Assembly (NCBI RefSeq): GCF_006345805.1
Contig: NC_043025.1
Span: forward strand, 5,828,001-5,892,000
Direction of reading: 5' to 3'
DNA: 64,000 bases
Source of the DNA: Octopus sinensis
Taxonomy: Eukaryota
A program made the translations under genes and the position numbers. Below are positions 1 through 64,000 of this stretch, piece after piece (position 1 is the stretch's first letter; each line of letters opens with the position of its first letter). Under the pieces are notes generated by a model, which saw only the letters and a list, made by a program, of their open reading frames with translations, did not search any database and was not told the DNA's origin.

Positions 1-505
1 ATGTACATTGTTTTGTCTTGGTATAAAAGATGGGCCACAGCAATATTCTGCTCAATACACAGATTTGCTAATGCCCTGATGCAGTACCAGGCAGTGGCTC
101 TCATAGCTTCTGATCTTAACTGATTGGAAGTGTTATCATGTACATTGTTTTGTCTTGGTATAAAAGATGGGCCACAGTAAATATTCTGCTCAATACCACA
201 GATTTGCTAATGCCCTGATGCAGTACCAGGCAGTGGCTCTCATGGCTTCTGATCTTAACTGATTGGAAGTGTTATCATGTACATTGTTTTGTCTTGGTAT
301 AAAAGATGGACCACAGCAAATATTCTGTTCAATGCCACAGATTTGCTAATGCCCTGATGCAGTACCAGGCAGTGGCTCTCATAGCTTCTGATCTTAACTG
401 ATTGGAAGTGTTATCATGTACATTGTTTTGTCTTGGTATAAAAGATGGGCTACAGCAAATATTCTGCTCAATACCACAGATTTGCTAATGCCCTGATGCA
501 GCACC
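1..505. repeat. About 139-bp tandem repeat, about 3.5 copies
   Basis: atgtacattg recurs at 1, 138, 277 and 416; the same unit forms the array at about 21880-22850. Confidence 0.9.
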
Positions 506-793
506 ATGGAAAAACAGATGTTAAATGATGAGGATGATGATAACGATATATATATATAGATATCAATTTGTGTGTGTGCCTTTGTGTCTGTTTGTCCCCC
601 ATCGCCACTTGATAACTGGTGTTGGTGTGTTTACATCCCCATAAGTTGGAGTTGATTTGTTTGACTAAAAAAGCAGTGCCCCAGCATGACCACAGTCGAA
701 TGAATGAAACAAATAAAAAGTAAAAGATAAAAGATATTGCAAATGAATGGCTTAGACTTGCCTAAAACCGATCTAAGGTAGGTCAACACAATC

Positions 794-1075
794 ATCATCA
801 TCATAATCATCATCATTTAACGTCCGTTTTCCATGCTGGCATGGGTTGGACAGTTCAACAGGGTCTGGGAAGCTGGGAGGCTGCATCAGGCTCCAGTCTG
901 ATCTGGTAGTGTTTCTACAGCTGGATGCCCTTCCCAACGCCAACCACTCCATGAGTGTAGTGGGTGCTTTTTACGTGTGCCACCAGCACAGGGGCCAGAG
1001 GAGGCTGGCAACGACCACGATCGGTTGGAGCTTTTTACGTGCCCCTGGCACGGATTGGTTAGTGCTTTTTACATG
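794..1075 (-). mobile_element. 5'-truncated RTE-LINE 3' UTR with (GAT)n tail
   Basis: Matches the 3' UTR attached to the RTE ORF at 58047-58895. Other copies at about 8840-9387, 24600-24870, 29480-30402, 46708-46915 and 59140-59212. Confidence 0.75.
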
Positions 1076-1124
1076 CCACCAAGGTACCAAAAGTGCTACA
1101 TTGGAAACTAAATAGGGTCTGGAA

Positions 1125-2069
1125 CAGTGGTTCTCAAATGGGGTCCATATAAGATTTTTGGGAGTCCATGCAACAAAATAGTAAACTGAGGATCCACAAT
1201 AGAATTTTAAGGGCCCCTGAAAAAGTTTTGCTGTAGTTGTATCTGTTGGTATGTATTGCAAGAAACAGCTGGGTTGCTTTAACATTTTTATATAGTTCAA
1301 CCTACACAAGTTAATGTGTGGAAAACAAAATAGGAATTTTGAAAGAAGTTTCTATAAAACTAGTTTTTAAACATTGGATAGCTAAGGGGGTCAACCAGAA
1401 TGAAATAGTAATCAAAGGGGTCCGTAGATAAGAAATGGTTGAGAACCCCTGCTTTAGATGTATGTATTGGTTATGTATTGCAAGAAACAGCCGGGTTTCT
1501 TTCTCCAACATTTTCCATAGTTCAACCTACACAAGTTGATGTGTGAAAAACAAAATATGAATTTTGAAAGAAGTTTCTATAAAACTAGTTTTTAAACATT
1601 GAATGGCTATGGAGGTGGGGTCCACCAGAATGAAATAGTAATCAGAGGGGTCCATAGATAAGAAATAGTTTCCTTCTCTAACATTTTCCATTGTTCAACC
1701 TACACAAGTTAATGTGTGAAAAACAAAATAGGAATTTTGAAAGAAGTTTCTATAAAACTAGTTTTTAAACATTGGATAGCTAAGGGGGTCAACCAGAATG
1801 AAATAGTAATCAAAGGGGTCCGTAGATAAGAAATGGTTGAGAACCCCTGCTTTAGATGTATGTATTGGTTATGTATTGCAAGAAACAGCCGGGTTTCTTT
1901 CTCCAACATTTTCCATAGTTCAACCTACACAAGTTAATGTGTGGAAAACAAAATAGGAATTTTGAAAGAAGTTTCTATAAAACTAGTTTTTAAACATGGA
2001 ATGGGGATTCACCAGAATAAGATAGTAATCAATGGGGTCCATAATTAAAAAAATTGTTGTGAATCCCTG
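1125..2069. mobile_element. hAT-like non-autonomous element with internal tandem duplications (about 398-bp period)
   Basis: CAGTGGTTCTCAA start with TTGAGAACCCCTG-type ends; near-identical ORF-track translations at 1311 and 1709. Confidence 0.55.
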
Positions 2070-2593
2070 GTCCAAAGAGGGAAGTAAGACGTGGTATTTT
2101 GATTTTTGATTTTTCCAGTTTCAGCTAATGAGCTGTGGCCATGCTGGGGCACCGCCATTTGTATGAGTACAAACTGCAGGGAGTGTTTTACACAGAAAAC
2201 TGTAACTAGAAACATCTTATATAATTTGGTGATGCTTGTTTCAAAACAAGGTGACAGTTATACACACATATATATGAAGGGCTTCTTTCAGTTTCCTTCT
2301 ATTAAATACATCTACAAGGATTTGATAAATCTGGAGCTATAATAGAAGACACTTGCCCAAGGTACCACACAGTGGGACTGAACCCTAGAACCATGTGGGT
2401 GGAAAGCAAACTTTTCTACCGCACACTCATGTCTGCACTAAGATATGTGTGTGTGTGTGTGTGCATATGTATGCACACGCGCACACACACACACATGCAC
2501 CCCCCTACACTCCTATGTATATATAAGTCAACTGGTAATTTATAAATAAATAATTAATTATGTAAAACGTTTAATTATTTAAATCATACAAAC

Positions 2594-2800
2594 CTCGTCT
2601 TCTTGTTGTAGGGCGTGGGGATACTTGTCCCCTATGATCACGGCAGGCTCTCAGGCAATCCCCATCGCTATCGAACCTGTTCTCGTTTCCTCCACAACCA
2701 CCATACCAGAACTGTTTGCACCTTCTAGTCTCAGGGTCGTAGCCCCACTTCTGGGTGTAGTCAGAACAGGAACCGCGGTCGTGTTCTAAGGAACAGTGAG
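2594..2800 (-). CDS. Ppn: Exon 17: Kunitz type A'' + short linker, [12 protein letters not shown]...[21 protein letters not shown]
   Basis: tttgcag| acceptor, G|GTTTGT donor; 207 nt, phase 1-1. Frame absent from the ORF track. Confidence 0.9.
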
Positions 2801-5800
2801 CTGCAAAAAGGGAACAGATGAAGAGACAAATTAGAGGCAGGGACAGTGGCTTAAGGCATGATGACTATTTTTTTTACATAAGGTAGAAAAAGGGGCTGGA
2901 GTGACAGAATTCAGAAAATAAGGAACAAAGGGAATAAAAGTAAGATCCCTATTTTCATTTGTAAAGGATTAAAAGAAAACAAAAGCAATTTATTTTTACT
3001 CAAAGCAAAGCCAGATAAAACCCCGCATGCCAGTCTGTTGAATAACACTACCCTACCTATGCTTTTGTACACAAGTTAACTGTAGGCTACTAAGAGAGAA
3101 CATTAACCCTTTCATTACCAACCTGGCTGAAACCACCTCTGACTCTGTTGTACAAATGTCTTGTTTTCCTAAGTTTGGAATTAAAATCTTCCATCAAACC
3201 TTAGTCACAATTTATGTCACTAATACTAGCTTAATGATAACAAAGTTATTTTACTAAATTCTTTCTTATATTTAAAATTAATTGAAAGAAACACAGAGCA
3301 CCTCAACAGAAATATGGTAACAAAAGGGTTAAAGTCACCATGATATTTTTAACCCTTCTGATGCCAACCCGGCTGAAACCACCTCTGGTTCTGTAGTACA
3401 GATGTCTTGTTTTCCTAAGTTTTGAATTAAAATCTTCCACCAAACCTTAGTCACAATTTATGTTCCTAAAACTAGCTGAATGATAACTAAGTTATTTTAC
3501 TAAATTCTTTGTTATATTTAAAGTAATTGAAAGAAACACAGAGCACCTCAACAGAAATATGGTAACAAAAGGGTTAAAGTCACCATGATATTTTTACCCC
3601 TTTTGATACCAACCTGGCTGAAACCACTTCTGGCTCTGTAGTACAAATGTCTTGTTTCCGTAAGTTCTGAATTAAAATCTTCCACCAAACCTTAGTCACA
3701 ATTTATGTCACTAATACTAGCTGAATGATAACTAAGTTATTTTACTAAATTCTTTGTTATATTTAAAGTAATTGAAAGAAACACAGAACACCTCAAAATA
3801 AATATGGTAATGAAAGGGTTAAAGTCACCATGATATTTTTACCCCTTTTGATACCAACCTGGTTGAAACCACTTCTGGCTCTGTAGTACAGATGTCTTGT
3901 TCCCGTAAGTTCTGAATTAAAATCTTCCACCAAACCTTAGTCACAATTTATGTTCCTAAAACTAGCTGAATGATAACTAAGTTATTTTACTAAATTCTTT
4001 GTTATATTTAAAGTAATTGAAAGAAACACAGAACACCTCAAAATAAATATGGTAATGAAAGGGTTAAAGTCACCATGATATTTTTACCCCTTTTGATACC
4101 AACCTGGTTGAAACCACTTCTGGCTCTGTAGTACAGATGTCTTGTTCCGTAAGTTCTGAATTAAAATCTTCCACCAACCTTAGTCACAATTATGTTCCTA
4201 AAACTAGCTGAATGATAACTAAGTTATTTTACTAATTCTTTGTTATATTTAAAGTAATTGAAAGAAACACAGAACACCTCAAAATAAATATGGTAATGAA
4301 AGGGTTAAAGTCACCATGATATTTTTACCCCTTTTGATACCAACCTGGTTGAAACCACTTCTGGCTCTGTAGTACAGATGTCTTGTTCCCGTAAGTTCTG
4401 AATTAAAATCTTCCACCAAACCTTAGTCACATTTATGTTCCTAAAACTAGCTGAATGATAACTAAGTTATTTTACTAAATTCTTTGTTATATTTAAAGTA
4501 ATTGAAAGAAACACAGAACACCTCAAAATAAATATGGTAATGAAAGGGTTAAAGTCACCATGATATTTTTACCCCTTTTGATACCAACCTGGTTGAAACC
4601 ACTTCTGGCTCTGTAGTACAGATGTCTTGTTTTCCTAAGTTTTGAATTAAAATCTTCCACCAAACATTAGTCACAATTTATATTCCAAACACTAGCTGAA
4701 TGATAACTAAGTTATTTTACTAAATTCTTTGTTATATTTAAAATAATTGAAAGAAACACAGAACACCTCAAAATAAATATGGTAACAAAAGGGTTAATTG
4801 GTGACAACACAAAGGGCCGTAGAGAGATACATTTTCGTAACATATCAAAAATCAAGTAATGTGAGAATGAAGTGGAGTGAATGCTGTGACTATAGAACCA
4901 AAAGCACAAGTTCCACAGAGCTAGATATATGATAAGATTCACAGAAAACAGGTGGACCCATGTCGTTGCCAGGTAGTGTCTAAGAGATTTGAAAAGAGCC
5001 CTTAGAAGGCCTGCATGCTGATTAGAAGATGATTTAGTTAAATGAAAAGGGCTAAGAAGAAGGGTGCAATCAAGAAAGATCTGAAAGCGCATTGTGACTA
5101 GCAGTGTATAACCACACCTGCCAGTTTAAGTGATGCAGGTGGTACAGCTAAGAAGTTATATTTGCTTGTGACAGATGGCTAAGCTTTTCCAAAACTGAGA
5201 GAGGAATCAGAAAAATTGGTTTGCTGGTAGTTAATTAAATTGGTTTGTTGTTAATTAATTAAATTGGTTTGTGGTAAGTTAATTAAATGGTTTTTTGTCA
5301 GTTAATTAAATTGGTTTACTGTTAAATAATTAAATTGGCTTGTTATTAATTAATTAAATTGGTTTGTGGCAAGTTAATTAAATGGCTTTTTGTCAGTTAA
5401 TTAAATTGGTTTACTGTTAATTAATTAAATTGGCTTGTTGTTAATTAATTAAATTGGTTTGTGGTAAGTTAATTAAATGGTTTTTTGTCAGTTAATTAAA
5501 TTGGTTTACTGTTAATTAATTAAATTGGCTTGTTGTTAATTAATTAAATTGGTTTGTGGTAAGTTAATTAAATGGTTTTTTGTCAGTTAATTAAATTGGT
5601 TTACTGTTAATTAATAAATTGGCTTGTTGTTAATAATTAAATTGGTTTGTGGTAAGTTAATTAAATGGTTTTTTGTCAGTTAATTAAATTGGTTTACTGT
5701 TAATTAATTAAATTGGCTTGTTGTTAATTAATTAAATTGGTTTGTGGTAAGTTAATTAAATGGTTTTTTGTCAGTTAATTAAATTGGTTTACTGTTAATT

Positions 5801-7433
5801 AATTAAATTGGCTTGTTGTTAATTAATTAAATTGGTTTGTGGTAAGTTAATTAAATTGGTTTTTTGTCAGTTAATTAAATTGGTTTACTGTTAATTAATT
5901 AAATTGGCTTGTTGTTAATTAATTAAATTGGTTTGTGGCAAGTTAATTAAATGGTTTTTTGTCAGTTAATTAAATTGGTTTGTTATCAGTTAATTAAATT
6001 GGTTTGTTATCAGTTAATTAAATTGGTTTGTTGTCAGTTTATTAAATTGGTTTGTTGTCAGTTAATTAAATTGGTTTGTTGTCAGTTAATTAAATTGGTT
6101 TGTTATCAGTTAATTAAATTGGTTTTTTGTCAGTTAATTAAATTGGTTTGTTGTCAGTTAATTAAATTGGTTTTTTGTCAGTTAATTAAATTGGTTTGTT
6201 GTCAGTTAATTAAATTGGTTTTTTGTCAGTTAATTAAATTGGTTTGTTGTCAGTTAATTAAATTGGTTTGTTATCAGTTAATTAAATTGGTTTTTTGTCA
6301 GTTAATTAAATTGTTTTGTTGTCAGTTAATTAAATTGGTTTTTTGTCAGTTAATTAAATTGGTTTGTTGTCAGTTAATTAAATTGGTTTTTTGTCAGTTA
6401 ATTAAATTGGTTTGTTGAGCAGACAATCCATTTAAAGATCTGGGTTCTGTGACTAAGATTCTGTAGAAATCTTTAGAACTCACTGGGCTATAATGTAATG
6501 GAAAAGAATATAACAACAAAACAATACTAACCACCTCCGGACATAACTGGAGTTGGTGTTGGTGTTGGTCTTCGGGTGCTATGAGAACGAGGGTGGGTAA
6601 CAGTTGGAGTCCTTTAAGCGTGTGTATGTTTGTGTGTCTGTGTTTGTCCCCACAACATTGTTTGACAAATGATGCTGGTGTGTTTATGGCCCTGTAACTT
6701 AGTGGTTCAGCAAAAGAGACCGATAGAATAAGTACTAGGCTTACAAAGAATAAGTCCTGGGGCCGATTTGCTCAACTAAAGGCATTGCTCCAGCATGACT
6801 GCAGTCAAATGACTGAAATAAAAGGTAGTGATACAGACAACCCAATAATAAAAATAACTGTATAGTGATTCCAAAATATGCTCACCATTTTCTGCTATCA
6901 CTCGGGGACGGGTTACCTCAGGTCTTGTTGGTGTTGGTCTTCGGGTGCGAGGGTCGGTAACAGTTGGAGTCCTGTAATTCCGACAAGCTTTCAAGCAGGC
7001 CCTTTCATCGTCGAATCTGTTCGTATTTCCTCCACAACCACCGTACCAAAATTGTTTGCATCTTCTAGTTTCTGTGTCATAGGCCCACTTTTGTGTGTAG
7101 TCAGAACAGGTGCCACGAGCTGGTTCTGCAGAGCAGTGTACTGGAAACAGGGAACAGAGAAAAGAAAAGAAAAAAAAAAAACAAATGAGAGGCATAGATA
7201 TTAGATTCACATAAGATTTCAAATTTAAAAAAACCTTTAAAAAGATCAAAATAATGGGACGCTCAGGTAGAATTCTGAAATGGCTACAGAATAACAAGTG
7301 AAAGAGCAAATCGACCCTGGGACTTATTCTTTGTAAGCCCAGTACTTATTCTATCGGTCTCTTTTGCCGAACCGCTAAGTAACGGGGACGTAAGCACACC
7401 AGCATCGGTTGTCAAGCAATGCTAGGGGGACAA

Positions 7434-7478
<45 letters not shown>

Positions 7479-10400
7479 CGACAGGCTTCTTTCAGTTTCC
7501 ATCTACCAAATCCACTCACAAGGCATTGGTCGGCCCGGGGCTATAGCAGAAGACACTTGCCCAAGATGCCATGCAGTGGGACTGAACCCGGAACCATGTG
7601 GTTGGTTAGCAAGCTACTTACCACACAGCCACTCCTGCACCTATGGATATTAGAATAACAAGTGAAAGAATAACAGTCTCGCTCACATTCTTTCAAAGTA
7701 TTACCAAAAATGTTCTCACCATTTGCACCTGTGACTGGGGGCCTTGGTGTTGTCTCGACTGGTGGCCAGGTGCGACTGGGTGTTGGCCTAGTGTGAGGGT
7801 GAGTTAGGACCCACTGTGTTAAAACTTCATGAAAAAACAATAAACCAATACTAACCAATTCCGGGTGTAACTGGAGCGGGAGTTGATATTGGTGTTGGTC
7901 TTCGGGTGCGAGGGGTGGTAACAGTTGGAGTCCTGTAATTCCGACAAGCTTCCAAGCAGGCCCTTTCATCATCGAACCTGTTCGTATTTCCTCCACAACC
8001 ACCGTACCAAAATTGTTTGCATCTTCTAGTTTCTGTGTCATAGGCCCACTTTTGTGTGTAGTCAGAACAGGTGCCACGACCTGGTTCTGCAGAGCAGTGT
8101 ACTGGAAACAGGGAACAGAGAAAAGAAAAAAAAAATGAGAGGCATGAAGTTTATATTTACATAAGATTTCTAATTTTTATGGGGGAAAAAAAAATTTAGG
8201 GATTTTGGAGCATAATTCTGAAAATAAAACTGAACAACAATTTAAAAAAAATTTTCTGTTGCATGAAATTTTTTTACTGATTCTAACTATCTTTTTGGTG
8301 CTAATTTCAAATCTGTAATTAGTTTTTTCTCCATGCTCTGGTTTACTTGAAATTTGAGATGAATTTTTAATGTATTTATAGTTAGGTTTGACATATTTAG
8401 ATACACATGTCCTACTTACAAAGAATTGACAATTGTGGTTTTTGAGATCTGACCGTGGCTTTCTTAAGTAGACATAAATGTGTGAATAATCCTGGTGGCT
8501 TCTGCTAAGTCTGTGACTCCTTCACACTTATTCCTCAAAAGCACGATATCACATTGTTTGTGAGTTGGGCTTATAAAACCCATTTTGGAATTCCCCTAGG
8601 TGACCAAGACAAAAAATTGTGCACCTCATGCTGCATGTCATAACTGTGAGGAAATGCTTTGTGACTGGACAGAAGGAAAATGAAAGGGGCCTGCTGTTTG
8701 GAGTTCCTATGGTTTGGCAAAAGCCCAAGGACCAGACAAGTGATGGTTACTTTTGTATGGGCAACAGAAACGGCATTGGCAAGAAAAATAGGCTTAAGAT
8801 ATCTTATCCCAATATTCCTTGCCAGTGCCTTTTGTATTCATCATTCATCATCATCATCATCGTTTAGCGTCCGTTTTCCATGCTAGCATGGGTTGGACAG
8901 TTCTACTGGGGTCTGTGAAGCCAGAAGGCTGCATCAGGCCCAGTCTGATCTGGCAGTGTTTCTACAGCTGGATGCCCTTCCTAACACCAACCACTCCGTG
9001 AGTGTAGTGGGTGCTTTTTACGTGCCACCTGCACAGGTGCCAGATGGAGCTGGCAAACGGCCACGAATGGATGGTGCTTTTTATGTGCCACCGGCACGGG
9101 GGCCAGGCGAGGCTGGCAATGGACACGAACGGATGGTGCTTTTTATGTGCCACCGGCATGGGGGCCAGGCGAGGCTGGCAACGGACATGAATGGATGGTG
9201 CTTTTTATGTGCCACTGGCACTGGGGCCAGGCGAGGCTGGCAAACGGACACGAACGGATGGCGCTTTTTACCTGCCACCGGCACGAGGCCAGTCGGGGCG
9301 GCGCTGGCAACGGTCGCGAAACGGAAGGTTCTCTTACATGCCACCGGCACTGGTAACACATCTGCAATTTCCTTTGATCGATTTCGAGTATTGGCCATAC
9401 AAAAGTAACCCTCACTTGTGTGGCCCTTGGGCTCTTGACAAACCATTTAGACCTATTAAGCACTCTGAGACACTCCTGATTCCAGTTTTCCTTGGGTTGG
9501 CCTCTTCCGAACACAAAGCTAGCGAACAAAGTATGAAGATGATAATGAAGATCAAGAATTTATTTCAGAATCCAAGACACCTCTTATGGTACCATAAAAT
9601 CAACACCTCAACAGTTTAGCCAAACAGAACTGAATGATTTAGTGGGTGATTTGGGATTCTCCAAGACTGTAACTAAAGTTCTAGCATTCAGGTGACAAGA
9701 AAAACATCTGCTTGACCAAACTGCAAAAGTTTCGTATTTGCTGGAGCATTTAATGAGATTTCCTTGAGAAAGTCTAAAAATGCTAGAGTTCCAAGTGAAA
9801 ATTCTTGCCTGAGAAGGATCTGTTTGTGTTTTATTTTCCATCCTAATCTGTTTCACTCTTTTACTCTTTTACTTGTTTCAGTCATTTGACTGCGGCCATG
9901 CTGGAGCACCGCCTTTAGTCGAGCAAATCGACCTCGGGACTTATTCTTTTGTAAGCCCAGTACTTATTCTATCAGTCTCTTTTGCCGAACCGCTAAGTAA
10001 CGGGGACGTAAACACACCAGCATCGGTTGTCAAGCAATGCTAGGGGGACAAACACAGACACACAAACATACACACGCACATATATATATATATATATATA
10101 TACATATATACGACAGGCTTCTTTCAGTTTCCGTCTACCAAATCCACTCAAGGCTTTGGTCGGCCCGAGGCTATAGTAAAAGACACTTGCCCAAGATGCC
10201 ACGCAGTGGGACTGAACCCGGAACCATGTGGTTGGTAAACAAGCTACTTACCACACAGCCACTCCTGCGCCTAGTTATCAACTATTTACATCTCTCATTT
10301 GTATATACTATATATATCTTCAACTGTACAACAGATGGCACAAAAAAAGAAAGAAAAGAAAATGATGCATGAGAACATTTATTTTACACAGTATAGGTGC

Positions 10401-10555
10401 AGGAGTGGCGGTGTGGTAAGAAGCTTGCTTACCAACCACATGGTTCCGGGTTCAGTCCCACTGCATGGCACTTTGGGCAAGTGTCTTCTACTATAGCCTC
10501 GGGCCGACCAAAGCCTTGTGCGTGGATTTGGTAGACGGAAACTGAAAGAAGCCTG

Positions 10556-10611
<56 letters not shown>

Positions 10612-13600
10612 TTGTGTGTCTGTGTTTGTCCCCACAACATTGTTTGACAAATGATGCTGGTGTGTTTATGGCCCTGTAACTTAGTGGTTCAGCAAAAGAG
10701 ACCGATAGAATAAGTACTAGGCTTACAAAGAATAAGTCCTGGGGCCGATTTGCTCAACTAAAGGCATTGCTCCAGCATGGCTGCAGTCAAATGACTGAAA
10801 TAAAAGGTAGTGATACAGACAACCCAATAATAAAAATAACTGTATAGTGATTCCAAAATATGCTCACCATTTTCTGCTATCACTCGGGGACGGGTTACCT
10901 CAGGTCTTGTTGGTGTTGGTCTTCGGGTGCGAGGGTCGGTAACAGTTGGAGTCCTGTAATTCCGACAAGCTTTCAAGCAGGCCCTTTCATCGTCGAATCT
11001 GTTCGTATTTCCTCCACAACCACCGTACCAAAATTGTTTGCATCTTCTAGTTTCTGTGTCATAGGCCCACTTTTGTGTGTAGTCAGAACAGGTGCCACGA
11101 GCTGGTTCTGCAGAGCAGTGTACTGGAAACAGGGAACAGAGAAAAGAAAAGAAAAAAAACAAAACAAATGAGAGGCATAGATATTAGATTCACATAAGAT
11201 TTCAAATTTAAAAAAACCTTTAAAAAGATCAAAATAATGGCTACAGAATAACAAGTGAAAGAGTAAATCGACCCTGGGACTTATTCTTTGTAAGCCCAGT
11301 ACTTATTCTATCGGTCTCTTTTGCCGAACCGCTAAGTAACAGAGACGTAAGCACACCAGCATCGGTTGTCAAGCAATGCTAGTGGGGCAAACACACACAC
11401 ACATATATATATACATATATACAATAAAGGGTGGAATATAATTAATTCAATAAAATTAATCAATTTCACCTAGTAGATTTATCGGTATGGAAAAGACCAT
11501 ATTTGGTAAGGGTTATATACATATATACATATACATATATACGACAGGCTTCTTTCAGTTTCCATCTACCAAATCCACTCACAAGGCATTGGTCGGCCTG
11601 GGGCTATCGCAGAAGACACTTGCCCAAGATGCCACGCAGTGGGACTGAACCCGGAACCATGTGGTTGGTTAGCAAGCTACTTACCACACAGCCACTCGTG
11701 TGCCTATTTATATATATATATATATACATATATACGACAGGCTTCTTTCAGTTTCCGTCTACCAAATCCACTCACAAGGCATTGGTCGGCCCGGGGCTAT
11801 AGCAGAAGACACTTGCCCAAGATGCCATGCAGTGGGACTGAACCCGGAACCATGTGGTTGGTTAGCAAGCTACTTACCACACAACCACTCCTGTGCCTAT
11901 TTATATATATATATATATATGATGGGCTTCTTTCAGTTTCCGTCTACCAAATCCACTCACAAGGCATTGGTCGGCCTGGGGCTATCGCAGAAGACACTTG
12001 CCCAAGATGCCATGCAGTGGGACTGAACCCGGAACCATGTGGTTGGTTAGCAAGCTACTTACCACACAGCCACTTGTGTGCCTATTTATATATATATATA
12101 TATACATATATACGACAGGCTTCTTTCAGTTTCCGTCTACCAAATCCACTCACAAGGCATTGGTCGGCCCGGGGCTATAGCAGAAGACACTTGTCCAAGA
12201 TGCCACGCAGTGGGACTGAACCCGGAACCATGTGGTTGGTTAGCAAGCTACTTACCACACAGCCACTCGTGTGCCTATTTATATATATATATATATATAC
12301 ATATATACGACAGGCTTCTTTCAGTTTCCATCTACCAAATCCACTCACAAGGCATTGGTCGGCCCGGGGCTATAGCAGAAGACACTTGCCCAAGATGCCA
12401 TGCAGTGGGACTGAACCCGGAACCATGTGGTTGGTTAGCAAGCTACTTACCACACAGCCACTCGTGTGCCTATTTATATATATATACATATACATATATA
12501 CGACAGGCTTCTTTCAGTTTCCATCTACCAAATCCACTCACAAGGCATTGGTCGGCTCGGGGCTATAGCAGAAGACACTTGCCCAAGATGCCATGCAGTG
12601 GGACTGAACCCGGAACCATGTGGTTGGTTAGCAAGCTACTTACCACACAGCCACTCCTGCACCTATGGCTATTAGAATAACAAGTGAAAGAATAACAGTC
12701 TCGCTCACATTCTTTCAAAGTATTACCAAAAATGTTCTCACCATTTGCAACTGTGACTGGGGGCCTGGGTGTTGGCCTAGTGTGAGGGTGAGTTCTCCTG
12801 CTATGATCACGGCAGGCTCTCAGGCAATCCCCATCGCTATCGAACCTGTTCTCGTTTCCTCCACAACCACCATACCAGAACTGTTTGCACCTTCTAGTCT
12901 CAGGGTCGTAGCCCCACTTCTGGGTGTAGTCAGAACAGGAACCGCGGTCGTGTTCTAAGGAACAGTGATCTGCAAAAAAAAAAGAACAGGGGAACAGATG
13001 TAGAGATGAATTAGAATTCAGGGGCAGTAGCTTAAGGTAAGCTCCCTATTTTACTATTTGAATATGTAGTAGTAGTAGAAGTACTGGGTACTTTTCATGT
13101 GAAACCCGCACATATGAGCCCACAATATATATATGTATGTATGTATGTATATATATATATGTGTATATATATAAATAAAGATAAGATTGATATTTAAATA
13201 TCGATCTTATCAAGTGGCCAGCATGGGAATAAAAACCTTACAAAGGTAATAATTATTTAAAATTATAATTTAGGGTATCTGAGAGATACCATCACGCTGA
13301 AATAGCAGTCAAAACCTGACCCTAGAGCCACATTAAAGGTTCATATAACACTAAGAGAGTAGACAGAGAGGCAAAATAAACTAGCAAAGTAAAATACATA
13401 TATATATATCACATCACATGATCACATGACCGACCAGACCATCAGATGTTGCTACACATCGCTGGTCACAATGCGTTCGCATTGTTTTAGCCTTCGAATG
13501 ACGCCACCCCGCTGGCTAAGCGAGCAGGCCAACAGAAGAAAGAGTGGTGAAAGAGTACAGCAGGCATCACCACCCCCTGCCGGAGCCTCGTGGAGCTTTA

Positions 13601-13708
13601 AGGTGTTTTCGCTCAATAAACACTCACAACGCCCGGTCTGGGAATCGAAACCGCGATCCTACGACCACGAGTTCGCTGCCCTAACCACGAGGCCATTGCG
13701 CCTCCACA

Positions 13709-13740
<32 letters not shown>

Positions 13741-14059
13741 CATATATATGTATATATCACGTGATCACGTGACCAACCAGGCTATCAGATTTTGCAACAC
13801 ATCGCTGGTCACAATGCGTTCGCATTGTTTTAGCCTCCGAATGATGCCACCCCGCTGGCTAAGCGAGCAGGCCAACAGAAGAAAGAGTGGGAGAAAGAAT
13901 GGTGAAAGAGTACAGCAGGGATCACCACCCCCTGCCGGAGCCTCGTGGAGCTTTTAGGTGTTTTCGCTCAATAAACACTCACAACGCCCGGTCTAGGAAT
14001 CGAAACCCCGATCCTACGACCGCGAGTTCGCTGCCCTAACCACTAGGTCATTGCGCCTC

Positions 14060-14113
<54 letters not shown>

Positions 14114-15424
14114 TATGTATATATACAACTTATAAACAAGGGCTAAAGAAAATTATTTCTATGCCAATATGCTGATAACAGACTTTTAAATCGTCAATTA
14201 CCACATATTATTTACTCACTACAGAAAGCACGTAGAGTTGAAATCGAGGAAAGCTGGCCAAAAGAATTTTTTAAAATGTTCGTTATTTCTATATTGAATC
14301 AATTTCGGAATTAATCTCATAATAGATTTTTTTCCTCTTCAGTAGAAAATACGAAAAGGCATAAATGAAATGGCCAGCTTTCCTCGATTTCAGCTCTACG
14401 TGTTTTCTGTAGCGAGTAAATAATATGTGGAAATTGAAGATTTAAAAGTCTGTTATAAGCATATTGGCATAGAAATTTGTATTAAAAAAAAAGTACAAGG
14501 GCTGATTTGTTTGACAAAAAGCTTTCAGTTCAGTGCTCCAGCATGGCAGTAGTCTAATAACAAAAACAAATAAAAAACAAAATTATAAAAGGTATGTATA
14601 TGTTACCTGCTGCAGTTGTTCCTGCGGAACAGCCAGCGTAGTTTGGGCCTTCAGCTGTGGTCACGCCATCGGGGCAACATCCATAGTCAGTATTTTGACA
14701 ACCAGGGCAGCCAGCATAGTTGGGACCCCGCGCGTAACTTACACGGTCAGGACAGCAGCCGTAAGAACTGTCAACACAACTGGTTGGGGTGGAACATCCA
14801 GCATGGCCTGGTCCTTGGGCAGCAGTCCTGCGATCTGGGCAACACCCATAGAGAGTCTCCCAGCAAGATACCTACATGTTTGATGAGGGCAGGAAAGAAA
14901 GAGAGAGAGAGAGAGAGAGAGGAGATGAAAACAGCTGTGATTATAATTATTACAAAATAGAGAGAGAGAGGAATAAATAGATGAATGGGTGGATTGATGG
15001 ATAGAGAGACAGACACACAAGTAGATAGATAGATATAGAAATAGATAGATAGATAGATAGATATATAGATAGACAGAGAGACAGATAGATAGACAGAGAG
15101 ACAGATAGATAGACAGAGAGGCAGATAGATAGACAGAGAGGCAGATAGATAGACAGAGAGGCAGATAGATAGACAGATAGATAGACAGACATGTAGATAG
15201 ATAGATAGATAGATAGGTAGGTAGGTAGATAGATAGATAGACAGACAGACAGATAGACAGACAGATAGATAATAGATAGATAGATAGATAGATATATAGA
15301 TAGATATATAGATAGATAGATAGACAGATAGATAGACAGAGAGACAGATAGATAGACAGATAGGCAGATAGATAGACAGATAGATAGACAGACGTGTAGA
15401 TAGATAGATAGATAGGTAGGTAGG

Positions 15425-15460
<36 letters not shown>

Positions 15461-15479
15461 TAGACAGACAGATAGATAA

Positions 15480-15523
<44 letters not shown>

Positions 15524-18500
15524 GTAGGTAGGTAGGTAGGTAGGTAGATAGATAGGTAGATAGATAGATAGATTGGTGAAAACGAAAATCCGGTGAGCAT
15601 GCATTACACAGCTGTACTCTAGGCATAACAATTGGGAACTGATGTGGTTTACTAGTGTGAAAAGATTCACATGAACTGGAAGGATGGTGTCATCTCTTGC
15701 CCAAATGATTTTGCTTATGTGGCATCTATAATAATAAAAGCAAAATTCTGCCTGTCTGGCTGGGAACCCTGTATCACAGCCTACATTTTCTCTACCTAGA
15801 CACATTATACCTTTTTGGAATTAGGATGAACCTGGGATTGAAAATCTGCCCTTCATTTGGTTCTTGAACATCCAGCATTGAAATCTGATTGAAAAGCATT
15901 TGGGTTGCTATTTCTAGCAGGTAAGCATGGCAGATTCATGCCACCTTGGTGGGGTTTGTCAGATGATGTCAGAGATCAAGAGAGAGATAAATGACATTCA
16001 CTTCGTTAATTTTACATCCAGATAAGACCTTTGGGACAAATTGGCCAACAGTTGGAATTCAATCTGGGACTGGAACAATATAAATATTACAGAATTAATT
16101 CTCATCTGTCCTTAACCCCTGATCCAACACCACAGGGGCCTATAGTCATTAGGGACATATCAAAGTCATGCTATTTAGCTCTCTTTAGTTTGGGGTCACA
16201 GGCCCAATTAGCCCTCCACATAGTGTAGCTTTTAAGCTAGTTGGATACTTTTTGAATTCACATCTTTATATATAAAACTGAAGTTGTGTGAGAGTCTGTC
16301 TCCTCCGATTTAGATTCCTAACCACTCCCACATTTTGCGGTGCAGTTTAACCAAAAGCGGGTATCTTATAGTCATGATTCATATCGAGCCCTTCTGGGTA
16401 TTAGCGCGCGTCTACGATGAGTCTACGATTTTAATTTTTCGCATTTTTAATGCATTTTTTGCTCAGTTTATATAAGGGAAGTAACTCTCTAAAAATGCTT
16501 ATATAGTTATTTCCTTTACAAACCCGAGCAACGCCGGGCGATACTGCTAGTTGTATATACACACACTTACACAAATGGAATAGCAGTAAGGATCACAAAT
16601 CTGGGACATTGCAATCCCATCACACACACACACAGATGGGACTGTGACATGAAGCAGTACAAACCTCTGGTCTTGGGTTCCTCTCACAGGGCTGTTCGTT
16701 ACATTTCTTCGTCAGGCGACGGGCTGCTCCCTCCCTCTCTATGCACAGGTTATCTCCAACCTGCCTCTCACTGCTTCCTGACATCTCCATACACTTCATG
16801 ATAGAGGACATCTGACCCCCATCACAGGTTTCGCTACATTCTGTCCATCCAGTTTCAACCCAGCGACTGAACACAGCATAAAGGGAAAAGAAAGACTTGA
16901 GTAGTAATAATAATAATAATAATCATCATCATCATCATCATCATATTCATCACCATCATCACCATCACTATCATCATCACCATCATCATCATCATTGCCA
17001 TCATCACCATCATCACCATCACCATCATCATCACCATCATCATCATCATCATTGCCATCATCACCATCATCACCATCATCATCATTGCCATCACCATCAC
17101 CATCATCATCATTGCCATCACCATCACCATCACCACCATCATCATCATCATCAGCAGCAGCATATTCATCAATATCATCGTCATTATTATAATTATGATA
17201 ATTATTATTACTTATTTCATTACTACCCACAAGGGGCTACACACAGCAGGGACAAACAAGGACAGACATATGGATTAAGGTGCCACACAATGGGACTGAA
17301 CCCAGAACCGTGTGGTTGGTAAGCAAGTGTCTTACCACACAGCCACTCCTACGCCTATATATATATATGTATATGTGGAGGCGCAATGGCCCAGTGGTTA
17401 GGGCAGCGGACTCACGGTCGCAGGATCGTGGTTTCAATTCCCAGACCGGGCGTTGTGAGTGTTTATAGAGCGAAAACACCTAAAAGCTCCACGAGGCTCC
17501 GGCAGAGGGTGGTGATCCCTGTTGTACTCCTTCACCACTCTTTCTCTCACTCTTTCTGCTGTTGGCCTGCTCGCTTAGCCAGCGGGGTGGCGTCATTCGA
17601 AGGCTAAAACAATGCAAATGCATTGTGACCAGCGATGTGTAACAACATTTGATGGTCTGGTCGGTCACGTGATGATCACGTGATATATATATATATAGAC
17701 ACACAGAATAGGCTTCTTTTAGTTTCTGTTTACCAAATCTACTTTCAAGGGTTTGGTCAGTCCAAGGCTATTGTAGAAGACACTTGCCTAAGGTGCCACA
17801 CAGTGAGACTGAACCCAGAACCTTGTGGTTGGTAAGCAAGCGTCTTACCACACAGCCACTCCTGTGCCTATATATACATATACTCATAAAATACATACAC
17901 ACATAAATTTATAGTAGTGGTTACCAAAGCGGGCAGTACCCCCCTGCTGGGGGTAGTGGAAAGATCTAGGGAGGGGCATTGAAGAAAAGTGGGGCAACAA
18001 TGGGATGGCCAAAAAGGGGAGATGCATGTTTTAATAATGGGTTACTCTCTCTTTACCCTTTTACTTGTTTCAGTCATTTGACTGTGGCCATGCTGGAGCA
18101 CCGCCTTTAATCGAGCAACTCGACCCCGGGACTTATTTTTTGTAAGCCCAGTACTTATTCTATCGGTCTCTTTTTGCCGAACCGCTAAGTGACGGGGACA
18201 TAAACACACCAGCATCGGTTGTCAAGCAATGCTAGGGGGACAAACACACACACACATACATATATATACATATATATGACGGGCTTCTTTCAGTTTCCGT
18301 CTACCAAATCCACTCACAAGGCTTTGGTCAGCCCGAGGCTATAGTAGAAGACACTTGCCCAAGGTGCCATGCAGTGGGACTGAACCTGGAACCATGTAGT
18401 TGGTAAGCAAGCTACTTACCACATAGCCACTCCTGCACCTAATTAAATTAAGTTTTATTTGTGAAATACAGTTGTTTTGAATTTGTGACAGAAAGCGGCC

Positions 18501-21246
18501 TATGTTTGTGGTGGTGAGTTGGAGGTAGGGCTGGGGTGGGGGGCTAGAAATGTGGCCCGAGTGCCAAGGATGGAGGGCGGCACACGAAAGTTTGGAAACC
18601 ACTGCTCTAAATAATAAAATAATGAAATGAAGCAGGTTATATTAAGTTTGAGGGTATACTTCGAATAAACAGGATGGCTATGGTTGGAACGCCTTTGATC
18701 AAATCTGCTTGATGAGCACTTCTGAGATATGGCAAAACTCTTAGAGGTGGTGGTGGTGGTGATGGTGGGGAGGGATGCTAGGAATGTGATCTTGGATGCC
18801 AAGGAGGGCAGCAGTCCCTAAAATGTTTGGGAACGACTGATCTATAGTGATGGTCACAGCCAAACACGTGTGCATGAAGAGAAGGGGACAGCGTGAGCAA
18901 CAAATGGTAGTGCTGGTGGCGGTGGTGTTGGTGGCGGTGGTGGCGGTGGTGTTGGTGGCGGTGGTGTTGGTGGTGGTGATGGATGTGGTGGTGGTGGCGG
19001 TGGTGTTGGTGGTGGTTGTGGTTGTGGTGATGGCAGTGGTGTCGGTGTTGGTGTTGGTGATGGTTGTGGTAGTGGTGGTGGTGGTGTTGGTGGTGGTGGT
19101 ATTGGTGGTGGTTGTGGTAGTGGTGGTGGTGATGGCAGTGGTGTTGGTGTTGGTGATGGTTGTGGTAGTGGTCGTGGTGGCGGTGGTGTTGGTGGTGGTG
19201 GCGGTGGTGTTGATGGTGGTTGTGGTTGTGGTGGTGTTGGTGGTGGTGGTGTTGGTGGTGATGGTTGTGGTAGTGGTGGTGGTGATGGTGGGGAGGGATG
19301 CTAGGAATGTGATCTTGGATGCCAAGGAGGGCAGCAGTCCCTAAAATGTTTGGGAACGACTGATCTATAGTGATGGTCACAAACAAGAGAAAGGTGACAG
19401 CGTGATCAGCAACTGGTGATAGTGATGTTGGTGATGGTAGTGGTGGTGGTGGAAGATGTAAACGAAGCTAAGAATAATTAGCACAGGTGCCAGGTGTCAG
19501 TGTTACTTACATTTTAATATTGCAGCTCACTCGACACGACTTGGTGGACGCAGGTCTGCTGGCACGATCACATCTTTCTGGGACATTTTTCCTCTTGTAC
19601 ACATCATAACACATCACCACACGCCTCTGGACACCTGCAACGAAAGCAATAATAACCAGAGATGATTTTTTTGAAATGAGAATATCTGAAATAAACTCGA
19701 TTGCTCTCACAAACGAGAACAGTAAAAATGAACCTGACTGCTTTCAGAAATTATGTAGAAAAACAGGAAAAATAATCCAGAATCCTTGTCTGGTACTGGA
19801 TCGATCCAAAAATTTAATCAGTTTGTGTCAGTCGTGAGGTCAAACATCCCTGAAAGTTTCATCTGAATCCATCCAGTGGTTCTTGAGATATTTTGTCTAA
19901 GGACAAACAAACACGACTGAAAACAATACCTCTGTCTTCTCACTAAGGCAGAGGTAATAATAATAATAATAATAATAATAAAATAATAATAATAATAATA
20001 ATAATAATGCACTCAGAGAGCACAAACCTCTGTCTAGGCAACACTAACGTCCTCTCAATGATTAGCCAGAGATGATATTTAAAATGAGAATATCTGAAAT
20101 AAACTCAACTGCTCTCACAAATGAGAATACTAAAAATGAACCTGACCACTCTCAAAGATTACATAAAAAGACAGGAAAAATAATCCAGAATCCTTATCTG
20201 GAACTGGATCGATCCCAGACTCTAATCAGTTTGTGTCAGTCATGAGGCCAAACATCCCTGAAAGTTTCATCTGAATCCATCCAGTGGTTCCTTGAGATAT
20301 CTTGTCCATGGACAAACAAACAAAGAAACACATATGACTGAAAACAATACCTCTGCCTTCTCACTAAGTTGGGGGTAACAAGAGTACTTAGAGGATGCAA
20401 ACCTCCACCAAGTCAACACCAATGTCCTCTCAATGATTAGTCAGAGATGATCTTTAAAATGAGAATATCTAAAATAAACTCGACTGCTCTCACACACGAG
20501 AATGCTAAAACTGAACCTGACTCTCTTTACTCTTTACTCTTTTACTTGTTTCAGTCATTTGACTGCGGCCATGCTGGAGCACCGCCTTTAATCGAGCAAC
20601 TCGACCTTAGGACTTATTCTTTTGTGAGCCCAGTACTTATTCTATCGGTCAGAAATTAAGTAAAAAAAAACAGGAAAAATAATACAGAATCCTTGTCCGG
20701 TATCAGATCCTTACCTGCTCCACAGGAAACTGAGCATTCTGTCCATCCACCGACATTCCATTCGTACTGCCTTAATCCTTGCACATCGTCTGTCACAGTT
20801 AGATTCGGGTCAATGGGGACAAAAGCGAACTTCCTGTTGGTCACCTTGTGATCATCATCATCATCATCATCATCATCGGCATTGACAGGAAAATCGCCGT
20901 CAATGTTATCGTCATCACTGCCGTCGTCGTCAACACCGTCGGCGCTGCCACGCGCGGCTTCTTTCGCAGTCAACTGCATCAGAGGTTCTTGGTCACGTGG
21001 TGGATTGACGGCCAGCTCGGGTTTGCGGTGACGCAGTCTGATGCGGGAAGCGCCCATTTCGCTGCTGATGTACACACTCTGGCTGTCGTTGCTTTGCTTC
21101 AATGTGCTGCTGAGTTGTTTCAATGGTGGCGCAGGTTCAAGGTGCCGCAGAAGCACGGTGCTAGTTTCACCCTCTTTCTGAATTGAGTATTCGTACTCAA
21201 TATCTGCTGTCTTCTCCTTCACGACAAGCTGGTAGGGTAAAAAGAA

Positions 21247-21294
<48 letters not shown>

Positions 21295-21352
21295 TATAAC
21301 AATAATGATGATGAAAATAATAATGATAATAATGATAATAATAATGATGATG

Positions 21353-21392
<40 letters not shown>

Positions 21393-21405
21393 TTATAACA
21401 ATAAT

Positions 21406-21443
<38 letters not shown>

Positions 21444-21456
21444 TTATAACAATAAT

Positions 21457-21494
<38 letters not shown>

Positions 21495-21551
21495 TTATAA
21501 CAAAATATAATAATAATAATAATAATAATAACAATAATGATGATGAAAATA

Positions 21552-21582
<31 letters not shown>

Positions 21583-21656
21583 TAATAATGATAATAATAA
21601 TTATAATAATAATAATAATAATAATAATAATTATAACAATAATGATGATGAAAATA

Positions 21657-21687
<31 letters not shown>

Positions 21688-21695
21688 TAATGATG

Positions 21696-21782
<87 letters not shown>

Positions 21783-24700
21783 GTAGGGTTGTCGCTGATC
21801 GGAAGAGGTGACCATCTGGAAGGGATATTCTCATCGCTCCTTTCTGACAACGGGTAGCCCCATGCTCACTGGTGTGAAGCCCTGATGCAGTACCAGGCAG
21901 TGGCTCTCATGGCTTCTGATCTTAACTGATTGGAAGTGTTATCATTTACATTGTTTTGTCTTGGTATAAAAGATGGGCTACAGCAAATATTCTGCTCAAT
22001 ACCACAGATTTGCTAATGCCCTGATGCAGTACCAGGCAGTGGCTCTCGTGGCTTCTGATCTTAACTGATTGGAAGTGTTATCATTTACATTGTTTTGTCT
22101 TGGTATAAAAGATGAGCTACAGGCAAATATTCTGCTCAATACCACAGTTTGCATGCCCTGATGCAGTACCAGGCAGTGGCTCTCGTGGCTTCTGATCTTA
22201 CTGATTGGAAGTGTTATCATGTACATTGTTTTGTCTTGGTATAAAAGATGGCCTACAGCAAATTTCTGCTCATACCACAGATTTGCTAATGCCAGCAGTA
22301 CCAGGCAGTGGCTCTCGTGGCTTCTGATCTTAACTGATTGGAAATGTTATCATGTACATTGTTTTGTCTTGGTATAAAAGATGGCCTACAGCAAATATTC
22401 TGCTCAATACCACAGATTTGCTAATGCCCTGATGCAGTACCAGGCAGTGGCTCTCATGGCTTCTGATCTTAACTGACTGGAAGTGTTATCATGTACATTG
22501 TTTTGTCTTGGTATAAAAGAGGGGCTACAGAAAATATTCTGCTCAATACCACAGATTTGCTAATGCCCTGATGCAGTACCAGGCAGTGGCTCTCATGGCT
22601 TCTGATCTTAACTGATTGGAAGTGTTATCATGTATATTGTTTTGTCTTGGTATAAAAGAGGGGCTACAGAAAATATTCTGCTCAATACCACAGATTTGCT
22701 AATGCCCTGATGCAGTACCAGGCAGTGGCTCTCATGGCTTCTGATCTTAACTGACTGGAAGTGTTATCATGTACATTGTTTTGTCTTGGTATAAAAGAGG
22801 GGCTACAGAAAATATTCTGCTCAATACCACAGATTTGCTTGTCAATTGTTTGACCATAACCAGTTGAGCATGTCCCTTAGTGGCTGATGATATGTGCATC
22901 TCTGATCATGAGCAGAAGTAGTTGGGGAGCATCATAGCCATTTGTTGAGAAGGATTCTTTGGGGCTTGAATAATTCACCTCTGGAAACATGGGAGGTACT
23001 TTCAACATCCTTAAACAACCCTTAATCAGGGACCTTTTGAGTAAGATGAGTTACTCGACCAGGAGAAAATTCTAACTGCCCACCACCCACTGTAAGGTCA
23101 TGTGCTGTTTACCTTGATATGAGATCATCATGTCGCGCACATATGGTTGTGATGCATGTGCCTAGTGTACCCTTATCAGATGGTTAGTCATGATGGGTAT
23201 ACTGGGCTTCGTATATTTTACCCCAGTGTCACTTAGATGGCATGCACTGCTCTCTCACTCAATAATAAAAATAATAATAATGATAATAATAATAATAATA
23301 ATAACGATAATAATAATAATAATAATAATAAAGAAAGGATTATTCATCATCATCATCAACATCATCGTTTAACGTTTGTTTTCCATTATTTACATTATTT
23401 AGTTTTCGTTTTTGGATTTGGTTTGCAAGATTCTTTATATGAGTTTGCGTGTTGAAGCATATTCTGTTGTGTCTGGGGAGAGTCATTTTCTTTTTGCACC
23501 TCATGATTTAACACACTCACCGGTAAAATTTCCACTTATTTCTTATTTTTATTCTATTTTAAGAATAAGTGGAAATTTTACTGCTGAGTGTGTTAAATCA
23601 TAACAAATGAAAGAAAAGGGCACTTTTCAGAAGTCTAGAGGAGTTGGGTTCTCATTAGGGGCCTGTGAAACTTGAAGTAGCATGGAACTGAACCAAACTG
23701 TTTTAAATAATAATAATAATAATGTCTGTGTGTGTGTGTGTATGTGTGTTTGTGTGTGTGTATGTGTGTTTGCGTGTATGTGTGTGTGTGTATGTGTGTT
23801 TGTGTGTGTGTGTGTGTGTGCTTGTGTGTATGTATGTGTGTTTGTGTGTGTGTGTGTGTGTACTAATTATGGTCAAAACACAACAAAAATCCTAAGATGT
23901 TAAGAACCAGAATGGAATTGGACCCAGTGCAACAGACAGCAACAATGTTATGAAGATCAATACAGTGCCACTACTTACCACTAGAATGAGGTTTGTACTT
24001 ATAGGACCTACAGCAGAAAGCTGTTGGGTTTTACCATCATTGATGTAGTAGAATGTGGTGCCATATCTGTGGAATTTGGAGTAATTCACCAGTTTCCATT
24101 TACCATTGAGAAGGAACTTTCCACGGTTAGTTCTGAGAGCTGTAAAATAGTAAAAATGGTAATGTGGTTAGTGTATATATGGAAGCACTCCGTCGGTTAC
24201 GACTATGAGGGTTCCAGTTGATCCGAATCAACGGAACAGCCTGCTCGTGAAATTAACGTGTAAGTGGCTGAGCACTCCACAGACACGTGTACCCATAACG
24301 TAGTTCTCGGGGGATATTCAGCGTGACACAGAGAGTGACAAGGCCGGCCCTTTGAAATACAGGTACAACAGAAACAGGAAGTAAGAGTGAGAGAAAGTTG
24401 TGGTGAAAGAGTACAGTAGGGATCACCACCATCCCCTGCCGGAGCCTCGTGGAGCTTTAGGTGTTTTCGCTCAATAAACACTCACAACGCTCGGTCTGGG
24501 AATCGAAACCGCGATCCTATGACCGCGAGTCTGCTGCCCTAACCACTGGGCCATTGCACCTCCACAGTATATATATAGTGTATATATAGATGTGTGTGTA
24601 TGTAAAAAGCACCATCTGAACAAACATGGTCGATGCCAGCACCCTCTGTCTGGCTCCTGTGCCAGTGGCATGCAAAAAGCACCCAATACACTCTCGGAGT

Positions 24701-25117
24701 GGTTGGCATTAGGAAGGGCATCCAGCTGTAGAAACCTTGCCAGATCAGATTGGATCCTGGTGCAGCCTACTGGCTTCCCAGACCCCAGTCAAACCGTCCA
24801 ACCCATGCCAGCATGGAAAGCAGACATTAACCGATGATGACGATGATGATGATGATGATGATGATGATGATATGAGGGGAAGTAAAAAATTATCCACACT
24901 TTCACCATAACATATCTATTCTCTTTTACTCTCTTTTACTTGTTTCAGTCATTTGAGTGCGGCCATGCTGGAGCACCACCTTTAGTCGAGCAGATCAACA
25001 CCGGGACTTATTCTTTGAAAGCCCAGTACTTATTCTATCGGTCACTTTTGCCGAACCACTAAGTAACGGGGACATAAACACACCAGCATCGGTTGTCAAG
25101 CAATGCTAGGGGGACAA

Positions 25118-25148
<31 letters not shown>

Positions 25149-28016
25149 CATATATACGACGGGCTCCTTTCAGTTTCTGTCTACCAAATCCACTCACAAG
25201 GCTTTGGTCGGCCCGAGGCTATAGCAGAAGACACTTGCCCAAGATGCCACGCAGTCGGACTGAACCCAGAACCATGTGGTTGGTAAGCAAGCTACTTACC
25301 ACATAGCCACTCCTGTCTATATTTATCATTGTCACACTACCTTCGGCACATGCATGCTTATAATTGGTACCATTGTGGTCTTTTGATCATGCCATTTTTC
25401 TTTCTGGTTTTACAGGGTAAGCATGGCCACTCCACTGGCAATGTGCATGAAAGCAGAACAAAGAGCAATGATCTGAGAGATGGTAATGGTGAACTGGTTT
25501 ACCATTACCATCTCTCGAGCTTGCTGTATCTTCTCATCAGTGGTGGAGGTTGATGGGCGACCTGCTCCCCCTTCATACATCACACTTGTCCGGCCACTTT
25601 TAAACTTCTCAAGCCACTCATACACATTTCCTATTTCTTTACTGCCCACAAGGGGCTGCACATAGAGGGGACAAACAAGGACAAACAGATTAAGTCGATT
25701 ATATCGACCCCAGTGCATAACTGGTACTTATTTAATCGACCCCAAAAGGATGAAAGACAAAGTTGATTTTTGGTGGAATTTGAACTCAGAACGTAGCAGC
25801 AGACAAAATAGCGCTAAGCATTTTGCCCAGAATGCTAATGTTTCTTATTTCTTTATTGCCCACAAGGGGCTAAACAGAGAGGACAAACAAGGACAGACAA
25901 ATGGATTAAGTTGATTACATCGACCCCAGTGCATAACTGGTACTTAATTTCTCGACCCCGAAATGATGAAAGGCAAAGTCAACCTCGGCGGAATTTGAAC
26001 TCGGAACGTAATGACAGACGAAATACCTATTTCTTTACTACCCACAAGGGGCTAAACGCAGAGAGGACAAACAAGGACAGACAAATGGATTAAGCCGATT
26101 ATATCAATCCCAGTGCATTACTGGTACTTAGTTAATCAACCCCAAAAGGATGAAAGGCAAGGTCAACCTTGATGGAATTTGAACTCAGAACGTAATGACA
26201 GACGAAATACCTATTTCTTTACTACCCACAAGGGGCTAAACGCAGAGAGGACAAACAAGGACAGACAAATGGATTAAGCCGATTATATCAATCCCAGTGC
26301 ATTACTGGTACTTAGTTAATCAACCCCAAAAGGATGAAAGGCAAGGTCAACCTTGATGGAATTTGAACTCAGAACGTAATGACAGACGAAATACCTATTT
26401 CTTTACTACCCACAAAGGGCTAAACACAGAGGGGACAAGCAAGGACAGACAAACGGATTAAGTCGATTATATCGACCCCAGTGCATAACTGGTACTTAAT
26501 TTCTCAACCCCGAAAGGATGAAAGGAAGCAACGTTGACCTCGGCGGAATTTGAACTCAGAACATAAAGACAGACAAAATACCGCTAAGCATTTCGCCTGG
26601 CGTGCTAACGATTCTGCCATCTCGTCACTCATACACATTTCTATGTGGTAGTGCACTGTCTCCATATTGTGCAAGAAGCCTCTGATAGATTTTAGTGCCT
26701 GACACACCTTCAGACCAGAGAAATTGGATCACTGTTCTTTGATCTTTTTTGGTGTACATTTCTAGTGGAGTGGCCATGCTAACACTGTAAGTGGAGGCGC
26801 AATGGCCCAGTGGTTAGGGCAGCGGACTTGCGGTCATAGGATCGCGGTTTCGATTCCCAGACCGAGCGTTGTGAGTGTTTATTGAGCGAAAAACAGCTAA
26901 AGCTCCACGAGGCTCCGGCAGGGGATGGTGGTGATCCCTGCTGTACTCTTTCACCACAACTTTCTCTCACTCTTACTTCCTGTTTCTGTTGTACCTGTAT
27001 TTCAAAGGGTGGAGGCGCAATGGCCCAGTGGTTAGGGCAGCGGTCTCGCGGTCATAGGATCGCGGTTTCGATTCCCAGACCGAGCGTTGTGAGTGTTTAT
27101 TGAGTGAAAACACCTAAAAAGCTCCACGAGGCTCCGGCAGGGGGTAGTGGCGGTCCCTGCTGTACTCTTTCACCACAACCTTCTCTCACTCTTACTTCCT
27201 GATTCTGTTGTACCTGTATTTCAAAGGGCCGGCCTTGTCACTCTCTGTGTCACGCTGAATATCCCCGAGAACTACGTTAAGGGTACACGTGTCTGTGGAG
27301 TGCTCAGCCACTTGCACGTTAATTTCACGAGCAGGCTGTTCCGTTGATTCGGATCAACCGGAACCCTCGTCATCGTAACCGACGGAGTGCTTCCATTCCT
27401 CATCACTGTAAAGCCACATAGAAAAATGGCTTGATCAGGCTCAAACTTCAACCACATGACCACAATAGTACCAACTATAAACATGCAGGCACAGAAGACA
27501 GAATGACAATAATAAAGATATGTTAAGGTGAAAGCGAAAGTGCAGATAATTTTTGATTTCCCCTCGTATATGGTGAACCTTTCGGGTGAGATGAAAAAGG
27601 ACCGAGCTGCCTGGTACTTTGCTGTACTCAAGAAGACCTGTACTTTGCAGCAGACATGTTAAGACTTATCCTTATAGTGGTGTGAAGCATTCATAGTGGT
27701 TCCACATAAAAGTGCCTGTGCAGTTCCATGTAAAAATGCCCATACTTAGCGGTTCGGCAAAAAGAGACCGATAGAATAAGTACTAAAACGTGGTGCTCCA
27801 GCATGGCCGCAGTCAAATGACTGAAACAAGTAAAAGAGTAAAAGAGAGTAAGAGTAAAAGAGAGTGGCTGTGTGGTAAGTAGCTTGCTTACCAACCACAT
27901 GGTTCCGGGTTCAGTCCCACTGCGTGGCATCTTGGGCAAGTGTCTTCTACTATAGCCTTGGGCCGACAAAAACCTTGTGAGTGGATTTGGTAGATGGAAA
28001 CTGAAAAAAGCCCGTC

Positions 28017-28049
<33 letters not shown>

Positions 28050-28380
28050 CGCAAGAGTGGCTGTGTGGTATGTAACTTGCTAACCAACCACATGGTTCTG
28101 GGTTCAGTCCCACTGCATGGCATCTTGGGCAAGTGTCTTCTACTATAGCCTTGGGCCGACAAAAACCTTGTGAGTGGATTTGGTAGACGGAAACTGAAAG
28201 AAGCCTGTCGTATATATATATGCAGGAGTGGCAGTGTGGTAAGTAGCTTGCTTACCAACCACATGGTTCCGGGTTCAGTCCCACTGCGTGGCATCTTGGG
28301 CAAGTGTCTTCTACTATAGCCTTGGACTGACAAAAACCTTGTGAGTGGATTTGGTAGACGGAAACTGAAAAAAGCCCGTC

Positions 28381-28413
<33 letters not shown>

Positions 28414-28574
28414 CGCAAGAGTGGCTGTGTGGTAAGTAGCTTGCTTACCAACCACATGGTTCTGGGTTCAGTCCCACTGCGTGGCATCTTGGGCAAGTGT
28501 CTTCTGCTATAGCCCCGGGCCGACCAATGCCTTGTGAGTGGATTTGGTAGACGGAAACTGAAAAAAGCCCGTCG

Positions 28575-28624
<50 letters not shown>

Positions 28625-30365
28625 GGCGCAAGAGTGGCTGTGTGGTATGTAACTTGCTAACCAACCACATGGTTCCGGGTTCAGTCCCACTGCGTGGCAT
28701 CTTGGGCAAGTGTCTTTTACTATAGCCTTGGACCGACAAAAACCTTGTGAGTGGATTTGGTAGACGGAAACTGAAAAAAGCCCGTCGTATATATGTATAT
28801 ATATATATATAGGCGCAGAAGTGGCTGTGTGGTATGTAACTTGCTAACCAACCACATGGTTCTGGGTTCAGTCCCACTGCATGGCATCTTGGGCAAGTGT
28901 CTTCTACTATAGCCTTGGGCCAACCAAGCCTTGTGAGTGGATTTGGTAGATGGAAACTGAAAGAAGCCTGTCATATATATGTATTTTTTTTCTGTGTATC
29001 TTTCTGTCGAAGAGCGTAGGCTCGAAACGTAAAAGACTTGTTCTATTTCTATTCCTGAGTGCCATACTAATACATTTGTTTGTTTGTACTCCACCTGCCT
29101 TCGTCTTTTATTTATTTTCGTAAACCTTCCCGTTATATATATGTGTGTGTGTGTGTGTGTTTGTATGTCTGTGTTTGTCCCCCAAACATCGCCTGACAAC
29201 CAATGCTGGTGTGTTTACGTCCCCCTAAATTAGTGGTTCAGCAAAAGAAACCAATATAATATGTACTAGGCTTACAAAGAATAAGTCCTGGGGTCGATTT
29301 GCTCGACTAAAGGCAGTGCTCCAGGATGGCCACAGTCAAATGCCTGAAACAAGTGAAAGAGTATAGCCTTGCTCTGTCCAAAATCCTGGGATTGTATCTT
29401 ATAAGCCTCAAGAATGGATTTTAAACTGATGTAGGGATATGTGAGTCTTGGATTCCAGAACATCCCGCTGTGCTTGAGGAGACCTGTTGAGTCAAGTACA
29501 TGAACATCGAAATAAATATCAATGGAAATAGTAGTTGTGATACCTGTGTCGGTGGCACATAAAAAGCACCATCCGAATGTGGCCGTTGCCAGCACCGCCT
29601 CGACTGGCTTCTGTGCCGGTGGCACATAAAAAGCACCATCCAAACGTGGCCAATGCCAAAAGCACCATCCGAACGTGGCTGTTGCTAGCGCCGCCTCAAC
29701 TGGCTTCTGTGCTGGTGGAACATAAAAAGCACCATCCGAATGTGGCCGATGCCAAAAGCACCATCCGAACGTGGCCGTTGCTAGCGCTGCCTCAACTGGC
29801 TTCTGTGCTGGTGGAACATAAAAAGCACCATCCGAATGTGGCCGATGCCAAAAGCACCATCCGAACGTGGCCGTTGCTAGCGCCGCCTCGACTGGCTTCT
29901 GTGCTGGTGGAACATAAAAAGCACCATCTGAACGTGGCTGATGCCAGCACCGCCTCGACTGGCTTCTGTGCCAGTGGCACATAAAAAGCACCATCCGAAT
30001 GTGGCCGATGCCAAAAGCACCATCCGAACGTGGCCGTTGCCAGCGCCGCCTCGACTGTCTTCTGTGCTGGTGGCACATAAAAAGCACCATCCGAACGTGC
30101 CGATGCCAGCGCCGCCTTGGCTGGCTTCTGTACCGGTGGCACGTTAAAAGCACCAACCGATCGTGGCCGATGCCGGACTCCCCTGGCACCTGTGCAGGTG
30201 GCATGTAAAAAGCACCCACTACAATTGCGGAGTGGTTGGTGTTAGGAAGGGCATCAAGCTGTAGAAACACTGCCAGATCAGACTGGAGCCTGGTGCAGCC
30301 TCCTGGCTTCCCAGACCCCGGTCGAACCGTCCAACCCGTGCTAGCACGGAAAACGGACGTTAAAC

Positions 30366-30404
<39 letters not shown>

Positions 30405-30915
30405 AAAGCATTATAAATAACAATATTAAGTTGAGTTCTACTTACCAAAATGATTCTCAGAATCCTTTCGATTTTTCACCAGAATATTGGTGGCGCCCCT
30501 TGGAATAACCAGGAAGTCGTTGTAACCTAAAAAATAGAAATTTTAAAACTATTATGAAATATCCTTGTACCCTGCCAATCCTACCCTGCAATAAATGCTC
30601 CCAGCTCTTCTATACAGCCCTTGGCCTAAACAGCCACCTCAAGCACCCTTCGCACATATCAAGGATAACAATGAGGATAACAACGTAGCTTTCGCACCCG
30701 TGCAACCGCCAGTCTATCGTGTGTGGTGGGTGGATCTTCAAGTTGGCACACGCATTCTTTGTAGCTTAGAGTAGGCTCAAATTAGAGATTATTCTTTGTG
30801 GTTAATGGTGTGAGTCCTGATTGGAAGAAGAAGAAGAAGAAGAAGAAGAAGAAGAAAGAAGAAGAAGAAAAAGAAACGGAATCACTACTCATGTCCTCTA
30901 CCTTTTTTTTTGAAT

Positions 30916-30966
<51 letters not shown>

Positions 30967-33900
30967 AATTGGAAGAAGAAGATGAAGAAGAAGGAGAAGG
31001 AGGAGGAGAAGAAGAAGAAGAAGCAGAAGAAGAAGAAGAAGAAGAAGAAGAAGACAACAGCCTGGCCAATCTGGATGTTGGGACACACAATGTCAAAAGA
31101 GAGCCCACTGGTCAATCTATACATTCTGCTATACAAGGAGCATGAGTGGTCAAGTTGGGTGTCCCATTGGCAGAAACAAAAGCACGAACCACCCTGTCTG
31201 GTGAAGATGCACCAACAATGATGCCACCCCCAACAAACAGAACAGGATTGCGGGGACACAAAAATAATGCAAACTATATAATAGGCGTAGGAGTGGCTGT
31301 GTGGTAAGTAGTTTGCTTACCAACCACATGGTTCCGGGTTCAGTCCCACTGCGTGGCACCTTGGGCAAGTGTCTTCTACTATAGCCTCAGGCCGACCAAA
31401 AACCTTGTGAGTGGATTTGGTAGACAGAAACTGGAAGAAGCCCGTCGGATATATGTATATATATGTGTATGTAATTGTATATGTTTGTGTGTCTGCGTTT
31501 GTCCCCCCAGCATTGCTTGACAACGGATGCTGGTGTGTTTACGTCCCCGTAACTTAGCGGTTCGGCAAAAGAGCCCGATAGAATAAGTACTAGGCTTACA
31601 AAGAATAAGTCCTGGGGTCGATTTGCTCGACTAAAGGTGGTGCTCCAGCATGGCCACAGTCACATGATGAAACAAGTAAAAATTAAAAATTGAAAAAAAA
31701 ATACAAGTCTAGACCCAATTGCTTGCCCTCAGTCCCAACAGACCACCAGTGCCCGACCTGCGGCAGAGCCCTCAAGGTACGTATCAAGCTGATCAGCCAC
31801 AGCTGGACACACTGTGCCCTATCTTCTTCTCCTATGTCATATCTTTGGTCATCGTCGGCAATGAAGGACAAAGTAATAATAGATAGGGACACCTCTGTGA
31901 CCACACTTTTGGCTGTGTAGGCCTGCCTTTGAGAAGCATCCATAACTGCACGGGTTACATGAAAGAGACCCTTTTCTGTGCTTCTCAGGGAGAGGGTTCA
32001 CATCGTCTATATACTTGCCAGCACATTTAAATTCAATGAATACAACCCTGTTATTCTCAAATTTTTAACACCCCTAGCAATCAGACCCTTCCACAGACCC
32101 CTCCCTGAATCAAGATCTTCCCAGGTATTTGTATAGATATCAATCTTCTTTTTAAGCACATCTTTAAGATTGCCCTCAAAGCACTTGCATAGCTTGCAAT
32201 GGGAATGTTTTCCTTGCTCCAATTCACCAAACATCCCCTGTTTTGGCATGTGAGAGCCCTCTAAATGAACAAAATGACCAGACCATCTAAGCTGGTGCTT
32301 CATAAACATGGACTTGATATTCATCGTTCTCCCCAGCTACCGTATTCCCATATTGGGTGCACGAGATCCCCATGAGATCTTCAGGATATTGTGCAAACAA
32401 GACGAGTTTGTTTGTTCCTTTGTTCCTTCTCGAGCCATGCCTGGCTCATAAGGGCCAGTTTCCCGTCTTCTTTGGCGCATAGGTTCCCCACCTGGACAGG
32501 ACGCCGGTCCGTCACAGGTGAGCCACAAGATGCAGGAGGAAAGGGGGAGAGAAAGTTGTGGCGAAAGAGTCAGCAGAAGTTCGCCATTACCTTCTGCCGG
32601 AGCCGCTTGGAGTTTAGGTGTTTTTACTCATAAACACACACATCGCCCGGTCTGAGATTCGAACCCACGATCCCTCAAACGCGAGTCCACTGCTCTAACC
32701 ACTAGGTCATGTGCTTCCACAATGTTCCTTCTCAAGCCACACCTGGCTCATAAGGGCCGGTTTCCCGGTTTCCTTGGCATATAGGTTCCCCACTTGGATG
32801 GGACGTCGGTCCGTCACAGGTGACCCGCAAGATGCAGGAGGAAAGGGTGAGAGAAAGTTATGGCGAAAGAGTCAGCAGAAGTTTGGCATTACCTTCTGCC
32901 GGAGCCGCGTGGAGCTTAGGTGTTTCGCTCATAAACACACACATCGCTCGGTCTGAGATTTGAACCCGCGATCTCTTGACCGCGAATCCGCTGCTCTAAC
33001 CATAAGGCTATGTGCCTCCACAACAAGATGGGTAAGGGTGATTAGGTGATAGTCTAGGGCTTAGGGGCAGGAGACCCCAGACCTTGGAAGAAAAAAAAAA
33101 ACTTTGGTCATCTTGTTGTAGTCGAGGGTTCTTTGTTGACGCCTGACACCACTGGGAGGTGGCCCTCGAAGTCGCTGGAAGTGGAGATCTCCAGGTCCAA
33201 ATTCCTGAACGGCTGTTGTTGTTGTTGTTGTTGTTGTTAAGCAACAAGATGGGTAAGGGTGATTAGGTGATGGTCTAGGGCTTAGGGGCGGGAGACCCCA
33301 GACCTTGGAAGAAAAAAAAAAAAACTTTGGTCATCTTGTTGTAGTCGAGGGCTCTTCGTTGACGCCCGACACCACTGGGAGGTGGTCCTCGAAGTCGCTG
33401 GAAGTGGAGATCTCCATGTCCAAATTCCTGAATGGCTGTTGTTGTTGTTGTTGCTGTTTTTGCTGTTGTTGTTGCTGTTTTTGTTGTTGTTGTTGTTAAG
33501 CAACAAGATGGGTAAGGGTGATTAGGTGATGGTCTAGAGCTTAGGGGTAGGAGACCCCATACCTTAGAAGAAAAAAAAAAAAACTTTGGTCGTCTTGTTG
33601 TAGTCGAGGGCTCTTCGTTGACGCCCGACACCACTGGGAGGTGGCCCTCGAAGTCGCTGGAAGTGGAGATCTCCAGGCCCAAATTCTTGAACGACGGTGG
33701 AATCACTTGAGATGTTGTTTATGCATGCGATAGGTTTTCTAGGTCTTGCATCTGCGCATGCATTTGATCATGCATACATCTGCATATACATGTAAAAACT
33801 AACAAAGCACGCCCACACCCATGCACTGAAGAGACCCGCCCCCACAGAACGCATAAATGCAGGTGCATACACCTACATTCATGCACAGACTAACTGAACC

Positions 33901-34320
33901 ACATAATTACAAAGCCTGCAAACTCTCTTGGTGCAAAAAGTCTTGTTGCTTCGTTAGCAGCCAGCTTGAACTCATTAAGAAGAACTTCGTTAAATCTCAA
34001 AGAAAAACATACTCACACACACATACATGCATACACGCAAGCACACACACACACACATACACAAACACACACACACACACACATATACACTTAAATGTAC
34101 ACATGTATACTCTTTACTTTCTTTTACTCTTTTACTTGTTTCAGTCATTTGATTGCGGCCATGCTGGAGCACCGCCTTTAATCGAGCAACTCGACCCTGG
34201 GACTTATTCTTTTGTAAGCCCAGTACTTATTCTATTGGTCTCTTTTGCCGAACCGCTAAGTAACGGGGACATAAACACACCAGCATCGGTTGTCAAGCAA
34301 TGCTAGGGGGACAAACACAG

Positions 34321-34362
<42 letters not shown>

Positions 34363-34766
34363 GACAGGCTTCTTTCAGTTTCCGTCTACCAAATCCACTC
34401 ACAAGGCTTTGGTCGGCCCGATGCTATAGTAGAAGACACTTGCCCAAGGTGTCCCGCAGTGGGACTGAACCCGGAACCATGTGGTTGGTAAGCAAGCTAC
34501 TTACCACACAGCCACTCCTGCGCCTATATATATATAAACACATATGCATATACATGAACACATATGTAAATATGCACATGCATACAAATATTTATATACA
34601 TATAAGGCACAGGAGTGGCTGTGTGGTAAGTAGCTTGCTTACCAACCACATGGTTCTGGGTTCAGTCCCACTGCGTGGCACCTTGGGCAAGTGTCTTCTA
34701 CTATAGCCTCGGGCCGACCAAAGCCTTGTGAGTGGATTTGGTAGACAGAAACTGAAAGAAGCCCGT

Positions 34767-34818
<52 letters not shown>

Positions 34819-37800
34819 CGCAGGAGTGGCTGTGTGGTAAGTAGCTTGTTTACCAACCACCTGGTTCCGGGTTCAGTCCCACTGCGTGGCATCTTGGGCA
34901 AGTGTCTTCTACTATAGCCTCGGGCCGACCAATGCCTTGTGAGTGGATTTGGTAGACGGAAACTGAAAGGAGCCCATCGTATATATGTATATATATATAT
35001 ATATGTGTGTGTATGTGTTTGTGTGTCTGTATTTGTCCCCCTAGCATTGCTTGACAACCGATGCTGGTGTGTTTATGTCCCCGTTACTTAGCAGTTCGGC
35101 AAAAGAGACCGATAGAATAAGTACTGGGCTTACAAAAGAATAAGTCCCGGGGTCGATTTGCTCGACTAAAGGCGGTGCTCCAGCATGGCCGCGGTCAAAT
35201 GACTGAAACAAGTAAAAGAGTAAAAGAGAGTAAAGAGTATAACAAAATGATGACACTGGAAAAAACAAATATATATACATGCATATACACATACTTTTGC
35301 ACACACATGCACACATCTATATATATACACTATATATATACATAAAGCACAGGTTTGCGGCTATGAACTCCTCCCCCACCCCCCTACTCTCCTGACCTTG
35401 CACCCTCTGATTTTCACCTCTTCCCAGCCATGAAGTTGTTTTTGAAAGGAAAGCGTTTCCCAGATGATGCAGCCTTGATTTCTGAAGTTACGTCGTGGTT
35501 GGAGGACCAAGCTGGGGTCTTCTACAAAAACACGGTCTCCAGAGCTGCATCAAACGATGGGAGAAATGTGTAACTCTGGGTGGTTCCTATGTAGGGAAAG
35601 ACTAATAACTGTGCCAAGTGTCGTTGCTCTACTGCTATGGGAAGTGGGTCAGGGGCATTACTTATTGAACGCCCCTCGTATTAGGGGACTAGTATACTTT
35701 CTTGCATTATAGCAGTCTTCAAGGTCCCAGGTTGTGACAGGAGTGTTTCAATATATACACTCCCTCATGCAGATCTACATGTACACCCTCCTATCCACAC
35801 TAACACGTATACAGCTTCAGAAAGTGAAGAACACTGACCATTCTTGAGTTTAGTGGTTTCCACAGACTTCTTGACTGTCTTGCAGTGTTTTCCTTCACCT
35901 CCACAGATCCTGCAGGCGTCCTCTGCTTTGGAAGACCCAAGTACTCGATCACAGCCAACGCTCTGAAAAAAAAAGGAAAAGAACAAATGAAATGACAACA
36001 ACAACAGCAACATGAATGAATGCAAAGGTCCAAGAAAAGCTGCTTCCCTCAGCTACTGACCCCCGGCTAACCCTCCTTGTAGGGGAAAGAAGTGGAACCA
36101 AAGGTGTTACTCTCCTTCTACCTATTTCTTTACTACCCACAAGGGGCCAAACATAGAGGAGACAAACAAGGACAGACAACCAGATTAAGCCGATTATATC
36201 GACCCCAGCGTGTAACTGGTACTGATTTAATCGACCCCGAAAGGATGAAAGGCAAAGTCAACCTTGGCAGAATTTGAACTCAGAACGTAACGGTAGATGA
36301 AATACCTATTTCTTTACTACCCACAAGGGGCTAAACACAGAGAGGACAAACAAGGACAGACAAACGGATTAATTCGATTATATCGACCCCAGTGCGTAAC
36401 TGGTACTTAATTTATCGACCTTGAAAGGATGAAAGGCAAAGTCGACCACGGCGGAATTTGAACTCAGAACGTAGAGGCAGACGAAATACCTATTTCTTTA
36501 CTACCCACAAGGGGCTAAACACAGAGGGGACAAACAAGGACAGACAAACGGATTAAGTCGATTATATCGACCCCAGCGCGTAACTGGTACTTATTTAATC
36601 GACCCCGAAAGGATGAAAGGCAAAGTCGACCTCGGCGGAAATTGAACTCAGAACATAGCAGCAGATGAAATACCTATTTCTTTACTACCCACAAGGGGCT
36701 AAACACAGAGGGGACAAACAAGGACAGACAAACGGATTAAGTCGATTATATCGACCCCAGTGCATAACTGGTACTTATTTAATCGACCTCGAAATGATGA
36801 AAGGCAAAGTCGACCTCAGCAGAATTTGAACTCAGAACGTAACGGCAGACAAAATACCTATTTCTTTACTACCCACAAGGGGCTAAACAGAGAGGGGACA
36901 AACAAGGACAAACAAGGACAGACAAACGGATTAAGTCGATTATATCGATGAAAGGATGAAAGGATGAAAGGCAAAGTCGACCTCAGCAGAATTTGAACTC
37001 AGAACGTAATGGCAGACGAAATACCACTAAGTATTTCGCCCGGCGTGCTAACAATTCTGCTAGCTCTCCTTCTACCGGTACACGGCTTCTTTACAACCCA
37101 ATACTACAAAGCCACCTTCCTGGTAACTGGGTGCTGCAAGGTACCCAGTTGTCCTGTTTCTTAACAGTAAGGGATCTTGGAGCAGCAGTGGCCATAAGAG
37201 AGTAAGTAGGACATTGTATGAACAGTGTTATCACTAAATAGAAAACATATTATCTCCTTATCTCCTCAAAGACATACATCATCTCGAAAGAGTCCAGAAG
37301 CTGGCTACCCGCATGGTTCTTGGTCTCAAGAATTTGTCTTATGAAGAAAGGCTGAAGACGCTCGACCTTTATTCTCTAGAAAAACACAGCTGCTGTGGTG
37401 ATCTCATTCTTGCTCACAACATCATAAGTGGAAAGTGTAACCTCTCGAAAGAGCTGTTCTTCACTCCTGCTCCAGAGCGTCGGCTGCGGGGTCACTCCGG
37501 AAAGCTCTATCTGCGACGATTTCATCTCAATCGAAGGAGAGAGGCTTTCTCCGTCCGGGTCGCGGATCCGTGGAATAAGCTGCCGGACGAGATAGTGAAG
37601 ATGCCGACGACTGCTCAGTTCAAAGTCTCTCTTGACCAGAAATGGCCTGAACTCTTTGCATGAACACCCTCCCTGTGCATAACTCCATGTCCCCCTACAT
37701 GGCCTTGCATTTTGCTTTTTGAGCCCAAAAATTAACTTAACTTAACTTAACTTATAACTGATGAAGTAGCAAGGCCTGATATGATTCCGTTGTGGAAGTC

Positions 37801-40800
37801 CACATCTTATTTATTTAATAATTCAACATAGAGGGCACAAGTCCATATAAATGTTTTTTTGTGTAGCAGGACTTTGTGTTATCAATGACTTATAATGTAC
37901 CAAAATCTGATATAATTTCATATGGAGGCGTGTGGCTTTGTGGTTAGGGTGTCAGCATCATGATCAGTGTCGATAAATTAAGAACCAGTTGCATATTGGG
38001 GTCAATCTAATCAACTGGCCCCTTCCCGCAAAATTTCAGGCCTTGTGGCTGAAGTAGAAAAAAATTGGAATCTTGATCACTTGGTTTCATAACCTCAATC
38101 CCTAACCACTGAACTACACACAGTCATCCTTAAGATGAAGCCACTTAAGATAAAGGAAGGAAAATGAAGAAAGAAAAAGAGTCATGTCACTGGGTTTCTT
38201 ACCTTACATGTGCCATCAACACACACCTCCGTGCCATGTGCATTACATGAGGTACCATCCACGACCTTGCCCTTCATGGTTTCTCGCAAGGTTCCGTTCA
38301 CAGCTGAACATACCAAGGCACATCTGTCAGCATCATCTATAAAGGGACACACAGACACATTACGAAATGGTTTAAAAAATGCTTGAGATAACTTGTTGAT
38401 TTTAAACATTTTTCACACTATTGACTTAATGTCTGGAGAGGGGATGACGAGAAGAAAAATGGTTAGTATATACATCTACCCAATGTTTCACTAACTTTGA
38501 TCTTTGATAATCATTATTATAGTCAGGTGTCTTATTCCTGGATGTGTACATAGAACTTCTCACAGCGAACTGCTCACAGCAAGCTGCTCACAGCAAACTG
38601 CTCACAGTGAACTGCTCACAGCGAACTGCTCACAGCGAACTGCTCACAGCGAACTGCTCACAGCGAACTGCTCACAGCGAACTGCTCACTCGAACTGCTC
38701 ACAGCGAACTGCTCACAGCGAACTGCTCACAGCGAACTGCTCACAGCGAACTGCTCACAGCGAACTGCTCACTCGAACTGCTCACAGCGAACTGCTCACA
38801 GCGAACTGCTCACAGCGAACTGCTCACAGCGAACTGCTCACAGCGAACTGCTCACTCGAACTGCTCACAGCGAACTGCTCACAGCGAACTGCTCACAGCG
38901 AACTGCTCACAGTGAACTGCTCACAGCGAACTGCTCACAGTGAACTGCTTACAGCGAACTGCTCACAGCGAACTACTCACAGCGAACTGCTCACAGCGAA
39001 CTGCTCACAGCAAACTGCTCACAGCGAACTGCTCACAGCAAACTGCTCACTCGAACTGCTCACCTCGAACTGCTCACAGCGAGCTGCTCACAGCAAGCTG
39101 CTCACAGCGAACTGCACACAGCGAACTGCTCACAGCTCACAGCGAACTGCTCACAGCAAACTGCTCACAGTGAACTGTTCACAGGGAACTGCTCACAGCA
39201 AACTGCTCACAGGGAGCTACTCACAGTGAACTGCTCACAGCGAACTGCTCACAGGGAACTGCTCACAGCAAACTGCTCACAGCGAACTGCTCACAGCAAA
39301 CTGCTCACTCGAACTGCTCACAGCGAACTGCTCACAGCGAACTGCACACAGCGAACTGCTCACAGCTCACAGCGAACTGCTCACAGCAAACTGCTCACAG
39401 CGAACTGTTCACAGGGAACTGCTCACAGCAAACTGCTCACAGGGAACTACTCACAGTGAACTGCTCACAGCGAACTGTTCACAGCGAACTGCTCACAGGG
39501 AACTGCTCACAGCGAACTGCTCACAGCGAACTGCTCACAGCGAACTGCTCACAGCGAACTGCTCACAGGGAACTGCACACAGCGAACTGCTCACAGCGAA
39601 CTGCTCACAGGGAACTGCTCACAGTGAACTGCTCACAGCGAACTGCTTACAGTGAATTGCTCACAGTGAACTGCTCACAACGAACTGCTCACAGCGAACT
39701 GCTCACAGCGAACTGCTCATAGCGAACTGCTCACAACAAACTGCTCACAGCAAACTGCTCACAGCGGACTGCTCACAGCGAACTGCTCACAGGGAACTGC
39801 TCACAGGGAACTGCTCACTTGAACTACTCACAGCGAACTGCTCACAGCGAACTGCGCACAGCAAACTGCTCACAGCGAACTGCTCACAGCGAACTGCTCA
39901 CAGCGAACTGTTCACAGGGAACTGCTCACAGCAAACTGCTCACAGGGAACTACTCACAGTGAACTGCTCACAGCGAACTGTTCACAGCGAACTGCTCACA
40001 GGGAACTACTCACAGTGAACTGCTCACAGCGAACTGTTCACAGCGAACTGCTCACAGGGAACTGCTCACAGGGAACTGCTCACAGCGAACTGCTCACAGC
40101 GAACTGCTCACAGGGAACTGCACACAGTGAACTGCTCACAGCGAACTGCTCACAGTGAACCTCTCACAGCGAACTGCTCACAGGGAACTGCTCACAGTGA
40201 ACTGCTCACAGCAAACTGCTCACAGCGAACTGCTCACAGTGAACTGCTCACAATGAACAGCTCACATGAACTCAATTGCTGTCTATTTAATAGATATGTG
40301 TCAGTCCAATTTTAGTCACATAGAAGGAATTCTTCCACAACACTTTGTGTGTAATGCCGAGGGAGGTAATAACTTGAATGGAGAAAGATATATATATAAA
40401 TTGTTTTGTTTTACTTGTCTCAGTCATTTGACTGTGGCCATGTTGGAGCACCATCTTTAGTCAAACGAATCGACTCCAGGACTTATTCTTTGTAAGCCTA
40501 GTACTTATTCTATTGGACTCTTTTGCCAAATCACTAAGTTACAGGTTTGTAAACACACCAACATTGGTTGTCAAGCGATGTTGGGAGGGACAAACACAGA
40601 CACACACACGGCAGGCTTCTTTCAGTTTCTGTCAACAAATCCACTCACAAGGGTAGAATAGAAGACACTTGCCCAAGGTGCCATGCAGTGGGTTCAGTCC
40701 CACTGCATTACTACAACTATTATTATTATTATTATTATTATTATCATTATCATCTATTTTCATTCTCTTCTACCTAAGATTAAACCTGTATACTCACCGC

Positions 40801-42556
40801 CAAGATATGGGACCCATTCGTAGTAAACGTCTTTCATAGGTTTTTGGTTGAAGTCAGCACACTGGAGTGACCGGAAATCGGTGTCATCTGGACAATCCTG
40901 AAAATATAATGGAAACAATATGTAACCATGGTTACTGGTATGATGGATGCAACAGACAAGGGATTGGAAGGGTACAGGCCACTCATCCATCTTAACTTGA
41001 TTGTGAGGTATAAAGTAAGGGGTGGAGAGAGGGGATGGTGAGGTAGAGGTTGTAATGATGTGTTCGGGGGCATGTGATGTTGAGGGGGAAAATGAAGGGT
41101 AGGTAAGGAGTAATGAGGGAGTAGAAGAGGGAGATGTGGGATAGAGGGGGTGTCATAGGATAGAAAGGAATTGTGGAATAGAAGGGGATTGTAGGATTGA
41201 AGGGGAATTGTGGGATAGATGGGAATTGTGGGGCAGAGAGGAACTGTAGAATAGAAGTGGATTGTAGGATAGAAGGAGATTGTGGGAAAGAAGGGAATTG
41301 TGGGATAGAAAGGAATTGTGGGATAGAGGTGATTGTGGGGGTAGAGGGAAACTGTGGAATAGAGGGAAATTGTGGGGCAGAGAGGAAATGTAGAATACAA
41401 ACAGATTGTAGGATGGAAGGAGATTGTGGGAAAGAAGGGAATTGTGGGATAGAAAGGAATTGTGGGATAGAGGTGATTGTAGGGCAGAGGGAAACTGTGG
41501 AATAGAGGGAAATTGTGGGGCAGAGAGGAAATGTAGAATACAAGCAGATTGTAGGATGGAAGGAGATTGTGGGACAGAAGCGAATTGTGGGATGGAAGGG
41601 AACTGTGGGATAGAGGGGGATTGTGGGATAAAAGGGTATTGGGAAATAGAAGATTGTGGGATAGAAAGGAATTGTGGGATAGAAGTGGATTGTGGGCTAG
41701 AAGGGAATTGTAGAATAAAGGGGGAATTGTGGGATAGAAGAGGAAAACAGAAACCTTTATGTGTGTCACTTGACATGCTAGAAATAATAGCCAAATCTCT
41801 TCCTCCACTCATTTATACTGTCTTATGAAATATAATGAGGTTATAAGCCCTCACTGTACGTGGGAGAAAGACTGGGTGGCCATGGTTGGAATGGGTTTGA
41901 TCACAGGTGTGGATGGTTACGGTTGACCAGGGGTTAAGCAACAATGACAACATCAACAGCAGCATCAAGAAAAAAAGCAACAGCAGCAACTACAGCAGTA
42001 ACTACAACAGCAAGAACAAGAACAAGAACAACAACAATAACAACAACAACAACACAACAACAACAACAACACCAACATCAACATCGTCAACACTCACCTG
42101 GGTATTGCAAGATGTGTACTTCACTTTGTTTCCAAGGCAACCTTTATTGCTGATAGAAAGAGACGGAAAACAAAGAAAAATGTTATCGTTTATGAAGGAA
42201 CTACAAAACATATTGCTTTGTGTGTGTGAGGTGCGGCTGTTGATAAGAAGCTTGCTTCCCAACCACGTGGTTCCAGGTTCAGTCCTACTGCATGGCACCT
42301 TGGACAAGTGTCTTCTACTTATTCTTATTTCTTTACTACCCACAAGGGGCTAAACATAGAGGGGACAAACAAGGACAGACAAAGCGATTAAGTCGATTAC
42401 ATCGACCCCAGTGCGAAACTGGTACTTTATTTATCGACCCCGAAAGGATGAAAGGCAAAGTCGACCTCGGCGGATTTTGAACTCAGAATGTAGCGGCAGA
42501 CGAAATATCTATTTCTTTACTACCCACAAGGGGCTAAACATAGAGAGGACAAACAG

Positions 42557-42592
<36 letters not shown>

Positions 42593-45500
42593 GATATGCT
42601 CCTTTCAGTTTCTTATTTCTTTATTACCCACAAGGAGCTAAACATAGAGAGGACAAACAAGGACAGATAAAGGGATTAAGTCGATTACATCAACCTGAGT
42701 GCGAAACTGGTACTTTATTTATCGACCCCGAAAGGATGAAAGGCAAAGTCGACCTCGGCGGAATTTGAACTCACAACGTAACGCAGACGAAATACCGCTA
42801 AGCATTTCGCCCGGTGTGCTAACGTTTCTGCCAGCTCGCCGCCTTCCCTATAGTGTCTTCTACTATAGCCTTGGGCTAAACAAAGCCTTGACTGAATTTG
42901 GTAGACAGAAACTGAAAGAAGCCCATCGTGTGTGTGTGTGAGAGAGGAGGAGACCCCTTCGGTCATGACTGACCATGGGATTGCACCTAGAAAGTTACCC
43001 TCTGAGGCACAAGTCTGGACAAGGTTGTTTATGGAAGACGAGCATTTGCCCATGCATACCGGCCTCCCTGCCACATGACTGATGTCATCCAAGGGAAAGG
43101 TTGTCAAGCGATGTGGGGGGGGGAACAAACACAGACACACAAACACACACACATATATATACATATAGACGACAGGTTCCTTTCAGTTTTTGTCTACCAA
43201 ATCCACTCACAAGGCTTTGGTCGGCCCGAGGCTATAGTAGAAGACACTTGCCCAAGGTGCCACGCAGTGGGACTGAACCCGGAACCATGTGCCTGGTAAG
43301 CAAGCTACTTAGCACACAGCCACTCCTGCGCCTATTCCTAGTCTTCGTTAGGTGTTTTACTCTTTTACTTGTTTCAGTCAGTTGACTGCGGCCATGCTGG
43401 AGCACCGCATTTAGTCGAGCAACTTGACCCGGGACTTATTCTTTGTAAGCCTAGTACTTATTCTACCGATCTCTTTTGCCGAACCGTTAAGTGACGGGGA
43501 CGTAAACACACCAGCATCGGTTGTCAAGCAATGCTAGGGGGACAAACACAGACACACAAACATATATATATATATACATATATACAACGGGCTTCTTTCA
43601 GTTTCCGTCTACCAAATCCACTCACAAGGCTTTGGTTGGCCCGAGGCTATAGTAGAAGACACTTGCCCAAGGTGCCACGCAGTGGGACTGAACCCGGAAC
43701 CATGTGGTTGGTAAGCAAGCTACTTACCACACAGCCACTCCTGTTTGTTTATTTTCAGAATGACATTGTAAGGTAGGTGTGAGAGGTTGGATCTGCCCAG
43801 TTTGAACATTAAACAAGGAGAATATGTGGGCTCGTTTAAACGCTAAAAGGTTAATCGTTAAAAGTATTTGCCTTTTGATGGAATATTACGCTTCCATTTC
43901 TTTCTTTACAAACTATCAAATTTAGCCAGAACACATTGTATATACAAGCTTCTTTCAGTTTCCATCTACCAAATCCACTCATTAGTAGGAGATACTTGCC
44001 CAAAGGCCATACAGTGGGATTAAACAGGAAAACTACACAGGTGTGGGTGGGAAGTGAATTTCTTAACCTGGCAGATATGATGTGTTAACCCAGTGAGTGG
44101 TAGTATGAACAATTGGTTGTTCATAATAGCTAAAAATAGATAAATAGCTTCCTTGTTTGTGTATATGGTTGTCCATGTGTTTGTGTTTGAGAATATGAAC
44201 TCCAATAGTGTGAGGTCATTGTTCAAAATGTTGTTATAGCTTATTGAGTTGTGATTTGTATTTTTCAATAAACATGTTTTCTTTATTTGTCCATATTTGA
44301 TTTGTGGTTTTGACAGAACAAAGGTAACGAAGACTAGGAATTATGAACAATTGGTTGTTCATAATAGCTAAAAATAGATAAATAGCTTCCTTGTTTGTGT
44401 ATATGGTTGTCCATGTGTTTGTGTTTGAGAATATGAACTCCAATAGTGTGAGGTCATTGTTCAAAATGTTGTTATAGCTTATTGAGTTGTGATTTGTATT
44501 TTTCAATAAACATGTTTTCTTTATTTGTCCATATTTGATTTGTGGTTTTGACAGAACAAAGGTAACGAAGACTAGGAATTATGAACAATTGGTTGTTCAT
44601 AATAGCTAAAAATAGATAAATAGCTTCCTTGTTTGTGTATATGGTTGTCCATGTGTTTGTGTTTGAGAATATGAACTCCAATAGTGTGAGGTCATTGTTC
44701 AAAATGTTGTTATAGCTTATTGAGTTGTGATTTGTATTTTTCAATAAACATGTTTTCTTTATTTGTCCATATTTGATTTGTGGTTTTGACAGAACAAAGG
44801 TAACGAAGACTAGGAATTATGAACAATTGGTTGTTCATAATAGCTAAAAATAGATAAATAGCTTCCTTGTTTGTGTATATGGTTGTCCATGTGTTTGTGT
44901 TTGAGAATATGAACTCCAATAGTGTGAGGTCATTGTTCAAAATGTTGTTATAGCTTATTGAGTTGTGATTTGTATTTTTCAATAAACATGTTTTCTTTAT
45001 TTGTCCATATTTGATTTGTGGTTTCGACAGAACAAAGGTAATGAAGACTAGGAATTTGAGAGACTTGTTTGCTGCATATGTCTAAATGTTCCCTTAGTGG
45101 AATCTGTCTGGTGGTAGGATCTTGTTTGCTGTGTGTAATTTACAAATACTTGACGTAAATATCAGCAGGGTCCCCACTCCTGGCAAAACGGCCCACAAAA
45201 TTGATGGTTTCCAAATGAAGATGCTCATGATATTTGTCCTGCACAGAGTTACAAATACTTCGTTCTCATCCATGGAGATACATGTGGAGCAGAAATGAAG
45301 TAAAACTGTGACTGGCTCATTAGAAAGTTGGAAGACAATTGCCCAAGGTGCCACACAGTGATGCTGAACATGGAAACTGTGTGGAGAGGAAGCTTAACTA
45401 CACAGCTGTGCCTACACCTGTATATGTGTGAATGTGTATACAGACATGTGTGTGTGTGTGTGCTGCATATATGCCTGTGTGTGTACATATGTGTGTATGT

Positions 45501-47185
45501 GCGTATGTACATAAATATGTGTATGTATATAAGTATATGCATACATATACATATATGTATGTATGCATTTATGCATGTGTGTGTGTATGTTTATACACAC
45601 ACACACATATATGCGCATGTTTTTTGTGTGTAGATATAGAATATTAAAAAAATTAAATTAAAAAAAGATTATAAAATTGTAACCCCTCCCCCCTGATATT
45701 AACACTCCTCAACCTATTTCTTTATTACCCACAAGGGGCTAAACATAGAGGGAACAAACAAAGACAGACATAGGTATTATGTCAATTACATCGACCTCAG
45801 TGCATAACTGGTACTTAATTTATCGACCCTGAAAGGATGAAAGGCAAAGTCGACCTCGGCGGAATTTGAACTCAGAACATAATGGCAGATGAAATACCGC
45901 TATGCCTTTCGCCCAGCATGCTAACGTTTCTGCCAGCTCACCCACTACTGATATTAATACTCCTTAACCACATGACAAGCAGGAGTATTCACTCACCTTC
46001 TGTCCTCACACGTTCTTGTAGACTTCATCACACCTCCTCCACAAGTCCGAGAGCAGACACCGTCAGTCCAAGAGTTCCAATTTGAATTCGTCTCATTTGT
46101 GGGTTGTCCATGAAGCTTCAGTTTGGTTCGGTATTTAATTTATGTTTCATTTTGTTCGTTAAGATTCATTACATTTCCAGGTGTTAATGAAGCATGAGGC
46201 AGAGAAATAAAAAGAGAGAAAGAGAGAGAGGGAGAAAGATTGAAAATAAGAGACAAAAGAGAAAAATATTTCAGAGTACTGTACTTCACTTTACAAGGAC
46301 CTACTTTACGAGACACCCAGGTTTACGAGTTTAATCTTTATATATAAAAGTGAGGTTGTGTGCTGTCTGTCTCCTACGATTTAGATTCCTAACTACTCCC
46401 ACATTTTGCAGTGCAGTTTAACCAAAACCGGGTATCTTATAGTTGTGATTCATATCGACCCCTTCTGGGTATTAGCGCACGTCTAAGTAACGGGTACATA
46501 AACACTAGACGCTAAGTAACGGGTACATAAACACACCAACATCAGTTCTCAAGCAATGCTAGGGGGACAAACACAGACACACAAACATATACACACACAT
46601 ACATATATATATATATATATTATATATATATATATACATATACACGACAGGCTTCTTTCAGTTTCCGTCTACCAAATCCACTCACAAGGCTTTGGTCAGC
46701 CCGAGGCTAACTGGCTTCTGTGATGGTGGCACGTAAAAGGCACCATCCGAGCGTGATCATTACCAGCGTTGCCTTACTGGCACTTGTGCCAGTGGCACGT
46801 GAAAACAACATTCGAGCAAGGTCGTTGCCAGTGCTGCTGGAGTGGCTCCTGTGCAGGTGGCACGGAAAAAATACCATTTGAGCATGGCCGTTGCCAGTAC
46901 CGCCCGACTGGCCTTTATATATATATATATATATGTGCACACACACACACACACACCCGTGCAATCATAAAGGATTAGCATGAAAGGGGGAGGTTAAACA
47001 ATGATGATGATGATGATGATATATATTATATATATATGCACACACACACACCACACACACACACACCCGTGCAATCATAAAGGATTAGCATGAAAGGGGG
47101 AGGTTAAACAATGATGATGATGATGATGATATATATTATATATATATGCACACACACACACACACACACATAATTGTGTATATAT

Positions 47186-47238
<53 letters not shown>

Positions 47239-50200
47239 AGGCGCAATGGCCCAATGGTTAGGGCAGCGGACTCGCGGTCGTAACATCACGGTTTCGATTC
47301 CCAGATGGGGTGTTGTGAGTGTTTATTGAGCGAAAACACCTAAAAGCTCCACGAGGCTTCGGCAGGGAATGGTGGCGGTCCCTGCTGTACTCTTTCGCCA
47401 CAACTTTCTCTCACTCTTTCTTCTGTTGGCCTGCCCGCTTAGCCAGTGGGGTGGCGTCATTTGAAGGCTAAAACAATGCGAAGCGCATTGTGACCAGCGA
47501 TGTGTAGCAACATCTGATAGCCTGGTCGGTCATGGTGATCATGGTGATATATATATATATATATAAATATATATATATATATGTATAGATTCAAATGAAT
47601 ATGGTACTTAATTTAGATGCACCAGAATTTTTTATGGTATTACCCATAAAATTATGTGGGGTGATTATAACCAAAAAATAAGCAACAAGATGGATCCGGT
47701 AATTTAGTACAATTGTTTCATACTATAACAATTTATTAAAGCTGCAAATATTTGCAGCTTTAATAAATTGTTATAGTATGAAACAATTGTACTAAATTAC
47801 TGATCCATTCTTGTTGCTTATTTTTTGTATGTATATATATATGTATTCACACACACACACATACATGCACAAACATGCAAAAACACATACAGGTAGTATA
47901 TTTATATTTTACCTGTGGCAATAGGGAAGCAAAAACCAGGATACAGGTGGTCAACCAGGGCAGCCAGGTACCACTTTGTGGTACCTTTGCTGTCATCATT
48001 GCAACAGAAGTTAGTTGTCTCTTCTTCCCTTTAACAATCGATGCTCATTGGACTCTGCTGAACCTGAAATATACAAAACAAAACAAAAACATAAGCAACA
48101 ATGGCTACAACAACAACAACAAAAGGGGAGGCTCAATGGCCCAGTGGTTAGGGCAGCGGACTTGCGGTGAGCTGGCAGAAACGTTACCACATCGGCAAAA
48201 TGCATAGCCATATTTCATCCGCCGTTACGTTCTGAGTTCAAATTCTGCCAAGGTCGACTTTGCCTTTCATCATTTTCGGATCAATAAATTAAGTACCAGT
48301 TACGCACTGGGGTTGATGTAATCGACTTGACTCCTTTGTCTGTTCTTGTTTGTCCCCTCTATGTTTAGTCCCTTGTGGGCAATAAAGAAATAGGTATTTT
48401 GTCTGTCTTTATGTTCTGAGTTCAATTTCTGCCGAGGTCGACTTTGCCTTTCATCCTTTCGGGGTCGATAAATTAAGTACCAGTTACGCACTGGGATCGA
48501 TATAATCAACTTAATCCGTTTATCTGTCCTTGTTTGTCCCCTCTGTGTTTGGCCCCTTGTGGGTAGTAAAGAAATAGGTATTTCGTCTGCCGCTCCAGCG
48601 GAAGGTGGTGGTGAACCCCGCTGTACTCTTTCACCACAACTTTCTCTCACTCTTTCTTCCTACTTCTGCCACAAAGCAGAGGAACCATAATGTAACCCAC
48701 TATGGTGTGGTTACACTTTCAGACCCTTGTCTAGATTGCGAATCCTCTGTACCCCAGGATGATTCAGCTCTCCAACCGTTAAAAAAGCCACCGTTTATGG
48801 AATGAGGATAACAACGTAGCTATTACGTGTGGTGGGTGGATCTTCAAGTTGCTGCACACATTCTTGTAGCTTAGAGTAGGCTCAAATTAGAGCTTATTCT
48901 GCTTTAATGATAATAATGTGTGTGTGTATGTATATATATATATAAAGTTAATTCAAACAAGATAGCACAAAAAAACACAACAACGCGAGGACGTGGAACA
49001 AATATAGTATTATTGGGCGCTCAGGAAAGAAGGAAAGAAGGAGGGTTTAACGATTCGAGCGAAGCTCTTCGTCGGAAACATAGGAAAAGGAAAGATCCAG
49101 AGAAGGGAAGACAGAGGAAAAAAATCGCCAACGATACACACGCGGTCACATTTATGTTTGTATATATATATATATAGTTAATGCAAACATGAACAAGCAA
49201 CAAAAAAAACAACATGAGGACATGGAGTAAGTACAGTGTTATTGAACGCTCAGGAAAAAGAAGAAAGAAGGAGGATTTCACGTTTCGAGCGGAGCTCTTC
49301 ATCAGAAATATAGAGAAAGTCCAAAGAAGGGAAGACGGGGAAAGAAAATCGCCAACGATACACACTCATATATATTTTCTCTTTTATTCTCTTTTACTTG
49401 TTTCAGTCATTTGACTGCGGCCATGCTGGAGCACCGCCTTTAGTCGAGCAAATGGACCCCAGGACTTATTCTTTGTAAGCCCAGTACTTATTCTATCGGT
49501 CTCTTAGGCCAAACCACTAAGTTACGGTAATGTAAACACACCAGCATCGGTTGTCAAGTTATGTTGGGGGGACAAACACAGACACACAAACACACACACA
49601 CACATATATACATATACATATATATACGACGGGCTTCTTTCAGTTTCCGTCTACCAAATCCACTCACAAGGCTTTGGTCGGCTCGAGGCTATAGTAGAAG
49701 ACACTTGCCCAAGGTGCCACGCAGTGGGACTGAACCTGGAACCATGTGGTTGGTAAACAAGCTACTTACCACACAGCCACTCCTGCGCCTACATACATAT
49801 ATGTATGTATCTATGTATATATGTATGCACACACATACATACTTGAGACAGAAATGTGAGATTTGAGAGAGATTTGTCTGCTCTCTGCTCGTCACCTGTG
49901 TATGACAGGACATGACAGAAGTGAATGAGGCAATTGGTCAGTTGAAAGTGGTGTTAGTCATGGGTGAGAGTGGCGAAAGTTAAGTGCGAGGGAAAAGGGA
50001 GGACTGGAGTTGCTAGGTCATTATTGCAAGTGTGCCATCAAAAGGTCAAGCAAATCTTGACCTCACTGAAAGAAAAAAAAAAGACTAGTTAAGAGGGGAA
50101 AACTCCATCTGGTGTTGATTTGCTGAAAATGGTAGCCAAATCTCCCTCAAATCACACCCTACTGTCTTATGTATGTATATATGTATGTATGAGCCAATGA

Positions 50201-50271
50201 GGGAGACTTCCATATAGCAGCTAGACATGGTAGAAATAGCAGCCAAATCTCCCTCAAATCACACACTACTG

Positions 50272-50324
<53 letters not shown>

Positions 50325-53300
50325 CCAATGAGGGAGACCTCTACATGGTAGCTAGACCTGGTAGAAATAGCAGCCAAATCTCCTTTAAATCACACACTAC
50401 TGTTTTATTTATATATGTATGTATGAGCCAATGAGGGAGACCTCTACATAGGAGCTAGACATGGTAGAAATAACACCCAAATCTCCTTTAAATCCCACCC
50501 TCCTGTCTTATGTATGTATGAGCCAATGAGAGAGAACTGTACATGGTAAGTAGACCTGGTAGAAATAGCAGCCAAATCTCCTTTAAATCACACACTACTG
50601 TTTTATTTATATATGTATGTATGAGCCAATGAGGGAGACCTCTACCTGGTAGCTAGACCTGGTAGAAATAGCAGCCAAATCTCCTTTAAATCACACACTA
50701 CTGTTTTATTTATATATGTATGTATGAGCCAATGAGGGAGACCTCTACCTGGTAGCTAGACCTGGTAGAAATAGCAGCCAAATCTCCCTCAAATCACACC
50801 CTACAGTCTTATGTATGTATCCATGTATGTATGAGTCAATGAGGGAGACCTCTACATAGGAGCTAGACCTGGTAGAAATAGCAACCAAATCTCCCTCAAA
50901 TCACACACTACTGTCTTATGTATATATGTATGTATGAGCCAATGAGGGAGACCTCTACATAGGAGCTAGACCTGGTAGAAATAGCAACCAAATCTCCCTC
51001 AAATCACACACTACTGTCTTATGTATATATGTATGTATGAGCCAATGAGGGAGACCTCTACATAGGAGCTAGACCTGGTAGAAATAGCAACCAAATCTCC
51101 CTCAAATCACACACTACTGTCTTATGTATATATGTATGTATGAGCCAATGAGGGAGACCTCTACATAGGAGCTAGACCTGGTAGAAATAGCAACCAAATC
51201 TCCCTCAAATCCCACCCTCCTGTCTTATGTATGTATGAGCCAATGAGAGAGAACTGTACATGGTAAGTAGACTTGGTAGAAATAGCAGCCAAATCTCCTT
51301 TAAATCACACACTACTGTCTTACGTATATATGTATGTATGAGCCAATGAGGGAGACCTCTACAAGGTAGCTAGGCCTGGTAGAAATAGCAACCAAATCTC
51401 CCTCAAATCACACACTACTGTCTTATGTATATATGTATGTATGAGCCAATGAGGGAGACCTCTACATAGGAGCTAGGCCTGGTAGAAATAGCAACCAAAT
51501 CTCCCTCAAATCACACACTACAGTCTTATGTATGTATCCATGTATGTATGAGCCAATGAGGGAGACCTCTACATGGGAGCTAGACGTGGTAGAAATAACA
51601 GCCAAATCTCCCTTAAATCCCACCCTCCTGTCTTATGTATGTATGAGCCAATGAGAGAGAACTGTACATGGTAAGTAGACTTGGTAGAAATAGCAGCCAA
51701 ATCTCCTTTAAATCACACACTACTGTCTTACGTATATATGTATGTATGAGCCAATGAGGGAGACCTCTACAAGGTAGCTAGGCCTGGTAGAAATAGCAAC
51801 CAAATCTCCCTTAAATCCCACCCTCCTGTCTTATGTATGTATGAGCCAATGAGAGAGAACTGTACATGGTAAGTAGACTTGGTAGAAATAGCAGCCAAAT
51901 CTCCTTTAAATCACACACTACTGTCTTACGTATATATGTATGTATGAGCCAATGAGGGAGACCTCTACAAGGTAGTTAGACCTGGTAGAAATAGCAACCA
52001 AATCTCCCTCAAATCACACACTACTGTCTTATATATGTATGTATGTGTGAGCCAATGAGGGAGACCTCTACATAGGAGCTAGACCTGGTAGAAATAGCAA
52101 CCAAATCTCCCTCAAATCACACACTACTGTCTTATGTATGTATGAGCCAATGAGGGAGACCTCTACATGGTAGCTAGGCCTGGTAGAAATAGCAACCAAA
52201 TCTCCCTCAAATCACACACTACTGTCTTATGTATATATGTATGTATGAGCCAATGAGGGAGACCTCTACATAGGAGCTAGACCTGGTAGAAATAGCAACC
52301 AAATCTCCCTCAAATCACACACTACTGTCTTATGTATATATGTATGTATGAGCCATGAGGGAGACCTCTACATGTAGCTAGACCTGGTAGAAATAGCAAC
52401 CAAATCTCCCTCAAATCACACACTACTGTCTTATGTATATATGTATGTATGAGCCAATGAGGGAGACCTCTACATGGTAGCTAGACCTGGTAGAAATAGC
52501 AACCAAATCTCCCTCAAATCACACACTACTGTCTTATGTATATATGTATGTATGAGCCAATGAGGGAGACCTCTACATAGGAGCTAGACCTGGTAGAAAT
52601 AGCAACCAAATCTCCCTCAAATCACACACTACTGTCTTATGTATGTATGTATGTATGTATGTATAGGCGCAGGAGTGGCTGTGTGGTAAGTAGCTTGCTA
52701 ACCAACCACATGGCTCCGGGTTCAGTCCCACTGCGTGGCATCTTGGGCAAGTGTCTTCTGCTATAGCCCCGGGCCTACCAATGCCTTGTGAGTGGATTTG
52801 GTAGACGGAAACTGAAAGAAGCCTGTCGTATATATGTATATATATATATGTGTGTGTGTATGTGTGTGTGTTTGTGTGTTTGTCCCCCTAGCATTGCTTG
52901 ACAACCAATGCTGGTGTGTTTACGTCCCCGTCACTTAGCGGTTCGGCAAAAGAGACCGATAGAATAAGTACTGGGCTTACAAAGAATAAGTCCCGGGGTC
53001 GATTTGCCTCGACTAAAGGCGGTGCTCCAGCATGGCCGCAGTCAAATGACTGAAACAAGGAAAAGATAAAGTATGTGTGAGCCAATGAGAGAAACATGAA
53101 AGCACATCCTGCGCCTAAGAGAATAAGCTTCAGGCCATAGTGAAAGACACTTGACCATAGCAGTACAAGATGGGATTGAACACGTACAGCTACGCATGAG
53201 AACCAAACATCATCTTAACCACTCAGCCATGTCCATACACCTGTGCACCCCACCACCCAAACTCAAACAGGTGTCTTACTAGAAGGACATTTTCTTAGGT

Positions 53301-53629
53301 GACATTAGAGTAAGAGCGGCAGGTGGGAAGGAGGTATATAGTGATGAAAATGTAGGGGTGGCATATAAGGGATTTGCTGGGAACTAGCAGTCCCACATAT
53401 GTCGGTACCCCTATCAATACCCTTGTAATTTGTTCGATGTCTACCCAACTGTGTCTTTTCACCTACATACCTGACATAGTTCCCAGTCAACAGGGAAAAA
53501 CATACGCACATATGCACATATATATACATATATACACATAGGTAAATAGATATCTATATCTATAACTAACTATTTATCTCTCTATCATCTATATATATAT
53601 ATCTGCATATACACATAAACATGCATATA

Positions 53630-53663
<34 letters not shown>

Positions 53664-53739
53664 CATACATGCATATACATACACACATTTATGTATATAT
53701 ACATACATGCATGTATATATACATGCATGTATGTATATG

Positions 53740-53817
<78 letters not shown>

Positions 53818-54970
53818 CTATAAAATGAAGAAGGCGAACATTGATATAAATTGGATTTTTATGTAAAAAGGGGTCTAAATGGGGTTGGAAGGGGATTAAT
53901 ATTTAAAGGAGGGGGTAACTTGAGGTGAGAAATTGATTGGGAGACGTTTTGGGGTGCTACAGTGGTTGCTTTGCTGTGAAAACGGGGATTTTATTGATAT
54001 TTGCGTATGTATGTGTATATGTGTGTATATATTTGTGTGTCTGTGTTTGTCCCCTTCCACCATCGCTTGACAACCGCTTGATGGTGTGTCACCAAACCGA
54101 CACCCATGTATACCATGCCTCCCCTCTCCATACCACCGATGTTATCCAAGGGAAAGGCAAAGGGGCCAATACAGCTTGGCACCAGTGATGTTACAACTCA
54201 TTTCTACAGATGAGTTAACAGGAGCAATGTGAAATAAAGTGTCTTGTTCAAGAACACAACACACAGCCTGGTCCAGGAATCGAACTCACAACCTCATGAT
54301 AGTGAGCCCAACACTCTAACCACTGAGCTAGGCACCATCTCATATATACATATATAGACACATATATACATATATATGATATAAAGAGTAAAGATCCCCC
54401 TTTGGTCACGGATGACCACGGGATTACACCTAGAAAGTTACCCTCTGAGGCACAAGTCTGGGCAAGATTGTTTTATGGAAGACCAGCAGTCACCCATGGG
54501 CACTAGCCTCCCCCTCTTCATGCCACTGATGTTATCCAAGGGAAAGGCAAAGGGGCTGATACAGCTTGGCACCAGTGACATTACAACTCATTTCTACAGC
54601 TGAGTTAACTGGAGCAACTTGAAATAAAGTGTCTTGCTCAAGAACATAACACATAGCTCAGTCCGGGACTTGAACTCACTACCTTATGATTGTCAGCCCA
54701 ATACTCTAACCACTGAGCCAAAAATATCAACGATGAATAAACACTAGAGAGTAAAACGTTAGCTGACAACATCACCATGAAAAAGATCATTGTTTTTAAA
54801 GAGCAGGCGCAGGAGTGGCTGTGTGGTAAATAGCTTGTTTACCAACCACATGGTTCTGGGTTCAGTCCCACTGCATGGCACCTTGGGCGAGTGTCATCTA
54901 CTATAGCCTCGGGCCGACCAAAGCCTTGTGAGTGGATTTGGTAGACGGAAACTGAAAGAAGCCCGTCATA

Positions 54971-55016
<46 letters not shown>

Positions 55017-55804
55017 CGTGTCTGTGTTTTTTCCCCGTAGCATTGCTTGACAACCGATGCTGGTGTGTTTATGTCCCCCGTTACTTAGCGGTTCGGCAAA
55101 AGAGACCGATAGAATAAGTACTGGGCTTACAAAAGAATAAGTCCCGGGTTCGAGTTGCTCGATTAGAGGCGGTGCCCCAGCATGGCCGCAGTCAAATGAC
55201 TGAAACAAGTAAAAGAGTAAAAGAGCATAGAGTGATACAAGGGTAGATTTAGCTGCTATCTCATGCATGGCATTGGCTGATGTGTCTAACTGTCTTCTTG
55301 TCTAGGTCATCTGTCTGTGTGTCACCAAACCTACACATCACATACATTGCGAGATGCTGATAAGCAATTTTGATGTAAACAGAACAAGTTTCCTTTAAAA
55401 TGATGGCAAGGCAGGGGTGGGGGTGATGGGAGTGGGGGGTGTGGGGGTAGGGGTAGGGGTAGGGTGGCAGCTTCCTTTCTTTCTCCCCACACCTCCACCT
55501 TGCCCCTCTGCTGAAACATCCCCCCCCTCCGCCATCAGATCTCTGCAAAGAACTGACCTCACCCTGCCACTTTAAACACACACACACACACAGAGCCACA
55601 CACATACACAGACACACACATACACACACACAAACACATGCATACACACACACACACACACACTCACGCACACAGCCACACACATACACAGACACAAACG
55701 CACACACATGCATACACGGACACACACACATGCACACACACACACACACACACACAGAGTCACACACACACTCACGCTCACAGCCACACACATACACAGA
55801 TACA

Positions 55805-55850
<46 letters not shown>

Positions 55851-56008
55851 CACACACACACACACACACAGACACAAACGCACACAAACATACACAAACA
55901 TATGCATACACAGACACACACACACACACAGAGTCGCACAGCTGTTGTTGTCAATGGTAACGAACCTGCCACACCCACCAGCAGCAACAGCAACAGAGGC
56001 AGCAGCAT
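2594..56008 (-). CDS. Ppn: Papilin-like (lacunin/MIG-6 family) extracellular matrix protein; 17 coding exons in window, 3' end beyond left edge
   Basis: Manual spliced model with consistent phases across 16 introns (3136 coding nt). Architecture of signal peptide, TSP1, ADAMTS Cys-rich/spacer without a metalloprotease domain, more TSP1, YGCCPD repeats and tandem Kunitz domains is the papilin-family layout. Symbol is by family resemblance, not proven orthology. Confidence 0.88.
3103..4797. repeat. Seven head-to-tail copies (about 243 bp) of a piggyBac-like MITE
   Basis: Units run TTAACCC...GGGTTAA with about 17-bp inverted ends (ttaaccctttcattacc / ggtaacaaaagggttaa), joined by a constant agtcaccatgatattt spacer. 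Confidence 0.75.
5225..6417. repeat. AT-rich satellite, 24-bp monomer with a 95-bp four-monomer higher-order unit in the left part
   Basis: cagttaattaaattggtttgttgt repeats; ttaaattggtttactgtt recurs at 5401, 5496 and 5591. Confidence 0.9.
6532..6613 (-). pseudogene. Orphan 3' half of a type-C-like Kunitz exon (linker [27 protein letters not shown] plus GTTAGT donor)
   Basis: Homologous to 7856-7933 and shares the start of the C intron (gttagtattg); its 5' part is replaced directly by a SINE fragment. Confidence 0.75.
6886..7140 (-). CDS. Ppn: Exon 16: Kunitz type B', identical copy of exon 14
   Basis: No difference seen by eye from 10868-11122 (offset 3982); splice sites intact. Confidence 0.8.
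7720..7805 (-). pseudogene. Orphan 3' half of a type-A Kunitz exon (linker [28 protein letters not shown] plus donor)
   Basis: Homologous to 12742-12794 and followed by the same downstream intron sequence; no Kunitz part or native acceptor; lies 50 nt after the exon 15 donor. Confidence 0.8.
7856..8101 (-). CDS. Ppn: Exon 15: Kunitz type C + linker, [12 protein letters not shown]...[34 protein letters not shown]
   Basis: tttccag| acceptor, G|GTTAGT donor; 246 nt, phase 1-1; 4 substitutions from exon B within the Kunitz core. Confidence 0.88.
8228..9850 (+). mobile_element. Degenerate Chapaev3-like (CMC) DNA transposon, 5' part, interrupted by an RTE fragment
   Basis: Frameshifted remnants of [50 protein letters not shown] and [14 protein letters not shown]; family assigned from recalled motifs. 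Confidence 0.65.
9862..10272 (-). mobile_element. tRNA-derived SINE family 1 (CORE-like ccttgggcaagtgtc segment, internal TA/TG microsatellite), representative full copy
   Basis: A-box-like tggctgtgtggt and B-box-like ggttcagtccc. About 20 further copies, e.g. 7310-7640, 10395-10800, 18050-18440, 24925-25318, 31283-31682, 34110-35230, 43360-43742, 49380-49790, 52664-53068, 54805-55222, 59215-59705. Confidence 0.85.
10868..11122 (-). CDS. Ppn: Exon 14: Kunitz type B + linker, [28 protein letters not shown]...TRPRVIAEN
   Basis: tttccag| acceptor, G|GTGAGC donor; 255 nt, phase 1-1. Confidence 0.92.
11520..12662 (-). repeat. Six tandem SINE-1 5' halves (about 190 bp each) separated by (TA)n
   Basis: The block acgacaggcttctttcag...ccacacagccactc repeats six times. 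Confidence 0.9.
12742..12969 (-). CDS. Ppn: Exon 13: Kunitz type A + linker, [53 protein letters not shown]...[12 protein letters not shown]
   Basis: Six Kunitz cysteines and FxYGGCxGNxNRF; ttttgcag| acceptor, G|GTGAGA donor; 228 nt, phase 1-1. Frame absent from the ORF track. Confidence 0.92.
13425..14062 (-). mobile_element. Two tandem copies of tRNA-derived SINE family 2 (head gtggaggcgcaatggcccagtggttagggcagcg)
   Basis: A/B-box-like head and conserved body. Other copies at 17375-17690, 24185-24565, 26791-27403, 47235-47550; variants at 32415-33020. Confidence 0.8.
14155..14476. repeat. Long inverted repeat, about 106-bp arms and 110-bp spacer
   Basis: 14155-14260 is the reverse complement of 14371-14476 with roughly 10% mismatches. 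Confidence 0.9.
14607..14871 (-). CDS. Ppn: Exon 12: three Cys-rich repeats CxxxxYGCCPDxxxxAxGPxxAGC (papilin/lacunin-type)
   Basis: Manual translation [26 protein letters not shown] / [25 protein letters not shown] / [24 protein letters not shown]; tgtag| acceptor, G|GTAACA donor; 265 nt, phase 0-1. This frame is absent from the ORF track. Confidence 0.92.
14950..15575. repeat. Compound (GATA/GACA/GGTA)n microsatellite
   Basis: Directly visible. Confidence 0.95.
16263..16550 (+). mobile_element. Non-autonomous Helitron (288 bp)
   Basis: 5' TC, subterminal hairpin CCCG-A-GC-AAC-GC-CGGG (16523-16538), 3' CTAG, inserted between A and T; a second, 3'-truncated copy starts at 46335. Confidence 0.8.
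16665..16866 (-). CDS. Ppn: Exon 11: TSP1 #3, [17 protein letters not shown]...[13 protein letters not shown]
   Basis: gttcag| acceptor, GAG|GTTTGT donor; 202 nt, phase 2-0. Confidence 0.88.
16900..17160. repeat. (CAT/CAC)n microsatellite
   Basis: Directly visible. Confidence 0.95.
18740..19460. repeat. (GGT)n-rich low-complexity tract with a duplicated flank (about 545-bp period)
   Basis: gatggtgggagggatgctaggaatg...gatggtcac occurs at about 18760 and 19285. Confidence 0.85.
19511..19634 (-). CDS. Ppn: Exon 10: TSP1 #2 C-half, [41 protein letters not shown]
   Basis: ttgcag| acceptor, AT|GTAAGT donor; 124 nt, phase 1-2, exactly bridging exons 9 and 11. Confidence 0.9.
19655..20700. mobile_element. 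About 2.5 tandem copies of a non-autonomous interspersed element filling intron 9, the third interrupted by a SINE-1 fragment
   Basis: gagatgat...aaaatgagaatatctgaaataaactcg recurs at about 19660, 20070 and 20445; superfamily not determined. Confidence 0.6.
20715..21228 (-). CDS. Ppn: Exon 9: spacer end (IEYEY), acidic low-complexity insert, start of TSP1 #2 ([18 protein letters not shown])
   Basis: taccag| acceptor, G|GTAAGG donor; 514 nt open, phase 0-1; within ORF 20656..21534. Confidence 0.9.
21250..21781. repeat. (AAT/GAT)n microsatellite abutting the exon 9 acceptor
   Basis: Directly visible. Confidence 0.95.
21870..23330. mobile_element. Interspersed element with an internal 139-bp segment amplified about 7 times, ending in (AAT)n
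   Basis: The array at about 21880-22850 runs into non-repetitive element sequence and then an (AAT)n tract; class unknown. Confidence 0.55.
23979..24139 (-). CDS. Ppn: Exon 8: ADAMTS spacer, [16 protein letters not shown]...GTTFYY...[12 protein letters not shown]
   Basis: ttttacag| acceptor, GTG|GTAAGT donor; 161 nt, phase 1-0; LNGxW...GTxFxY...GP motif. Confidence 0.92.
24871..27568 (-). mobile_element. Internally deleted mariner element with TIRs and three nested SINE insertions
   Basis: TIRs tatgaggggaagtaaaaaattatccacac and the reverse complement tacgaggggaaatcaaaaattatctgcac, each ending in TA. Transposase N-terminus [27 protein letters not shown]...HRNVY (ATG 26777) continues after the SINE array as [13 protein letters not shown]...[19 protein letters not shown]. 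Confidence 0.85.
25630..26626 (-). repeat. Five tandem bodies (about 183 bp) of SINE family 3 behind one head, inside the mariner
   Basis: tatttctttactacccacaaggggctaaa... repeats; flanked by a target duplication actcatacacatttc(c)ta. A similar five-unit array lies at 36120-37075; other copies at 42320-42845, 45715-45945, 48165-48590. Confidence 0.85.
27862..28980 (+). repeat. Six tandem SINE-1 5' halves separated by (TA)n
   Basis: Heads near 27862, 28047, 28223, 28411, 28623 and 28811. Confidence 0.9.
28999..29036 (+). ncRNA. Minimal type I hammerhead ribozyme-like motif (A6 to U) in a probable Penelope-like terminal-repeat fragment
   Basis: UCUUU-CUGUCGA-A-GAGC-GUAG-GCUC-GAAA-CG-UA-AAAGA: stems I and II pair; one core substitution. 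Confidence 0.6.
30446..30526 (-). CDS. Ppn: Exon 7: ADAMTS spacer start, [27 protein letters not shown]
   Basis: ttttttag| acceptor, G|GTAAG donor; 81 nt, phase 1-1; GYxxxxxIPxGATNI motif. Not in the ORF track. Confidence 0.92.
31700..32410 (-). mobile_element. Degenerate RTE-clade LINE 3' end
   Basis: [40 protein letters not shown] and terminal CPTCGR...ISHSWTH zinc-finger remnants across broken frames. Confidence 0.75.
33020..34000 (-). mobile_element. Probable non-LTR retrotransposon 3' end with the terminal about 245 bp triplicated, (AAC)n tails
   Basis: Three near-identical units at 33020-33700; to the right a putative ORF end [36 protein letters not shown]; clade uncertain. Confidence 0.5.
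35352..35680 (+). mobile_element. Mariner 3' fragment with right TIR
   Basis: [28 protein letters not shown]...RWEKCV with frameshifts; ends ttattgaacgcccctcgTA. Confidence 0.85.
35839..35962 (-). CDS. Ppn: Exon 6: [41 protein letters not shown]
   Basis: tttttcag| acceptor, G|GTCAGT donor; 124 nt, phase 0-1; VGCDxxLGS...DxCxxCGG motif. Confidence 0.92.
37250..37753 (+). mobile_element. CR1-clade LINE 3' end with (TTAAC)n tail
   Basis: [38 protein letters not shown]...GDLI...RGHSGKL...WNKLP...FKVSLD. Confidence 0.85.
38203..38336 (-). CDS. Ppn: Exon 5: ADAMTS Cys-rich, [14 protein letters not shown]...[21 protein letters not shown]
   Basis: tttatag| acceptor, AAG|GTAAGA donor; 134 nt, phase 1-0; VVDGTxC...CVxGxC motif. 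Confidence 0.92.
38553..40266. repeat. 14-bp minisatellite (cagcgaactgctca)n, about 120 units
   Basis: Directly visible, with recurring variant blocks. Confidence 0.95.
40798..40897 (-). CDS. Ppn: Exon 4: ADAMTS Cys-rich, [33 protein letters not shown]
   Basis: ttttcag| acceptor, G|GTGAGT donor; 100 nt, phase 0-1; DFRxxQC...YEW motif. Confidence 0.92.
41150..41745. repeat. Degenerate 18-bp purine-rich minisatellite (ggaattgtgggatagaag-like)
   Basis: 6-residue periodicity in overlapping ORF translations on both strands. Confidence 0.85.
42098..42149 (-). CDS. Ppn: Exon 3: end of TSP1, (S)[17 protein letters not shown]
   Basis: ttctatcag| acceptor, CAG|GTGAGT donor; 52 nt, phase 2-0; CxG...YxSCNTQ motif. 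Confidence 0.9.
44105..45056. repeat. Four near-perfect tandem copies of a 238-bp unit
   Basis: Units start at 44105, 44343, 44581 and 44819; two differences seen, both in the last copy. Confidence 0.95.
45997..46115 (-). CDS. Ppn: Exon 2: first TSP1, [39 protein letters not shown]
   Basis: WxxW and CSRTCGGG motifs; donor AG|GTGAGT; acceptor is the first AG after a long AG-free stretch (5' boundary less certain); 119 nt, phase 0-2. Confidence 0.85.
47673..47826. repeat. 154-bp spacerless palindrome
   Basis: Centre aaat|attt at 47749/47750; 47699-47800 is a perfect palindrome. Confidence 0.95.
49045..49079 (-). ncRNA. Minimal type I hammerhead-like motif (U4 to C, A15.1 to U), first of a tandem pair
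   Basis: Minus strand GUUU-CCGACGA-A-GAGC-UUC-GCUC-GAAU-CG-UU-AAAC. Confidence 0.55.
49275..49309 (-). ncRNA. Minimal type I hammerhead-like motif (intact CUGAUGA/GAAA core, N17 = G), second of the pair
   Basis: Minus strand AUUU-CUGAUGA-A-GAGC-UCC-GCUC-GAAA-CG-UG-AAAU. Confidence 0.65.
50130..52665. repeat. About 103-bp (95-bp variant) satellite, about 24 copies, each with agccaatga
   Basis: gagccaatga recurs at 50936, 51039 and 51142; the last unit is split by a SINE-1 and resumes at about 53071. Confidence 0.92.
54095..54720 (-). mobile_element. Two tandem copies of another tRNA-headed SINE family
   Basis: Reverse complement reads tggctcagtggttagag...gagttc(g/a)a(t/g)tcc...cttga(g/a)caagacact; related fragments at 42950-43100 and decayed tandem heads at about 63560-63950. 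Confidence 0.7.
55940..56008 (-). CDS. Ppn: Papilin-like coding exon 1: signal peptide [23 protein letters not shown]
   Basis: GCC-ATG with an in-frame TAA 5 codons upstream, and a hydrophobic Leu run ending in VAG|S. The phase-0 donor GCT|GTGCGA fits the next exon but is weak; an alternative CAG|GTTCGT at 55966 is phase 1 and would need an unseen exon. Confidence 0.6.
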
Positions 56009-56351
56009 GGCTTTGACATCTTATTTTTGAATGTTTGGTGGTTGGAAAGGTGGTGGTGGTAGTGGTGGTGGTGGCAGTGGTGGCATTGGAGGTGACGGCG
56101 GTGATGATGGTAGTAGCAGTAGTAGTGGTGGTAGTGATATGATGATGATGATGATGATGATGCTGGTGATGCTGGTAATATCGGGGTGGGGGTGGGGTGT
56201 ACAGTGGATGACAGTTGTAGTGATGGTAGTAGTAGCCCCGGTCGTGGTAGGTGTTTGTGTGATGGTACCGATGGTTGTGAGGATGATGTACCAACCTGAT
56301 TTACTTTCAAACGCCTACAGCAAGACGTGTCAAGGAGTTACTTTATCGGCT

Positions 56352-56409
<58 letters not shown>

Positions 56410-56528
56410 AACTTTATATCTATATCTTCTATTCATATACGCACATAAAGATATATGATCATATATGTCAACATTGCCCTCCTTTCTCTCTCTCTCTCTC
56501 TCTCTCTCATATACATACACACACACAC

Positions 56529-56575
<47 letters not shown>

Positions 56576-57251
56576 CATACATCCATCCATCCATCCATAA
56601 ATACATACATACATACATACATACATATATTTGTACATATATATTTATGTATGTATGCTGGAAAAAACAAATGTTATGTAATGAACTTCAATAGCTTATA
56701 GCCGTTTCTGCTATAAGATGTGGTGGACTCCTATAGCTTCATCAGAGCCTTGAATATGAAGTGCACTATACAAACAAACATATATGACAAGCTTCTTTCT
56801 GTTTCTATCTACTAAATCCACTCACAAGGCTTTGGGGCCATAGTAGAGGGCACTTTCACAAGGTGTTACACAGTGGGACTGAACCTGGAACCATGTAGCC
56901 GAGAAACAAACTACTTACCACACAGCCACACTTGTTCCTATATACATATACATATCTTGTATAAGTAGAACTAACTACAAAAATTTCATACACACACACA
57001 CACATACACATGCATTTGTATACACTCACATGTCTCTTTTACTTGTTTCAGTCATTTGACTGCGGCCATGCTGGAGCACCGCCTTTAATCGAGCAACTCG
57101 ACCCCGGGACTTATTCTTTTGTAAGCCCAGTACTTATTCTATTGGTCTCTTTTTGCCAAACTGCTAAGTGACGGCAACGTAAACACACCAGCATCGGTTG
57201 TCAAGCAATGCTAGGGGGACAAACACAGACACACAAACATACATGCACACA

Positions 57252-57286
<35 letters not shown>

Positions 57287-58046
57287 GTAAACAAAGTCAA
57301 ATGCGATACAATAAAATTAATTATTATCGCCGGTGTTCTAGCACACGCCATATATTATTCATATATAAGTACATTAAAAGGCGAAGTGTGTACTAGATAC
57401 ACAAAAGCTAGATACACAAAAGTATATATACATATATACAACAGGCTTCTTTCAGTTTCCGTCTACCAAATCCACTAACAAGGCTTTGGTCGGCCCAAGG
57501 CTATAGTAGAAGACACTTGCCCAAGGTGCCATGCAGTGGGACTGAACCCGGAACCATGTGGTTGGTAAGCAAGCTACTTACCACACAGCCACTCCTGCGC
57601 CTATGTATGTACATACTCAGACAGACTTTGAAGTGTGGAGATAGAATTAAGTGCATAGATGCTGGTAATGTCTACATCAATGGAGATGATATTCTTCCAG
57701 AATACCAGTCAACCATGGCTAAAAATTGCCATAAAATAACAACACACCTGGACAGCAACCCTGAAGCAACATCTCCAGCCGAGAAACACACCCAGGTACT
57801 ATCTCAAACCAGGGTGTAATTGCTAAAATAAAAACATTGTTAGGGCCGCTAATTAATCTGAGGAAGGACATTGGAAAAAATGGGAGCCAATACTGATCTC
57901 CCTCTGTCTCTTGTTTCTCTTAAGAAATATCTGAAAATCTTTGTTTAACCATTTTGATACCAACTTGCCAGACACCTCCTTGGTTCTATGACAGAATCTC
58001 CATCTTTTAAAATGATTTAAATTAAAATCTTTCATAGAAGCTTTGT

Positions 58047-58895
58047 CATCATCATCATCATCGTTTAGCGTCCGCTTTCCATGTTAGCATGGGTTGGACG
58101 GTTCAACTGGGGTCTGGGAAGCCAGGAGGCTGCACCAGGCCCAGTCTGATCTGGCAGTGTTTCTACGGCTGGATGCCCTTCCTAACGCCAACTACTCCGT
58201 GAGTGTAGTGGGTGCTTTTTACGTGCCAGACTGGGCTGGCAAATGGCCACGATCGGATGGTGCTTTTTATGTGCCACCGGAATGGGGACCAGACGAAGCT
58301 GGCAATGGCCACGGTCGGATGGTGCTTTTTACGTGCCAGCGGCACGGAGGCCAGTCGGACGGTGCTGGCTACGGCCACATTCGGATGGTTCTCTTACGTG
58401 CCACCGGCACTGGTATCACAGCTACAAATTCCATTGATGTTGATCGATTTCGATTCTGATCCTCACTTGCCTCAACAGGTCTTCACAAGTGGAGTTTTGT
58501 GTCCCAAGAAGGAAAGGAATGCATAAGTGAGCTGGCTACATCCCAGGTGTAGGCCACGGGAGTATGGCCTCACTTGTGCTGCCGGGTCTTCTCACGCACA
58601 GCATACTTCCATAGGTCTCGGTCTCTAGTCATTTCCTTGGTGAAACCTAAAGTGCGAAGGTCGTGCTTCACCACCTCGTCCCAGGTTTTCCTGGGTCTAC
58701 CTCTTCCACAGGTTCCCACAACCATTAGGGTGTGGCACTTTTTCACACAACTATCTTCATCCATTCTCGCCACATGACCATACCAGCGCAAACGTCTCTC
58801 TTGCACACCACAACTGATGCTTCTTAGGTCCAACTTTTCTCTCAAGGTACTTACACTCTGTCGAGTATGAACACTGACATTACACATCTATCGGA
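58047..58895 (-). mobile_element. 5'-truncated RTE-clade LINE (ORF C-terminus, 3' UTR, (GAT)n tail)
   Basis: VQERRLRWYGHVARMDEDSCVKK...GRGRPRKTWDEVVKHDL...DRDLWK, followed by the recurrent 3' UTR. Confidence 0.88.
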
Positions 58896-60119
58896 GCATT
58901 AAACTGGTTTGGAAATTAAATAAACACAAAGCTTCTATGAAAGGTTTAATGACAAGCTTATTTGACTAAATTCTTCATTACCTTTCAAAAATAATTGAAG
59001 TTTCCAGGTTCAGTCCCACTGCGTAGCACCTTGGGCAAGTGTGTGTATATATATATATATATATGTAAATGTATATATATATGTAAATGTATATATATAT
59101 ATATATGTAAATGTATATATATATATATATACATATATCATCATCATCATCCTTTGCTCTGGCCAAACTATGCAACCCATGCCAGCATGGACAATGGACG
59201 TTAAATGATGATGGGGAGTGGCTGTGTAGTAAGTAGCTTGTTTACCAACCACATGGTTCCGGGTTCAGTTCCATGGCATGGCATCTTGGGCAAGTGTCTT
59301 CTACTATAGACTCGGGCCGTCCAAAGCCTTGTGAGTGGATTTGGTTGACGGAAACTGAAAGAAGCCTATCGTATATATATATATGTAGTAATTTAAGGAA
59401 AGTAGGGTATAATAACCACTTGCCAAAATCAAAGCCATAGCTCAAAAAATACACCATAAATATTACAATATATGTATGTATGTATGTGTGTGTATATGTT
59501 TGTGTGTGTGGTGGTGTTTGTTCCTCCAAACATCGCTTGACAATTGATGCTGGTGTGTTTACATCCCCGTAACTTAGCAGTTCAGCAAAAGCGACCGATA
59601 GAATAAGTACTTAGGCTTACAAAGAATAAGTCCTGTAGTCGATTTGTTTGACTAAAGGTGGTGCTCCAGCATGGCCACAGTCAAATGACTGAAACAAGTA
59701 AAAGAATAAAGGAACAAAAGAATATATATATATATATATATATATATATCTAATTCCCTTGATCCTTTGCAGTATATATATGTGTGTATATACACATACA
59801 CACATATACACACAAACATATATACATGCATACATACACATACATGCATGCATACATATTCATGCATGCATACACACACATCTACCTATCCATCCATCTG
59901 CCTATATCTATCTATCTAACTATCTATCTACCTATCTGTCCCTCTGTCTATCTATCTATCTATCTATCTATCTACCTATCTATCTATCTATCTATTTACC
60001 TATCTATCTATCTATCTATTTCTGTACCTATCTATATCTATATCTACAAAAAAATTCAGGGTGAATACTTGATAATTGTAAGCACCTGTATATGCCATTT
60101 AGTGGTGTAGGTGATAGAG

Positions 60120-60311
60120 TATATTTATCAAAATAAAAACATGATGCAAAGGATTTAGCGGTACATATGTTTCTGGCTTTTATTAGACGGTTTATATCAA
60201 TGCATAATTGATGTAATTTGTATGTCAATAACCTTCTAAACCGTCTAATAAAAGCCAGGAACATATGTACCGCTAAATACTTTGCATCATGTTTTTATTT
60301 TGATAAATATA
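60120..60311. repeat. Fold-back: 75-bp arms (73/75 paired), 42-nt loop
   Basis: 60120-60194 is the reverse complement of 60237-60311 with 2 mismatches. Confidence 0.95.
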
Positions 60312-60487
60312 TATCTGTATCTATATGTATGTATACACACACTCACACACAATGAAGACACAATTGTGTTTACGTTAAATTTCATGCTATCAAATATATT
60401 TTCCCAATTCATTAATCCATCCAGTTTACTTTGAAACAGTAACATTAACAACCTCATAACCAAACCAAATTCTATCTATCTATCTAT

Positions 60488-60875
60488 CCGCTCAGTCGAA
60501 GTCGACTCTCGGTCACTCGTTGGATCAGTGTCCTCCAGTCAGTTCTATCCTGGGCTGCTTCCCTCAGATTGGCTATGTCCATTCCGGTCTCCCTTTTGAT
60601 GGTGTCAAGCCAGCGAGTTCTTGGTCGGCCTCTTCCTCTCTTGCCACTGACCATTCCGTATATATATATATATATATACGCTTAGTCGAAGTCGACTCTC
60701 GGTCACTCGTTGGATCAGTGTCCTCCAGTCAGTTCTATCCTGGGCTGCTTCCCTCAGATTGGCTATGTCCATTCCGGTCTCCCTCTTGATGGTGTCAAGC
60801 CAGCGAGTTCTTGGTCGGCCTCTTCCTCTCTTGCCACTGACCATTCCGAGCATGATGTCCTTCTCCAGGGATTTT
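60488..60875 (-). mobile_element. Two tandem RTE/BovB-like LINE 3' ends
   Basis: KSLEKDIMLGMVSGKRGRGRPRTRWLDTIKRETGMDIANLREAAQDRTDWRTLIQRVTESRLRLS; the ORF runs into the tail. Confidence 0.75.
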
Positions 60876-61824
60876 CTCCAACCAAATTACATCATTAAAA
60901 CGTAACTTACAAGCTTCATTAATTGTTACTAATCAAACACACAAGAATGAGCTATTTTAAAAATACGAGAAAAACTTACTTAACCTTCACAGCTTCGTTT
61001 TTTTGCACAAAAATAATGTTACCAACGCATTCTAACTCCATTGTGTAGTATGCAGCAAAGGATCAAGGGAATAATCTTAAAACTAATAAAAATAATCATC
61101 ACCCAAATTAAAAACGATTTCACAATCAACTGGATCCGGTGACTTTCATAGCTTTTATTTCAAGTGTGCTTTACCTGTGTCTGCATGTAGGTGCATGTGT
61201 GTTTGTGTATTTTGGGCATGTATTTTAATATTCAGTAAAATTCTGTAGCTATAATTCTGAAATTTTGTGAAAATCTATACAAGATGGTTACGTTAGTGGC
61301 TCATATTTTAACTAATGAGTATTGCGTTTCATGTTCTGAAGAATATGCCATAATGGTTCCTTGTTGAACATAAAACGGTTGATTGTATGAATGCAATACT
61401 ACCATTATATATATATAATATATATATATATAATATATATAAATAATAATATATATATATATGTATGTATATATATATGCATATTTATATATATATTATA
61501 TATATATATATGCATATTTATATTATATATATCTATATATATATATATATATTAATATATATATATATAATATATATAAATATATATATAATATATAAAT
61601 AATATATATGCAATATATATATATATATATATATATAGTATAATGGATATATGCATATGTGTGTGTAAACATATTCATACAAACCAATGCTAATGATGTA
61701 ATACATATACACAAACATGTATAAACATATATACATGCATAGATGTGTACGTAATTATGTATATACATCTATGTATATCTATACATACACATACATGTAC
61801 ATATATAGATACATACAGATACGG

Positions 61825-61929
<105 letters not shown>

Positions 61930-62341
61930 ATAACAAGTGATGCAAATCAGATCACTTAACATAAGCAATGTTTGTTTTGCTTAGGACAGAATTTCCAGAG
62001 AAACAGTCGAGGCCATTTTGTGTTTACACCCTGGGTGTACGAGGGGGGTAACTAATTACAGAGAGATAATGATGTAATGAAGAGCAGGCAGAAGGGGTAG
62101 AATAAGGGTGGGAGTTGAATGATCCAACAGTAGGAAGGAGGCTGTTAAAGAGCTGGGGGAAACGAGAAGGAAAATTATATCTTGTGATACCATACGTTAT
62201 CTTAATTATCAAATAAAGGACCACCATGGTGTGTTTTGCACGCATTGATATTTTAGTAAATGAATCCTGTGAACTGTACTGGAGTAGATTGTGTGACTTA
62301 GTGGTCGGGCTGTTTGGCTCATAATTGTTAGGTGGTGGTTT

Positions 62342-63538
62342 CGGATCTCTTCTGTTTGACAGGCAGTTTTTTAAAATAATTTCTTTGTAACTAAACACTT
62401 TTAAACTTCGTATACTGGTAGAATGTGTATTATAAACATCTTTTTCTCTTGGCTTTATTGAGAAAATTCTATAGTGGATCTTTTCATTTTGAACGGCACA
62501 CAATTTCTAGTTAACTAAACACTTTTAAACTTCGTATACTGGTAGATTGTTTTTATAAAACATCTTTTTCTCTTGGCTTTATTGAGAAAATTCTATAGTG
62601 GATCTTTTCATTCTGAACGGCACACAATTTCTAGTTAACTAAACACTTTTAAACTTCGTATACTGGTAGATTGTTTTTATAAAACATCTTTTTCTCTTGG
62701 CTTTATTGAGAAAATTCTATAGTGGATCTTTTCATTCTGAACGATACACAATTTCTAGTTAACTAAACACTTTTAAACTTCGTATACTGGTAGATTGTTT
62801 TTATAAAACATCTTTTTCTCTTGGCTTTATTGAGAAAATTCTATAGTGGATCTTTTCATTCTGAACGATACACAATTTCTAGTTAACTAAACACTTTTAA
62901 ACTTCGTATACTGGTAGATTGTTTTTATAAAACATCTTTTTCTCTTGGCTTTATTGAGAAAATTCTATAGTGGATCTTTTCATTCTGAACGATACACAAT
63001 TTCTAGTTAACTAAACGCTTTAAAACTGCGTACACTGGTAGAATGTGTTTATAAAACATCTTTTTATCTTGGCTTTATTGAGAAAATTCTATAGTGGATC
63101 TTTACCTTTTGAACGGTACACAATTTCTAATTAACAAAACACTCTTAAACTTCGTATACTGGTAGATTGTTTTTATAAAACATCTTTTTCTCTTGGCTTT
63201 ATTGAGAAAATTCTATAGTGGATCTTTTCATTCTGAACGACACACAAATTCTAGTTAACTAAACACTTTTAAACTTCGGACACTGGTAGAATGTGTTTAT
63301 AAAACATCTTTTTCTCTTGGCTTTATTGAGAAAATTCTATAGTTTGTAAGATATATGTTGTTTTTTTTCTGCAATTTCTGCAATTTCAACCAATCACTGA
63401 CGTCTATTGAAGTAAAAAACATTCTGTGCTGTATGAACATGGTCCCTCGTTTAAGAAACAGATTGGGTTTATTTACATTTGTGAAGAAAAAAGATACCCT
63501 TCCCCCCACCCCTAACCCTAAGATCCGTGATTTCAATT
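62342..63538. mobile_element. Non-autonomous element with CGGATCT/AGATCCG ends and an internal 124-bp segment amplified 8 times
   Basis: aaacac/aaacgc block recurs at 62393, 62517, 62641, 62765, 62889, 63013, 63137 and 63261; ccctaaccctaa near the right end. Confidence 0.7.
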
Positions 63539-64000
63539 CCTGGACTGGGCAATAAGTTCTGTCCTCAAAGAAGGTATTACACTTCACACTGCTACAGTCT
63601 TCTCAACTGTAAATGAGTACCTTCTCATGACCACAAGTTTGTGGGTTCAATTCCTGGGCCAGGCAGTGTGCAGTGTCTTTGAGGAAGGCATTCACTTTAC
63701 ATTGCTACAGTCTGCTCAGCTATGATCTTAAGTTTGTGGGTTCAATTCTTGAGCCAGGCAGTGTGTTGTGTTTTTTAGGAAGGCATTCACTTCACATTTC
63801 TACAGTCTATCCAGCTACGATTTTCAGTTTGTGGGTTCAGTCTCTGGGCTAGGCAGTGTGTTTGGTCCTTGAGGAAGACATTTCACTTCCTGTTGCTGCA
63901 GTCTGCTCAGCCATGATCTTAAGTTCAGGGGTTCAATTCCTTAGCCCAGGAATGTACATTTAAGTGTAGGTTTATGTATTTATGTATATTTATGTATATC

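What the first reader, a model, noticed from the sequence alone, without database searches (positions are those of the whole stretch)
2594..12969. Papilin Kunitz exon array in active birth-and-death with an A-B-C triplet pattern
In transcription order the array reads A, B, C, (A' linker only), B', (C' linker only), A''. Every intact unit is a symmetric phase 1-1 exon coding one Kunitz domain plus a variable Thr/Pro/Arg linker, so units can be duplicated, lost or skipped in frame (seen). The pattern fits tandem duplication of a three-exon cassette followed by two deletions of Kunitz halves (inference). Papilins have variable, alternatively spliced Kunitz numbers (established). A still-turning-over cassette could give copy-number or isoform diversity of a cephalopod matrix protein.
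Basis: partly seen in the sequence, partly recalled or inferred. Interest (0 to 1): 0.7.

Follow-up and report, generated by a model that had tools for sequence, protein, structure and literature searches.

The report
Octopus papilin Kunitz exon array
This is a real run of duplicated protease-inhibitor (Kunitz) exons in the Octopus sinensis papilin gene; it was built by an old 5-kb tandem duplication and is kept similar by gene conversion, which is an ordinary way for repeat-domain genes to evolve.

Summary
On the minus strand there are five intact Kunitz-plus-linker exons, all phase 1-1: A 12969-12742, B 11122-10868, C 8101-7856, B' 7140-6886 and A'' 2800-2594. There are also two linker-only remnants: A' 7805-7720 and C' 6617-6532.

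The window is Octopus sinensis chromosome CM016887.1, and the gene is papilin (TSP1, ADAMTS cysteine-rich domain, TSP1 repeats, lagrin repeats, then Kunitz domains).

- **Same array in O. vulgaris.** An independent O. vulgaris assembly has the same seven-part array with the same junctions. It is therefore not an assembly artefact, but it was also fixed before the two species split.
- **A' is a breakpoint.** A' marks the edge of one ~5-kb tandem duplication running from the A linker to about 50 bp past C. It is not a deleted Kunitz half.
- **A'' is not a third cassette.** It is the old terminal unit, and its own linker is conserved in O. bimaculoides.
- **What is active is gene conversion.** B and B' are identical within each species but differ by 3/255 between species. 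Six central sites carry species-specific states shared by both copies, while flanking sites keep orthology. A and A'' are homogenised only across the Kunitz-coding 178 bp.
- **Deeper turnover.** O. bimaculoides gene models have 4 units; Argonauta has 5, four of them near-identical.

RefSeq models omit C and one B copy through a 4,989-nt GC-AG "intron".

The parts
12742..12969 (-). Exon A: Kunitz domain plus the short Thr/Pro/Arg linker ([20 protein letters not shown]). Phase 1-1, 228 nt. It has a 33-nt deletion compared with A' and with O. vulgaris A.
10868..11122 (-). Exon B: Kunitz domain plus linker ([32 protein letters not shown]). Phase 1-1, 255 nt.
7856..8101 (-). Exon C: B-type Kunitz domain (97% identical to B at DNA level) with a C-type linker tail (..[11 protein letters not shown]). 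Donor is G|GTTAGT. Phase 1-1, 246 nt.
7720..7805 (-). A' remnant: long-form A linker tail ([28 protein letters not shown]) with an intact GTGAGA donor and no Kunitz part. Homology to A's downstream intron continues to 7449. The upstream edge at 7805/7806 is the duplication junction J1.
6886..7140 (-). Exon B': 255/255 nt identical to B. Phase 1-1.
6532..6617 (-). C' remnant: C-type linker plus GTTAGT donor. It has no Kunitz part and no usable phase-1 acceptor. It abuts the (CA)n tail of the SINE-like element downstream of B' (junction J2).
2594..2800 (-). Exon A'': A-type Kunitz domain (1/178 nt different from A) with its own linker ([13 protein letters not shown]). Phase 1-1, 207 nt. It is the last unit before lagrin block 2, which lies outside the window.
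7806..12795 (-). Copy 1 of the tandem duplication: A-linker tail, A-B intron, B, B-C intron, C, and about 50 bp past the C donor.
   Evidence: (4,989-nt period)
6500..7805 (-). Copy 2 of the tandem duplication: A' tail, intron, B', SINE-like element, C' remnant. It lacks the B-C intron and the C' Kunitz part.
10609..11158 (-). Gene-conversion tract, B side; the partner on the B' side is 6627-7176. Six sites (11050, 11022, 10976, 10827, 10756, 10657) carry species-specific states shared by B and B'. Paralogue-specific sites bound the tract at 11160 and 10608.
12801..12978 (-). Gene-conversion patch, A side; the partner in A'' is 2632-2809. It covers the Kunitz-coding part only, with 1/178 mismatches. 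The flanks are about 25% diverged and keep the orthology pattern.
14607..14871 (-). Upstream exon encoding three lagrin-type Cys repeats (GCCPD..GP..GC). It ends in phase 1 and feeds exon A.
   Evidence: repeat name from PMC11844652

Best explanation
The region is the first Kunitz sub-array of the Octopus sinensis papilin gene. It lies between two blocks of lagrin repeats.

**Inferred history**
1. The ancestral octopus array was about four class 1-1 exons: A, two B/C-type units and A''. This is what the O. bimaculoides models still show.
2. Before O. sinensis and O. vulgaris split, one ~5-kb head-to-tail duplication occurred. Its left breakpoint was inside the A linker and its right breakpoint about 50 bp past the C donor. 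It copied [A-linker tail - intron - B - intron - C] and gave A, B, C, A'-tail, B', C'.
3. A later deletion ran from the microsatellite tail of the SINE-like element behind B' into exon C'. It removed the C' Kunitz half and its acceptor.

**Shown directly**
- The resulting structure is fixed and identical in both species.
- Non-reciprocal exchange (gene conversion) continues between the copies. B and B' (4 kb apart) are kept identical over about 550 bp. C is partly drawn in. The Kunitz-coding 178 bp of A and A'' (10 kb apart) are homogenised, while their linkers and introns stay distinct.

**Consequences**
- Because all five exons are phase 1-1, any subset can be spliced out in frame.
- Whether C and the second B copy are actually included in mRNA is unknown.
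- The encoded segment is a string of Kunitz domains joined by Thr/Pro/Arg-rich linkers. By position relative to the second cysteine, the P1 residue is inferred to be Ser. These are therefore probably not classical trypsin inhibitors.
For: **Identity of the gene**
- The window is 100% identical to GCA_006345805.1 CM016887.1.
- Minus-strand exons hit TSP_1, ADAMTS_CR_3, TSP1_ADAMTS (twice) and Kunitz_BPTI.
- They match RefSeq papilin XP_036370796.1.

**Duplication**
- DNA homology includes introns: 6620-7470 vs 10602-11426, and 7449-7752 vs 12471-12774.
- Junction J1 is identical in O. vulgaris.
- The O. vulgaris locus is collinear and holds the same five exons and both remnants.

**Gene conversion**
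- B vs B' is 0/255 within each species and 3/255 between species.
- In the four-way alignment, sites at the block edges show the pattern 'B differs from B', shared across species'. Six central sites show the pattern 'species-specific, shared by both paralogues'.
- Two of these species-specific states also occur in C.
- For A/A'', about 25 paralogue-specific sites lie in the 100 bp upstream and more lie in the linker. None lies between -9 and +168, and one concerted site lies at +57.
- At protein level, A and A'' group by species across O. sinensis/O. vulgaris and O. bimaculoides, while their linkers group by position.

**Baseline**
- Substitution divergence between the two species at this locus is 1-4%.

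**General mechanism**
- Unequal crossing-over of class 1-1 modules is an established mechanism (PMC3927616).
Against: - **Uneven divergence.** The C and C' linkers differ at 28/115 sites, whereas the A/A' and B/B' blocks differ by 2.3% or less. A single duplication explains this only if the whole 1.2-kb A'-B' block was homogenised later. The alternative two-step history cannot be excluded.
- **No outgroup DNA.** DNA for O. bimaculoides and Argonauta could not be retrieved. The 'ancestral four units' rests on gene models, which can miss exons or remnants.
- **Conflict with RefSeq.** RefSeq models for O. sinensis join the A Kunitz part to the A' tail and contain only A-B-A''. That fits neither canonical splicing nor the assembled sequence.
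- **Short patches in C.** Conversion-like and C-specific sites are interleaved over a few bases. Some of these shared states could be parallel changes.
Confidence: 0.6

Rival explanations
1. A three-exon cassette (A-B-C) was tandemly repeated to give ABC-ABC-A. Two separate deletions then removed the Kunitz halves of A' and C'. The array is still actively gaining and losing units.
For: - The periodic order A, B, C, A', B', C', A'' is real.
- All Kunitz exons share acceptor-flank similarity.
- The upstream introns of A and A'' can be aligned at about 75% identity over roughly 100 bp.
- Unit number differs among octopods.
Against: - The linker and downstream intron of A'' are unrelated to those of A. 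The A'' linker is conserved by position in O. bimaculoides.
- A' starts exactly at the end of C-downstream homology, as a duplication junction would.
- The arrangement is identical in O. vulgaris, so nothing has been gained or lost since that split.
- The near-identity of A and A'' is confined to 178 coding bp, which indicates conversion rather than a recent cassette copy.
Confidence: 0.12
2. A two-step history. C and C' are an old tandem pair. Much later, a 1.2-kb piece (A-linker tail, intron, B, SINE-like element) was copied and inserted between them in one replication-based event. That same event replaced the C-C' intron and the C' Kunitz half.
For: - C/C' linkers are about 25% diverged, while the A'/B' block is 2.3% or less from A/B.
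- The young, high-identity block is bounded exactly by junctions J1 and J2.
Against: - It needs a complex copy-and-replace event.
- Conversion is shown to act on this very block, so low divergence does not prove recent origin.
- O. bimaculoides models have only two middle units.
Confidence: 0.2
3. The duplication is an assembly artefact, such as a false tandem duplication of haplotypes. The true locus would be A-B-A'', as in the RefSeq protein.
For: - The RefSeq model XP_036370796.1 reads K_A + A'-type linker, then B, then A''. It needs a 4,989-nt 'intron' equal to the repeat period, with only GC-AG ends available.
Against: - An independent assembly of another species (O. vulgaris, GCA_951406725.2) has the same structure and junctions, with no gap in the array.
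- The window contains no N.
- The copies differ at fixed paralogue-specific sites that are shared between the two species.
Confidence: 0.03
4. The 5-kb unit is a segregating copy-number variant. Recombination between the A linker and the A' tail (or between B and B') would produce 3-unit alleles, A(long linker)-B-A''. The transcripts behind the RefSeq model would come from such an allele.
For: - The RefSeq mRNA is exactly the product expected from recombination between A and A'.
- Long, 98-100% identical direct repeats are available as substrates.
Against: - No read-level data were available.
- The same model would also arise from mapping reads of a long-linker A allele, or from model-building on identical exons.
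- Both reference assemblies carry the 5-unit form.
Confidence: 0.15

Closest known systems
Papilin / MIG-6 / lacunin of arthropods and nematodes (ADAMTS-like matrix glycoproteins)
   Same: [quoted passage not shown] The tick protein has 10 Kunitz domains, then WAP, Ig and PLAC (PMC3160391). MIG-6 has the papilin cassette, lagrin repeats and Kunitz domains, with short and long isoforms (PMC11844652). Several isoforms are reported in Drosophila and Apis.
   Different: Here the first Kunitz sub-array sits between two lagrin blocks. Its units carry Thr/Pro/Arg linkers. It also shows exon-level remnants and within-gene conversion, which the papers I found do not describe for papilin.
Tandem duplication and deletion of class 1-1 modules by unequal crossing-over (Patthy's exon-shuffling rules)
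   Same: The units are symmetric phase 1-1 domain exons. The duplication includes intron sequence. Gain or loss is in frame (PMC3927616).
   Different: One breakpoint falls inside an exon (the A linker) rather than in an intron. This left a spliceable-looking but Kunitz-less linker remnant.
Concerted evolution of tandemly duplicated exons or repeats within a gene (e.g. Dscam exon clusters, PMC3236188; spider silk genes, PMC9779670)
   Same: Paralogous exons are more alike within a species than orthologues are between species. The exchange tracts are bounded.
   Different: Dscam clusters are mutually exclusive alternative exons. There is no evidence for that here, and the array is small (five units).
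Apolipoprotein(a) kringle IV-2 copy-number array (recalled from memory, not checked here)
   Same: It is an in-frame, ~5-kb repeat unit encoding a disulfide-rich domain, with near-identical copies prone to unequal recombination.
   Different: LPA copy number is highly polymorphic within a species. Here both reference genomes carry the same number, and polymorphism is untested.

Membership tests
Papilin (ADAMTS-like, Kunitz-bearing matrix protein) | N-terminal 'papilin cassette': TSP1, ADAMTS cysteine-rich region and spacer, then further TSP1 repeats, with no metalloprotease domain | tested here: met
   Pfam hits on minus-strand exons at 46.1 kb, 41-35.8 kb, 20.7/19.6 kb and 16.9 kb: TSP_1, ADAMTS_CR_3, TSP1_ADAMTS twice. 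ADAMTS_spacer1 is recorded for the gene product. The product starts with a signal-like peptide followed directly by TSP1.
Papilin (ADAMTS-like, Kunitz-bearing matrix protein) | Cysteine-rich lagrin repeats between the cassette and the Kunitz domains | tested here: met
   Three GCCPD..GP..GC repeats are encoded at 14871-14607. There is no Pfam hit. They are identified by motif and by position, as described in PMC11844652.
Papilin (ADAMTS-like, Kunitz-bearing matrix protein) | Tandem Kunitz/BPTI domains | tested here: met
   Five six-cysteine Kunitz units. Pfam PF00014 scores E=9.5e-37 for two of them.
Papilin (ADAMTS-like, Kunitz-bearing matrix protein) | C-terminal Ig domains and a PLAC domain | tested here: inconclusive
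   This part lies outside the window. The O. sinensis RefSeq models end after six Kunitz domains. The Argonauta orthologue carries I-set/Ig_3 domains.
Tandem exon duplication of class 1-1 modules | Symmetric phase 1-1 exons, each encoding one domain | tested here: met
   Exon lengths are 228, 255, 246, 255 and 207 nt. AG/GT boundaries and the reading frame were checked.
Tandem exon duplication of class 1-1 modules | Copies share intron as well as exon sequence, head to tail, with an identifiable junction | tested here: met
   Blocks 10602-11426/6620-7470 and 12471-12774/7449-7752 are homologous. Junction J1 at 7805/7806 is shared with O. vulgaris.
Concerted evolution by gene conversion | Paralogues share species-specific states while flanking sites keep orthologous (paralogue-specific) states | tested here: met
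   Four-way site patterns for B/B' and A/A''. B vs B' is 0/255 within each species and 3/255 between species.
Active birth-and-death of units | Degenerate or partial units lie beside intact ones | tested here: met
   The A' and C' remnants.
Active birth-and-death of units | Unit number or arrangement differs between close relatives or between individuals | tested here: not met
   O. sinensis and O. vulgaris have identical arrangements. Differences appear only against O. bimaculoides (4 units) and Argonauta (5 units), at gene-model level. Individuals were not testable.
Alternatively spliced cassette-exon array | Transcripts that include different subsets of the units | not testable with these tools
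   No read-level RNA data were available. RefSeq and ENA models contain A-B-A'' only. RefSeq isoform X2 skips a different Kunitz exon farther downstream.

The most novel reading that the evidence does not exclude
The 4,989-bp repeat unit is a segregating copy-number variant in O. sinensis. Unequal recombination between the A linker and the A' remnant would produce 3-unit alleles alongside 5-unit alleles. Alternatively, the linker-only A' remnant is really spliced, either through the GC-AG sites or as the open 105-nt phase 1-1 mini-exon at 7824-7720. Either way, individuals or tissues would make papilins with different numbers of Kunitz domains and different linkers. The odd RefSeq model would be the first trace of this.
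Probability: 0.15. Interest if true: 0.45.

Novelty: new member of a known kind. Interest (0 to 1): 0.3.

Why it matters
- **A clean worked example.** It shows how a repeat-domain matrix gene changes: one exon-breaking tandem duplication, one partial loss, then continued gene conversion. The conversion homogenises the domain-coding parts and leaves linkers and introns free to diverge.
- **Practical consequence for annotation.** The current O. sinensis RefSeq papilin models, and the O. vulgaris model, lack two of the five Kunitz units. The O. sinensis models also contain a chimeric first unit made through a 4,989-nt GC-AG 'intron'. Anyone counting Kunitz domains or comparing cephalopod papilins from these proteins will be misled.
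- **Limits.** It does not open a new kind of mechanism. No functional consequence has been shown.

Tried and rejected
- **Protein searches with short queries.** Searches with the 5-Kunitz concatenate and with N-terminal exons found no cephalopod protein. The listed hits never exceeded 1.75 times the query length. A query padded to 2,106 aa then found the O. vulgaris, O. bimaculoides and Argonauta papilins.
- **Look-ups of window ORFs.** Exact-product look-ups of window ORFs spanning junction J1 and exon B' found nothing.
- **Outgroup DNA.** O. bimaculoides and Argonauta DNA could not be fetched. The product was either not on record or the gene range exceeded 100 kb. The duplication could therefore not be dated with an outgroup.
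- **Lagrin exon.** Pfam gave no hit for it.
- **Further remnants.** Low-stringency tblastn for more Kunitz remnants found none.
- **Canonical splicing for the RefSeq model.** I looked for a GT-AG solution that reproduces the RefSeq protein from the assembly. There is none; only two GC-AG placements work.
- **Splicing of the remnants.** C' has no in-frame symmetric exon with a plausible acceptor. A' has one open 105-nt candidate, but its acceptor lies only 31 nt after the C donor.
- **Assembly artefact.** Rejected, because O. vulgaris shares the structure.

Full report
**1. What is there**

The window is eukaryotic, AT-rich and full of SINE-like and microsatellite repeats. A six-frame scan for the six-cysteine Kunitz pattern finds five genuine units, all on the minus strand. 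Reading the sequence and translating the spliced exons gives these exons:

| Unit | Window coordinates | Length (nt) |
|---|---|---|
| A | 12969-12742 | 228 |
| B | 11122-10868 | 255 |
| C | 8101-7856 | 246 |
| B' | 7140-6886 | 255 |
| A'' | 2800-2594 | 207 |

- Each exon follows a polypyrimidine tract and AG, and precedes GT. Each has a length divisible by three and begins with two bases that finish a codon.
- C ends at its own donor (G|GTTAGT), and an in-frame TAG follows immediately.
- Two partial units exist. A' (7805-7720) is an A-type linker tail with A's donor and about 270 bp of A's downstream intron. C' (6617-6532) is a C-type linker with the GTTAGT donor.
- Low-stringency tblastn finds no other Kunitz remnant in the window.

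**2. Which gene, which genome**

- Minus-strand open frames upstream hit Pfam TSP_1 (46.1 kb), ADAMTS_CR_3 (41-35.8 kb) and TSP1_ADAMTS (20.7/19.6 kb and 16.9 kb).
- The exon at 14871-14607 encodes three GCCPD..GP..GC repeats. These match the 'lagrin repeats' that lie between the papilin cassette and the Kunitz domains in MIG-6/papilin (PMC11844652).
- Tick papilin has the same order of domains, with ten Kunitz units (PMC3160391).
- After I padded the query to get round a length filter, the best protein matches were papilins of O. vulgaris, O. bimaculoides and Argonauta hians. Their cluster also holds O. sinensis papilin isoforms X1 and X2.
- The O. sinensis locus (GCA_006345805.1, CM016887.1) is 100% identical to window 50999-1.
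- The gene is therefore O. sinensis papilin. The Ig/PLAC end lies outside the window.

**3. Anatomy of the duplication**

Self-comparison shows these relationships:

| Compared segments | Result |
|---|---|
| A linker tail + intron (12774-12471) vs 7752-7449 | 5/304 mismatches |
| Intron upstream of B vs upstream of B' | 7/303 mismatches, plus indels |
| Exon B vs exon B' | 0/255 |
| Downstream of B vs B' (to the (CA)n tail of a SINE-like element) | 2/266 |
| C vs B, from about -35 to +210 | 7/247 |
| C linker tail vs C' remnant | about 11% (local alignment) to 25% (MAFFT) diverged, with indels |

- After +210, C switches to a different linker tail, which is the type shared with C'.
- A' begins exactly where similarity between the C and C' downstream introns ends, about 50 bp past the C donor.
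- The simplest reading is one head-to-tail duplication of [A-linker tail ... B ... C + ~50 bp]. Its present period is 4,989-5,022 bp. J1 (7805/7806) is its junction.
- A later deletion (J2) ran from the SINE microsatellite into exon C' and removed the C' Kunitz half.
- A' is therefore a breakpoint product, not a deleted exon.

**4. A'' is not a third cassette**

- A and A'' share only 12978-12801 / 2809-2632, with 1/178 mismatches.
- The 100 bp upstream can be aligned but are about 25% diverged. The linkers and downstream introns are unrelated.
- The A'' linker (RDHRG.V..RPTTRRR) and its position directly before the second lagrin block are conserved in O. bimaculoides. The A linker ([21 protein letters not shown]) is also conserved there.

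**5. Comparison with O. vulgaris**

- The O. vulgaris locus (L001, GCA_951406725.2) is collinear with the window. Substitution divergence is 1-4%.
- It has the same seven elements:

| Element | L001 coordinates |
|---|---|
| A | 32156-32415 |
| B | 33103-33357 |
| C | 36049-36294 |
| A' | 36345-36701 |
| B' | 37017-37271 |
| C' | 37540-37657 |
| A'' | 41704-41910 |

- The J1 sequence is identical in the two species. There is no gap in the array; the only N run in L001 is at 82 kb.
- The structure is therefore real and predates the split of the two species.

**6. What is active: gene conversion**

- *B and B'.* They are identical in each species but differ by 3/255 between species.
- *Site patterns around B/B'.* In the four-way alignment of the 850-bp B blocks, sites at the edges (window 11160 and upstream of it, and 10608) separate B from B' in both species. 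Six central sites (window 11050, 11022, 10976, 10827, 10756 and 10657) separate the species, and both paralogues share the state. This pattern requires exchange between B and B' after speciation in at least one lineage.
- *C.* Two of the species-specific states are also present in C, interleaved with C-specific sites.
- *A and A''.* No paralogue-specific site lies between -9 and +168. One site (+57) is species-specific in both copies. Three singletons occur in O. vulgaris.
- *Deeper comparison.* At protein level, A and A'' differ by 0/51 in O. sinensis, 2/51 in O. vulgaris and 4/51 in O. bimaculoides. They differ by 9/51 between O. sinensis and O. bimaculoides. The Kunitz parts have evolved in concert while the linkers have not.

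**7. Deeper turnover**

- Gene models from two O. bimaculoides annotation releases show four units in this sub-array.
- The Argonauta model shows five. Units 1 and 2 are identical, units 3 and 4 are identical, and all four have identical linkers. The fifth is a distinct terminal unit.
- Unit number and identity therefore change among octopod lineages. This rests on protein models, because the DNA could not be fetched.

**8. Dating problem and rival history**

C/C' linkers are far more diverged than A/A' or B/B'. Two explanations remain:
- One duplication was followed by homogenisation of the whole 1.2-kb A'-B' block.
- C/C' is an old pair and the A'-B' block was inserted later.

Conversion is demonstrably acting on this block, so divergence cannot decide between them. 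Outgroup loci would.

**9. Annotation conflict**

- RefSeq X1 and X2 read: A Kunitz part, then [31 protein letters not shown] (the A'-type long linker), then B, then A''.
- Deriving this from the assembly needs a 4,989-nt intron whose ends lie in the 31 nt shared by A and A'. No GT-AG placement exists. Only two GC-AG placements work: 12777|7787 and 12765|7775.
- The assembled A exon has a 33-nt deletion compared with A' and with O. vulgaris A. The deletion is flanked by CAACACC(C/A)AG repeats.
- Possible causes are reads from a long-linker allele mapped across the repeat, a 3-unit allele made by recombination between A and A', or real weak splicing. I cannot tell which.
- The O. vulgaris model also has A-B-A'', so no accessible model includes C or a second B.
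- RefSeq X2 differs from X1 by in-frame loss of a different, downstream Kunitz exon of 83 aa. In-frame Kunitz-exon skipping is therefore at least predicted for this gene.

**10. Can the remnants be spliced?**

- C' has no symmetric open exon with a usable acceptor.
- A' has one open 105-nt phase 1-1 candidate (7824-7720). Its acceptor lies 31 nt after the C donor, so it could be used only when C is skipped.

**11. Verdict**

- This is a new, well-resolved instance of a textbook process: unequal crossing-over of class 1-1 modules (PMC3927616) combined with concerted evolution of duplicated exons.
- My literature searches found no description of it in cephalopod papilin.
- Interest is modest. 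Its main value is the annotation correction and a testable hint of copy-number or isoform variation.

Noticed in passing
window 11516-12666: The A-B intron holds about six tandem copies of a 193-bp SINE-derived unit. As a result the intron is 1,619 bp in O. sinensis but 687 bp in O. vulgaris, so the expansion happened after the species split.
   Followed up: partly
window 3103-4797 and 5213-6417: The C'-A'' intron holds two large tandem arrays: a 246-bp unit in about seven copies, and a 48/95-bp minisatellite of about 1.2 kb. Both are present in O. vulgaris but align out of register there.
   Followed up: no
window 12765-12777 and 7775-7787: RefSeq papilin models XP_036370796.1 and XP_036370797.1 can be derived from this assembly only through a 4,989-nt GC-AG intron. 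Its ends lie in a 31-nt repeat, and B and C fall inside the 'intron'.
   Followed up: yes
window 12766-12775 (A linker) vs 7776-7742 (A'): Exon A has a 33-nt in-frame deletion compared with A' and with O. vulgaris A. The deletion is flanked by CAACACC(C/A)AG direct repeats, which suggests replication slippage or a polymorphic allele.
   Followed up: partly
window 7720-7824: There is an open, symmetric 105-nt linker-only mini-exon candidate encoding ..[34 protein letters not shown]. It has an AG acceptor after a T-rich tract, but the acceptor lies only 31 nt downstream of the C donor.
   Followed up: partly
L002 about 66.6 kb (outside the window, downstream in the gene): RefSeq isoform X2 lacks an 83-aa Kunitz exon (ATTPTAADDVCKLPK...SRDPL) that X1 has. 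This is a predicted in-frame skip of a Kunitz exon in the same gene.
   Followed up: no
window 38553-40272: A long minisatellite with a period of 14 bp lies in the intron between ADAMTS cysteine-rich exons. It produces many offset matches to O. vulgaris.
   Followed up: no
all five Kunitz exons, e.g. window 12937-12935: The residue after the second cysteine (the P1 position, by analogy with BPTI-type inhibitors) is Ser in every unit. Classical trypsin-type inhibition is therefore unlikely. This is an inference from sequence only.
   Followed up: no
O. bimaculoides gene model P0362 (XP_052834080.1): The 2,248-aa model ends in chitin-binding (CBM_14) domains. It spans 151 kb and has two other genes (TMEM120, BolA) on the opposite strand inside it. 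It is probably a fusion of papilin with a neighbouring gene.
   Followed up: no
tool behaviour: In all three searches, the search for homologous proteins listed no hit longer than 1.75 times the query (693 for a 396-aa query, 1,045 for 597). Long orthologues are missed unless the query is long.
   Followed up: yes
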